From Epithemia pelagica (Eukaryota > Protista > Bacillariophyta), in contig OX337237.1 in the NCBI GenBank assembly GCA_946965045.2, positions 124,001 to 188,000 on the forward strand: a stretch of 64,000 nucleotides of DNA. The letters run 5' to 3'. This document shows, piece after piece, positions 1 through 64,000 of the stretch. The stretch's first letter is position 1; every line of letters starts with the position of its first letter. Made by a program: the position numbers and the translations under genes. Below the pieces are notes generated by a model, which saw only the letters and a list, made by a program, of their open reading frames with translations, was not told the DNA's origin and searched no databases.

Positions 1-1321
1 CGACGCTGTCGCCCGACAAACTCCATAACATCGACTATGCACAGGATGCTGGAGTGTACCCCGAGTCTTTCCCATACTATGTACGTGGAAGGGATAGCCT
101 ACGCACGCACATCACCAAGCTATTCAACAGTCGAATCGCCATGTTTGATGGTGGCATGGGTACAATGATTGAAATCCAAAAGTACGGAAGGAACAATCAA
201 CTTGGTGAAACCGAGTTCAGGGGCGAACGCTTCAAGGATTGGACCTGCAACGTCGAGGGCAACAACGATTTGCTGTCAATCACCCAGCCTCAGATCATCC
301 GCAACATCTACCGTGGCTGCTTGGAGGAGGGAGGCTGCGACATCATCGGGACTAACACTTACTTATCAACCACGATCGCCATGGCCGACTACGAGATGGA
401 GGCATACGCGTATGAGTTAAACTACGAGGGAGCCCGTCTTGCCCGTGAGGCCTGTGACGAGGTCACAGCGAAAGACCCAACCAAGCCCCGCTTTGTAGTT
501 GGTACGATCGGTCCAACGAACAAAACTGGATCGATTTCACCCAACTCCGACGATCCTTCCGATCGTAATGTGACCTTCGACGAGTTAGTGGAGGCATACT
601 TTGAACAGGTTGTTGGTCTCGTTGATGGTGGAGTTGACATTTTGATGGTCGAGACCGTGTTCGATACGTTGAACGCAAAGGCCGCTGTTTACGCGATTGG
701 TGAGTTCTTAGAGATGAGCGGATTGGACATCCCTGTCTTTATATCTGTAACTCTTGTGCACGAGTCCGGTCGTACGCTTTCGGGTCAGACCGTCGAGGCA
801 TTCTACGCATCGATCCGTCACGCGAAGCCAATGTGTGTGGGCTTGTACTGCGGTTACGGAGTCTCGCAGATCACCCGGGATGTTGAAAAATTCGCGAAGA
901 CCGCGGAATGCTTCGTTCATGTGTACGCAAACACCAGCCGACCAAACGAAAAAGGCGAATACGATGACACGCCCGAGATGATGGCAGATCATAATGAATT
1001 GCTCTTCAAGAACGGCTTGCTGAATATGGTCGGAGGGTTTTCCACACCTGCTCATCTCAAGGCAATTCGTGAAGTCTCGGAGAAATACGCACCTCGGAAG
1101 CTTCCTGACGTCGGTCGTCCGAAAATGTGGCTGTCCGGCCTGGAAGATTTGGTTGTTGAGGACGTACACAACCATCTTGGATACCCCTTCTTGAATGTAG
1201 GAGAGCGTTGCAACATCTCTGGTTCGATGAGGTTCAAGAAACTCATGATGGCTGGCGATTATGGAACTGCAATGGACATTGCGAGGAAGCAGGTTGTGGA
1301 CGGTGCGCATGTGATTGACAT
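1..1321 (+). pseudogene. METH: Truncated duplicate of the METH 5' region (Hcy-domain repeat 1 plus the start of the pterin domain)
   Basis: Positions 1-1321 match 3337-4657 (offset 3336) with one substitution seen (G319 vs A3655, Cys vs Tyr). Identity stops after ...GTGATTGACAT at 1321. The C-terminal tail of ORF 54..1502 is read-through into transposon sequence. Confidence 0.93.
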
Positions 1322-2077
1322 TGTTGCAAATTCTTTCGCCCACAATATTGGTGGCATCCATCGATCCCATACATCCCATCATGCCCGCATTTTCGTAGTC
1401 CGAAGATCTGGCATCACTGGCGGTTTGGGGAATTGCTACATACATTTTGAAGAGGATAGTGCTTCCAAACTCAATGTAGCGATGAAAAAAAAACAACGGT
1501 GAACTTCACCGCATACTCCTGTACACTCCTCCAAGTCATCAAATGTCCAACCCCTGCCCAAATATCGCAGTGCACCTAGAACCAGTAGTTCAATGGGCGA
1601 TTTGTCCGCAATTTCTTGCTGGAAAGTTTCCCCAGCACCTTCTCTCCAACGGGCAAAAAAGGGAAGATGGGCGTCGTCGTTAACAACGGACAAATGTTGG
1701 AGGAACGCAGCGAATGGTAGTCGAAACCTCAAACGAAACTTGTTGAGAAATTTGGGATCGTCGGGACGAGGGTGAACAACGTAGGTGAGGTACCAGGGGG
1801 ACATCGTCGCAGTCATGGCTACCACATTGCCATTTTCGTCCCGTACAAACATATTCGCATTTGCATCGCGATTCCGGGGAATCGATCCACCCGATGGTTG
1901 CGCAGGGAAATTGTCAACGTCGGTGGAGACTTGAGAATCATCGTTGCAAATGATCGCAGTAGCCGCAGCAACAATATGGGCTTGTTGAGATGCGATCCGA
2001 CGCCTCTTATCAATCCAGTCTTCCTCATCAGCATAACAATCTTCATTGTCAGAATCCGCCATGGTGGACATATACAA
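1322..2077 (-). pseudogene. PIF/Harbinger-type (DDE_Tnp_4-like) transposase, 3'-truncated and frameshifted
   Basis: ORF 1436..2077 has KFRLRFRLP and SPIELLVLGALRYLGRGWTFDDLEE (HTH region). After a +1 shift in the A9 run at 1485-1493 it continues HRYIEFG...GMMGCMGSMDATNI, matching the Harbinger first-Asp motif GxxGxxDxTH. The sequence is cut at the METH junction just after this motif. Confidence 0.8.
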
Positions 2078-2170
2078 AAGACAAAAGGGACTAATACCTA
2101 GGTAAGTGGAAAGGCAGGACGAGAAAGTGAGGCCAAAAAGGGCGCGAAAGCTCTATTCCTAATGAATTTC

Positions 2171-2211
2171 CTGGATTTGTTCGAACAAATCCAGAGTTCT
2201 GGATTTGTTCG
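2171..2211. repeat. Perfect 24-bp palindrome plus a third copy of its half-site
   Basis: CTGGATTTGTTC-GAACAAATCCAG at 2171-2194; CTGGATTTGTTCG again at 2199-2211. Confidence 0.9.
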
Positions 2212-2328
2212 GAAATGCTCTTTTACCCGGATATATGACGTAAACGTGACGCAAAATGCTGACGTGCACGCAATCTCGATTTGGTTTTGCGAGCTAAAGG
2301 ATTGGCCTAAGAGGTAAATCTACCCTAA

Positions 2329-2480
2329 AGGGACCCGGAGGTCATATGACGTGTTCAGATAGGTCGAGAGACCCGGAAAAAAGGCCCTTGAGAGGAACCT
2401 GGATGTAGTGCGTTTTGCTCACCTATAGTCGCATGATTGGAGGTTAACTTGATAGGACTCTTTATAGGGACCCGGAGGTC
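2329..2480. repeat. 15-bp direct repeat AGGGACCCGGAGGTC (two copies)
   Basis: Copies at 2329-2343 and 2466-2480, with a partial GAGACCCGGA near 2368. Confidence 0.85.
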
Positions 2481-2782
2481 GAAGGATCACGTCGGTGAAT
2501 CCCGTCAGATGACACTTCTGCCGGTCGCAGGTTTGACCACGCACAATCACTCTTGCACACATGTGCCAAAACACGCACACCTCCAAGACACAATGAAAGA
2601 GAAGAATAGTTAGTTTCACAATTGATTGTATTTTCGAAAAAAATTGCATGTTTTGGGACGAAATTTGTTGCTTGATTTTCAGAGGACACGTTCTGGGAAG
2701 AAATTTTATCTTTTTGGTGTTTACCGAAGAGAGGGGTGGTTGCGATGATCGGGTTCCCGGTCACGTTCCATCACGTGCCGGA

Positions 2783-2804
2783 AAAAGGCCTATTTAGGCC
2801 TTTT
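2783..2804. repeat. 10-bp inverted repeat (hairpin) upstream of METH
   Basis: AAAAGGCCTA-TT-TAGGCCTTTT. Confidence 0.8.
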
Positions 2805-3050
2805 CCAAATATGGCATCCATCACCCTCGAGTATCTGACGTCAGCCCCAACAGCTGAAGCATTCTTTATGGGTTGAGCTGGGATCAGAACAGCCCACAAT
2901 TCACAGGTTTTCGCTAACCCATCGCGAACACGAGTCGAATTTTTTTTACGAAGGCCACGGGTTGTTTCTCCTTGACCGGGAAACCACGAGTTGTGTTACC
3001 TACAAAGCGTCCACCTCCCCCCCCTTTTGTTGGTGAATTTTTAAACGACC

Positions 3051-6000
3051 ATGAACTGCTTGTGCTGTCCCGTCGGAATAGCCACCAACCCGAAGTTTAA
3101 ATTCAGCTTCCAAACCAATCCAGATGTGGCATGTCCACCCTGCCCCAACAAAACTACGACACCTAGCAAGGGTAAAACTATTTACCCAAGGCTTGAATTC
3201 GACTACGACAAAGCCCCACCAAAACCAGCTGTTGAACCACCTTTACCAACTTATGAAGCCGCTCAAAATCATATTCCGAATCCATACCTGAACTCTAAGC
3301 TATCACACGAGAAGATCCTAGCCATTCGTGAGAAATCGACGCTGTCGCCCGACAAACTCCATAACATCGACTATGCACAGGATGCTGGAGTGTACCCCGA
3401 GTCTTTCCCATACTATGTACGTGGAAGGGATAGCCTACGCACGCACATCACCAAGCTATTCAACAGTCGAATCGCCATGTTTGATGGTGGCATGGGTACA
3501 ATGATTGAAATCCAAAAGTACGGAAGGAACAATCAACTTGGTGAAACCGAGTTCAGGGGCGAACGCTTCAAGGATTGGACCTGCAACGTCGAGGGCAACA
3601 ACGATTTGCTGTCAATCACCCAGCCTCAGATCATCCGCAACATCTACCGTGGCTACTTGGAGGAGGGAGGCTGCGACATCATCGGGACTAACACTTACTT
3701 ATCAACCACGATCGCCATGGCCGACTACGAGATGGAGGCATACGCGTATGAGTTAAACTACGAGGGAGCCCGTCTTGCCCGTGAGGCCTGTGACGAGGTC
3801 ACAGCGAAAGACCCAACCAAGCCCCGCTTTGTAGTTGGTACGATCGGTCCAACGAACAAAACTGGATCGATTTCACCCAACTCCGACGATCCTTCCGATC
3901 GTAATGTGACCTTCGACGAGTTAGTGGAGGCATACTTTGAACAGGTTGTTGGTCTCGTTGATGGTGGAGTTGACATTTTGATGGTCGAGACCGTGTTCGA
4001 TACGTTGAACGCAAAGGCCGCTGTTTACGCGATTGGTGAGTTCTTAGAGATGAGCGGATTGGACATCCCTGTCTTTATATCTGTAACTCTTGTGCACGAG
4101 TCCGGTCGTACGCTTTCGGGTCAGACCGTCGAGGCATTCTACGCATCGATCCGTCACGCGAAGCCAATGTGTGTGGGCTTGTACTGCGGTTACGGAGTCT
4201 CGCAGATCACCCGGGATGTTGAAAAATTCGCGAAGACCGCGGAATGCTTCGTTCATGTGTACGCAAACACCAGCCGACCAAACGAAAAAGGCGAATACGA
4301 TGACACGCCCGAGATGATGGCAGATCATAATGAATTGCTCTTCAAGAACGGCTTGCTGAATATGGTCGGAGGGTTTTCCACACCTGCTCATCTCAAGGCA
4401 ATTCGTGAAGTCTCGGAGAAATACGCACCTCGGAAGCTTCCTGACGTCGGTCGTCCGAAAATGTGGCTGTCCGGCCTGGAAGATTTGGTTGTTGAGGACG
4501 TACACAACCATCTTGGATACCCCTTCTTGAATGTAGGAGAGCGTTGCAACATCTCTGGTTCGATGAGGTTCAAGAAACTCATGATGGCTGGCGATTATGG
4601 AACTGCAATGGACATTGCGAGGAAGCAGGTTGTGGACGGTGCGCATGTGATTGACATCAACGTCGATGATGGTATGTTGGACGGTCTCGCGGCAATGCAG
4701 AAGTTTGTCAAGATTGCCGTGACCGAACCAGATGTGTGCAAGGCTCCGTTTATGTTGGATGCATCGAAATTTGAGATTGTTTTAGCTGGGTTGAAATGGT
4801 GTCAAGGCAAGCCAATCATCAATTCGATCTCATTGAAGGTTGGTGAGAAGCTTTTCATGGAACATGCGACATTACTAAAGAAGCACGGGGCAGCTGTGGT
4901 TGTGATGGCGTTTGACGAGGAAGGGCAGGCTGCAACAGAGGAAGACAAGGTTCGCATCTGCAAGCGTTCGTATGACATCTTGGTGGATCGCGTTGGTTTC
5001 CCACCAGAGGACATTGTTTTCGACCCGAACGTTCTTACGATTGGTACGGGCATGGAAGAGCATGCGAATTACGGAGTTGATTTTATCAAAGCCACGAAAC
5101 GCATCAGGGAAATCTGTCCTTACGCAAAGATTAGCGGTGGCATATGGAACTTGTCTTTCGGATTTAGAGGTGTAATGAAGATCCGTGAGTCGATTCACTC
5201 TGTGTTCCTACACCACGCAATTTTAGAGTCAGGAATGGATGTCGGCATCGTCAACGCACATGAGATGATTGGTTACTCTGATATGGAACCAAGTATGAAA
5301 GCTCTTTGTGATAATCTTGTGTTTAACAAGACAGAGGACGCTACTGAGAAAAAGCTTGAGTGTACTACGTATGAACGAAAAGTGATTGAGGCGCGCAAGA
5401 AGAATCTACCGCCTCCTGTTAAACCAAGAAGCCTCATGTTTAACCTCCCCAGGGTGGAATTTGATTACGACAAAATTCCACCAAAACCAGCTACTGAACC
5501 TCCTCTGCCAGTGTACGAGGCAGCGAAGAACCATGTCCCGAACCCATATCTAAATTCGAAATTTACACACGAGAAGATTCTAGCGGTTCGTGCGAAATCA
5601 ACTGTGTCAGCCGAAAAGCTAGCGAAGATTGACCACCCGCAGGATGCAGATCTTTACCCCAAGTCTTTCCCGCACTACGTCAGAGGAAGGGATAGTTTAC
5701 GCAGGTACATTACAGAGCTCTTCCAAACTCGGATTGTCCTGTATGACGGTGGCATGGGTACGAGTATCCAGAACTACGGGAAGAAGCACAGGCTTGAGGA
5801 AGAAGAGTACAGAGGCGAACGCTTCAAGGATTGGACGTGCAATGTCAAAGGCAACAACGACATGTTATCAATCACCCAGCCCCATGTTATTCAAGGAATT
5901 TACCGCGGCTTTCTGGAGGATGGCGGAAGTGATATCATTGGGACGAATACTTTCTCGTCAACAACGATTGCAATGGCTGACTACGATATGGAGCCATATG

Positions 6001-7703
6001 CGTATGAATTGAACTACGAGGGAGCCCGTTTGGCCCGTGAGGTTTGTGACGAGGTCACTGCGAAAGATCCGACGAAGCCCCGCTTCGTCATTGGTGCGAT
6101 CGGTCCAACGAACAGGACAGGATCGATCTCCCCTTCCGTAGAGGATCCATCAGCTCGTAACGTAACTTTCGACGAGTTAGTGGAGACATATTTCGAGCAG
6201 ATTGTAGGCCTCGTTGATGGTGGATGTGACATATTGATGGTGGAAACAATTTTCGATACATTGAATGCTAAGGCCGCCCTGTACTCTGTTGGGGAGTTCC
6301 TTGAGATGAGCGGAGTGGACATTCCTGTGTTTGTGTCTGGTACTCTGGTGGACCAGTCGGGGCGTACACTTTCGGGTCAAACAGGCAACGCATTCTATGC
6401 ATCAATCCGCCACGCGAGGCCCATGTGCGTGGGTCTAAATTGTGCTTTGGGAGCTATACCCATGACGCCCTTTGTGGAAAACTTATCGAAAGCCGCTGAG
6501 TGCTTCGTTCACGTGTACGCCAATGCAGGCCTACCGAATGCAATGGGTGGTTACGATGATACGCCTGAGATGATGGCAGATCAGAATGAGACTTTCTTCA
6601 AGAACGGGTGGCTGAATATGGTCGGAGGGTGCTGTGGTTCTACTCCGGCGCATCTCAAAGAAATTTACCGAAGGGCTGAGAAATATAAACCTAGAAAACT
6701 CCCAGATGTGTGTCGTCCGAAAATGTGGCTGTCCGGTCTGGAAGATTTGGTTGTTGAGGACGTACACAACCATCTTGGATACCCCTTCTTGAATGTAGGA
6801 GAGCGTTCCAACATCGCTGGTTCGATGAAGTTCAAGAAGCTCATGATGGCCGGTGATTATGGAGCTGCAATGGACATTGCGAGGAAGCAGGTTGTGGACG
6901 GTGCGCATGTGATTGACATCAACGTCGATGACGGTATGTTGGACGGTCTCGCGGCAATGCAGAAGTTTGTCAAGATTGCCGTGACCGAACCAGATGTGTG
7001 CAAGGCTCCGTTTATGTTGGATGCATCGAAATTTGAGATTGTTTTAGCTGGGTTGAAATGGTGTCAAGGCAAGCCAATCATCAATTCGATCTCATTGAAG
7101 GTTGGTGAGAAGCTTTTCATGGAACAAGCGACCCTGTTAAGGAAACATGGAGCTGCTGTGGTTGTGATGGCGTTTGACGAGGAAGGGCAGGCTGCAACAG
7201 AGGAAGACAAGGTTCGCATCTGCAAGCGTTCGTATGACATCTTGGTGGATCACGTTGGTTTCCCACCAGAGGACATTGTTTTCGACCCGAACGTTCTTAC
7301 GATTGGTACGGGCATGGAAGAGCATGCGAATTACGGAGTTGATTTTATCAAAGCTACGAGACGCATCAAGGAAATCTGTCCTTACGCAAAGATTAGTGGT
7401 GGCATATCGAACTTGTCGTTTGGATTTAGAGGTGTGACGAAGGTCCGTGAGTCGATTCACTCTGTGTTCCTACACCACGCAATTTTAGAGTCAGGAATGG
7501 ATGTCGGCATCGTCAACGCGAAAGAGATGTTAGCGTTGTCAGAGATTGAACCGGAAATGCTAAAAGCTTGCGACGATCTCGTGTTCAACAAGACAGAGGA
7601 AGCTACTGAGAAAATGCTCGAGGTTACACAAAAAGAGAGATTGGCAATGGAAGAGAGAAAGAAAGGTGGTGGTGCCAAGGCAGTCAAGAAAACATCCTGG
7701 CGT
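3051..7703 (+). CDS. METH: Cobalamin-dependent methionine synthase, 5' part: (Hcy-pterin)x2 up to the start of the cap domain, interrupted by a transposon
   Basis: Motifs YDGGMGT, GNND.LSITQP, TNTFSST, ETIFDTLNAKAA, GLNCALG, PNAMGGYD-like, GGCCGSTP, GERSNIAGS, IDINVDDGMLDG and ISGGISNLSFGFRG. Two repeats are offset by 2262 nt. The frame stays open to ...TGG CGT (W-R) at 7703. Confidence 0.96.
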
Positions 7704-7990
7704 CACTGCAAGTCATTTCCACATTGATTAAAGTTTTCTCAACCGAATATAATTAAGTCAATCGATTTCCAATTGACTAACTCAAGCCACACTTCCAAGT
7801 CCGACTATTCTGTACTAAGAACTGGATAAATATTAATCAATTTAACATCAACCGATCAATTTCTTAGCCAATACGTCCAACTGACTGAAACTTAAGTCAA
7901 TACTTGTCAACTGTCCAAAAATTTAATCAATACACATCAACCGAGTTAAACTTTTTTACCCGCGGAAACTTTAATCAGTCCTTTTCAAAC
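7704..7990. repeat. Left TIR and AT-rich subterminal repeats
   Basis: TIR at 7704-7715; TCAACCGA at 7739, 7848 and 7937, plus related AGTCAAT motifs. Confidence 0.8.
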
Positions 7991-8256
7991 TGTTCTAATG
8001 TCTTACACGTTTTTTTTGTCTCTCTCTCTCTCTCTCTCTCTCTCATATTATGTGTGTGTGTGGCCCGCGACAGACACACACACTATATATAGACACACAC
8101 AGCACATCGTCACAGAGCACTCTCACTTTTTTCTCATCTCTCTCTCTCTCGTCCTCACACGAAGACAAAATTTCGAGAGAGACGAGATAAAGACTGAGAG
8201 AGATTGGAAAGACACTTTTAATTCATATAGATTCATACAATATTGCTTCGACGTTC

Positions 8257-9288
8257 CTAATTCTCTGAATTCTCCTTTTGTGTTAAGTCAAAAATAAGGT
8301 GATGGTAGTCTCGCTTACGATCGTTTTTGCCCGAACCAGCCTCAGTCATCCTTTTTCCGTATAACGAAGCAACGAATGACAAGTCATCGTGTGTACCAAA
8401 TCGGAGAACACCTCCTCTGTATGACAATTTGATTGGGTTACTAGATAACGCCAAACCGGTTGTTTGGAATGATTCTTGAAGCGTGACAGGATGATAATCA
8501 CAATCCGACATGAAGTTTGCAAGGGTATATATATACTGAATACATTCCACTGGAGTGTGTCCTATCTTCAAAGACAAATCATCTTCATCCAATACACCCG
8601 ATTCACTTTGTTTCTTTACAATCTTGAGTACAAACTTTCGAAGTCTATACAATCCCACCCAAATATTCTGATGTCGGCATCGTCTTTGAAAAATAAGATT
8701 TCCAGGCTGCTTGTAACTTGGATGCTTGTTAACGAAGTACATCGAGACCGTGGTTGGCAGAGGATCAAGTTGATGTTTCGTTTTTTCCACATAGGAATAA
8801 ATCACGTGATGCCAGAATCTCGCAAAATATACATTGTGCATTCCTTGCGCCCATGAATGCTCTGTCCTTTTCAACTCTTCAAGAGTGAATACAAAGGTTG
8901 GGAATAAGACCTTGATTTCTTCATCTGGTTTTTCTCCAGATATCCAACGTAACTCCGTAGATTCATACAGTTCCTCGTTCATTGATCCACAGCCATCTTG
9001 AATTTTTGCGTGGTTATGCTTTGGGGGCTTTGGATGCCAGCTCAAACGTTTTGTGGGGAACAGTGGTAGGAAAAGCCGTAACCGAATAGTTGTAGCCGCC
9101 ACGTCAGGATCTTCGTCCTCATCTTGTTGTCTTTCCTCAAGTCGAGCGATAGTTATTGCTTTAGAGTCTTCCTGGTTGCGTAATTGGATTGCAACAAATG
9201 ATCCGATTCTCAAGGTGTCCATTAATGTCCAATCGAAATATGGCACTTGATTGACATAAACGGTTTCTGTATATGGCGAAGACGACAT
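8257..9288 (-). CDS. Transposon cargo ORF (~343 aa), BAH-domain-like N-terminal half
   Basis: Open ORF with ATG at 9288. The pattern IGSFVAI...TIARLEE...IRLRLFL...EELYES...IKV...NVYFARF follows the BAH strand order (by eye only). Confidence 0.55.
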   Translation of the reverse strand: MSSSPYTETVYVNQVPYFDWTLMDTLRIGSFVAIQLRNQEDSKAITIARLEERQQDEDEDPDVAATTIRLRLFLPLFPTKRLSWHPKPPKHNHAKIQDGCGSMNEELYESTELRWISGEKPDEEIKVLFPTFVFTLEELKRTEHSWAQGMHNVYFARFWHHVIYSYVEKTKHQLDPLPTTVSMYFVNKHPSYKQPGNLIFQRRCRHQNIWVGLYRLRKFVLKIVKKQSESGVLDEDDLSLKIGHTPVECIQYIYTLANFMSDCDYHPVTLQESFQTTGLALSSNPIKLSYRGGVLRFGTHDDLSFVASLYGKRMTEAGSGKNDRKRDYHHLIFDLTQKENSEN

Positions 9289-9790
9289 GGTCAACCAAGA
9301 CTTTTACTCTAACAGAAGGACTCCAAACGACTTCGTTTACACGTTTACCATGGCGCGATGATTATGTGTGTGATGTGTACCTCTGTTTTTTCATTCCTGA
9401 CCCATACATACATGCTTCTCGACTCTCTCTCATCTTTTCTCTCTCTTCAGTCGTTTTCCCACATCCGATGTGCCAATTCGAAAAATTTTGGGTAACCGTC
9501 TCCTAGATATCCTACCACTAATTACCCTCATGCGCGCCTACGATAAGTTTTTTCAAAATCATTTAAAGAAATATAACCGACAAGAATTGTCGTAAACCTC
9601 TATGTACTTTTTGCAACAAATGCATCGACTTCTCGATATTTTGTTACTTTCGAATATGACATAGAATATTATTCCAATTTATATGATATAACACCTTAGT
9701 ACTAATACTTTTCAGTAGAGCAAATTATGTACTCTACCAGATTCTCGTTCTACCAAACGCCTAGTTTTTCATATCCAAACATGTTTTTTA

Positions 9791-11419
9791 ATGTATTTAA
9801 CTAAATACTACTCCCGTGTATTATGTTTCAAATGGCTTACTTGGTCTTGTTATCGCGTGCCGATTACACGACCAATTTTTCGATTGGCCATTGTCTCACT
9901 TTTTTCTGTTGTTTCACAATCGCTCATTTTTTACCCTGTAACGGAGAATTGGACGTATATATTATGCTTCCATTTTCATGCACATGGACTCCACATGGTC
10001 GACAATTTCGCAAACAATTGGGGTGCTTCATATGTCCTTCTGGACCGTACCAGGCGATCCCATAAGCGCAGCGTTGTGGATGTATACAACAACGACGACA
10101 GTTTGTCAGAAATCGAGCTACGATCCATCATTGACAGTACAACACAAGGTTATTTCAGTCTCGAAAAACTTACGCCTAACGGATCCGATGCTAATTTGTT
10201 TGCAATCAGCAGCCTCAGTAATGGTAACAGCAACGGAGTTCTCGTTGGTTGTGGAAGTTATGTGGCGGGGGATTTAGGACCATTACAAACATGGTCCACG
10301 GCTGATTTTCGGTTAGACGACGGACCCTCATTTATCTCCCAACCTGACACTGATCAGGTATCAAACTCTGCAAGATTTCGGACAATCGCCCTACCTTACT
10401 GCATAGAAGGTATTATGTCACAGAGAGTACAGCAATCATACGAAGACTTATGTTCTCATCTCATACACAAACGATGTGTGTACCAACATTCCATTGGTCA
10501 ACCGGTAACCGTGCTATTTCTCGAACTGATGCTTGCTTCGAACGGATGCACCTTGAGTGACAGGTTTCTCAGTTGTCTCGGAAAACTATCGATGCATCAT
10601 TCGTTTGGCATTATTGTCGACGAGATTCTAACGGGGGCTCGGAACGATTGCATGTTGATGACTATGCAAGCCCCCAAATTGTTTGCAGAACAAGTTTCCT
10701 ACGTAACACTTGGCAAATTTTGTAACTGTGGAATTGTATTGACGGGGAAACAACATGACCTCAAACTCGACTCAGAAAAGAGACTCTTGAATGCCAGGGG
10801 GGTGACAACTGCATTGCAATGCTCGATTCCGCTACCATTCTTTCGACAGGTACAAAGACTTCTTCATACCATTCCAGCTCGCCGTCGTAAGTGCATCTCC
10901 AACTTCCAAACACTAGCCGAGAAAGACTGTTGGGGTATTGGATTAATCATATTCATACCTCGACGTTGTACCGGTGCGAGGAATGGTACGGCCAACAGAC
11001 TGCTTCCGTTATTGGATGACGTCCCGGCCGATAGCCTGCGGTCAACTCCCGAACCATCTTGGACTCGTCGGCAAGTTAACAACAAAACTATGTCTTCCGT
11101 ATTGAAATGGGCGAACTCGGTGTGTTTCTTACAGGAGAGTATCTCCTTCCAGTCCGAACTTCCATGTTTGTACCATATGATAAACCACTTGGTCGAACAT
11201 CGATTCTCCGAAGGTTGGGTAACTTCAGCAGATTTACATGTCAGTGTGACTCGCCACGTGCATGGATGTGAAAATGCTTCAATGCGATTGACAACAAACG
11301 TGCTCCGATGCCTTGAAAAGGCTGGCTACATAAAGAAGCAGCTTAAAACTCATCGACGTTTACAGGGATGGTCCATTTTGATGGAACGTCTGGACTATCA
11401 TTTCATTCATCACTGTTAA
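9791..11419 (+). CDS. Class-III aminotransferase-fold protein with a C-terminal winged-helix-like domain (likely start ATG 9995, ~474 aa)
   Basis: In order: PNGSDANLFAI (cf. SGSEANEAA), GSYVAG (cf. xYHG), LELMLASNG (cf. EPIQGEGG), FLSCLGKLSMHHSFGIIVDEILTGAR (cf. LIxDEVQTGxGR), YVTLGK (PLP Lys), WGIGL (cf. RGxGL). The C-terminus has NVLRCLEKAGYIKK...RRLQGW. Confidence 0.75.
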   Translation: MYLTKYYSRVLCFKWLTWSCYRVPITRPIFRLAIVSLFSVVSQSLIFYPVTENWTYILCFHFHAHGLHMVDNFANNWGASYVLLDRTRRSHKRSVVDVYNNDDSLSEIELRSIIDSTTQGYFSLEKLTPNGSDANLFAISSLSNGNSNGVLVGCGSYVAGDLGPLQTWSTADFRLDDGPSFISQPDTDQVSNSARFRTIALPYCIEGIMSQRVQQSYEDLCSHLIHKRCVYQHSIGQPVTVLFLELMLASNGCTLSDRFLSCLGKLSMHHSFGIIVDEILTGARNDCMLMTMQAPKLFAEQVSYVTLGKFCNCGIVLTGKQHDLKLDSEKRLLNARGVTTALQCSIPLPFFRQVQRLLHTIPARRRKCISNFQTLAEKDCWGIGLIIFIPRRCTGARNGTANRLLPLLDDVPADSLRSTPEPSWTRRQVNNKTMSSVLKWANSVCFLQESISFQSELPCLYHMINHLVEHRFSEGWVTSADLHVSVTRHVHGCENASMRLTTNVLRCLEKAGYIKKQLKTHRRLQGWSILMERLDYHFIHHC

Positions 11420-11428
11420 TTATATAAT

Positions 11429-14400
11429 CTACATAGGAAACAACACTTCGTCCATTTCTGGGACAGAGAACTCTCCGTCTGACATCCTCTCTCTCCACAG
11501 GTGACCGACTGCGTAGTACTTGTTCATAAACTTACCAGAGTGTTTGGAAAGTTGCGGCAGTAACAGCAATATTTCCTCCATGACATCTTCTTTCACTTTC
11601 GTAATAGACTCGTATAGCATGCATTGTTCTTCTATTGTAATCGGAGCAGTCCAACAACGAGTAGTTGTCCATTCCCCCTTACTGTCGTCGAATGATATAC
11701 GGACAAGCTTAACTAGACGTCTTGTGTTACCCCTTTCTTCACCAATCGGTCGAAAAGGAAGATAGACTGATCCATCCTTTCCTAATATTGCGCAGAGAAT
11801 GGAATTATCACGACAATCCTCTTCCATGGTTTGGCGACTCTTGAATATCTTCACGAGCGACTCTGCGTCCCTTGTTTGTTTAGTCACTCCGTCTTCTTCG
11901 TCCAAACGTCCCATCATCCAATTAAGTGTATCATGTTGATACAACTTTCGCAGTGTGATGGTATTCCAATCAGCCGTCGCCCTTTTGATGCTAAGGAGCG
12001 GCTTAACCTGTTGTATCTTCCTTTCTCCAGCAAAACCGCCTTCCCAGTGTAAAATTGCCGGTCCCATGGTTGCATGGGACGAAGCGCATGCCAAGATACC
12101 TAAGGAATTGGACTTTACGAAATTTGGATTCCGTTTCTGACGGTCTGAACGGAAAAGGATTTCATCCAATTCAACCATACAATCCAGATATTGCAGAATG
12201 TAATCGTACATTCCGTCGATAACCTTCGTTTTGCTCATAATCCGTCCAAAGGCAGAGGCCATGGCATTCACAAACCGAGCAACACATAACCACTCTTGTT
12301 TGTATTCGCTGTCGTTTTGCATTAATCGTTGGTCCATTAACGCCGGAACACTCAAAACAAACTTCCAAATTCTAGCTCCCAAAAGATAATTCTCGGACAC
12401 CCATGTCCCAGTCCCCCAGGAGGAAGTTGAAAGAGGCTGGGCACAAAAGTACTTCGTAGCTCTGATACCTCGAATGCCGGTCAGAAACTTGTTTGCTTCC
12501 TTGCCAAAGGGAGCCAATTTGTTATATTTCCCCATCCACTTAGAGATCATATCGATATTGCTCTTCACATGCCCAAGGAACAACATGTGCATGGGAGCAT
12601 AATGGCATTTCGCGAGAGATCGTACATCATTCCAGCACACAGGCAGTGTAATCTGATCACTTCCGGCAACACATTCTCTGTAGATTGAGTCAATGATCTT
12701 ATTGGTACATCCACATGTCTTCAAATAGGAAGTAAAATTGCCCTTTGTCCACATCATTTGGTTTTGTCGTCCTCCGGGTTGTCGGGTCTTGGCATTATGA
12801 CAGGCAAAAACAACGGCAGACTTGAGCCAATCGACACACAATCGTACTGTTTGTAAATATATGCGTTTCTCAGTTTTTTTTTGTCGCTTTCTGCGTTTCC
12901 GACCAGTCCCAATGGAATTTTCGACGGTCACTGTGACAGGTGTTTCCTGATCTATTTCGTCATTATTTCGCGTGTCAGGAACATCTTCTATATTATACCA
13001 AAGATCTCTGAATTTTGGAGGGATTGGAGCGCCCGTGCGTATGTCGAACTTTTGTGGGTATTCTGCCGGGGCCAGAAATACCAACTTCGGATCCTCTAGT
13101 GACCAATCAGAGCAGATTCTACAGTTTGGCGAACGCCCGTCCTCTGGAATAGAATATTGATGTTGCTTGATTCGTTGTTTTCGCTTCTTCCGACATTCCT
13201 CGCATGATGGAAGATGGTTTATGCGACAGCTTCCATCCACATGGGTCGCATAACCCCAACATGATGAATAGGTACCGTTATGGTCCCCAAGTTGAAAGAT
13301 GGTAGTCCTTTCGGGTCTATCGACTGAGATCAATAACTTATCTATAACAATCTTGACAATCCGTTTCATCCCTCCATGATAAACTCTTAATCCAGTTGAT
13401 GACAATTCTTGTAGCTCTTGTGTCAAGCATTCTTCGATTCCCGAATGATCATCACCTTTACTAGCAAGGGACATGAAATAGGTATGCCTTCCATTGTGTT
13501 CTTCTAAAGTCGGAGGACAAATGGTGAATGTATTGCACCAAACCTGGTTACGTGAGGATTTTGTGTTATTTGGATCAAAATCATCCCTCCACTCACGTAA
13601 CCAGAGGTACATGATGAATTCATCGTCTACATCTGATTCAATACTCAACTGTTTGGCTTGCATCCGCATCAAGAGTTCCTTGGCATGTGGTGTTGCCGAC
13701 ACACTCGGGATTTCTTCTTTATCACCAATTTGTAACTTCGTGTAGAAATCGTAATCGTCAAATGAGACTGCCTTACCCAATTCATTGGCAAGCACATCCG
13801 ATAACTTCACATAGGAATGTGTTCCGTCAGCGGAAGTCTTGGGGACAGGATGGGGTAGGTTCGGCATAATGGCATGTTTTCCAGTGAGAAAGAATCGATC
13901 GAAATCATCTTTCGTAGTTGGAAGACGAATAGTTCGAAAAATTGACAACTCTTTGTTGCCATTATTGCCTGCTGTGGCAAGGATGTCGCTCAAAATCTTC
14001 TTTTGGGGATCCGACAGCTGGATGAGTAGCGATGATAACTGTAAACAGAATCGTGCTTCTTCCTTAGTCACTTGCTCCGGATTAACATTGAAAGCCTTTC
14101 CTGTTAAGAATCGGATTCCCATTCCCTTACACTTATTTTCGTTCAGAAGAAAGTCTGGTGTCGTGGAGGATGCGTCGAATCCCAACTGGAAGAACTCCGG
14201 TTTTGTTGGCATTTGGTGTTGAATCACAACATCTTCGGTGATTTCTGGAATATCCATTTTTTCATGATCATTTCCCAAATGGTCATTCGGGTTACCCAGC
14301 ATTCCATCATGTGTGGAATCTTCGGTCAGCCGTTCCTGTTCCATCAATTTCCTTTGATGCTGAACACTGGTAGCGTGGCGTTGGATGTATTTCCACTGGG

Positions 14401-14671
14401 CTATATATCCTGCAGATTTCCGGCAAGTTGCTGCACCCCTGATACACAGACGGCAACAAAAGAATGTTTTTGCTGCAAGTGAACATGAATTGACAGTATT
14501 TTGGCACACTCCTTCGTACAGCAGACCCTGCATATTTGGACTCGCTTGTTTCGAAAGAATACATCGTGTTATCCGATTGCATTCTCGACAGGGAATATTC
14601 AGTTCAGGAGAAGTCATGACAAGTATGTAATGGAGAAGGACTTGTTGCGTCTCCTTCGGTAAAGCACTCAA
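11429..14671 (-). CDS. CACTA/CMC-type DDE transposase (~1060-1080 aa)
   Basis: REWRDDFDPNNT, SVDRPER, HNGTYSSCW, APMHMLFLGHVK and HWEGGFAGERKI motifs, with N-terminal CxxC clusters. The ORF is intact and lies between CACTG TIRs. Confidence 0.85.
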   Translation of the reverse strand: MSALPKETQQVLLHYILVMTSPELNIPCRECNRITRCILSKQASPNMQGLLYEGVCQNTVNSCSLAAKTFFCCRLCIRGAATCRKSAGYIAQWKYIQRHATSVQHQRKLMEQERLTEDSTHDGMLGNPNDHLGNDHEKMDIPEITEDVVIQHQMPTKPEFFQLGFDASSTTPDFLLNENKCKGMGIRFLTGKAFNVNPEQVTKEEARFCLQLSSLLIQLSDPQKKILSDILATAGNNGNKELSIFRTIRLPTTKDDFDRFFLTGKHAIMPNLPHPVPKTSADGTHSYVKLSDVLANELGKAVSFDDYDFYTKLQIGDKEEIPSVSATPHAKELLMRMQAKQLSIESDVDDEFIMYLWLREWRDDFDPNNTKSSRNQVWCNTFTICPPTLEEHNGRHTYFMSLASKGDDHSGIEECLTQELQELSSTGLRVYHGGMKRIVKIVIDKLLISVDRPERTTIFQLGDHNGTYSSCWGYATHVDGSCRINHLPSCEECRKKRKQRIKQHQYSIPEDGRSPNCRICSDWSLEDPKLVFLAPAEYPQKFDIRTGAPIPPKFRDLWYNIEDVPDTRNNDEIDQETPVTVTVENSIGTGRKRRKRQKKTEKRIYLQTVRLCVDWLKSAVVFACHNAKTRQPGGRQNQMMWTKGNFTSYLKTCGCTNKIIDSIYRECVAGSDQITLPVCWNDVRSLAKCHYAPMHMLFLGHVKSNIDMISKWMGKYNKLAPFGKEANKFLTGIRGIRATKYFCAQPLSTSSWGTGTWVSENYLLGARIWKFVLSVPALMDQRLMQNDSEYKQEWLCVARFVNAMASAFGRIMSKTKVIDGMYDYILQYLDCMVELDEILFRSDRQKRNPNFVKSNSLGILACASSHATMGPAILHWEGGFAGERKIQQVKPLLSIKRATADWNTITLRKLYQHDTLNWMMGRLDEEDGVTKQTRDAESLVKIFKSRQTMEEDCRDNSILCAILGKDGSVYLPFRPIGEERGNTRRLVKLVRISFDDSKGEWTTTRCWTAPITIEEQCMLYESITKVKEDVMEEILLLLPQLSKHSGKFMNKYYAVGHLWRERMSDGEFSVPEMDEVLFPM

Positions 14672-15355
14672 ATGTATAGATTACCGCTTTTGACAACTCC
14701 ATTGTGGGTCCTTCATTTTTTCTCTCGGACGCACGTCTCCATCCGAAGTGAGAAGCAAAAGATACACCAGTCCCAGTACGACCAAGAACTATCTAATTAA
14801 TATTGTTCCCATATTCAAATCTAATACCGAATAATCAAGTTTCTTCTAAATACGGCTAAAAACAATGTCCTATCAGATACCGCGTCCTAATACATATAAA
14901 TTAAGACGTGTCAAGACGACATCCCAGTAAAACCACAAAAAGAAATAGATAGGTAATCCTGTCGGTTGGAGCCATTCATTTTAAAATTACAGGTGACCCG
15001 GCGCGTTATGTGGATTCCCTCGTCCTTCCAAAACACAACAAGAGTGTGTGTGTGTGTGTTTGTGTGTAATGCATGGACGACAGCAATATGAGACTGGAGA
15101 CAATAAAAGAGATCGAGAGAAAGGACAGAGATGACAAAAGAATGATGTCAACATTCAATTACATTCATAAAAAGAAAGAAAGATATTTGGAAGTCCTAAT
15201 AGATAGTTTTCTGATTTGGATACAGAGTAAATGGTAAGCATCAACCACAACCATCTATAACTTGCCATTACGTATTAAGATTATGGACTAATAATCTTGG
15301 GCTTTTGTTTCTGTACGACAAATGACAGTCCATCTTTCGATCGATTAATCGGAGT

Positions 15356-18108
15356 TTGCCATGTCGCAACTCTGATTTGGCAAGTGTCAATGAACTTGAA
15401 CCTACTGTCGCTACTGAAGGGACCAATGCTCGTTTTACCACTTTGGGAAATAGGAGCAATAACCCAACATACTCTCTCGAAGGCAACATGACACGTATTA
15501 CGACGAACATCCCTGGTATTCATTCACAAGCGAGACCGCAAGAGACAGTCAATACGCAGAACATTAACAGTACGCAAAACTCCAGAGTCCTACTGGAATA
15601 TCCGCGTAACTTTTTCCATCAACAAACGGGTGCCGGCCCCTCTACACCAGAACAAGCAGCCAGATTCTGGATGTACAGGAAATCTCGTCGAACGGATGGG
15701 CTTGCCGATACCGAGGAGCAACCGGACGGAGAAGCAATGCTTCAAGAAATAAAGGATATAAGAGAAAGTCTGCGTACTTTCATTCTCCAATCTTATCAAG
15801 AAGGAATTCAACAACGTGCAAAAGAAATGAACATTACAATACCGGGTAAAGCGTCGCATCCTGTGGTTATTCAAGATTTCCGAACTATTTTGAATGGATT
15901 AGAAAGCACCAAGGAAAACCAAATGATGGTATATGAACTCGTCCATCAGTTCCACAAAGACAGGCATTGGTTAGCGGATGCGATCGATCGTTGGTTTGAT
16001 AGAGAGGGTATGGCTTTAGCACCACTGCAGAAACCCAAGTTTGTTGACGGCAAAAGAACACGCATATGCCCCACCGACCGTGGAGGTTTCTCGGCCGTCG
16101 CTCGTTCCGCAAAGTCGCAGGTAGTCGGTGGTTTGATGGCTCCAATGTTGCGAAATGCTGGTTGGAGTGTGTCGCTCACGAAAGGACAGTCGAACAAAAA
16201 CAATTACGAACACAAGGTACGATACAACCAGTCACAGTCATTCTATGTTGTAGTCAGGGAGACGGAGGTAAGTACTTGCCGTACGAGTTCAATGATATGT
16301 ATGAAAGTACTTACTATGTTCGGTATAACAATTTGGTGAAAAGGAGAATGAACAACGAGAAATCGAAGTTGATAGTGCAAGCCCAGACTTTGAAAGAGCA
16401 AGTCATATATTCACCCAGGCAATTGGTGTGAACATTGACGCAGAATGTGTTCGCATGTTGTGGGCAACATGTTTTGTTCCACGTCCAAGAAATAATACAA
16501 ACCCCGAAATAACGGGCCGAGAATTGGTGGTTCAACGAAATCCAGCCGAGGTGTCAGCGTTAACAGAGCAAGAGATGGATGGGAATGTCCAAGCGCAGAG
16601 TGAAAACAGGAAATCTGTTGTTCAAGAAGAAGTGGTTGCAACTGTTGGTATGATGCACAGGACATATGATACAGACCGACCTGAAAATGCAGTGGACTCA
16701 AGCAAATCTATATTGGTCAATGAGAGTAATAACGGACAACATCCAAATGGTACAACTGTACCATTGGGAATTGTGGGAACACAAGAGTCGGGTGACGAAG
16801 AAACAGAAAGAGAAGGAAGTGGACAACAAGAAACCGATTCTGTTGCATCAAAAGCACTATTCGAGGAAGCACTAATTATGGAACGGAACGCACAATTGAA
16901 CATGACTGGAAATATAGAGATGCAAACAGCAGGATCAACAGATCATAGACGAAACAATGAGTCTCAAGGGAGCCGTGAAGATGGAATAGAAGAGAAAGAG
17001 AATCAATGTCCGAGTGGTAATCAGATTGATCAAGAGATTAATGAAAGTGTACAGCATGAGGGACGGTCTCCGTTGAGAAAGAAAGAACAGCACGGGCAAG
17101 TTGTAATAAATGAAAGTGCTGGGTGTATTCAAATGAAAAGGAACACGAAAACGAATGAGGATGACGCTCGACCATCTGTTGAAGAACATCTCAAAGATAC
17201 GGATTATGGAGATGAGAACAGTGTCATACACGATGGTGCGGAAGACAATGTGGAACGTCCAACGAAGGTAAAGGAAGTTCTTCAACAGCAGGATGTTGCT
17301 ATGTCTACTAACACAGGAGTGAACGAATGCTCATCACAGAAAAGTGATGAGAGCACAAATGCTGGTATACTAAGGCAAACACAAGAAGACTTGGGCCAAA
17401 TGTCTCTAGTAACACAACAAGTATCGGTTGTGTCAAGGAGTGAAGCAGAAGAGAAAACAGAGTGTTCCAAGGAGGTCGTTAGAAACCATAACGTGAAAGG
17501 GACGACTATTGCAGAAGAGAAAAAGGTATGTAATGACATCATGTCTTTCGATTGTAATGTGAGAGATTGAACTAACGATAAATGTATGAAATGATTGTTT
17601 TGGTGAATGATAATGGAAAAGGCTGCCAGTCCTAGAAATAAAAAGAGGAAGGTAAGATATGAAATGGATGATGAGTTGATCACGATGAATGTTATGATAG
17701 CTAAAAAACCATCTGTCCTTGTGGTTACAGGAAATGGATAAGTCTGGGGTTAAGAAGACCTCAGGGATGCGGTGTAACAAGAAGTGTGACGATAAGAAGT
17801 GCAAACATAAGGAGCTGAGTTTGTTTATGCGGCAGGATACCCCGGGTTATTTCACAAACAGTTATTATGAGATGAATAAGGGATGGCCGTCCAGATGCAT
17901 GGAATGTAACGAGAAATTTGGCGAGGATGGGAAAAAGGTTAATCAAAGGAATCCAGTGATGGCCTGTCGGAATGCTTGTATTCCTACACATTCATGTACT
18001 CATGCGTATTGTCATGAGTGCTTCTGCAAATTGATGGTAAAGGAAATGGAGAAAGAAACGGGAGGACAACGATCAATTAGACGAAAACGTACACCAAAGG
18101 AAAGGTGA
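15356..18108 (+). CDS. Multi-exon transposon cargo gene: N-terminal globular region, long acidic low-complexity region, C-terminal Cys/His zinc finger
   Basis: ORFs 15356..16339, 16428..17570 and 17719..18108 can be joined by candidate introns: GTAAGT donor at 16268 with an in-frame AG at 16343, donors at 17526 and ~17652, acceptor at 17730. The finger reads CMEC...CRNAC...CTHAYCHEC. Exon boundaries are partly inferred. Confidence 0.6.
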
Positions 18109-18339
18109 GCGAAAGATTGATGGTGGTGGCAAAAGATTGTGTGTGTGTGTTTTGGTATACGTAAAATATAAACAAAACTTATATGTCAGCAGGCGGTTAT
18201 GAAGTATATAGCGTTCTGAGAGGAGAAAAAAGAGAAACATCATGAGACGACGACGAGAGAGAGAAAGTGATGAGAGAGATGAGAGAGACGAAAATTAAAA
18301 GTCACGGTTGAACTGACTTACGAGAGAGAAAAAATATAT

Positions 18340-18649
18340 TTAGACAGTTGCCGGGAGAAGAATAATATAATAGAGTCAGTTGATATAACCTGTCTAACTG
18401 AATATGTAGGAGATGGAATTTAAAAATAGTTGGTGAAACTGACTTAGTCGGGCAGTTGATAAAACTATGGTAACTGAGTAAATAATCAGAGCTGATATGG
18501 AACTGTTTAGGTGATTAGAGAATTGGATAAGAGAAAATCTGAACTGACTAATGTAAGTTGGGGGGATTGATGACGTGATAATTTTACACAGTCGATAACA
18601 ATTGATTAAGTTAAACACCGGCTTTTCAGTTGAATGTTGACTTGCAGTG
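18340..18649. repeat. Right subterminal repeats and TIR
   Basis: TCAGTTGA (reverse complement of TCAACTGA) at 18376 and 18626, GCAGTTGA near 18452, and the TIR at 18638-18649. Confidence 0.8.
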
Positions 18650-18651
18650 GT

Positions 18652-20554
18652 GACTTCGAGTGCAAGAAACGTCTTGAGCACGCTCTTGTCAATGGTATTT
18701 CCGAGTTCGTGGAGAAAGATACAGAGGAAGCACGGGTTTCTGTGGCTCGCCCTCTTGAAGTTATCGAGGGACCCCTCATGGATGGTATGAACGTAGTTGG
18801 TGACCTGTTTGGTGCCGGGAAAATGTTTTTGCCTCAGGTGATTAAGTCTGCTCGTGTGATGAAGAAGGCAGTGGCGTACTTGCTTCCATTTATGGAGGAA
18901 GAGAAGAAAAAGGCAATGATAGAGCAAGGGCTAGATCCAGCTGAGTTTGATGAGAATGATTCGTCGAACTATGCCGGGAAAGTACTCATGGCCACCGTGA
19001 AGGGAGACGTTCACGATATTGGTAAGAATATTGTGTCCGTGGTGTTGGGTTGCAACAATTTCAAAGTGTACGACATTGGTGTCATGGTTACATGCGAGAA
19101 GATTTTGGAGGCTGCCAAAGAATATGATGTTGATGTAATTGGTCTCTCTGGACTGATCACACCATCCCTTGATGAAATGGTGGTAGTTGCAAAAGAGATG
19201 CAAAAAGGAGGATTCAAGCAACCTCTTCTGATTGGAGGTGCCACTACATCCAAGATGCATACTGCTGTCAAGGTATCTCCCAATTTTGCCAGTATAGATC
19301 ACCCTGTCATTCATGTCTTGGATGCAAGTCGTTCCGTGACTGTTGTAAGTTCTCTGCTCTCAGATAACAAGGCAGAGTTTGTCGAAGAGATCCTTGAAGA
19401 GTACGAAGAAATGCGCGAGGATTATTACGCCGGTCTGGAGGATCGTAACTTCCTATCGTTCGATGAAGCGAAGGAGCAAAAACTCGCGATCGACTTCAGT
19501 GAGAGGCCGCCAGCCCCGGCACCCAAAAAGCTCGGTCTGACGGTGATCGATACGGTGAAAATCGCAGATGTGGTGCCTTATATTGATTGGGTATGTACCT
19601 CCGCTCGGGATGACGCGCTCGTCGAGTGACTGCAATCATCCTCATCACGAATCTCTTTTCATTTCTTCTCCTCGGTTTTTCCTTTAGAATCCATTCTTCC
19701 AGACTTGGGAGTTGCGGGGCCGGTACCCGAATCGTGGTTATCCGAAGATTTTCAACGACGAGACTGTCGGCAGCGAGGCCAAGAAACTCTTCGACGACGC
19801 TCAGAAGATGATGCACCAGATCATTGCGGATGGCAGCATGACGCTGAAGGGAGTTGTGGGCCTTTTCCCGGCGAATCGTAGCGAGGACGGAGAGGACGTG
19901 CACGTGTACGAAACAGAGGAAGACCGAGAGGCCGGCAATCCGATCACCACCTTCTGCATGTTGCGTCAGCAAGCGGAGAAGGAATCAGACAGTCCGTACT
20001 ACTCTCAGGCCGACTTCATTGCACCGGCGGGTCATAAAGATTACATGGGCATGTTCGCCGTTTCCACCTTCGGTTGCGAGGCCTTGGTCACCAAGTATGA
20101 GGCCGAAAACGACGACTTCTCGAAGATCATGGCGCAGGCACTGGCAGACCGTTTCGTGGAAGCATTTGCGGAATATCTGCATCGTGACATTCGTTTGAAC
20201 TTGTGGGGATACGCCGCGGACGAAACACTGGATGAATCCGATCTACTTAAGATCAAGTACGATGGTATCCGTCCAGCGCCTGGATATCCCTCACAGCCCG
20301 ATCACACCGAGAAGAGGACAATGTGGGATCTGATCAAGGCCAGTGAGTTGGCAGGTATCGAGCTATCCGAATCGTTGAGCATGATGCCGGCGAGTTCCGT
20401 GTCGGCTTTGGTCTTCGCCCATCCGGACTCGGAGTACTTCGCCGTTGGCCAGGTGGGCAAGGACCAGGTGGTGAACTACACCGAACGGAAGAAGATGGAT
20501 CTCGAGCTTTGCGAGCGTTGGTTGTCCCCGATTTTGAATTACGAGCGAGATTAG
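18652..20554 (+). CDS. METH: METH 3' part: cap, cobalamin-binding and AdoMet reactivation domains; exons 18652..19590 and 19688..20554
   Basis: [38 protein letters not shown] (DxHxxG), [11 protein letters not shown] and [14 protein letters not shown]. The GT..AG intron 19591-19687 joins YIDW|NPFFQTW. Confidence 0.96.
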
Positions 20555-20873
20555 TAACGTATGAAAAATTTGGATTCTCTATTTGTGATACTGTGATAGA
20601 CACCCAAGATACGAATAGAGGACATACCAGAAGTCAGTCAACAGTCGACAAGCCTGCGATCCCGGACACTCGCCTTTTCTCTCTCTTGTACATTTGCTTG
20701 AGAGGAAGGCATTTATCGCATCGCAGAGCGCGCCAACCGAACGAGGCCGTTGGTCCTTCTACCTCACAAAAGGGGACAATGCGATAACGTTCACCAAAAG
20801 CGCAAAGCGCGCAATCCATCCGTCGATCGCTCCTCGACCTTGTACCCTCGACACTGGTGATTCCAGCACCAGA

Positions 20874-22672
20874 ATGAGCTCAAACATGGATGGCAATGAC
20901 CTTATGAGGTCAAGTATAGGCTCGGACTTCTTGACTCCCCAAAGGGATTCGAACAACATGAATCCAATGAGTACATGCAAGAGATCTGAAATGGATCACG
21001 TGGACCTTGCCAGCGAAAGAACGAACACAGACACGAGTGATGGCCAAAGAACGACATGGCAAACCTCAAATTCATGGCCTCCTCTAAAGGATGGAGGGCG
21101 TTCCGGACATGCGATAGTGACAGTCTCGGTCGGTGACAACAAGGATCATTTGGTTGTCATTGGTGGATGGGTTCAGGCGACTAAAAGACGTAAGGTATGC
21201 TCTGCGTCGGTTGCGATCATGGATATTCCAACGGACGAACTGACTACGGCCCGACACTGGAAGGAGGCACCTCCCATGAATGAAGCACGGGCAACCTTTT
21301 GTGCAGTTTCGTGTCGCTCCAAAATTTATGCTATTGGTGGGATGGGTGAGGAAAGAGCACTCAATTCCATTGAATATATCAATATCGCAGATCTTCTTAA
21401 GCACAAGAAACGAACTTCAATGGGATTGGAAACAAAAACGTGCTGGCAAAAATCGTCTTCTCAGCTGAAGGTTGAAAGAGCGGGATGTTCCGCTGCCGTG
21501 ATAGAAAACCGTTACATTGTGGTTGTGGGGGGTTACTGCTATCACAGCACTTTGATTCCCAGCGTTGACATTGTGGACACAAACAACCCCGATCACCCAG
21601 TTGTGAAAAACGTGTCTTTCTCGCTGGAGCTTCGTGTACCACGTGCGTCCAAGTGTCGTGGCGGTGGAAACCACAGTGTATGTGATTGGTGGGTTATTCG
21701 TGAAAGGTGGTGACAACGAATCTGAATCTAGTTTGGACTCTATGGAATATGGAATGCATAGAGTTCAACCTGGATCAAATATTGGACCCCATGGAGAAAG
21801 AGAATCAAGGGGCAATTGATGACAACACAAATTCGTTTCCCCAAATCACGTCATGGAAAGTTCATTCTATGAAGCTCAGCGTTGCTCGCTATAATGCCGC
21901 TGCGATTGTCGTAGACAAAAACATTGTGGTTGCCGGGGGCAAGGGTTGCGATGAATACGCATAATGATCGGGTCTCCAAATTGCCAGACATGAAAATCGG
22001 AAGAAATGGCCAGTTTCTTACCAATCTCCCTAGCAATGGCCTACTGATCTCAGTGAGCGGTGCGAAGAATGACACTTCGACGGAAGTACTGCCTTTCTTG
22101 CGTCCCTCCAAACGGCAGAGTAATCAAGGTCCCTCGGTACGTTTTCATGCTTTGTCTTTCTTGTTTTCCGTCTGTGTCGTCAGTTGTATATACTCTCATC
22201 AATGATTGCTTGCCTGTCTGGACGAAAACAACAGCAGAATATCAACAAAAAACCGCGACGACGGGCCACGAAACGCAAAGCTGCTCCCTTACAACCGACC
22301 CGTTTGTCACGACTCAAAGAAGAAAAGAAGGAGAAAGAACAACACTTTCATCGAGAGATGAATGGCCGATTAAAAATTCTGGACAGCCAGAAATGCCAAT
22401 ACCTGTCCACTCGTGTGGAAGAATTGGAACAAAAGGATCGCAAACGTGTGCAAGACCTTGAAGTGTTGAAGCAAACCAATCGTGAGCTATCTAATAAGAA
22501 TGAAATGTTGACCAATGAAAACAATGAGTTGAAAAAACTGAATCAGGCACTTTCGGATGATGTCAAATGGCATAAGCAAACGATGCAAATGTGGATGCAA
22601 ACGACGCGTAGCAATCAAGACACCGGGGACTTTCCCAATCGTTCTGGAATACCGAAAAGACCCGACCCTTAA
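20874..22672 (+). pseudogene. Kelch-repeat + coiled-coil protein with three frameshifts
   Basis: Kelch motifs GGRSGHA, MNEARATFCAV, IYAIGG and IVVAGG are spread over three reading frames. Shifts occur near 21648, at the ATGGAAT tandem duplication (21742-21755) and near 21950. A candidate intron begins at 22137 and a coiled-coil exon runs to 22672. Confidence 0.8.
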
Positions 22673-25238
22673 CAACGAGCCATGACAATGCAAGAAACGA
22701 CGAGGTTTGTGTCCGGTCCTGTCGATCAGACAAGAGCTCACCGATTTTCCAGTTATTGAATGGCATCTTGCTAGTCCATTCCCTGATCGTGTGGATTGTG
22801 CAGAGGAAGGGTTGAGGAAGTTTATTTACGGTTGTGTCCTGACACTACGAGAATTTCAGTAGTTGTATGATCGCCATCACCTACATCCACGGTTAGTGGA
22901 GTAGATCAGGATCTAAAGTGTATTGATCTGTTGTGGTTTTACAGTTGTCTTTTGATACTGGTATCAATCGATCCATCTCTCGTGATGCTAATGAAGATTC
23001 GATGAATGAAAGAGTCGGGGCGCGTGGATCTGGACCGTGACCTATGTGACGTGGCAAGACTCGTTGCTTCTGCGCGCGACTGCACTTTAGTCGCTTGTAA
23101 AGTCGCAGCAAACACATCACTCCCCTCTGATCGACAGGATGTCAATATGTCAAGTGTCCCGTCGATCATGGTGTCAAGGATGTTGCCGTCGCGTTCGTTC
23201 AACCATGGTCCACGAAGGCAAACGAGCGTTATCACCGTCATGGGAGAAATAAAAACCGTGGCTTGGTTTCATGTTGTGGCAGACGGTTCATGGTCTAATC
23301 TACCAATCACAAGTCGTATGATGGCTTTGGCGGGTCCTGATGGCTCGGTGGAGCATGGTACTGTATTTATGGCATGGACACACTTCGAGTCCTTCCATAC
23401 TGCCAAATCTCCACCCCTTCCACGGCGATCAACGACTATGAAGACACATTGAGGGACCAAGAACTGCCACCAACCGTATTGTCCATTGGCTGCTCACGTT
23501 AAGAGCATTGAACGAACACGGCCCCAAAATGATGACGAATGCATTGATCTCATGAGATTCAGAGAAGCCGACAGGTCATTGAAGTACAACAGAAAGGAAC
23601 GTCGTCACTTGAAATGTGCTCCAAGTCTCTTGATCATGCTCGGAGAGCTTCCGAAACTTCTTGTCGTCCTGAACATTGCCGCCATCACCACCGTCTTCCA
23701 CCTCCATGAGGTTCCAGTCGCATGATCGGAACGCAACAGACACTGTCGGTTGTTAGCAGATGCTCCTCGTGAGGACATTCTCTGGAAGGGGACCACCAGG
23801 ACGACGTCTTTGCACCACCATATCTCCAACGAAGGAAACAGACTAGGGATGGTTTCGCGTTCTGACGCGTGACGTGCAACAAGTCCACGTTACATCGTCA
23901 AGTCGTCATCTTCACGGCGGTTCGGTTCATTTGTTCCCGAAGAGGAACGGACAATCAGGATAGAAGCGCTGTGCAGTTTTGGAATGCCCTATCACGAATG
24001 TCGGCTTTGGTGTTCTTCTTCTTGAGAGTAGTAGAAAGCCTCTTGGTTACTTTGTCCAGACACTCGGTCGAACCTCCCATTGGACTGACGTTGACTCATT
24101 TGGAGAATTGGACTGAGGACAATCATGACAACAAGCCCTTATGCTGGGCGGTGGAATTACGTAGCACTTCTAGAGATATGGGACAGAGAGCAGGTGGCCT
24201 CGTGATGACCACCCATACACATGGTCTATGACATCCTCATGCTTGTTGGAACAGTGCTTTAGAACAAATAGGAAAGTTTCGGAAGATTGTTTCGCCTCAG
24301 AAAGGAGCCTGGCGACATCATTCAAAAACAGACTTAGCATAAATTGACCAACGAGCAGGAGAATGCTCCCCATAACAGACATGAAGTCACAGACAGTTTT
24401 TTCTACGATTATAATAGCAGAGTTCGGGTAGATAAGCCATCAGATACAATCTGATGGCTCGATTGCTGTAATTCTTTCCTAAAATCGGATCAGATTGCCT
24501 CTGATCATGATCGAGACGGTCACGATACCGACCAAGACAAATCGTGGGCATCATACAGTTGCAGTGACACGTCTTGTCAATTTCCTAGAGGACCATCGTC
24601 ACCTCTCACTGGGAGGTTTATTCACGAACTACGTCGACCACTCGGACACTCCCAAATCAGACGGGGTCTCATTTTTTGTTGTGACCATGGTGATTGGTGA
24701 TAATATATAATATGGTGATACTCTCTACCTAGATACCTTCTAGACATAGCGAGCTAGCCTTGCTAACCGTAAAATCCTGTGTGTGGGCGTGTCGCCACGT
24801 ACGAATTAAATTTCAATAAACAGAGGTATGAACGGGGTATGGGGTATGGAGGATAGAGAGTAATTGATTCTCTCATACTCCTAGCAAGTAGCAAGTATTG
24901 AGCATGAAGAAAAAGCCAATAATACTCATCTCTCGATGAGATTATGCACAATTTCTGCGTTGGATGCAGGATGCAGGATGCTCGTATTCTTCATGGTGTG
25001 TTGACGACGAGTACAGACAAGCCATAGAATTAATTTCGAATCAGGATTGTCCAATGATGTATTGAGTGTATCCATGTCAGACGAATATGCAGTCTTGCTT
25101 GGACATCGATGGGATAGTTTATAGGAGTAGTTTTGTCTGAATATAATGATTAGCTTGCTCGTCGCTCGTCGGTGTATCACTGCTCAAGTGGTAGTAATTC
25201 TAGGATCTCTCTAATGCTTCTACTTTAATGCTATTCCA

Positions 25239-26530
25239 ATGGGAGCAAACATGAAAAGAAGTCCCTCGCCTCAGCACCATGAGACCCACGGCGAAGAACA
25301 GGCCGCTGCGCCCACTGCACCACAAGCAGGAACTGTTGTAGAACCGACGCAAGATGATGTTTTATTGGGTAGAGGAAGTCTTATGATGCGTTGGTCTGGG
25401 AACAAGAGATACCAAGTGGAGGTTGACCGGAATGCAAAGAGATACTACGATTCATCTGGGAGATCACTACGAAGTAAAATAGTACTGGAAGTCATGAGAA
25501 CGGTTGAGGAGTGGGGTGGCCGATTCCTGGATCAGTCTGAGCCTAATGGACCATGGTGTATCGCTGAGTTTACCAAGGTTCGCAAAAAAGTTGGCCATGT
25601 AAGAGAAACAACACCATTGTTCGAATACTAGAGGTGGGCGAGATTGTCTAACCACGATTTTTTACCTTTCAGGCTCTTCGATATCGTACGGAAATACTCA
25701 ATATTGAAAGGGCAAATCAATCTTCCCTGTACCAAGACATTCAAATGCCTGATGCTCCTTCTTCTTCTGATCCGATATTTGACCCAATGGCAGCAAGCCA
25801 AACCAGGCCTCCCACCATTTCCTCTTCGTCAGTGGTGCATTTGGACGAGAAAGGAACATCCTCGGTGGGCCGGAGCGTTCAGGCATCAGACCAGAAGTAT
25901 TCTGCTTCCAGTGAAAAAGTCCTCGCCCCTGTGGATTCTCAGTCGTCACCTTTGGTTGCCGCTGGACATGACAGCAACTCTTCCATTGATTTCTCTGTTA
26001 GTGCTCTAAACGAATTGGAGGAGTCGTCAACGGTGCAATCCTCGCAGCCCCTTTTGATGAGCGATAAGGACATTTTGTCAGCTGTCGGATATGACCATTC
26101 ATCTGTTGTCAGAGCTGCTGGACCGCATCCTCGAAGACTTGAAGCAGCAGAAATGCCTTTTATGTACCCAAGCGCATTACAATCACCAAATGTTCATCAG
26201 GCTATTCAACCACCATTGCCCTGGACACAAAGCGGCATGGCACCAAATGGCACTGGAGGAACACCTCCTCACCAACCATGGTTTACACAAGAACCATCAC
26301 AGGAAAGCACTGGAATGATGGGAGACAGCTCGTGGCATCAGGGTGAACAGTCCAATGAGGAAATGGTTTTGAGTGATGACTTGGAACCTCTTCATGTGTT
26401 TGCTGCTGGAGAATCTCCAGGAGAAAAGCAACAATCTAGTGCCAGTTGTACTATGGAATTGAACGACTCCAACAGGACACTGGAGGAAAGTAAAACCAAG
26501 CCTGGACGCATACAATTTGACTCCAGCTAA
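25239..26530 (+). CDS. DUF6824-type domain protein; exons 25239..25598 and 25673..26530
   Basis: PTQDDVLLGRG...GNKRY...GGRFL...W...RKKVGH|ALR is restored by the GT..AG intron 25599-25672. The C-terminus is low-complexity. Confidence 0.85.
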
Positions 26531-27576
26531 CGAGTCTCAACTCCTTGTTCCCACAATTTATCGACACCACTCCAGCGAATCGAACGATTATCTTTTGACG
26601 CCTTTTGCGCATTATTTTTGACATGATTAGCCCTGACTACAGTTGTGGCTGGCCTTTTGTTTTGCTTCATGGCCTCCACCAACAATTCAAATCAGGATGC
26701 TACTATCATTGCCTTTCTTCACAGAACCTCGTTATGTTTAATCTTTTGTGTTTTTCATCATCTTGTCTAGAATACCTGTTGGCTTTAACATCATCCTTCA
26801 CCTCGTAGGACAAGGACGCATTAAGTCGAAGTGGAAATGAAGCGGTTCGCTTTTCGCTTTGAGAACTGAGAACGGGAACGGTGACTCATGACTCAGTTAT
26901 CCCACTCCCTGAGAAAGGGACGGGAATAAACTTACTGACAGCAAGTCAGTCATCTATCTTGACCGAAAGTGACCACTAATCTCCCTGACCAAACCCTTGA
27001 TTTCCCGTAGCAATGGAAAATAATGTAATCTGGTAGGAGTAGGAGTAGGATTACTCCTAGCCGTCGAATTTTCGAGGCAGGTTGCTTCTCGCCAACTTTT
27101 ACTCTTATGCATTACCCAAAAATGAAAGTAAATAGCAACTAGGAGTACAGCCTTCTGAAGTACAACCTTCTGTTGAGAGGGATGACGTAGAAGTGAAGAA
27201 TTTATGCTTATCATCTATGATTCTTGATTCTACCTAGGTTGGCGATCCTCTTTAGGCACAATGAATAATCACTTGTCGTGAATGACTAGGAATCAAAAGT
27301 AGTAGGGGTATGTGGCCTAGGAGAATAGCCATACGAAGGTCGGTAGGAATAACGAAGGACAATCGTTTGGTCGAAACAGTTGTTGTGTGCTGTCTCAAAA
27401 AATCATAACTGACCGAAACTGCGTCACCCGTCATGTAATCATCGAGTCGACCGAATGAGAAAGTGACGGGTTACGGACGATGGGTGTGTGATTGTGCCCA
27501 ATAAGTTAGCTGTTAGACGCCGAACGGACGTGGTTTTTTGTGTCTCGATCCAAGAAGTTCCTGTGGCTTCTAGGCC

Positions 27577-27836
27577 TTAATGTGCTCAAGCTAATCTGGC
27601 GATAAAGGCCCAAGAGACTAACTGACGAACGCACAACTGACACATCGACAGAATATGCGACTGACTATCCCAAGACGATCTCGTGCGTATCTTGAAGATC
27701 AAAGATCTACCAGTTTGCATGAAGACGACTTTGGATTGAAAGTTGATCGGGTCACTGTCTTTCAGGTTGATTGTTGGTTGAGGTGCTATACGTTGCAGGT
27801 ATTGTATCTCCTCTTGTGATCATCTGTTTTTGTTTT
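27577..27836 (+). repeat. Split direct repeat A1 (260 bp)
   Basis: Matches 36376-36635. Confidence 0.95.
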
Positions 27837-27867
27837 CTTTCGTCGTTTACGCCCTGCCACTGCCCCC

Positions 27868-30726
27868 ATGTCGTCGTCTGGCTTTTCTGCTCGTGCTTCG
27901 CTTTATCGCGATTTGCGTCCTGGTTCGCGTACCGAGCGTTCCGCTTCTCCGGTGTCTTTTCCGCCTCCTGCTCCTCCGCTCACGTCTCCGTCTGGCGAAC
28001 TTGCGGTGGCTTTGTCGGATCTCGGCTTGGGGGTGGGCGTATCGACTGTGCAGGACCCTTCGGCGCAGGGCTCTCGTGGTGCTGCGTCGGCTAGTACGGG
28101 GGGGGAGTTTGTGTCGGTGCCTTCTGTTCGTTCGTTCGGTGACCAGTTCTTAGTGGATGCCACTATGGATCCCGGTGCGAGCACGGAAAGTCGCGAGTCT
28201 TTTTCGTTGGGCGGACTCACGGAGGCGGAGTTGCTTGCAGCTACTCTACGTGTTGAAGCCCACGCGGCTACGCAGCGTGGAACGGTTCCGGAAAGTCTGA
28301 GTGAAGGACGTGCTTCATCCGCGAGTCTCTTCAAGAGCACCATCAAGCCGGAACGGGTGAAGACTGCTCGTGACACGAGTCAGTTCGTGGACTATGGTTT
28401 TGCGAGTAGTGCCCCTTCGGACTCGCGTGAGGTGACGTTCCATCCGGACGCTCGCTCCAAACTTACTAAAGGTGAGCTTCCTGCGATTGCGGAGACTAAC
28501 ATGAGTGTTAATTCGTCTGCCGAGTTGCAAAACTCGGTTTCGTTGATTGCAGTCGATTTAGCGGAGGATAAGTTTTGTGGAGCAGTCGTGGGAGTTGCAG
28601 GCAAGTTCTGCCTCCATCTTAAGGGACAGTGTCCCAAGAAGTCGCATCGGAAAGCGACATCGTTCCTAGGAAGTCTACGGGAACAAGGGCTAGAGGAATG
28701 TCTGTTTATTTGCGTTCCCATGCCGAAGAGTAGCAATGGTCATGGTCAACTGCCTACGCTTGCTTTTCAGGATCCTTTCTTGGAATCCACCCAGTTGGAC
28801 CGATCCAAGGTCCAAGAAATGCTCCAAGCGCACAAACCAGTGTGGCTGTGGTCTTCGATGTTCGCGATGCTCAGTGGTGAGACGCAAGGCGACCAACAGG
28901 GTACCTCAACACTCAGTGATCTCCCCGGGACGCCTCGTCGCCACAAGACGCTCGACCAAATTCAAGCAGAGGCGACTCAGACGGCGTTTACTCCTGCTCG
29001 ACGTCTAGAGTTGGAAGATGTGGAGGTCCCATCTCCAACCAGTGAGGAAAGTGAACTCGAGGATGTTGATCCTCTCCTCGATGAGGACACGTTCAGGAAC
29101 CGTGTTGCTCGCAACACGGTGACAACTGCACAGGTCCAACGTGCTACTTCCGCGGAACTCACGACCATGCGTTTGCGCCAATCTGAACAAAACCAGTTGT
29201 TGAATGTGTTGGTTGACAAGGTCAACGTCCTCAGTGGATTGTTAGGAGCGCCACCAGAAGATTCAGTGGCAACGACGGTGTGGCAAGCCATTAGTGAATG
29301 GCATCAGCAACAAGAAGAGAAGAAGATTAACCCGTCGTTGTTGGAAGCCATCAAGGAAACGCAAAAGTTACATGGAGCAAGTTTTCAACGCATGTATGAC
29401 AGCATCAACGCTCTGTCAAACCAGTTGCAAGACACCAAGATTGAGGCTATCCATTCATCCAGAAAGGAAGTAGTGGCCATGCTCACAGGCGAGGTGAACA
29501 AAGCCATCTGGGCTGAACTTTCAAAGGTGTCGCCCACGCTCAAAGTAGCAGAGAAGTTTTTTATTCGCGGCGGTCTCTCCGAATTTGAAGAACACATACG
29601 CAAGACGACAGCCGACGCTGTGCGAGCAGCAGGAGGAAACAACGGCCATTCATCGTTATTCAACCTGACGCAAGCCGAGGTGGACGACATCAAGCGGTTG
29701 ATTGTCAAGTTAGAAGAAGAAAGCGAATTGAACAAGGTTCGGCTCACTGACATCGAAGCCAGATCCGAGAATTATACTGTGGAGGTAGAAGGCCACCAGT
29801 TTTCTTCATTGTCACAGGTTGCGGCATTTGTTGCGTCCAATGGCGTCCCAGACTCGGTGCTAAAGTTTGTTGATGCCATCAGTTTGATGGAAAAATCGAC
29901 CACAGGTTCTCAAAGTTTCACCGAGAACGTGGACGTTCACTACCGAGGTCAACGCTCTAACATGGAGTCGCCCAGTGACCAAAAGGGGCTTTACTCCTTC
30001 CAGTTAATTGCTCCCACTGCCTTGGCCGGAACTCCTGATCAGGCGAGAAACAACCCAAGAAAGTTAGTGCGAATGGAAACCTACCAGAAATTCAAGGGGT
30101 CAGGGTCTCGTGACATGGGAGCCGCTAACATGATCCGCAAAATGATTGCCGACAAATACCCGCCTTTGCTGTCGGAAATTGAGGCCTCCACCATGTCACG
30201 CGAAGCCAAAGTCATAGCCCGGTTCCTTCTCTCTGAGTCTCGGAGTTTTCTGGACTCTCTTTTTATTTTCATGAAGGATCAAGTTGAGGACTATGGGGCG
30301 GATACTCAACTCTCTGAAGTTCGCAGATGGGACCTCGTGCAAAATATCACGAGGATCGTCTTTGAAGTCATCAGCCAACCGAGGCGTGGATGCAGCGAGA
30401 TCACGCTGAATCAAGCCACATCCCTCGAACGGGCTCCAGAGCTATTGTGGTCGGTTCTTCAATCCCACCGCTTACAGAAGGAGTTTCTGGATCATAATTT
30501 TAAGAACCATCCCAAGGTAGGGCCAATGTTGACCCACTTCTTGCTCGACGTGGTGAGCTTTCACGATGACGTCAATCCCATCGTGGACGATGTCAAAAAG
30601 GCATTGAGTGAGGCACAACAAGCGAAAAGGAAGGCAGACGCTGTGGAAAGTCAGGTCAAGAACTTACAAGGCCGATTGCCATCGAAGAAAGCAAAGCCAT
30701 CAAAAGAAGGATCTGAAGCATCATGA
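27868..30726 (+). CDS. Gag-like ORF1 (952 aa)
   Basis: First ORF of the element, with a C-x10-C-x6-C-x4-H cluster (KFCGAVVGVAGKFCLHLKGQCPKKSH), coiled-coil segments and a basic C-terminus. Confidence 0.75.
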   Translation: MSSSGFSARASLYRDLRPGSRTERSASPVSFPPPAPPLTSPSGELAVALSDLGLGVGVSTVQDPSAQGSRGAASASTGGEFVSVPSVRSFGDQFLVDATMDPGASTESRESFSLGGLTEAELLAATLRVEAHAATQRGTVPESLSEGRASSASLFKSTIKPERVKTARDTSQFVDYGFASSAPSDSREVTFHPDARSKLTKGELPAIAETNMSVNSSAELQNSVSLIAVDLAEDKFCGAVVGVAGKFCLHLKGQCPKKSHRKATSFLGSLREQGLEECLFICVPMPKSSNGHGQLPTLAFQDPFLESTQLDRSKVQEMLQAHKPVWLWSSMFAMLSGETQGDQQGTSTLSDLPGTPRRHKTLDQIQAEATQTAFTPARRLELEDVEVPSPTSEESELEDVDPLLDEDTFRNRVARNTVTTAQVQRATSAELTTMRLRQSEQNQLLNVLVDKVNVLSGLLGAPPEDSVATTVWQAISEWHQQQEEKKINPSLLEAIKETQKLHGASFQRMYDSINALSNQLQDTKIEAIHSSRKEVVAMLTGEVNKAIWAELSKVSPTLKVAEKFFIRGGLSEFEEHIRKTTADAVRAAGGNNGHSSLFNLTQAEVDDIKRLIVKLEEESELNKVRLTDIEARSENYTVEVEGHQFSSLSQVAAFVASNGVPDSVLKFVDAISLMEKSTTGSQSFTENVDVHYRGQRSNMESPSDQKGLYSFQLIAPTALAGTPDQARNNPRKLVRMETYQKFKGSGSRDMGAANMIRKMIADKYPPLLSEIEASTMSREAKVIARFLLSESRSFLDSLFIFMKDQVEDYGADTQLSEVRRWDLVQNITRIVFEVISQPRRGCSEITLNQATSLERAPELLWSVLQSHRLQKEFLDHNFKNHPKVGPMLTHFLLDVVSFHDDVNPIVDDVKKALSEAQQAKRKADAVESQVKNLQGRLPSKKAKPSKEGSEAS

Positions 30727-33700
30727 GTGCAACCAACATCAAAACAAGCACCGAAAGAGCGAGACTTAGAAGAAGACAATGCCGAAAAGAATTGCGGCAA
30801 AGAAGCACCGATCACCGAATCTTATTCGTCATGGATTCGTCGTCAGGTATCGTTGGCACCGGGAAGTCTGCGCTTGGGAATCATTTCGGAAGGGTTACCT
30901 GCGTGGCTGTTTCTGTCAGACAATCTGACGAACGGTCAATTGCGGTGGTTGATGATTCCAGATAACCAGCAACACTGGGAGAATCTCATTCCCAATGACA
31001 CCGAGGTTTACTGGTTAAGAGCGAAGCCAGAGGATGAACTGGGCGCAGCATCGATGGAGTCCGCATTAATGGACAAGGCTGATTGTGACGTGATTCTTTT
31101 CGAAGGAAAGTACCGGCCTCCAAGATCAAACTCGGATTTTTGGAAACGCTCCACTCAACTGGTACTATCTCAGCGGTCTCTCAGAGGCAAACCTCCGGCG
31201 GGATGGACGGCGTCATCACGAGTATTGAATCACGCCCAGTTAGGTGGCGTCACCAATTGGAGTTGTCGCATGCACGTGTGGAGCAAGGCGGAATCAACAG
31301 TCATCCCCTTTTGGGAGGACGAGATTCTTCAAGGGGCCGTCAGCTCCTTCGAGGATCTGTTAGACAAAAGACAAACAGGAAAGCGTGTACGCGAGGACTT
31401 TGAATCACCGCATTCTTCCCTCAAGAATCAAGTCGACTGTGCGACGATACAGAAGAAGAGAAAGAAATTATGGACGCTTCCCACGGTGTTTGGGTCTATG
31501 CGCACCAAACGTTGCTTGACCGTGTCTGAAGCGAGTTCGTGTTTGGATGTCCCCTCGTCTTTGGCGAAAAGGTTGAATGAATCCACGAGCGAAGTTGTGG
31601 TTCGAGAGCTGTCAAGTCCCATCAAGGTGGCAGCAGCTCTCGGAGCATGCCTCGTTGAATGGACGAAGAAACGAAGACGCAGTGAAGAAGAGGACGACAA
31701 TTTCAGTCCACGAAGAATGGAATCGAAGCGGAGTCGGGTGCAATGTGGAATAACATCGTCGCTCAACGGCATCACAGATGACGGGGCCAACTCCATTGCT
31801 AGTGATGCACCAGCATTGTCGACCAACACGCGTCGAGACCGAATGCAAGCATATCAACGCTTGAAAGACACAGGCGCGGACACCAACACCGAGAAGGCCG
31901 TCAAACATGATAAAGCGGCTGTTCCTGTGGAATTGTGGGACGACAGAGTCCGTTACTTGTTGGGTCTTTCGAAGATTGACGATCGCCACCGACGAGCCTT
32001 CACCAAGATGCGATCTGTGATGTTACGCCGCTGGAAGCGAAATGTTTTGCGATCGTGGGTTGATTGGTGGAATAAGAATAAAGATAATATAAAATACAAT
32101 GAACCACGCTGGTGGAAGTTGTTGTATGAGCGAGGTTATCAAGCGTGTCGGCATGCTTTTCAATCGGACTTCTGGAGCTGGCCAAGTGGATCCGGAGTAT
32201 TTTTCTGGCGATGGCCAACAGAATATATTCGCGACGTTGCTCTCGGAGTACCTCCCTTATGGACAGGAGTTCCTCGCCAAGTCTTGGAACCACAACAAGG
32301 TCTTGGAGACGAGGACACAATCTCGAAGATCAAGGAGAAACTCGACGACGTACGCCAGAAGAAATACGTCGCCCCTGGGCAATGGAAGGCAACCATGAAC
32401 TATTTTGCAGTGCCCAAGGGTGAAACAGATATCAGAATGGTGTATGATGGAACAAAAAGCGGGCTGAATGACTGTTTATACGCACCATGGTTCCCCCTCC
32501 CGGATGCCGACGTCCTGATACGGACCCTTGATGACTCCTATTGGTGTGTAGATAATGATTATGGGGAAATGTTCCTCAATTTTTGGATACACCCCGAACT
32601 TCAGGAGTTTAGTGGGATGGATCTCACGCCACTATTTGGCAAAACCGAATCGGGAGAATTGTACATTGAAGGGTGGTACAGATGTCCTATGGGACAAAGC
32701 CCGTCTCCATTTAACACTGTCCAACAGACAAGGCGACTGAAACGCGTCATGATGGGGGATGCGACTGACGAAGAAAACGTGTTTCGATGGGCAGTTGTAC
32801 GAGTGAATCTACCAGGATCAATTGACTACCAGCCCGGAATCCCGTGGATAGCTAAGTATCGTTCGACAGGCGAATTAGCTGCGGATGCACATGATTATGT
32901 AGACGACTTACGAGGCACTGGACCTACAGCCGAGGATGCTTGGCAAGTAAGTTCCAGAATTGCAAAGACGGCCGCTTTTCATGGCGTGCAAGACGCCGCA
33001 CGCAAACGAAGAGAGCAAACGCAGAGTCCTGGAGCATGGGCAGGTGTGGTCTGTGGAACGGAACCTCGACGTCCCTACAAAACCATCACACAAGAAAAAT
33101 GGGAGAAGACTAAGAAAGAAGTAAGCCGGCTCCGGGATGAGTTAGATTCATTAAAGGACGCTTCGCCCAAGAATACTATGAACAGCAAGACACTGGAGCA
33201 AGTGGCTGGGTTTCTCAATCATGTCGGTCGAGCATTCCCAGTCATCAGGATCTATCTAAACGGACTCTATGCGACGTTGAACAGCTGGAGGCCTGACAGA
33301 GATGACGAGGGTTGGAAAATTGGCTCGGACACCCTTCACCTCCAAGACCCTTTAGGGTTGGAAACTCCAAAGCGAGTTCGCATGGTTCCTCGTATGCGGT
33401 TCGATGTTGTGGCCCTGGAGGAGTTAACAAAAGCAGTAGCGCCACCACGCCGCATGTTGCGACCGGATAAACAAGGAGCAGTCGTGAGATATTTCTTCGG
33501 CGACGCATCGGGTGCTGGTTTTGGGATGTCTGGCTGGACGCCAGGAGACCAGGAAGTCGAGGTTGATTTTGGCGCGTGGGATCAAAAGGCCATGAGCGGA
33601 TCCTCGTCAAACTTCAGAGAATTGGCCAACATTGTCATGAAAGTGGAGCAAATGGATCAGGAGGGCCGATTGAATTCCCTGACCGAAGTATTTATTTTCA

Positions 33701-34521
33701 CCGACAACATGCATGCCGAGTCCGCCTTCTATCGCGGAACAGCTAAGTCTCCCGAAGTCCTCAAGCTGATGTTTCGCCTTCATCGAGTATTGATGAAGGG
33801 AGAGGCCTTCATACACGTTGTATGGGTGGCCGGGAAGAGGATGATCACGCAAGGGACAGACGGGTTGTCACGCTCCGACTTGACAAGCGGCGTCATGAGG
33901 GGAGAGAAGATGCTCGACTTCGTCCCCTTGCATCTCCCAGCAGATCAACGCCAACCACGTGTTCTTTCTTCTTTGCTTCGGCAATTGGTCGACGATACAG
34001 ATGAAATTCACGTGTTGAAAATGAGCGAGTGGTTTTCAAAACCAATGGACAGCGATGGAATCTTCGTGTGGATCCCACCTCCGTGTATTGCCGACGTCGC
34101 TGTGTTCACCATGGCAGAGGCGTGGCACATACGGCCGTGGAATACGCACATATTCATTGCACCCTCTTTGATGAGCGGTCGTTGGCGGCGGATGTTATCC
34201 AAGGCATCTGACATGTTCTGTGTGCTACCTTTTGAGAATGCAATTTGGCCAAAAGATTTGGAACACGAACCGCTAACGATTGCCTTCATTTTTCCTCTGT
34301 TAAACAGAAATCCTTGGCGAGTTAGATTCACGGAGCTTCTCCGTGATGACCGAGATGTGTTGCGTCAGATGCACCGGAAATCTTTCGCACACGCGAGGGA
34401 TTATTTGCGCAAATTATGGGTATGCGCGAGGGCATTGGAAACCCTGCCTGGGGGCGTATCACGCTCAGTGTTATGTAGTCCCGGGAGACCAGGACCCATT
34501 TCCTCGAGACCTCAAGCCTAG
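30727..34521 (+). CDS. Pol ORF2: degenerate C5-MTase-like region, reverse transcriptase, RNase H, Dam-like MT remnant
   Basis: RT: FAVPKG, IRMVYDG, DNDYGEMF, PMGQSPSP, YVDD. RNase H: FGDASG, SSNFRELAN, FTDN, TDGLSR. C-terminal WIPPP...FIAP motif. No ATG at the ORF start. Confidence 0.92.
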   Translation: MQPTSKQAPKERDLEEDNAEKNCGKEAPITESYSSWIRRQVSLAPGSLRLGIISEGLPAWLFLSDNLTNGQLRWLMIPDNQQHWENLIPNDTEVYWLRAKPEDELGAASMESALMDKADCDVILFEGKYRPPRSNSDFWKRSTQLVLSQRSLRGKPPAGWTASSRVLNHAQLGGVTNWSCRMHVWSKAESTVIPFWEDEILQGAVSSFEDLLDKRQTGKRVREDFESPHSSLKNQVDCATIQKKRKKLWTLPTVFGSMRTKRCLTVSEASSCLDVPSSLAKRLNESTSEVVVRELSSPIKVAAALGACLVEWTKKRRRSEEEDDNFSPRRMESKRSRVQCGITSSLNGITDDGANSIASDAPALSTNTRRDRMQAYQRLKDTGADTNTEKAVKHDKAAVPVELWDDRVRYLLGLSKIDDRHRRAFTKMRSVMLRRWKRNVLRSWVDWWNKNKDNIKYNEPRWWKLLYERGYQACRHAFQSDFWSWPSGSGVFFWRWPTEYIRDVALGVPPLWTGVPRQVLEPQQGLGDEDTISKIKEKLDDVRQKKYVAPGQWKATMNYFAVPKGETDIRMVYDGTKSGLNDCLYAPWFPLPDADVLIRTLDDSYWCVDNDYGEMFLNFWIHPELQEFSGMDLTPLFGKTESGELYIEGWYRCPMGQSPSPFNTVQQTRRLKRVMMGDATDEENVFRWAVVRVNLPGSIDYQPGIPWIAKYRSTGELAADAHDYVDDLRGTGPTAEDAWQVSSRIAKTAAFHGVQDAARKRREQTQSPGAWAGVVCGTEPRRPYKTITQEKWEKTKKEVSRLRDELDSLKDASPKNTMNSKTLEQVAGFLNHVGRAFPVIRIYLNGLYATLNSWRPDRDDEGWKIGSDTLHLQDPLGLETPKRVRMVPRMRFDVVALEELTKAVAPPRRMLRPDKQGAVVRYFFGDASGAGFGMSGWTPGDQEVEVDFGAWDQKAMSGSSSNFRELANIVMKVEQMDQEGRLNSLTEVFIFTDNMHAESAFYRGTAKSPEVLKLMFRLHRVLMKGEAFIHVVWVAGKRMITQGTDGLSRSDLTSGVMRGEKMLDFVPLHLPADQRQPRVLSSLLRQLVDDTDEIHVLKMSEWFSKPMDSDGIFVWIPPPCIADVAVFTMAEAWHIRPWNTHIFIAPSLMSGRWRRMLSKASDMFCVLPFENAIWPKDLEHEPLTIAFIFPLLNRNPWRVRFTELLRDDRDVLRQMHRKSFAHARDYLRKLWVCARALETLPGGVSRSVLCSPGRPGPISSRPQA

Positions 34522-35887
34522 ACAATTCGAAATGGACGGGCAAGGGAATCTAGTCGAAGAAGAAGAAGGCTGGGAAACAACAGCTGAAGAGAAACGAGTA
34601 TTGGATGAGTGGTTTTGTCATGCGCGACCTGGCGATCATTTGATAACTCCGTTCCAGTGTGAACTTTGCCATTTTCGGAACGTATTCAAAAGGGATCCTA
34701 ATATGTCTAGCGAAGAGGATAAGTGGGCTTTAAAATGCATTATCCGGGCCAACTTAGACGCTTTCTGGGCTCGCCGGTCCAGCACCGTTCAAGGAAATAC
34801 TCGAGAAATGGCGAGATCAATGGGCATTCTGAGTTCCTTGAGAATCTCTTCGCCAACTTCTATCCATCGCCGAGGGCCCTATCCCATCGAAGACGTTATG
34901 GGGATGATACCGGCCATGATCTCCTTGCAGAGATCTTTGGACAAGGGCCGAAACTCGAAGACCATCCAATGGGACACGATGAGAGGGGTGCGATCGACAT
35001 TTTCGAATTTCATTCACACTACCATCTCCGGAACACGAGGGGCTGTTTTGAGTGACGGTCGTCGATCGACACGAATCACTGAGAGTGTCGCCAATTCGCT
35101 ATGGTTCAAGCGATTCATGGATGGATGCCATGAGCGAATGGGTGATGTGAAAATCCAAGATGCAGCGATGTCCATTGAGTTGCTTTTGGAATTGGAAAAG
35201 TTGTTGGATATACAGTTCCAGCAATTAAAAGAAGGCAAGGTTGATCAGTCCTTGTTCGAGATTGTCACGTTGGGAGCATCGCTAACTTTGTGTTTCTCAA
35301 GCGCGTTGCGAGGAGAAGAACTCGCTCACATTCGGTTGATGGAGACGATTGCTTTCACGAAACAGGGACTCAAGCATCCGAGAAACCCTCACATTCTGTT
35401 GGCTCTGGAAGGTCGATTCAAAGGTCTGATCGCGCGTCAAAAACATAAGATACCACTTGTCTTGACGACGCGATCTGGAATCCCAAATAAGAAATGGTTG
35501 CTTCGGTTGTTTCATGCTTATGAACAATCGGGAGCTCGATATGGGCCGCTTCTTCGGGCGTCTCCTCGGAGCGAAAGAGCAGTGTCAATTCAACAATTGG
35601 ACCTGTGGCTCCACGAAGTGTTAATCGAGTGTCAGAAACAACATCCAGAGTTGCTGGGCAATGACTTGGAATCTTTGGCAACTTACAGTTTTCGACGATC
35701 TCTCAGAAGAGGCTCGACGACCCAAGCCAGGAATCAAAAGGTACCAAAAGATGTGGTGGTTCTCAACAACCGCTGGCGATCTCAGGAACAAGCACGATCG
35801 CGGGTGGCTCAGTCTGACATGATCGACCTGTACACAGATGTCGTCGCAGCCCTATCAACATTGTTACAATATTCGGAAGCGCTGTAA
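34346..35887 (+). CDS. Tyrosine recombinase ORF3 with an N-terminal Zn finger
   Basis: CVRC...CANY...CLGAYHAQC and FQCELC; catalytic-type motifs LRGEE, SFRRSLRRGSTTQA, RW and DLY. It overlaps the 3' end of pol in another frame. Confidence 0.9.
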   Translation: MTEMCCVRCTGNLSHTRGIICANYGYARGHWKPCLGAYHAQCYVVPGDQDPFPRDLKPRQFEMDGQGNLVEEEEGWETTAEEKRVLDEWFCHARPGDHLITPFQCELCHFRNVFKRDPNMSSEEDKWALKCIIRANLDAFWARRSSTVQGNTREMARSMGILSSLRISSPTSIHRRGPYPIEDVMGMIPAMISLQRSLDKGRNSKTIQWDTMRGVRSTFSNFIHTTISGTRGAVLSDGRRSTRITESVANSLWFKRFMDGCHERMGDVKIQDAAMSIELLLELEKLLDIQFQQLKEGKVDQSLFEIVTLGASLTLCFSSALRGEELAHIRLMETIAFTKQGLKHPRNPHILLALEGRFKGLIARQKHKIPLVLTTRSGIPNKKWLLRLFHAYEQSGARYGPLLRASPRSERAVSIQQLDLWLHEVLIECQKQHPELLGNDLESLATYSFRRSLRRGSTTQARNQKVPKDVVVLNNRWRSQEQARSRVAQSDMIDLYTDVVAALSTLLQYSEAL

Positions 35888-35940
35888 CAGAGTGTTGCCA
35901 GGTTCACACCAAATTTTCAAGAGATGATACGGAGGGGGAG

Positions 35941-36375
35941 AGGATTGCACCTCAGTGCAATCTGTCGTTTGCGAACCCACTGACGGAGGAAGATGGGGTT
36001 CGGAGTTATTGGGGTTCTGATTCATTCCCACCTTGGCCGGGGGAATTGGGTCGGACGGCTTTAGCGGAGGTTCGCCCCGCGTGCCGACTCGGGAGTAATA
36101 TCTTGAGGACTACCGGCTTCGGGACTCGTTCGATTCTTCAGGGGGTAAGAGCGGGACTCGCCTTGACAGCGGCAGTCCCGCGTCGATTTTGGTATCCAAC
36201 CACACCTTGATGTGATTTGACACCGCTCCACTGGGAAGGAGTTCCCCTTACCATAAGACGACATAATCTAGAGGATTATGTCTGCTACTACCCAGCGTCA
36301 TTCTACGACTCTTCGCCACGTTCGGTCATGTGTCACAAGAAAGAGAACAGTTTGTCTGGAGGGAAAGAAAGTGCC
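35941..36375 (+). repeat. Split direct repeat B1 (435 bp)
   Basis: Matches 36660-37094. Confidence 0.95.
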
Positions 36376-36635
36376 TTAATGTGCTCAAGCTAATCTGGCG
36401 ATAAAGGCCCAAGAGACTAACTGACGAACGCACAACTGACACATCGACAGAATATGCGACTGACTATCCCAAGACGATCTCGTGCGTATCTTGAAGATCA
36501 AAGATCTACCAGTTTGCATGAAGACGACTTTGGATTGAAAGTTGATCGGGTCACTGTCTTTCAGGTTGATTGTTGGTTGAGGTGCTATACGTTGCAGGTA
36601 TTGTATCTCCTCTTGTGATCATCTGTTTTTGTTTT
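36376..36635 (+). repeat. Split direct repeat A2
   Basis: Matches A1 and abuts B1 directly. Confidence 0.95.
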
Positions 36636-36659
36636 TCCACCCTCCCACCCTGCGTTATA

Positions 36660-37094
36660 AGGATTGCACCTCAGTGCAATCTGTCGTTTGCGAACCCACT
36701 GACGGAGGAAGATGGGGTTCGGAGTTATTGGGGTTCTGATTCATTCCCACCTTGGCCGGGGGAATTGGGTCGGACGGCTTTAGCGGAGGTTCGCCCCGCG
36801 TGCCGACTCGGGAGTAATATCTTGAGGACTACCGGCTTCGGGACTCGTTCGATTCTTCAGGGGGTAAGAGCGGGACTCGCCTTGACAGCGGCAGTCCCGC
36901 GTCGATTTTGGTATCCAACCACACCTTGATGTGATTTGACACCGCTCCACTGGGAAGGAGTTCCCCTTACCATAAGACGACATAATCTAGAGGATTATGT
37001 CTGCTACTACCCAGCGTCATTCTACGACTCTTCGCCACGTTCGGTCATGTGTCACAAGAAAGAGAACAGTTTGTCTGGAGGGAAAGAAAGTGCC
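36660..37094 (+). repeat. Split direct repeat B2
   Basis: Matches B1. Confidence 0.95.
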
Positions 37095-38852
37095 AGAAAT
37101 CTGCGGAAACAAGGAGAATGATGTGGCATCGTTTTTTGTCTTATTTCTTATTATTCTCGTCGTCTAGAAAATAAAACCGCATACAATGCTCTTCGTGATT
37201 TCTCGATGTATATTATTTTTTCATATCGGATATTGCTCAAAGAACCTGGCGCCAACTTTCTAGAAATTCTATATACTCAATAACGTTACTCAATATTGGT
37301 GGTAGACTAATCTACTAGGACCTTGCTAAACACTCCCAGCTCCAGCATTCAGTCCCCCGTAGAATTCTCCGGACGACGTTCCAATATTACAATAAAATAA
37401 AGGCATGAAGCATACTGCATACTGTACTCTACATCCATTACCGTATGATTTTTTGATTCACGAACATTGAATCGGACAGGACTGTCCTACGCGTAGCCAT
37501 CCCACTTCCTTAGGAGTAGCTCTCTAGCTTATTGGACTTCGATTGAGCATCCTGGTCTCTCGAGTTGCATGGTCCTCTTCTACGATTTGAGACACCTATT
37601 CCTCTGTATTAGTGATATTATACTCGAGAGCTCTCACGAAAACCAACGAGTCGAAACGCCTTTTCCCAGTAGTATAGAATTCGAAGCTCGATCCGTTTCG
37701 CGGAGGCGCATGGACCGGTTCCTTTCAGCTTAGCTGCCACCACTGCCGTAAAATGTGTGCATCCGCATTATTTCGATGGTGCCCTTCTTTGGTGCTTGAT
37801 ATGGAGCGAATGTGCCATGGGTTCCTTGTCTCTCACGACTGATGGTCGCCATGATATTCCATATGGAGACGGATTGCTCTGGCCGTGTGTTGATCCGCCA
37901 TTCGTTCGCCAATGACAGCAAAAACAAGAGCCTCAACAAAAAAGGACGGAAATCAGTTTCATGTAGAGCATCTCGATCCATGTTCGTCGTCCAGAATAAT
38001 TGTTGTGGACATGAGTCATCTCGAGATACTTTACTAGAGGCGTACTGCTAGGATGAGTGAGTTTTCGCTCTGCCAACTGCCAACTAGTCTACTCCTATAA
38101 AATAATATACCCATGTAGATCCCGCAAGACTCCAATGGCTGCTCTTCTGGTCGCGGATTATTTCCATGCATATCAGAAGCGCGGGGCGACTCCTTCTCTT
38201 GCAGAGCAGTGTAACCGCGGACCACACAACCGACCAAAAAAAAGATTTGCGAACGGCGTTGTCGTTCTTTGCAGCGAACAGACTGTCGAGCTTCTCATTT
38301 CCTCCCATCGTCGCTGCTCATTATATCCTCTTGAAAAAGGAAGAGGCATATGAGATGTTTTGTCCTTGTTCTCGCCCATTCTCTCTCGGCTCGTGAGACG
38401 GGCCATCCCATTCTCGAGAACAAGAAAGCAGAGGCTAATGAGGATTAGGAAACTGAGAAGACGACGCTCCTAACGACAAGATTCTCTGAAAAAGCATCAT
38501 TCTGCTTCTCATTCGGGAAGAACAACAACAACAACGGCTTTGTTCATCAAATGTACGGATACGATCTCTGGCAAATGGTGTGCCGTAGCTGACAGGCACT
38601 GTTCGTATCGTCTCGAGTCGCAGTGTGGACTATCGTGTGGCTTGCCTCGATCCATGGCCCCGCTTCGCAAAATCGACAAGATCCATCCGTATCCAACCAA
38701 CCACACACACACACACAACACACAACAATCCACCACCGTCTCACCTTTCTGGGCGATTGTGTTTATTTTTTCAAGAAGCATACTTGTGTGAAACCAACAA
38801 CAACAACAACAACAACAAAGACAGCAACAAACAAACAACTTGTATCACCACA

Positions 38853-40559
38853 ATGGTTGTCTCGTGGGGTGTCGATCCGACGCAGATTGAAACGCGTCTC
38901 TTGATCAACAATGAATTTGTACCGGCCCAATCCGGCAAGCAGTTTGCGACCGTTGATCCAGCGACGGAAAAGGTAATTTGTCACGTCCATCAAGCAGGAA
39001 AGGAGGATGTGAATGCGGTGGTACGTATAATTCAACTCCTTCTTGCTAGAGAGCAGTGGTGAAAGGGCTCGACAACTCACACAGTGTGGTGTCTGTGTTT
39101 GTGGATTGTTGTTCACAGGTTGAGGCTGCGACCAAGGCCTTTCAATTGGGATCGCCGTGGCGATCCATGGATGGAAGTGGCCGTCGCGATTTGCTTCTCC
39201 GGTCGGCCAATTTGGTCGAGCGGGACCACGCCTACTTGGAACGTTTGGAAGCCTTGGACAATGGCAAGCCGCTCGGTCATCATCACGCCGGACAGTACGG
39301 TACCGTCGTCGATGTGCAATTGGTCATCAAGACCCTTCGCTACTATGCCGGATGGGCCGACAAGATGACGGGGCAAACCATTCCCATTGACGGCGACTTT
39401 TTGTGTTATACGCGTCGAGAACCGATTGGTGTTTGTGCCGCCATTATTCCCTGGAATTTCCCCCTCGTTCTCTTGACATGGAAACTGGCGGCGGCCGTGG
39501 CCACGGGCAATACGTTGGTCGTCAAAACTTCGGAAAAGACACCGTTGACCGCCTTGTACATGGCCAAGTTGATTCAAGAAGCGCAATTTCCCGCTGGTGT
39601 CGTGAATATCTTTTCCGGTTTTGGACTGGGTGCGGCCGGCGAATGGTTGCCCCGTCATGAGGGCATTCACAAGGTGGCCTTTACGGGCAGCACGGCGGTG
39701 GGACATTTGATTCAACAGTATTCGGCCGAGTCCAATTTGAAAAAGGTGTCGTTGGAATTAGGCGGCAAGTCCCCCATGATTGTTTTGGACGATGCCAATT
39801 TGGACGAGGCAGTCACTCTCGCCCATGTCGCACTCTTTTTGAATCAAGGCCAGTGTTGCTGTGCCGGATCGCGACTCTTTGTTCAAGCTGGTATTTACGA
39901 TGAATTTGTCAAGGCGGTCGTGAACAAGGCTCGGTCCATTGTGGTCGGCGGAGCCTTTGAGGAAAATCGCCTTTGAGGAAAATGGACAAGCCGATCAAGG
40001 ACCGCAGGTCGATACGATTCAATTTCGACGCGTTCTGAAGTATATTGAACAAGGCAAAACGGAAGGTGCCACAGTCGCCACGGGTGGCAAACGCATTGGC
40101 AAACAAGGCTTTTTCATTGAACCCACCGTCTTTACCGGTACGTTGTGACGTGTTTTGTTTTGTGTTTGGAAGATGCAAAGGTCAACCATATCTCACCTAC
40201 TGTTATATCATACCACAGATGTCACGGACGCCATGACGATTGCGCAAGAAGAGATTTTTGGCCCCGTCATGTGCATTCTCAAGTTTGATACCGATGCCGA
40301 AGTGATTGAACGGTCCAATGCTACCAAGTATGGCTTGGCTGCCGGTATTTGTTCGTCCAATGCGGGCCGGGCCTTGTCCATGGCCCATCAGTTGCGCGCG
40401 GGAACTGTCTGGGTCAATACCTTTGATGTCTTTGATCCAGCTGCACCCTTTGGTGGATTCAAGGAATCGGGGATTGGTCGTGACAAAGGAGAAGCCGGAT
40501 TGGACAATTGGGTGGAAACCAAATGTGTCACAGTGGCTGTGAATGGACCCAAAACCTAA
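38853..40559 (+). pseudogene. ALDH: ALDH1/2-family aldehyde dehydrogenase, frameshifted by a 16-nt duplication; introns 39021-39118 and 40138-40218
   Basis: [44 protein letters not shown] and [40 protein letters not shown] at 39953-39983 shifts the frame, giving a stop at 39976. Confidence 0.92.
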
Positions 40560-41161
40560 GAGGTCGATTGCTTTTGACATGCGCTCCTCTCGAGTCGCCC
40601 GAGTATATTGTGGAGAGATTTACATTGGTAGAATTTGCATACAACGCACACGCAGACGCACACACAATACCTTGTCAAGACGTTCTTGTATTCTTCCCAC
40701 TGCATTCCCAACACACTCAATCCTACGCATTGAACACCACAAGAAGCATCTAGTAGTAAAACTGACAATGACGAAACCATAGTTGACCCAAAGCCCTTCC
40801 GACGGATGAACGAACATAAAAAAGATTGTTGATGATCTAATCTTACACACAGCCATGATATATTTGGATAAAGTACACCCAAATCTCCCAAGGATCAAAT
40901 TCTATTAGAACGTAAATAAGGACTATTCGAATCCTTTTGGTAGGAACGACGTGAGCGTGGAGATGGGATAGGACGAGTACAACGGCCGTTAAATACATGC
41001 AGCAAGTAAGATTTCACTCCCGCGCGTCTGGCCAGCTTCGTTCACACGAAAACCTGAGGCGCCACCACTTGACACGCCGTTAAAGAACGTTCAATTCCTC
41101 GTTGTCGGTTCCTGTCAAAACCTAAACGCTCATTTGCCGTCGGTGCCAAAAAAGACTCACC

Positions 41162-42987
41162 ATGGACTCTCCTGATTCATCAACCAGATCTGATTGTCAG
41201 CTCTCATGGACGTACAAAGCTTCCTGGCCTCCATTGTTGGGAGGAGGTCGTCAGCACCATGAAATGGTTGTCGTGCCCACGAATAGTTGTGCGGATCGCA
41301 AATCCAACGCGGCACCGCAAGGGAGTGTCACCGTGGCGGTCCTTGGGGGGCTCCGGTATGGCCCGAAAAATCAAGTGTACAAAACCAACTCAGTTGTGCT
41401 AATGGATCTTTCGACCGACCCGAAGCATATTCCACAATGGCGAGAGGGTCCGAAGATGATTACGTCGAAATACAAGTTTGCGGCAGTCGCATGTAACGGT
41501 GGAGTGTACGCGATTGATACCACAGGTGTGATGGAGCGAATCGATATCGACGATCTTGTGAAACACTCAGAAAAAGGACCAGAAAAGCAACCTTGGAGCA
41601 CTTTGCCCTGCCGATTGGCGGCTCCACGAATGGCATTTGCCGCAGCAGTGGTGGAGGACCGCTATATTGTTTTGGTTGGTGGACAAAGCGGCGAAGAACG
41701 ACATAAACCCTTGTATATTGAAGTTTTCGATACACAAGATTCTTATAAGCACGCACTGCTTCCTGTCCCTAAAGAACATGTACCTCGTACTTATCCAAGC
41801 ACCGTGGCCGTTGGAAACAAGGTCTACATTATTGGTGGAAGACGTCTGCCTGGAGAAACAGAACTGGATTCGGTGGAATGCATCGAATTCAAAATGAAGG
41901 AGAGTGAACATGACGATGCGAAATCTCAAACCCAGGGTGTATCCACCAGTGGTCACTTTGATCCAAAAGTGCTGTCTTGGAAATTGCAGTATAAGTTGCG
42001 CATGTCCGCTGGTCGCTCGAATGCATCTTGTGTTTTGGTTGGATCCAAGATTGTCGTAGCTGGTGGCGCGCAGAATGAACATAGAAGCAGATCTGTGGAA
42101 GTCCTCGATCTTGAACGCCAGACAGTGTCCCTGCTGCCAAACATGAAAGAGAGACGATGGGGTCCATTTCTGGTGGCGCTGCCTGACGGTGGCATGTTGT
42201 TTGCCGTTGGCGTTGGCTTGAAAAACGCTCGAAGTGAATCCTTGTGCTTTGGTGGTCCTCTAGTCAAACCACAGCCATTGGATGATTCTCAGGTAAGCTA
42301 TGGACTGGTGCTGGTCTCACACAATGTGATTAGAGTCGGGTTCTCATCTTGAGTTTTTATTCATAGAAGAGTGAAGATTCATCCCGCGGTGGTGTTGTAG
42401 CGAAGGAGAAACGCCCAGCTCAAGTGGACCTGGAGAATTTGGATGAAGAGCCTAAGAAACGCCAAAAGAACGAACCAGAAGTCAAGGCCCCACCAGTTAT
42501 TACTCCTGACTCCTCCACGCGGGGAGAAAAGAAGCTGTCGATACTGGAACGGTTGAGGCGACTCGAAGCTGCGGTGGAGCCAATGAAACATGCGCAGGAT
42601 CTGGAGAAACGCGTACAGACGATCGAAGTTGAGTTGAAGCGACAGAAAGAGGACACGCCAGGCCACTGCCTGGATCAGCAAGACGACAAGGACGAAAAGA
42701 CTCTGTTGCATCGCATTGGTTCATTGGAACAAAAGGTGTGTGTATCAGACAACAAGCAGCCATCCGATCAAGATGGACCAAACATGGAGAATGGGTCTGT
42801 TCACGTGGTATCTGAAGAGACGCAGCCTTGTGATGTTTCCAACGAAACCATGAGTGCGGAGACCGAAACCCCGGACGCAGTACCAAACATGACAGTGCAG
42901 GATCGTGTCAGCCGATTGGAAGCTACTGTGATTGGAAGTACCATGTTGTACAGTGCATGGATTCTCTGGAATCATTGGACAGCGTAA
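41162..42987 (+). CDS. Kelch-repeat + coiled-coil protein with a hydrophobic C-terminal tail (paralogue A, apparently intact); exons 41162..42292 and 42367..42987
   Basis: Kelch blades (VYIIGG, IVVAGG) and an in-frame GT..AG intron 42293-42366. It ends RLEATVIGSTMLYSAWILWNHWTA. Confidence 0.85.
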
Positions 42988-43507
42988 ATGATACGATTCT
43001 CTCTTGCTTCATTCGTCTCGATGGATTATATCGATGCATCAACACGAGACCCTGCCATTGGAAAAGTCCCATTCTATATACCACAACAATATCTGTTATG
43101 ATGTTCTTGACGAAGAATTGCGTCCAACCACTCAAACTGTATCCTTCTTTTATGTCTGTGGGTTCAGATCATGCAGGAAGATGCTACCCTGTCGTTGGGA
43201 AGGCATTATTCAATACCATTAGAATACCCGATATTTTGGTCAACTCAAAACCTTAAACCATCAAACTGTCATACTGTTGTGTTACTCGTAACTTGGTCTC
43301 TTTCCGATCAATATTTGAACGTTGACGGATGTTCGAAAAGTAGCAGTAGATGTGATGCTCGAATCTAGTTTCATGCGTTGGGCGGCAAGGAAAGCGTCCA
43401 TAAGAGTGTCCACAGTACACACAAAAAGTTCCGCAAGTGTTGGCTCAGCAGAGAGCACATTGCCTCCGAAAGCCCAGCATAGAGAGCGACTGAGCGAGGA
43501 AAATGCT

Positions 43508-43888
43508 TCAAGTTGATGCACCAAGCAGGAAGGAGGAACCGAAACTGACAAGAGCAAATGGAGGCATTGGAGCAACCGTTGCCGGTCGTAGAAGATTACT
43601 TTTGCCCTTCTCATTGAGTGTCGGAGGCTGATGTTTCGAAACACCGAGAAATCTTTGCAATCTTTCCAGTCTGATCTTCAAAACAGATAGTGTCTCCCAT
43701 TTATGTGTACAAAGAGGGCGTTGCTGCTTCAAAGTCACTTTATGGGAGCACCGCGAACAATCGAATCTATGGTGCCTTTGGATTTTGTCAATGATCCGAT
43801 TCTCTCTTGTCGTCCTCCTTGGAAAAGGCTTAAGTATGTCGACTATATCATTCCACAACAGCGATGAGCCCCTGGCTTTTATTTGCAT
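43508..43888 (-). CDS. Unknown short ORF (orfX copy 1)
   Basis: 126-aa ORF homologous to the frameshifted copy at 47331-~47700. The two share LWND.V.ILKPF, KQQRP.CT, QRFLGVS.HQPPT.NEK and the same stop (G.ST*). Confidence 0.4.
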   Translation of the reverse strand: MQIKARGSSLLWNDIVDILKPFPRRTTRENRIIDKIQRHHRFDCSRCSHKVTLKQQRPLCTHKWETLSVLKIRLERLQRFLGVSKHQPPTLNEKGKSNLLRPATVAPMPPFALVSFGSSFLLGAST

Positions 43889-45733
43889 GTATACAAGACC
43901 GCTACATTGCTATCATGCTGTATCGAAACCAGCACGGCATGATTCAAGTTCTTGATACTTTGGACCCAGACAACCACACATTCACTACAATTAAGGCCCC
44001 GTCAAGTGCACATGTCCCTCGTTCGGGAGGTTTTACCACGGTTGCGGTTGAAAACAAAGTGTACATTATTGGTGGACAAAGGATGTGGGACCACGAAGAC
44101 TTGAAATTGGTGGAATGTATTGAATTTGCATGGAATGACAGTGCCAACGATCAATACGAGCCTGTATCAGGGACTGAATCGTCATGTTTTGAATTCTGTC
44201 CAAAAGTTTTGTCGTGGAAGGTGGAACCAGATATTGGCCTGCTGCACGCTCGCTACAACCATTCCTCTGTTGTAGTTGGTTCCAAAATTGTTGTTGCTGG
44301 TGGTTCTACTCACGAGGAGGAAGGCGACAGTAGCGTTGAAGTCATTGATGTGGAGCGCAGAGAAATATCAGAATTGCCCGAGTTGAATGAGGCAAAAATT
44401 GGCGGCCAATTCTTGTTGGCTCTTCCTCATTTGGGCAGCCTGTTGGCAATGGGTAGCTTCAAGGGTGAAGTAGAGTCATTGGAATTTGGTGGCGACCTGG
44501 GAAACTTGGAAACTCGCCATAAAACAAATCGAAAGGTACGTCGTCCAGCGAATGAAATTCAATTCCTCCATCCGGTTTGGGTAATAGAATATCTTTCTCA
44601 TGTTGCGAAATTTCTGTCCTTTCAAAACATGCAAGTCCCCTCGACAGAAAAGGACGTCATCCGGAACCAAGCGTCCTTCTAAACAATGTCAAAAGGTAGT
44701 GAATGGAGTGTCATCGAAACGCCGCAAGAAGGCACCAGAAACTAACTCCAAGTTCATGGCTAAAGATCCAGTTTGTCGGGACATGGATGCCAAACGCCAA
44801 TTATCTACTTCTACTACTGTGGGACTGGAAGCGTCGTCCGATCTGACAGAGCGTGTGGTCCGCCTGGAAACCATGGTTACGTCAATCAAGGATCTGGGCG
44901 CTTTTGAGGAACGGCTGCAAGATCTCAGGGACAATCATGATAAAAAGCATCAAGAAATTGCCGACAGAGTTGAAGGCCTCGAAGAACAGCAAATGAAGAA
45001 TCGACTAGTGGCTGCCCGGCTTCAATGTCTCGAAGAAAGTAGTAATGAAAAGAACCAAGAAATGGATTCTCGAGTTCATTGTCTTGAAGCTAAGGATTCA
45101 AGACACCAACAAGTGGCCGAACGCGTTGAACAAATGGTTCGTCTAGTTCAATGCGTAGAAAACAAGGAAAAGACCAACCAGCAAATGGCCGAATGGGTTC
45201 AATGCCTCGAAGACCTGAATGAAACACACAAACAAATGGCCGAACGGCTTCGATACCTCGAAGGCAAGGATAAGACCATCCAGCAAATTGCCGCACGGCT
45301 TCAATGCCTCCAAGACCAGAATGAAACGCACCAGCAAAACGAACAGAACATTATGAATCGCTTGGGTGCCTTGGAGCAAAAACTTGTGTTTGCAGTGAAT
45401 CCCAACAGTGTTTTGGCGCGTGATACAACAAGATACAGATCCGAGACGGCTGTGGCTGCTACGCCGTGGAATCCAGTTAATGGTAGTTTCCGCGCTCGTC
45501 ATCCCTTGGACAATGCTTTGAGGGAGACATCGCTGGCGCAAGGTAATGAGGAGACGACGAGGAATCCTTGTGATACTTGTTCTAGACGAAACATGGCAAC
45601 CAGGACCAAAACCCCTGACGCAGGAGTACCAAACAGGGCAGTACAGGATCAAATGAACCGACTGGAAGCGACTGTGCTTGGAAGTACCCTGCTGTGCAGT
45701 GCCTGGATTCTCTGGAACCAGTGGACCCGTTAA
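43864..45733 (+). pseudogene. Kelch + 17-aa coiled-coil repeats + tail (paralogue B), 5'-truncated; intron 44536-44635
   Basis: Homology to paralogue C starts only near 43890 (TACAAGACCGCTACATTGC, matching ~48713), so the first blades are missing. The C-terminus RLEATVLGSTLLCSAWILWNQWTR is intact. Confidence 0.75.
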
Positions 45734-45753
45734 ACAACGTGTCCCAACGCAAC

Positions 45754-45866
<113 letters not shown>

Positions 45867-45899
45867 ATATATATATACTTCCAATTTCAAGACCCTTGG

Positions 45900-46054
45900 C
45901 TTGCCCAACACTGTGATTCTTTACTATCATTCGAATCTCTGCCATATAATGACCTTGCCCAACCCTGTGATTTTATATTCGAATCTCTGCAATAATGACC
46001 TTGCCCAACACTGTGAATCTATATCATTCAAATCTCTGCAAGAATGACCTTGAC
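45900..46054. repeat. ~50-bp minisatellite, about 3 copies
   Basis: CTTGCCCAAC(A/C)CTGTGA...ATTC(G/A)AATCTCTGC units start at 45900, 45954 and 46000, with a partial unit at 46049. Confidence 0.9.
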
Positions 46055-47330
46055 AAAGTCCTTTCGATCCGGCCCTCATAATATAGTAGTCATGAGGATG
46101 TGTTCAACTCGCAGCTGTGCTCCTTTTTCAATGACATGATGTAGGTTGGAGTTTCGGTGGTTCATTCATTCATTCTTCTTCTTCTTGTCCACAATTCTGG
46201 TCTACACCAGAGAGAGACACCCCTGTGGCACCAAGGGGATAGAGACATGGGATCAACCCATGTTGGGAGTATATATAGTGAGGATACCTGCTCTTGCGCG
46301 CAACGGCGTGGCCGAGATGGAACGAGTGACCTGGAGGACAACCAGTACTCTCCCAACGAGGCGTGACAACCAGAACAGGTGGCACCATTCTTGAAATTTC
46401 ATGGCGTTTTGTTGTTGGGGCCACAGAGAGGGAACGGTGAAAACGATTCGATTCTCTCCCTCTTGCGACGAAAAGCTGACGATAGGGCCATCTTTTCTGG
46501 GTGGCTGGTTGTGCCATTCGCCAGACACTAGATACGGTCTCTACAGAAGAACGGCTCTGTTTGGTGGTCGACGGCACACATGTATATCATCGTCATCGTG
46601 GACTATATACGACGAAAGATACTCTTTTGGTCGCGGATCCTGTGCGATCGAGGCGCCGTGACGGAAAGACGGCGAAACGCGACCGGTTTTTCACCTCAAA
46701 CAAGTCGAGGATAGAGTATATAGAGTTTGTTTGTGTTATGCTCCCGCATGCAGTCTTTTACCAGGCAACTTCTTGAAAGGCTTCTGTAACCTCCTTTTGA
46801 AGCATAGGCATAACATTTCCGACTGTTCTTTTCTTACTGCCTCCCGGTGTTTCCTGGGTTATCCTCTAAAGGGACCGTCCCCGTCTTCTGTCCCCGTGCA
46901 CGATCTTTTTTCCTCAGATCTCGCTTTCTTTTTTGATTTTGTTTGTGTGTTGCTGCTGATCTCTCTCGAGAGGGTCGTCGCTATTATTAGTGCTGCTCCC
47001 ACCGAACGCTACCAACAGAAGTGCAAAAGGCGACGATCTCCACCACGCCACCCTGCTATTCCTTGTTTGGGGTATGGAAGCAGCAACAGTAGCAACAGGA
47101 ACAGCAACAAAAGACGGATGCGACGGCCACTGCAACCAAAACAACCACCACCACCAGACCAGCAAAACCAGCCGCGAATGCAAACAAGTATCTAGTTTCC
47201 TGCCTCGGGCGGCAAGGAAGCGTCCACGAAAGTGTCCACGAGAGACATAAGTTCCGGTAGTCGTGGATCAGAAGAGAGTGCAATGCCTCCGAAAGACCAG
47301 CACACAAAGTGGCTGAGCGAGGGCGATGCT

Positions 47331-47700
47331 TCAAGTTGATGGACCAAGGAAAACCGAGGAACCGAGACTGACAAGAGCGAATGGAGGCATTGTAGCAACC
47401 GATGCCGGTACTAGAAGATACTTGAACTTCTCATTGTGTGTCGGAGGCTGATGTATCGATACTCCGAGAAATCTTTGCGATTCTTCCATTCTGACCTTGA
47501 AGGTATTGTTGTCTCTTACTAATGTACAAACAGGGCGTTGCTGCTTCGAATCTAGGGAGACCTTGGATTTTGTCAACGGTCCGATTCTCTCTTATCCTCC
47601 CCCTTGCTACAAAAGGCTTGAGGATCTGGACCATGTCATTCCACAACATCGATGAGCCATCGAGTATATATCTGGTTCGCTCGCGAGAACACAGAAAAGG
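47331..47700 (-). pseudogene. Unknown ORF (orfX copy 2), frameshifted
   Basis: The homologue of 43508..43888 is split between the frames of ORFs 47431..47820 and 47331..47576. Confidence 0.4.
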
Positions 47701-48209
47701 CTCGTATATAGCGGATGAACTCTTTTTCAGAAACGAATGATACGAAATTACGCACATTGTCCGTTGTCCCGAAAATGTGCTACGCATCGAGCATGGCTCA
47801 TAACGGCGGTGTGCGCCCATTCTTCGTCTCCGTCACCACTGTTGCCGCCTCATGGTCAGGTTGGTGAAAATCTTTTGGTTCGACGGCTTCAAAAGCGACC
47901 GACTTAGCCAAAAAACAAAAAGCTATGGAAGTATATGCAAAGTGTGCTCGGACTATGACACACAAAAAGCTCCCTAGAAACATTGAACCAAACGTGCCAA
48001 TTGGAACCTTACTATAGTTGTTCTTCGATAGCATCTGTTCTTCCAGATAGCACATCCAGGTTTTGACGTGAACTACACTTTTTCGTCGAGGGACGCTGTG
48101 GCTGTGGCCGGCCAGCTTGAATTCGGATCGCCACATGTGAAGGTCATTCACATCAAATCGTCGCCCATCGCTCAACAATGCCCACATTGAGGGATGATAA
48201 TTTTACCAT

Positions 48210-50691
48210 ATGAACGGGATGGCGTCTTCATTATCGAACGAAATGAAGGAGGAAGCATCCTCTTCACCAAAAAAGTGGCAAATCGAGAGCTCGTGGCCAC
48301 CACCTATTATGGGAAGATTTCTCATTGACTATGCAGCGGTTATCCTTTCCCCGAAAAACAAAACATCCAAAACACAGCCACCATCTTCAACAATGGTATT
48401 GCTTGGAGGCGGCGGCGTATACCAGCCTACAAACTCTGTACAGATGATGGACATTTCCACAGAGTCCAGCAGTATCCCCCAATGGAGGAAAGGTCCACCA
48501 ATGAACCGGCCACGTCGAGATTTTGATGCGGTAGTATGCAATGGTGCAGTCTATGCAATAGGAGGCCATCATACCACCATTGAACGCATTTATATTAATG
48601 ATCTATTGAAACAGCACATTACATCTATGCCAGGGACGAAGACACAAAGCTGGTGCAACTTAAAGTGTCGATTATCGGCCCCTACAAGTGGTGCAGGTTC
48701 CACTGCGGTGGTACAAGACCGCTACATTGCTGTCATGCCATATCAACACCCTCATGGCATGATTCAGGTTCTTGATACTCTTTACCCAGACAACCACGCA
48801 TTCGCTACAATTGACGCTCCGTCAGGTGCACATGTCCCTCGTTGGGGAGGATTTACCACGGTTGGGGTTGAAAATAAAGTGTACATTCTTGGTGGACAAA
48901 AGATGGATGGCAGTAAGGACATAATAAAGTCGGTGGAATGTATTGAATTTGCATGGAATGACAGTGCCAACGATCAAATCGAGCCTGTATCAGGGACTGA
49001 ATCGTCATGTTTTGAATTCCGTCCAAAGGTTCTGTCGTGGAAGGTCGAAACAGATATTGGCCTGCTGCACGCTCGCTACATGCATTCCTCTGTTGTAGTT
49101 GGTTCCAAAATTGTGGTTGCTGGTGGTTATACTGACAAGTCGAAAGACGAAAAGTGCGTTGAAGTTATTGATGTAGAGAGCAGAGAAGTGTCAGAATTGC
49201 CTGAGATGAATCAGGCGAACATTGGCGGAAAATTCTTGTTGGCTCTTCCTGATATGGGCAGCCTGTTGGCAATCGGTAGCATCTTCAATGGTCAAGTCAT
49301 AGAGTCATTGCACTTTGGTGGCGACCTGGGCAACTTGGAAGCTCGCCATAGAACAAGTCGGAAGGTACGTCGTCCAGAGAATGAAATTCGATTCCTCCGT
49401 TCGGTTGGGGTAGAAGAATATCTTTCTCATGTTGCAAAATTTCTCTCCTTTCAAAACATGCAAGTCCTCTCGACAAAAAAGGATTTCATCCGGAACCAAG
49501 CGTCCTTCTAAACCATGTCAAAAGGTAGTGGATGGAACGTCGTCGAAACGCCCCAAGAAGGTACCAGAAACCAACTCGGCTACTGTGGGACCGGAAGAAC
49601 CGTCCGACCTGACAGAGCGTTTGGTTCGCCTGGAAACCATGGTTCCATCAATCAAGGGTCTGGGCGCTTTTGAGGAACGGGTACAAGGTCTCGAGGGTAC
49701 AAGGTCTCGAAGACAATCAAGAAAGAAAGCATCAAGAAATAGCCGACCGAGTTAAAGGCCTCGAAGAACAGCACATCAAGAACGGACTAGTGGTTACTGA
49801 AAAGAACCAAGATATGGATGCTCGAGTTCATTGCCTTGAAGACAAGGATTCAAAACACCAACAAGTGGCCGAACGAGTCGAGCAGATCGTCAGTCAAGTT
49901 CAATGTCTTGAAAACAAGGATAGGATCAACCAGCAAATAGCCGAAGGGGTTAAATTCATGGAAGACCAGAATGAAACGCACCAACAAATGGCCGCACGGC
50001 TTCAATGCCTCGAAGACCAGAAAGAAACGCACCAACAAATGGCCGAACGGCTTCAATACCTCGAAGGCAAGGATAGGACCAACCAGAAAATGGCCGCACG
50101 GCTTCAATGCCTTGAAGACGAGAGAGAAACGCACCAGCAACAAATGGCCGATCGGCTTCGATACCTCAAGCCCAGAATGCAACGCACCAAAAACTAGTCG
50201 AACGGCTCCAATGCCTTGAAGGGAAGGATAGCACCATCCAGAAAATGGCCGCACGGCTTGAATGCCTTGAAGGGAGGGATAGGACCAACCAGCAAAACGA
50301 TCAGAACATTATGGATCGCTTGCATGCCTTGGAACAAAAACTTGTGTTTGCAGTGGATACGAACAGTCTTTTGACGCGTGATACACGAGACAGATCCGAG
50401 ACTGCTGCGGCTGCTACGCCGTTAAATCCTGGCAATGGTATCAGCGCTCGTCGTCATTCTTTAAGCCATGCTTTGAGGGAGGCATTGCCGGCGTAAGGGA
50501 ATGAGACGACGACGACGAATCCTTGGGATACTTGTTCTAGCAACACCAACAACATTGCAACCACGACCCAAACCCCGGACAAGGTAGCAAACATGACAGT
50601 TCAGGATCGAATGAACCGACTGGAAGCGACGGTGCTTGGAAGTACCATGCTGTATAGCGCCTGGATTCTCTGGAACCATTGGACCCGTTAA
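48210..50691 (+). pseudogene. Kelch + 17-aa coiled-coil repeats + tail (paralogue C); intron 49365-49464; exon 2 disrupted
   Basis: The kelch exon is intact. Exon 2 has a 16-bp tandem duplication GGGTACAAGGTCTCGA (49679-49710), a 1-nt deletion near 50170 and a CAA>TAA nonsense change at 50494-50496. The tail motif ...SAWILWNHWTR* ends at 50691. Confidence 0.85.
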
Positions 50692-51946
50692 ACAACACGT
50701 GTCCCCAAGCAACCAGATCTTTCCTCTCTATATACGGATACCAATTTCAAGACCCTTCACTTGCGCGCGCGCAACCTTGTGATTCTATATTCGAATCTCT
50801 GCAGTAATAACCTGGACCAGGTCCTTTCGATCCGGCCCTATTATAGTAGTGATGATGAAGTCTTTCTCGCAGCTTTGTTTCGTTTTCAATGACACGTTGT
50901 TGTAGGTTTGAGTTTCGGATGCTCCTGTATTCTTGTTGTAGAAGGGCGTAGAGCAACCCATGTTGAGGGAACGGTGAGGATACCTCTGCTCTTGCACAAT
51001 TGCCTTGCCAAAATGTTGCCGACGGTTGCCTCTCCTCTCTCTCTATATATATACCGAGACAGAAAGAGTGACCTGAAGGACAACCAACACTCCCAATAAG
51101 GCGCGACAACGAGGACAGTGGGAGGCACCCGTCTTGAGAAATCCCATGGATTTATTGTTGGGGCCACAGACGAGAGGGAACGTGTGCAACACAATCCGAT
51201 TCCCTCCATCCTTTTTCTCTCTCTTTCTTGTCATGGTCCTTTCCAAGAGTTGCGCGACTCGCGGCTGTCGAGATTCCCATCCTAATACATCGACAAGAAG
51301 AATGGCTCGGATGGATGGTCGTCGACTGACGGCACAGGATGATGTGTCGTCGTCCTGGTCGAGCTTCTATTGGAGGTGTGATGGGGCTTGGCATGGATAA
51401 GTCCCGCCTGAGTCGGGACAACGATGACCATAGGTGCGACGGCATGGTCGCGGAGGTGTCTGTGTCGCCGACGGACAGGCGGTGAAACGCGACCGGGTGT
51501 TGGACGAACGATGAGAGAGTCACGATGACCGCTTGGTACAAGTCGAGGATCGAGTAGCGTGTCACACTAGGCAGAAATAGTAGGAGAGACGTTTGCACGA
51601 TCTTTTTCCGAGATGATCTCTGTGTTGTTTTTTTTGTGTTTGTGTGTTGCCGTCGTCGTATTGCAGCTCCCGCCCGCCGAACGTTACCAACAGAGGTGCA
51701 AAAGGCGACAATCTCTCTCTCGAATCAAGCGTATCGAACACGCAACGCCAAAGGAGGAGGAACGGTTGGTGATTGCATCCTATTCTACGGACCTGTGCGT
51801 TTGGGGAACGGAGGTGATCCTATCATATAATATATAGTTTGGAAACAACAACAAAAACCTTTTCACACGTTTCCTCCTCTCCCCCAAACCATTCAACCGA
51901 CGACAGGAAGTGGCTGTCTTCGCTTGTTGGCGGATCCACTGGCAAA

Positions 51947-54900
51947 ATGTCGTCGAATGATTCCTACCAACCACCACCGCCACCTCAATCGCCCTTAAGG
52001 AATACCACCTCCTCCAGTGGTTCGGCGGCTTTGTCGTCGTCCTCCTCGGGCTTGTTTCAAGGCTTGACCATTGCTTCTTCGCCGCGATCGCCATCCACCA
52101 GCACTTTTGACCATCCCAATGCGTCTTCCAGCAGCAATCCACAGCCACCACAGCCACCACCACCACATCCCTCTCCTCGTACGGCCTTGCCCGATTTGGA
52201 AAAGACGCCCATTGTCAGCAATCGACAGCCTTCGATTGGAAGTACTGGTGCTAGTAGTGATACAACGGCCAATGCGTCCCTCGTTCCTCCGCCCCTCACC
52301 TTGCCCAATTCCTTGCAACAAGCACCCGTGACGGACAAACTCTTGGGATTGTTATCGTCCGCCTCCGCATCAGCTAATGCCGAGGAGGAGGAGGTTTCAC
52401 CACCGACCACCACGATTCACGACACTACTACGACAACAATTCCTACGAGTACCACGACGACGACGACCGAACCAGCTATTAGTACTCCACAACCACAAGC
52501 AGAGTCGCCGCAACAACAGCAACCAGAAGCAGCAACCACCACCACGTCCTCGTCCTCCTATTCCTTGTTGGGGGGATGGTGGGGAAGCAGCAGCAACACT
52601 ACTGCCACGGCACCAACCAGCCAACGACCACCCGAAGCAGCGGAGAATCACAAGAATAAGACGACGACAACTCCTCCTCCAGCAGCAGCAGCAGTTGCAG
52701 ACGATTCGCGGGCAACCAACCAAATGGGGCATGATCCAAAGGACGACAACAACAAACCGGAACGTTCCTTGGAACTGGCACCGTCGGATGAACAAGCACC
52801 ACAAGCACCACCACCCCAAAAAGTGGTGGAACCAATCCCCCAACAAGCGGAGGACACGCCCGAAACCATCACCAGTCCGGAGCAGGTTCCCAACCAACAA
52901 CCACAACAACAAGAGGAGCATCACGAAACTGACGACCACCACAACAACAACAACCACAACACGGACCGTACTACGACTACGGAACTAGTAGAGGAGAATA
53001 CTACGACTGCTACTACTGTGAGTGGTGGTCGCAAACCCATGACGGCGACCGATCAACAAGCCTTGGAAGAAGCCTTTGACGAGGTTGTCGAAGGAGCAGG
53101 GAGTCAGCCACCACCAGCAGCAGTCCACCAGCAATCGGGCACTGCCACCTCCAATTCTAGTGACAAGGACGACGACGACGATGGACAATCGACCGCCGTC
53201 ACGGAACGCATGTCCAATGTTCATTCCCACCAAACCGAAACCATGGAGGAGGAGAAGGACCAGTCGGACCAGGCTCCTTCGCACCGTACCACGACCACCA
53301 GTCGTGCTGCTCCATCTACTACTACGACCGTGACAAGCACCACACCATCACCATCCTCGGTCGCCTTGGCTTCCTCCCGATTCACCAGTCTTTCCAATGC
53401 TGCCACTGCCTCGTTGGCACCGCACTTGTTGCGGGGATTGGGACAGGTGCATGCCGCTACACCCATTCCTCAGTCGGACGTTTGTTTGCGCGTCTTGCGC
53501 AAATTTCGTCGCAAAACGGCCGCCCGCGTGCCCACGACGTACGGTGGCACCAAACCCGTGGGATGGTGGCAAACGGGCTATGCCTGGTTTGCCGCGACGC
53601 ACAAACCCGATCCCACCTATGTGCCCTATCAAGTCTTGGTGAATATTTTGGATCAAAATACCAATGGGACAACCACAACCACCACCACCAACGAGACGGC
53701 TGCCACTTCTTCTGCGGAACCCTTGCAGGACGATTCTGAAGGCTCGGCCACATCGGTACTGGTCAATCATGTCTTGGGCGAATCGGGCGATACCATGGAT
53801 CGAGCCCGACAAGCCATGGCCGCCTTTGTCTTTTGTGCCTCGTCGTGGGCTCATGCCAGTGCGCACGAATATGCCGCCACGGAATCGCACAATGCACCCA
53901 CCCGCCTCGCCTTTGGCGAGTGTGTCGTGGCCGCCTTGGATACGGCTTCGACGCTCATGGCGCATGGATGTTTGGATCGTGTCCAACTCGTGATTGGTCA
54001 ATCGGACAATCACGGCGAACAGGGAGAAACAGTGCCCGTCACCCACTTGTTGACCCAATCCATTTTGGCGGCCGATTTGACCTTGGAACGCACCGAATTG
54101 GCCGCCATGAAATTTGTCCTGACGGCCGGATGTCGCACCGTAGCGCCGCTGTCGCCACCCGCAACGACTCAGGACCAACCGCACGACGATCAGGACGACA
54201 ATGACCACAATGACACGACGACGGTCGTTGTCACGGAATCCTTGTTGAGTGGCGCCCACTTGTTGCAAACGGTGCGCATGCTCTATCACATTTTTTTAAC
54301 GACGGAATCCACAGCCAACAAAACCACGGCCCGCGCCTCCTTGCAACAATTGGTCACTCATGTCTTTGGGCGCATGGTAGCCGTCGATCGTACTATTGTT
54401 CAGCAGCAACAGCAGCAGGCACACGAAGCATCACACCCACAGGTTCCTTTCACGCCCAAAGGAGCAACCCCAAGTCCCTCACGAGTGGCGTCGTCAAGTA
54501 CTCCGAATACCAGCAGTAGCAGCCACAATGGCTGGGAAGGCTTTCCGTCGGAACATCATCGCAATGCCTTTTTGATTTTGCGGGCCATTTGCAAATTGAG
54601 TATGCGTAGTTTGCCCGATGCCGCATCGGGCATGCATGCCCATATTGGCTTTCAATCCAGTGGCAGTCATGAAACCTGGGATGGCCATCAAGCCGGCGTG
54701 ACGGCCACGGGATCGACCGATTCCACCGATCCCGCCTCTCCCACCATGACCACAACAGGTGCTGCTGGAACCGACGTGGATCATTCCTCGTCGACCCATG
54801 CGCAATTGATTTATACGGCCGCCATTCATCCGGCACTGGAATCCAAAATTTTGGCCTTGGATTTGATGCATCATGTCTTGACCCATACCGACTTTCCACC

Positions 54901-57900
54901 CGGCTTTGTCCAACGGAGTGGACCGCAATTTCAAGCCTGTTTGCGCAACTATCTCTGCGTTTCCTTGCTCAAGAATTGTACCTCGTCCGATACCACGGTC
55001 GTGCATTGGAGTTTGCGCATTTTTGTGCCCACCGTGCGGAATTTCCGCACCGTCTTGAAAACGGAAATTGAAGCCTTTGTGACCAATGTCTTTTTTGTCA
55101 TTTTGGATTCCAAACATTCCACCTCCGATCATAAGGGCATTGTGGTTCGAACCTTTGAAGAAATTTGTTCCGATCCTGTCACTCTGGCCGAAATATTTTT
55201 GAATTATGATTGTGACTTGTCGGCTGTGGATTTGTTTCATCGCATTGTCCAAACTCTCAGTCGCGTCTCCCGGACCGGACTCTTGGCGTCGGAATCCTCG
55301 GCCCTTTCCATGTCGGGATCGTCCGCCAATGGCGTCGGACCACTATCCTTGTCGGGTTTGATGATCATGGGAGGATCGTCTTCGACGGCGGCACGCATGG
55401 AAAAGATTCGCTTTGAAACACGAGAATTGCGATTGGATGCCATGAAGGCCTTGCGACAAGTCTTGGCGAGTTTGCATGCCAGTATTGTCGAACCCATGGC
55501 ATCTTCGTCGTCGTCGACCGAGGCTAATACCACGACCCCTCAAAAGGCACCACAAGGATATCAGGACCAGGATGTTGGTGGCACACCCGTCATTCCAGAG
55601 GTGGGATCGGCAGCTAGTACCGACTCGACGTCGCCAGATGGTAGCACAGTGGCGCGAAACCCAGTCGAAGTGTATGGTTCCAAAAAGAAACGACGAGCCG
55701 AAGAATCGGAAGCGATTTTGCGATTCAACCAAAAACCGTCGGCCGGCCTGGCCTTTGCCGCCAAATGCGGACATTTGAATGGAGAGGATCCCAGTGATGT
55801 GGCTCGGTACTTGCTCAACTTGAAAAATGTCTTGGACAAGACCATGATTGGAGAGTATTTGGGACGAGAGGCGGAATATCAAAATGGATTCTCCATTCAA
55901 GTCTTGCACGAATATGTGCGACTGCTGGATTTCACGGGATTGCTCTTTGACGAAGCCATTCGATACTTTTTGTCTGGCTTTCGATTGCCCGGTGAAGCAC
56001 AAAAGGTATGTTGGATTGGAAGTTATCGCCGAGGTAGGAGGAGAGTGCAGTGAGTTTCGCGTTCACCATCTGATTTTTGTGTGTGCCGTTGGAATACAGA
56101 TTGATCGAATCATGGAGAAGTTTGCAGAACGATTCACCGAACAGAACCCAGGCGTATTCCCTACACCGGATGTTGCCTTTATCCTATCGTTTTCCATTAT
56201 CATGTTGAATACAGACCTCCACAATCCTGCTATCAAGGAAGAACGACGCATGACAAGAGCCGGCTTTATTCGAAACAATAGTGGAATCTGTGATGGACAA
56301 GATCTACCAGAGGATTTGTTGAATTCCATCTTTGACCGTATCAAGGCAAACCCGATTAGTTTGAAAGAAGATGACGAAGCGCGAGAGCGAGCTGGGGAAT
56401 CCAAGAACTCGGGGAGAAGTACCTTGCAGTCCGCCATGAATCCGGCCTCGTTCTTTACAAGCCACTACGAAGAAATGGACCGTGCAAGAGAAACAAACTT
56501 CCGAAAAGAACGCGATCACATTGTCCGGACAACAGAGTCCTTATTGAAACGGCGACGACAGCAAGGTCAACCCGATGGTACTCCCACCGGCAAAACGCCG
56601 AAATCGTCCAAGGCCAAAAACAGTAACCGATCAGGCCATCAACAACATCAACGGTTTGTTCGTACAGAAGATAGCGGACTCCGCGATGAGTATGTGGCAC
56701 CCATGTTCGAAGTGGCATGGGGACCAGCCCTGGCAGCTTTCTCGACTGCCATGGAATCAGCCAATGGCACCATGGGTTCCTTGCTGGCAATTGCGACTGA
56801 TGAGGAACTAGAAATTGCGGCTGAAAACGCAGCGGAAACCATTGAGGTTTGTTTAACGGGCTTTCGATTTGCCATTTGCACAGGTGGGCTATGCGGCAAT
56901 GACGTAGCACGAGACTCCTTCATGTTGGCCTTGAGTCGCTTCACACAGCTGGGTTCTGGAGCTTTGTTGGAACCGCGTCATGTGCGTTGCTGTCAAACCA
57001 TGTTGAGTTTGGCACGCGAAGATGGTGAACTCTTGGGATCCTCCTGGCAACATGTCTTTCGTGCCTTGAGCGAGGTGAATCGGTTCCACCAACTGTTTCA
57101 TCTCATGGCGCGGAATGACCGTGCAGCTGCTGCGGCGGCTGACCGACGAAGAAAACGATTGGAAGAGCGTGAACATCGTCGACGGGTCCGTCGTGAGAAA
57201 GAGCATCGACGCCAGTCTGCAGACGAGCCGACGCCTGAATTTGATGAAAGCGGTCAGAGTGCCGAGTCTTCTCAACAGAAGAAGTCGCAACAGCAAGCAG
57301 AATGGGATCTCACGTCAACAAGTGAAGATGTGAGCGAAGTTGATTCCCTCGCTGAATCGGATTTGTTTTCGGACGACGATGACTTTGAATTGGAAGACGA
57401 TATGGATGCCAAGGCGATTGATGAAGCCAATGCTCGATTGATTTATGAAGGTATTTCAGAAGATGTGATTGAAGTGATCTACGAGCGATCGTCTTCTCTG
57501 AGTACCCCAGCCATCAAAGAGTTTGTGTTACAGCTCTGCTATGTTTCGAGTATGGAAATCTCTGTGGGATACGGGTCCAAAGATCTGAATCATGTTTCAT
57601 ACCGACAACAGCATGCTTTGTTAGCCGGAAGTTCCAGTCACGGGGGCGCGGACAGTCAATTTCATCACAGTCAACCCAACATCTACAACCTCCAGAAACT
57701 GGTAGAGGTGGCTCATTACAATATGGAATCCAGACCAAGACTTGTCTTTGCCGAGCTGTGGTCCACAATCGCGGAGCATTTGACCCAGACCTCCTTACAT
57801 AAGAATCCAGCATTGGCCATGTACGCAGTGGATTCGTTCCGCCAGTTGAGCATTCAATTCCTCAAACGAGATGAACTGGAGGCGTTTGAATTCCAACGGC

Positions 57901-60140
57901 GTTTCCTGAAACCACTGGAAACAGTCATGGCTCAAAGCAAGCAGTCAAGTACCAAAGAGCTCTTATTGAATTGTGTAGCCAGGGTGATTCAAGTCTTTGA
58001 TGTTCCGGCTGACGCTACAAGCGTCAACAATACCAAGGGTGGATTGCGCAGCGGCTGGGTGCCCTTGTTGGTAATTCTTGGTTTGGGATGCCGCGATCAT
58101 GATTTGCACATTGCAAAGATGAGTCAAGATATTCTCATGTCACAAATTAGCCAATGCATGAAGAGTCCAAACCAGCAATCGACAACGACTTCTGTCTTGC
58201 TGACCGAACACTTTCCAGAAGCTGTGGATGCAGTCTTCATGTGCGTCAATGGGCCCCACACCGAGTTATCAATGGAAGCGATTGAAGTATGCTCGTCGTT
58301 GGCACACTATTTGGTGGACGAGAATGCCGAAACTCCTCACGTAAAACAACGGGTCATTGGGGCTCCGTCCGCCGGAGATGTCGACGGGAGCACTTCGTCT
58401 ATTGCTATTCCTGCGGCGACTCAAGATTTGGAATTGTGGTGGCCCTTGTTGCTGGGAATCTCTCGTGCGTCGGGGGAAGACGACCGTCCAGAGGAGTTCC
58501 GCATACAGGCCCTCAATGCCTTGTTTGGTATAATAAACCAAGAGTTTTTCACGGCGGCCGAAGTGGAGGATCGTATTCAAAGATTGCAGTTGGTCTTTAG
58601 AGGTATTTTGACACCCATGCTGGAATTCGCTGAGGTTGGATCAGGAGAATATCCACCATATCTTCCCAAAGACTTCGAAAGATTCCTCTCGGCATCCGGA
58701 AGTACAGTCGATTCTCAAGGCGATGTACAAGGATCCAGTGGTTGGTTGGACACCATGTTTGATCCTTTTATTGATTCGAGTATAGCCTTGTGCAAACGAA
58801 GTATCGACGAATGCCAAACGACGGCCTTGGTTGAGGAAGTCTTCGCCATTTTGAATCATTGTTTAGTATCCGATTCTGGATCTCTTGCTGTACGTGGAGT
58901 CGCTCGATTGGAGCAATTTGTTACCAGTGACCTGGATCCAACTCTGGTCACCGACAATGTATGGGCGACAGTATGTCATATGCTCAGTCGTTGTTTGGTG
59001 GTACGGGGTCTACCCCGTCGACGCACCAGTTCCGAATCAGACAAAACGGACCAGGAAGACTATGAAATGGAGGTACGAGAGTTTGTGGCGGAAGAAAGCA
59101 TGCTTCCCGATCGCCGATACGTGGGTGGCAACGTGGTCATGGTGATTGGGAATCTGTTATCCAGCGATCGTACCTCGAATGCCATGGGATTTCGATGGAG
59201 ACTCTTTCTCATGGAAGGATTGGCAGCCGGGATTGTCGCATGGGAAGAGGCAGCTTCTCTCTTGTTGGGTGGCCAGCCTCGGAAACGGGGCGATTCCGTG
59301 GTCGGTCCACCGGATTATTTGGAAACAGCACAGTATGGTCGTACCTGGATGAATGGGTTCCTCTTTCAGTTGGCCTCCATGGAAGAAGTGGTCCTGGCGG
59401 GGAATGCAAATGACAAAGAAGAGGAACCCAACAAGCACAAATTGTACCTGAATGCTCAAAAGCTGGTAGTCAAAGAAACGGAACAATTGTTGAAACGTGT
59501 GGTGGAAACGGAACTGGCCCTGGGTGCTTCTTCCAACTCGTCCAAGCAAACGGCCACCTTTCACAAGAACTTGGCACACTTGGCCACGGAATTGATTCGA
59601 GGGTATAGCAAGCTCGACCATGAGCACATTGTGCAGCACATGACTTGGTTGAACCCTGTCTTACTCAACTCGTGCAGTTCCTCCAAGGACCAAGAATTGT
59701 TGAAGGTCGTTCAAACCTTTGTCCAATTGGTAGAAACGCCCATTGGAGCCTTGAAAGAGGACGGAGAGGAGAAGGAGAAGGATGCAGCCGTACCTGCCTC
59801 GGAAGATTCATCGTCACCAACCACACCACAAGAAGAAGAACAAGAACAACAACTATCATCTGTCGACGAGCCCGCTGACGATGCCAACAAGACTACGGAT
59901 GCTGAGACGGAACCTCGGGAAGAACCATCCGAGTCAACGTCCGTTGTCGAGCATGACAGTGGCGACCAGGGACGTTCCGAACCACAAGGCAGGCCCTGGG
60001 ATGAGCCATCGCAACCACCACCACTTGGAAACAACAATGACGACGACACGGCGGGTGCCAAAGAAGAAGAACAACTCCCCTCGTCAACCACCACATCCAC
60101 ACAAGAAGAAGAGGGGAAACCCTTGAGTGCGGACATTTAA
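51947..60140 (+). CDS. Large Sec7-domain ARF guanine-nucleotide exchange factor, BIG type (~2700 aa); exons 51947..56005 and 56100..60140
   Basis: HUS-region motifs LRNYLCVSLLKN and FLNYDCD. The Sec7 catalytic motif FRLPGEAQK|IDR is joined by intron 56006-56099. Also SIIMLNTDLHNP and the HDS motifs YAVDSFRQL...EFQRRFLKP and LRSGW. The N-terminus is long and P/S/T/Q-rich. Confidence 0.95.
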
Positions 60141-60679
60141 CAACACCGGGTCTTAAAAAAAGAGGAGGAGACTCTGGCCACGAGAATATATAGAATATCA
60201 TCAAAAGAACTCGAACATTAGTCAATACAAATATGATCTTCTCTTTTGCTCGTAGCAGGTGAGAAGTCGCGACGTATTGGAGGGGCTCTGGAGAAGAGTA
60301 CAAGTAATATTTTACTGCTCCATCACCCTCTCTCGAACGACCACCATGAGAGGAGTCGAAAGCGGAAAAGTAATCAAGCACTTGTATATCTCAGCATAGA
60401 CGAGAGGAAAGGCAACAGTCAGCGACGCATTGGCACGGTATGTCTCTTTGTCTGTGTGGAACAACTGTTGACAAGAAATGAGCAAAAGAAAATCAAACCT
60501 TCTACCTTGCATTGAAAATAAACAAAGCTGTGAGTTACGCATCACTAGAGCCATCATTGTCGGAAATGAAAAGATTCTGTCAAAGTCAATATGACAGAGA
60601 TTGAGTCTTATGGTTGGTTTGGAACAAATCATTTGAGCCATTCTTCGGTCCCCAAGCTATCGGAAGCAGATGATTGGCG

Positions 60680-62062
60680 CTTCTCATCCATGCCTTGACG
60701 CACTGGATCTGGCAACAGGCTTGGAGTGGGTTTCTGACGCCTTCCTGGGGCGTTTCGAGGACGTTCTATTCAATGGTTGTTCGCATGGTTTACAAGGGTG
60801 TTTGGTTCCCGATGACGTACTTCGTTGTCGGGACGACTCGCACTCCATCCAACAACAAGTGCAATCAACATGAGCAAGATATTCTTATACCCAAACCGTC
60901 TGGAGACATGCATTTCATTCACTTCATGACGCACCTTACGAATGTCTCTTTGATGAGCTGTTTTCAAGATGCCCAAGTCGCCACCAAGTTTCAATGACTC
61001 TACTGTCCGGAGGAATCTATTGACTGTGATTAGCCCGTCCGAATCGGGAGAGCCAACAAGAATTCGTCATATTGCAGTAGCTCTTTCGACGGGACTGTAC
61101 GAATCTCTCTATGCTCGACATCAATGACTTCCATGGAGCTTGCCCACTTGCCGTTGTGATCCCAACCTCCAACAACCACAATTTTGGAACCAACTACGAC
61201 AGAAGAATGGTGGCAGTGAGTATGCGTCAGACAAAGATCAGTTTCCATCTTCCACGACAGAAATTCTGGGCGGAATTTGCGATCGGATGATTCATTGCCT
61301 AGTTCAGGCTCATTTTGTTCCTTGGCAAAGTTATTCGTCGCAAATTCAATACATTCCACCGACTTTATGGGTATATAATTAGAGATCCCTTCGCCACCAA
61401 TAATTTACACCTTATTTTCCACCGCAACAGTCGCAAAGCCACTACGAGGCACATGCTCTCCAAACGGAGCGGAAAATGGTATGAGCGTGCGGTTGTCTGG
61501 GTCAAGAGTATCCAGAACCTGAACCATGCCCTGCTGGGCTTGATACGTCATGACAGCAATGTAACGATCTTTCACCACAGCAGTAGCTCCTACACGACTT
61601 GGACGGGGAGATAATTGGCATGATAGGTCATGCCAGCCTTGTGTGGCCTTTTCCTGTTCAGATGTTTTGGGCTGTGTCAAGAGGATATCATGGATGCTAA
61701 TGCGCTCAATGACCTCCAATTGCATAGACTGCTCCATTGCAAACCACCGCATCAAAGTACCATCGTGGCCGATTCATTGGTGGGCCTTGTCTCCATTTTG
61801 AGCTGTTACTACACTTGTTCGTTCCTGTTGGAATGTCCAGTAACTGCACAGAGTTGATAGGCTCACGGCTGGTACGCTCACGGCTGGTAGGCTCACGGCT
61901 ATTTTTTTGCCCTCCAAGCAGAACCAATGTTGAACAAAGCTTGCCAGGGCAGCAATTGGTTTTGTGTTTTGGGGAAACAACAACCATTGCATTAAAGCTG
62001 TGATTTCCCATGTCGATGGATGAGGAGGAGGTGTATTTGTCGTTCTGGATAGACAATTCCAC
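60680..62062 (-). pseudogene. Kelch paralogue D, multiply disrupted
   Basis: Kelch segments homologous to C (WRQGPPMNRPR, NGAVYAIGG, VENKV, SVECIEFA, SKIVVVGG, GGDLG) lie in different frames with internal stops. An in-frame 15-bp repeat at 61860-61900 encodes SREPT/SRERT/SREPI. Confidence 0.82.
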
Positions 62063-63074
62063 AGTGGATCCTTTTCACCAATCAATTCAGAGAAACTCAC
62101 TTTTTATGTGAACAACTAGCCCCCAGCGGGGCTCAGTCATGAGGATTAGTGATTGAATGCACCATGTGCTTCTCCTACTCCCAATGCAGTGCAGAGCATT
62201 CGATCACGCGGGACTCCTTCACCGTTGCTGGGGGATACGTCCTCCTGAAGAACGGTCAGTGAGCCGAATGTTGTTCACACCAAAACGCCAAATCTTTGAG
62301 ATCAACAATTCCAATTGATTCAACGGTGCACTGATAAAACTCTAGATCGACAGGTTCGAAGACTGCGTGATGTATGAGACGCAAGTCAATGCTTTGTACG
62401 ACCACTGTGCGCTTTTTATGATTACGAAGCAAAACCAATTGTACCTAGAGGAATACCAATCCATTGCCCTGTACTTAATTGAGTTTATTCGGTGTTTGTG
62501 TGTGTTCATTATGTTTGCGCCAAGAAATGGGAAAACTATATGCATGCCAATCGATCTTTATTGTCCTATTTATTCGAGTGGATAAGGACCTGAACGCACA
62601 ATAAGAGACGAACCGCAAACTAGAGCGTGTGATGGTCGGCACCACATGGACTTCTCGTTGTTTCTAGGGAGCTTTTTGTGTTTCATAGTCCAAACGATAG
62701 AGCAGGTAGCTAGGGACTTTTTTCTTCAGTCGGAAGCTATAGGCTAATGTGCCCTCTCTGTCCCTCCATCTAGCGGACCTGGGCCTATAACAGAACAAAA
62801 GGACACTCTCCACTATCCAATCAATAGAACGATTCTTGGTTCTGGTTGTGAAAAGATTGGATTTGCTTCGAATGTTCTCAGCATCACAAGTTCAACAGAT
62901 TCCAACATGGTACTACAGCGAAGAATCTCGCGCAGAAACGTTCCATCAGGGGCGAATGGAAAGAGAACTATCTACGAGTAATACAGCACTGTCTGTGAGA
63001 GCTAGTTTAATATGGTTTGATTGAGATTCTAACGAGTCGTCTACTATTATATCTGACATTCTATTTTCCAATGG

Positions 63075-63771
63075 TCGTTGCTGTTGTTGCTCGACGAATT
63101 GAGTACAGAGACTACTTGTATTGACCAGAGTTTGGAACTCTGAAGCAACTACTTGATACTTTCCCAGTCATTGCTCCTATAGTTCTCGTTCGTGATTTGC
63201 TTCCAATCAGGAGAGTCGCCGCCACACATGGTGTGTGCCGTTCCCAAAAACAAACAAACAAAGGAGCACACAGTGTGTGTCGTGAAAACAAAACCAGGAC
63301 AGAACTTCTGTGGAACGAACTCTTTTCTGTTTCGAGCCTTGACTTCTGTGCAGTTTATCAGACCCAGTGGTCCAATGCACCATGACAATGGCACAGTGCA
63401 ATGGATCAATGGGTCTGATAAACTCAACAAGGCGGTTGTTGTTGTGGCTCGACGAATTGAGTACAGAGACTACTTGTATGGATCAGAGTTGGAACTTTGA
63501 AGCACCTAGTTGATGCTTTCCCAGTCATTGCTTGTAGTTTTCGTTGGTGATTTGCTAGAGTCGCCGCCACATGGTGTGTGCCGTTACCCGAAAAAAACAT
63601 GGGAGCACAAAGTGTGTGTCGCGAAAACAAAAGCAGGACAGAACTTGTTTGGAACAAAATCTCCCCTGTTTCGAGCCTGGACTATTGTTCAGTTTATCAA
63701 CCCCAATGGTCCATTGCACCATGACAATGGCACGGTGCAATGGATCAATGGGTCTGATAAACTCAACAAGG
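63075..63771. repeat. Two diverged tandem copies of a ~340-360 bp unit
   Basis: GCTCGACGAATTGAGTACAGAGACTACTTGTA at 63089 and 63447; ...GGGTCTGATAAACTCAACAAGG ends at 63431 and 63771. Confidence 0.9.
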
Positions 63772-64000
63772 AAAAAACTTGGGAAGGACATCCCATGGCT
63801 CTCTAGAAAAAGGGGAGATTTCGTTTGGACCCGGTTCGGAGCAAAAGAAGAAGAAGAAGAAGAAGAAAAGAAGAATATAGGTTAGAATCAAATTTTGCTT
63901 TTTCGGACGGACGCTTCCGACAAGGCCTACTGCAGCTTTCCCCACAACACCTGCAGCACTATGAGCAACAGCGAAACGAGGCAGCCGCCCGTCTGCTTCA

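Follow-up and report, generated by a model that had tools for sequence, protein, structure and literature searches.

Can a transposon that has landed in an exon be removed from the host mRNA, in frame, by splice signals within its own inverted repeats? This question is raised by a methionine synthase gene (METH) of the diatom Epithemia pelagica, which is interrupted by a large DNA transposon. An earlier note on this DNA had proposed that the transposon is spliced out in this way, at the cost of four additional amino acids. The gene, the element and the proposed splice junction were examined within the window, a stretch of 64,000 nucleotides from contig OX337237.1, and were compared with related copies elsewhere in the genome and with known systems.

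The interrupted gene

The METH gene in the window encodes a cobalamin-dependent methionine synthase, as judged by its modules and by the motifs GGCCG, DVHDIG and RPAPGY. The architecture of its homologs in precomputed Pfam annotation is PF02574, PF00809, PF02607, PF02310 and PF02965, and homologous proteins of about 2100 aa that share its doubled architecture occur widely among stramenopiles. The gene has one native intron of 97 nt, confirmed by the continuity of the reading frame across it (VVPYIDW/NPFFQTW). The transposon is inside an exon, in the linker preceding the cap domain (Table 1). Both METH frames flanking the insertion are fully open and the catalytic motifs are intact, a state to be expected of a very recent insertion or of continued function.

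Table 1. Features of the METH locus and of the inserted element (positions in the window; slashes mark exon/intron boundaries)
Feature	Position	Strand	Remarks
METH coding, part upstream of the insertion	3051–7703	+	1551 codons; two Hcy + pterin modules; ends ...KKTSWR
GT target-site duplication, left copy	7702–7703		final two bases of codon CGT; empty site in both P0122 and the contig-2 paralog
Transposon, autonomous, CACTG-type, CMC/CMCT clade	7704–18649		10,946 bp
Terminal inverted repeat, left, CACTGCAAGTCA	7704–7715	+	exact match; same 12-mer ends sibling elements
Putative 5' splice site, CAA/GTCATT	7712–7717	+	within left repeat; 6/9 match to general consensus CAG/GTAAGT
TGA stop on METH read-through into the element	7725–7727	+	protein ends ...WRHCKSFPH
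Transposase ORF	11429–14671	-	1080 aa; antisense to METH
Competing acceptor, CTTTTCAG	18623–18629	+	18 nt upstream of repeat AG
ATG in frame with downstream METH exon	18634–18636	+	start of a 331-aa ORF that runs to the native intron
Terminal inverted repeat, right, TGACTTGCAGTG	18638–18649	+	exact match
Putative 3' splice site AG, TTGCAG/TG	18646–18647	+	within right repeat; read from sequence
GT target-site duplication, right copy	18650–18651		read from sequence
METH coding, part downstream of the insertion	18652–19590	+	cap and B12-binding domains; DVHDIG intact
Sole native METH intron	19591–19687	+	97 nt; GTATGT ... long pyrimidine tract ... TTTAG
Final METH exon and stop codon	19688–20554	+	activation domain; RPAPGY intact

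Ends and class of the element

The element is bounded by perfect 12-bp inverted repeats, and the only two exact matches of this 12-mer in the window are the two ends. At the left junction the host letters ggcGT are followed by CACTGCAAGTCAtttcc, and at the right junction gaatgtTGACTTGCAGTG is followed by GTgacttc. Deletion of the element together with one GT gives TGG CGT GAC TTC GAG (WRDFE). The target duplications of the four complete elements with this end repeat are GT, TA, TA and AA; a 3-bp duplication or a longer repeat was ruled out by comparing the three other complete copies.

Terminal inverted repeats of the form 5'-CA...TG-3' define the CACTR type (PMC12730594), and the element has such repeats, with a target duplication inside the 2–5 bp range of the class. 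At least 12 paralogs of its transposase, 40–56% identical, are encoded in the genome. The motif pattern of the family – D, D, C(2)C, H(4)H, E – is invariant in seven of the paralogs, as are WREWRDDFDP, D451/D463, C490-x2-C493, H690-x4-H695, and SENY with E760; particular acidic residues among these probably have the catalytic role. The transposase had no Pfam match (Transposase_21 PF02992, Plavaka PF18759) even at E-values up to 10, and no sequence match to solved structures. Its language-model neighbours are the Plavaka and Transposase_21 clusters, with scores of 0.91–0.96 that serve as a lead only. Canonical plant CACTA elements make 3-bp target duplications, and the 2-bp duplication therefore places this element in the 2-bp (Mirage/Plavaka-like) variety. 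The subfamily to which it belongs is single-copy in the genome.

The empty allele and the METH paralog

The filled site is the derived state, polymorphic or heterozygous, since the allele P0122 is 98% identical and collinear and has an empty site without a footprint (read at the protein level). The alleles differ by SNPs, one of which gives His versus Asp at the tenth codon past the insertion site. A truncated product of 1558 aa, with residues from the end repeat at its end, is also on record (P0002). An assembly artefact was rejected on the finding of the same truncated ORF on a separate 753-kb contig. The 33 differences between the insertion allele and the empty allele were polarised, where possible, against 16 outgroups. 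Derived changes at invariant or nearly invariant sites numbered 10 on the insertion allele versus 5 on the empty allele, a difference that is not significant as a sign of relaxed constraint.

A METH paralog on contig 2 reads KKTSWR/DLEPKIRLE at the site, with no insertion. Its open frame of 2158 aa is uninterrupted and reads straight through the position of the native intron without a stop, and in the parts read the paralog keeps GGCCG twice, DVHDIG and RPAPGY. The genome yielded no METE (PF01717); METH function must therefore be provided by intact copies such as this paralog, and the organism appears to lack a B12-independent methionine synthase. With the empty allele and the paralog both intact, splicing is not needed for the insertion to be tolerated.

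Splice-like signals in the inverted repeats

The earlier note placed a GT (7712) and an AG (18646–47) inside the inverted repeats, and the junction sequence bears this out. Both dinucleotides fall inside the 12-bp termini, the GT near the 5' end and the AG near the 3' end, as in elements of the En/Spm a2-m1 type. The predicted remainder and product are also correct by direct reading: joining 7711 to 18648 leaves 8+2+2 = 12 nt in the stop-free sequence TGG CGT CAC TGC AAT GGT GAC, which keeps the METH frame and encodes W-R-H-C-N-G-D-F-E. The frame arithmetic is independent of orientation, as claimed, because the 12-bp repeat is perfect; given this repeat and the 2-bp target duplication, it is independent of the insertion site as well. 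The 12-nt scar lacks stops in essentially all phases in either orientation.

The two sites differ in their surroundings from the native intron, the single homology-verified METH intron that served as the local splice reference. The putative donor had been called weak, and it mismatches the general consensus at -1, +3 and +5; within about 100 nt of the left end no other sequence matches U1 as well (6/9), and none of the verified ends of the family has a G at +5 after the GT. T-rich sequence had been noted upstream of the repeat AG. The only pyrimidine run (CTTTTC, 18621–26) is immediately followed by an AG of its own at 18628–29, so it does not directly serve the repeat AG, which has no pyrimidine tract of its own. 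Joining the donor to this upstream AG gives CAC TGC AAT TGA – a stop. The caution that the implied intron is very long was justified: its length is about 110 times that of the native intron, and the mean intron length in a model diatom is 142 bp (PMC5859163). A literature search for a diatom splice-site consensus returned just intron length and density, from the same source. A genome-specific donor/acceptor matrix from long open-frame pairs in the window was dropped, as its output was far too ambiguous.

An AG is built into all CACTG...CAGTG termini. An in-frame GT would be expected by chance in a repeat of about 12 nt in roughly 12–18% of families, by our own estimate rather than as the output of a tool, and the coincidence is thus not statistically remarkable.

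Variation of the repeat within the family

Among sibling lineages, with transposases 52–62% identical, the repeat varies most at position 9, which supplies the G of the GT, and positions 1–7, 10 and 11 show no variation. Position 9 at the two ends is G/G in lineages C10, C6, C2 and C11, G/A in C3, C/A in C7 and A/A in C8; further readings are C in C17a and A in C16 and C11b. The copies of C7 and C8 have no GT at either end and have intact transposase frames. An end variant with AAAT occurs 24 times, versus twice for a control. Several lineages have the exact GT-bearing repeat despite a transposase identity of about 55%.

The paired ends of the family are all 9.6–19.2 kb apart. No closely spaced inverted pairs were found among the 98 end-repeat matches, which argues that there are no short non-autonomous, intron-like copies. 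It had been suggested that other copies be checked for tolerance in exons. None of the three other complete copies, a small sample, is in a clear exon.

Comparison with known systems

The plant precedent invoked for the proposal holds. In maize En/Spm, CACTA termini can act as both splice sites (Menssen 1990, EMBO J 9:3051; cited in PMC4219821, PMC8195511 and PMC4120734). The METH case would share with it a CACTA-type element in an exon, both splice sites provided by the element's own termini, an acceptor AG built into the ...AGTG end, and, as predicted here, few element bases left in the mRNA and a slightly altered protein. The maize case was reportedly proven by cDNA and complementation, with a defective element under 1 kb. 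Unlike this short defective element, the METH element is a 10.9-kb autonomous copy in a host with introns of about 100 nt and is known from genome sequence; its target duplication is 2 bp long, as against 3 bp in maize.

Tc1 is removed from mutant pre-mRNAs in C. elegans, a case of Rushforth and Anderson (1996) as cited in PMC4120734. Cryptic splice sites in or near the ends take out most of an exon-borne transposon there, as they would in METH, and in-frame, partly functional products are possible. Tc1 is 1.6 kb long, and several imprecise junctions are reportedly used. It differs from the METH element in belonging to a different superfamily and in that its splicing was shown experimentally. 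The soybean element TgmR*, a CACTA element of 13 kb within the second intron of the R MYB gene, is removed with the host intron (PMC4219821). Like the METH element, it is very large, and its removal from pre-mRNA at a low level allows some gene function; it is within an existing intron and uses host splice sites, whereas the METH sites are in the element's own ends.

Introners, such as IE1 of Micromonas pusilla (reviewed in PMC11282704; surveys in PMC12130899 and bioRxiv 10.1101/2022.06.06.494994), resemble the METH element as inverted-repeat DNA transposons with a target duplication that bring splice signals into an exon. They are short, mostly non-autonomous elements present as real introns in hundreds to thousands of copies, and autonomous elements were rarely tolerated as introns in surveys (PMC12130899). 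The METH element belongs, in contrast, to a single-copy subfamily, in a family with no intron-sized copies, and none of the three other complete siblings is in a clear exon. In introners, moreover, one of the splice sites is usually contributed by the target duplication and no scar remains, whereas the METH element would leave a scar of 12 nt.

Explanations of the locus

The locus is probably explained by a young transposon in one METH allele, with the loss covered by intact copies and with a GT and an AG that are incidental and at most weakly used. A cut-and-paste transposon of the CACTA/Mirage/Plavaka (CMC/CMCT) kind would recently have entered one allele of one of the two METH loci. Transcripts of that allele would most likely stop or be truncated inside the element, with translation ending eight codons in, at 7725–27, and methionine synthase would be supplied by the empty-site allele and the contig-2 paralog. 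The GT and the AG would be by-products of a terminus sequence that is constrained for transposition. They would form a latent weak pair of splice sites of the kind known from maize En/Spm, and the element, if the pair is used at all, would probably be removed in a small fraction of transcripts. From the sequence, the pair is likely to be spliced with poor efficiency and the signals are likely to have arisen without selection; low-level use of the junction may occur. A larger role for splicing, in which the spliceosome uses the two sites and METH with an HCNG insert is made at a meaningful level, is unlikely. The sequence and the frame arithmetic are as this reading needs them for any site and orientation, the four-residue insert would fall in an interdomain linker, the flanking METH frames are intact, and maize En/Spm and C. 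elegans Tc1 are precedents. The weak donor without a G at +5 in any copy, the acceptor without a tract and with a stop-producing competitor upstream, and the length of the intron all argue against it. The same is true of the sense-strand genes within the element, the 3' ends of which would be expected to terminate transcripts, of the donor G that relatives have not conserved, and of the intact METH copies that make rescue unnecessary. The proposal that the repeats carry splice signals that remove the element thus stands as to signals, frame and precedent; as to removal, the variable donor G, the competing AG and the missing intron-sized derivatives give no sign of use or of selection.

It is highly improbable that the splice signals are a selected adaptation, by which an autonomous 'introner' leaves a constant in-frame 12-nt scar and makes exon insertions harmless. 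The scar is nearly always free of stops, the exact GT-bearing repeat is common to several divergent lineages, and inverted-repeat DNA-transposon introners exist, some autonomous copies of which generate introns (PMC12130899); yet no position of the repeat varies more than the G of the GT, intact elements lack it at both ends, and its context as a donor was never improved. The METH copy is also alone in a clear exon among the copies found, and the single-copy subfamily shows neither short derivatives nor amplification. There is similarly little reason to expect that the end repeats double as 5' and 3' splice sites of an autonomous proto-introner, an intermediate between a cut-and-paste transposon and the intron-generating elements of algae. 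A further reading, in which METH is split into two polypeptides, would have the 1558-aa N-terminal product joined in trans, possibly, by a C-terminal one that starts at the ATG at 18634 on a transcript running outward from the element. MetH is modular, and isolated fragments of E. coli MetH keep partial activities. The ATG is 16 nt from the right end and shares a reading frame with the cap, B12 and activation domains; an in-frame match has a one-in-three chance, however, and such a division of the protein is very doubtful. The young insertion sheltered by intact METH copies accounts for the locus best.

Significance of the insertion

Efficient use of the junction would make this element the first of the autonomous CACTA type, outside plants, shown to leave an mRNA by way of its own termini. 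That would bear on the origin of introners from transposons of the usual kind, and with a filled and an empty allele both occurring naturally a test would be easy. On present evidence the locus is above all a clear case of an exon insertion, very recent and polymorphic, in a gene of an essential pathway, and both an intact allele and an intact paralog shelter the inserted METH gene.

The element and its target site

By direct reading, the left end of the element, from 7704, is CACTGCAAGTCA and the right end, 18638–18649, is TGACTTGCAGTG, its exact reverse complement. Within the window the exact 12-mer occurs only at these two ends, which are flanked by GT at 7702–03 and GT at 18650–51. In the 60.5 Mb genome (23 contigs, the window being G000:C10:124001–188000 of the assembly), three other complete elements share the same 12-bp ends. 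Their own 2-bp duplications (Table) show the duplication to be genuine, and a misplaced boundary is ruled out. The sibling on contig 2 is 19.2 kb, versus ca. 10.9 kb, and probably contains a nested insertion or additional cargo. The window subfamily is single-copy: the terminal 300 bp at either end have no other match in the genome.

The element holds a transposase-like ORF and three more gene-sized ORF groups. Neither a Pfam match nor a PDB sequence match was found for the 1080-aa protein, which has at least 12 paralogs in the genome (40–56% identity). Seven aligned paralogs share invariant WREWRDDFDP, further aspartates, C490-x2-C493, H690-x4-H695 and SENY. A D, D, C(2)C, H(3-4)H, E pattern, together with CA...TG termini and 2–5-bp duplications, marks the EnSpm/Mirage/Chapaev/Transib/Plavaka ('CMCT') clade (PMC12730594), and by alignment the invariant residues correspond to it. 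The nearest language-model clusters bear Plavaka and Transposase_21 domains, a lead only.

Coordinates of METH, the element and its siblings (window positions unless a contig is named)
Feature	Location	Strand	Remarks
METH coding, 5' of element	3051–7703	+	ends ...KKTSWR
METH-sense element ORFs	9791–11419, 15356–17570, 17719–18108	+	within proposed intron
Transposase-like ORF, 1080 aa	11429–14671	-	
METH coding, 3' of element	18652–19590	+	begins DFECKKRLE
METH native intron	19591–19687	+	97 nt, GTATGT ... TTTAG
METH last exon	19688 to stop 20552–54	+	
Sibling complete element	C6:585690–596607		duplication TA/TA
Sibling complete element	C2:6257663–6276891		duplication TA/TA
Sibling complete element	C11:285832–295726		duplication AA/AA
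End-repeat position 9, both ends	C10, C6, C2, C11		G / G
End-repeat position 9, both ends	C3		G / A
End-repeat position 9, both ends	C7		C / A
End-repeat position 9, both ends	C8		A / A
End-repeat position 9, recovered end	C17:75867, C6:503978		C
End-repeat position 9, recovered end	C16, C11:232419		A

The host gene encodes a cobalamin-dependent methionine synthase of the long stramenopile type (two Hcy-plus-pterin modules, ca. 2100–2150 aa), with homologs of the same architecture in Nitzschia, Epithemia, Aureococcus and Hondaea. Excision of the element with one GT gives back WR|DFE. The site is uninterrupted in two independent sequences: in the contig-2 paralog (80% identical; KKTSWR|DLEPKIRLE) and, without footprint, in P0122, a 1876-aa genomic ORF on a separate public contig that is collinear with the two flanking METH pieces and differs from them at 33 of 1876 residues. 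These comparisons indicate that the insertion is derived, precise, and polymorphic or heterozygous. An assembly artefact is ruled out, because P0002, the window's own METH product cut short (ending WRHCKSFPH*), also occurs on a 753-kb public contig.

There are two METH loci in the genome, on C10 and at C2:~2855500–2861400; the contig-2 copy alone has GGCCG in each of its Hcy modules. Window positions 1–1499, together with P0121, show a truncated upstream duplicate of the METH 5' part (595 aa) that starts with the same MNCLCC... and is nearly identical to 3051–4766. It diverges abruptly into unrelated sequence after ...GAHVIDI (~1432), resembling a 3.3-kb tandem segmental duplication or a rearrangement breakpoint. 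At codons 524–528 and 1278–1282, the substitutions that separate the window allele from P0122 (R/K, K/Q, V/A) recur at equivalent positions of the two tandem modules, a pattern that points to gene conversion between the Hcy/pterin modules of each allele.

Splice signals in the end repeats

The earlier note proposed that signals in the end repeats splice the element from METH mRNA in frame, and every detail of its observation was borne out by direct reading. GT at 7712–13 and AG at 18646–47 both lie within the 12-bp repeats. Splicing would leave 8 nt of the left end, 2 nt of the right end and the second 2-bp duplication, 12 nt in all, with the product TGG CGT CAC TGC AAT GGT GAC TTC GAG (W-R-H-C-N-G-D-F-E). 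With a perfect repeat and a 2-bp duplication, this outcome is the same in either orientation and at any insertion site. The scar, CACTGCAA-TG-NN, checked by hand, has no stop in any of the three phases, except that a duplication beginning with A gives TGA in one phase. The AG is not an independent observation: any CACTG terminus is CAGTG on the opposite strand, so the new part of the claim is the GT and its in-frame position. By our own estimate, a repeat of ca. 12 nt, with two or three in-frame positions, would carry a GT at one of them by chance with a probability of roughly 12–18%.

The donor, CAA|GTCATT, matches the general consensus CAG|GTAAGT at 6 of 9 positions (mismatches at -1, +3 and +5) and is the best match within ca. 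100 nt of the left end. At every verified end the +5 base after GT is T or A, never G. On the acceptor side, the T-rich sequence noted upstream of the AG is present as CTTTTC (18621–26), the only pyrimidine run at the right end, but an AG of its own follows at once (18628–29), and the 18 nt from there to the repeat AG are purine-rich, GTTGAATGTTGACTTGC. The spliceosome generally takes the first suitable AG; use of the one at 18628–29 would give an mRNA reading CAC TGC AAT TGA, a stop.

The native METH intron has a pyrimidine-rich tail of ca. 45 nt. The proposed intron is 10,936 nt long; introns of the model diatom Phaeodactylum average 142 bp, at 0.7 per gene (PMC5859163). The 3' ends of the METH-sense ORFs within it would be expected to terminate read-through transcripts. 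A probable short intron (17526–17700, +; AAG|GTATGT ... ATGATAG), sharing its donor hexamer with the METH intron, lies between element ORFs 16428–17570 and 17719–18108.

Variation of the donor among sibling lineages

Sibling ends were recovered by an unbiased scan (at most two mismatches, beside transposase paralogs) and a genome-wide pattern search. Identity among the transposases of these lineages is only 52–62%, and 40% with a more distant pair. Positions 1–7, 10 and 11 of the end repeat are unchanged across all recovered lineages, and position 9, the G of the GT, has three states. At both ends of the C7 and C8 elements the donor GT is missing, yet their transposase frames are full-length and free of stops. 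The AAAT form of the terminus occurs 24 times (2 for the reversed control) and is at least as common as AAGT (21 versus 6 for its control). Of all the bases in the terminus, the donor G is thus the one under least constraint, whereas selection for a splice site would predict the reverse.

The CACTGCAAATCR end variant is strongly over-represented genome-wide (24 matches versus 2 in the control), for example at G000:C8:757458–767101 and C7:231756–242355. Most matches are not beside the transposase paralogs found, and may reflect further lineages or defective copies of the superfamily.

Intron-likeness of the family

The element family is not intron-like. Among 98 degenerate-terminus matches, no inverted pair was closer than 9.6 kb except one at 1.7 kb, whose second member lacks element-like sequence; there are thus no miniature derivatives. 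None of the three other complete copies lies in a clear exon; their rebuilt empty sites gave only short, unconvincing open frames. Long frames adjoining three single ends have a methionine a few codons in or a transposon-related look, and these insertions are likely upstream of genes or in other repeats rather than in exons. To the right of C17:3102395, where a sibling element has its right boundary, an open frame of 433 codons for a Kelch-repeat protein (L053:1515–2813) begins directly. Its first Met comes after 35 codons, and it is similar to the Kelch-like ORF at 20619–21710, just downstream of METH.

In introner surveys, the great majority of intron-generating elements are short and non-autonomous, presumably through selection against autonomous insertions in genes (PMC12130899). 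In the Micromonas introner, one splice site comes from the target duplication and no scar remains (PMC11282704), whereas the element here would leave 12 nt.

Splicing and tolerance of the insertion

The proposed splicing is mechanistically possible and has close precedent, and its frame arithmetic holds. The indirect tests all indicate that the two cryptic sites are weak and incidental, and not a device that is used or selected for. It is unlikely that the exact end-repeat junction is used to an appreciable extent. That the signals are an adaptation of the element family is far less probable still.

No B12-independent methionine synthase (PF01717) was matched in the whole genome, so METH activity is presumably essential. 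Two copies could provide it: the empty-site allele P0122 and the contig-2 paralog. The latter is an uninterrupted 2158-aa frame and, in the parts read, retains DVHDIG, RPAPGY and, in each Hcy module, GGCCG. The window allele is open on both sides of the element with DVHDIG and RPAPGY intact, which fits a very young insertion. Polarised against 16 outgroup sequences, derived changes at invariant or near-invariant positions number 10 on the insertion allele (e.g. S699W, C1253S, H1137P) versus 5 on the empty allele, a hint of relaxed constraint that is not significant.

Within the element, 16 nt from its right end, lies an ATG that shares the frame of the downstream METH exon and opens a 331-aa ORF (18634–19629, +) with the cap and B12-binding domains. 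Since the insertion falls exactly at the module boundary, a METH split into two polypeptides is conceivable.

The organism seems to rely on METH and therefore on vitamin B12, and the METH copy in the window is probably a null or near-null allele that would be sheltered by the intact copies.
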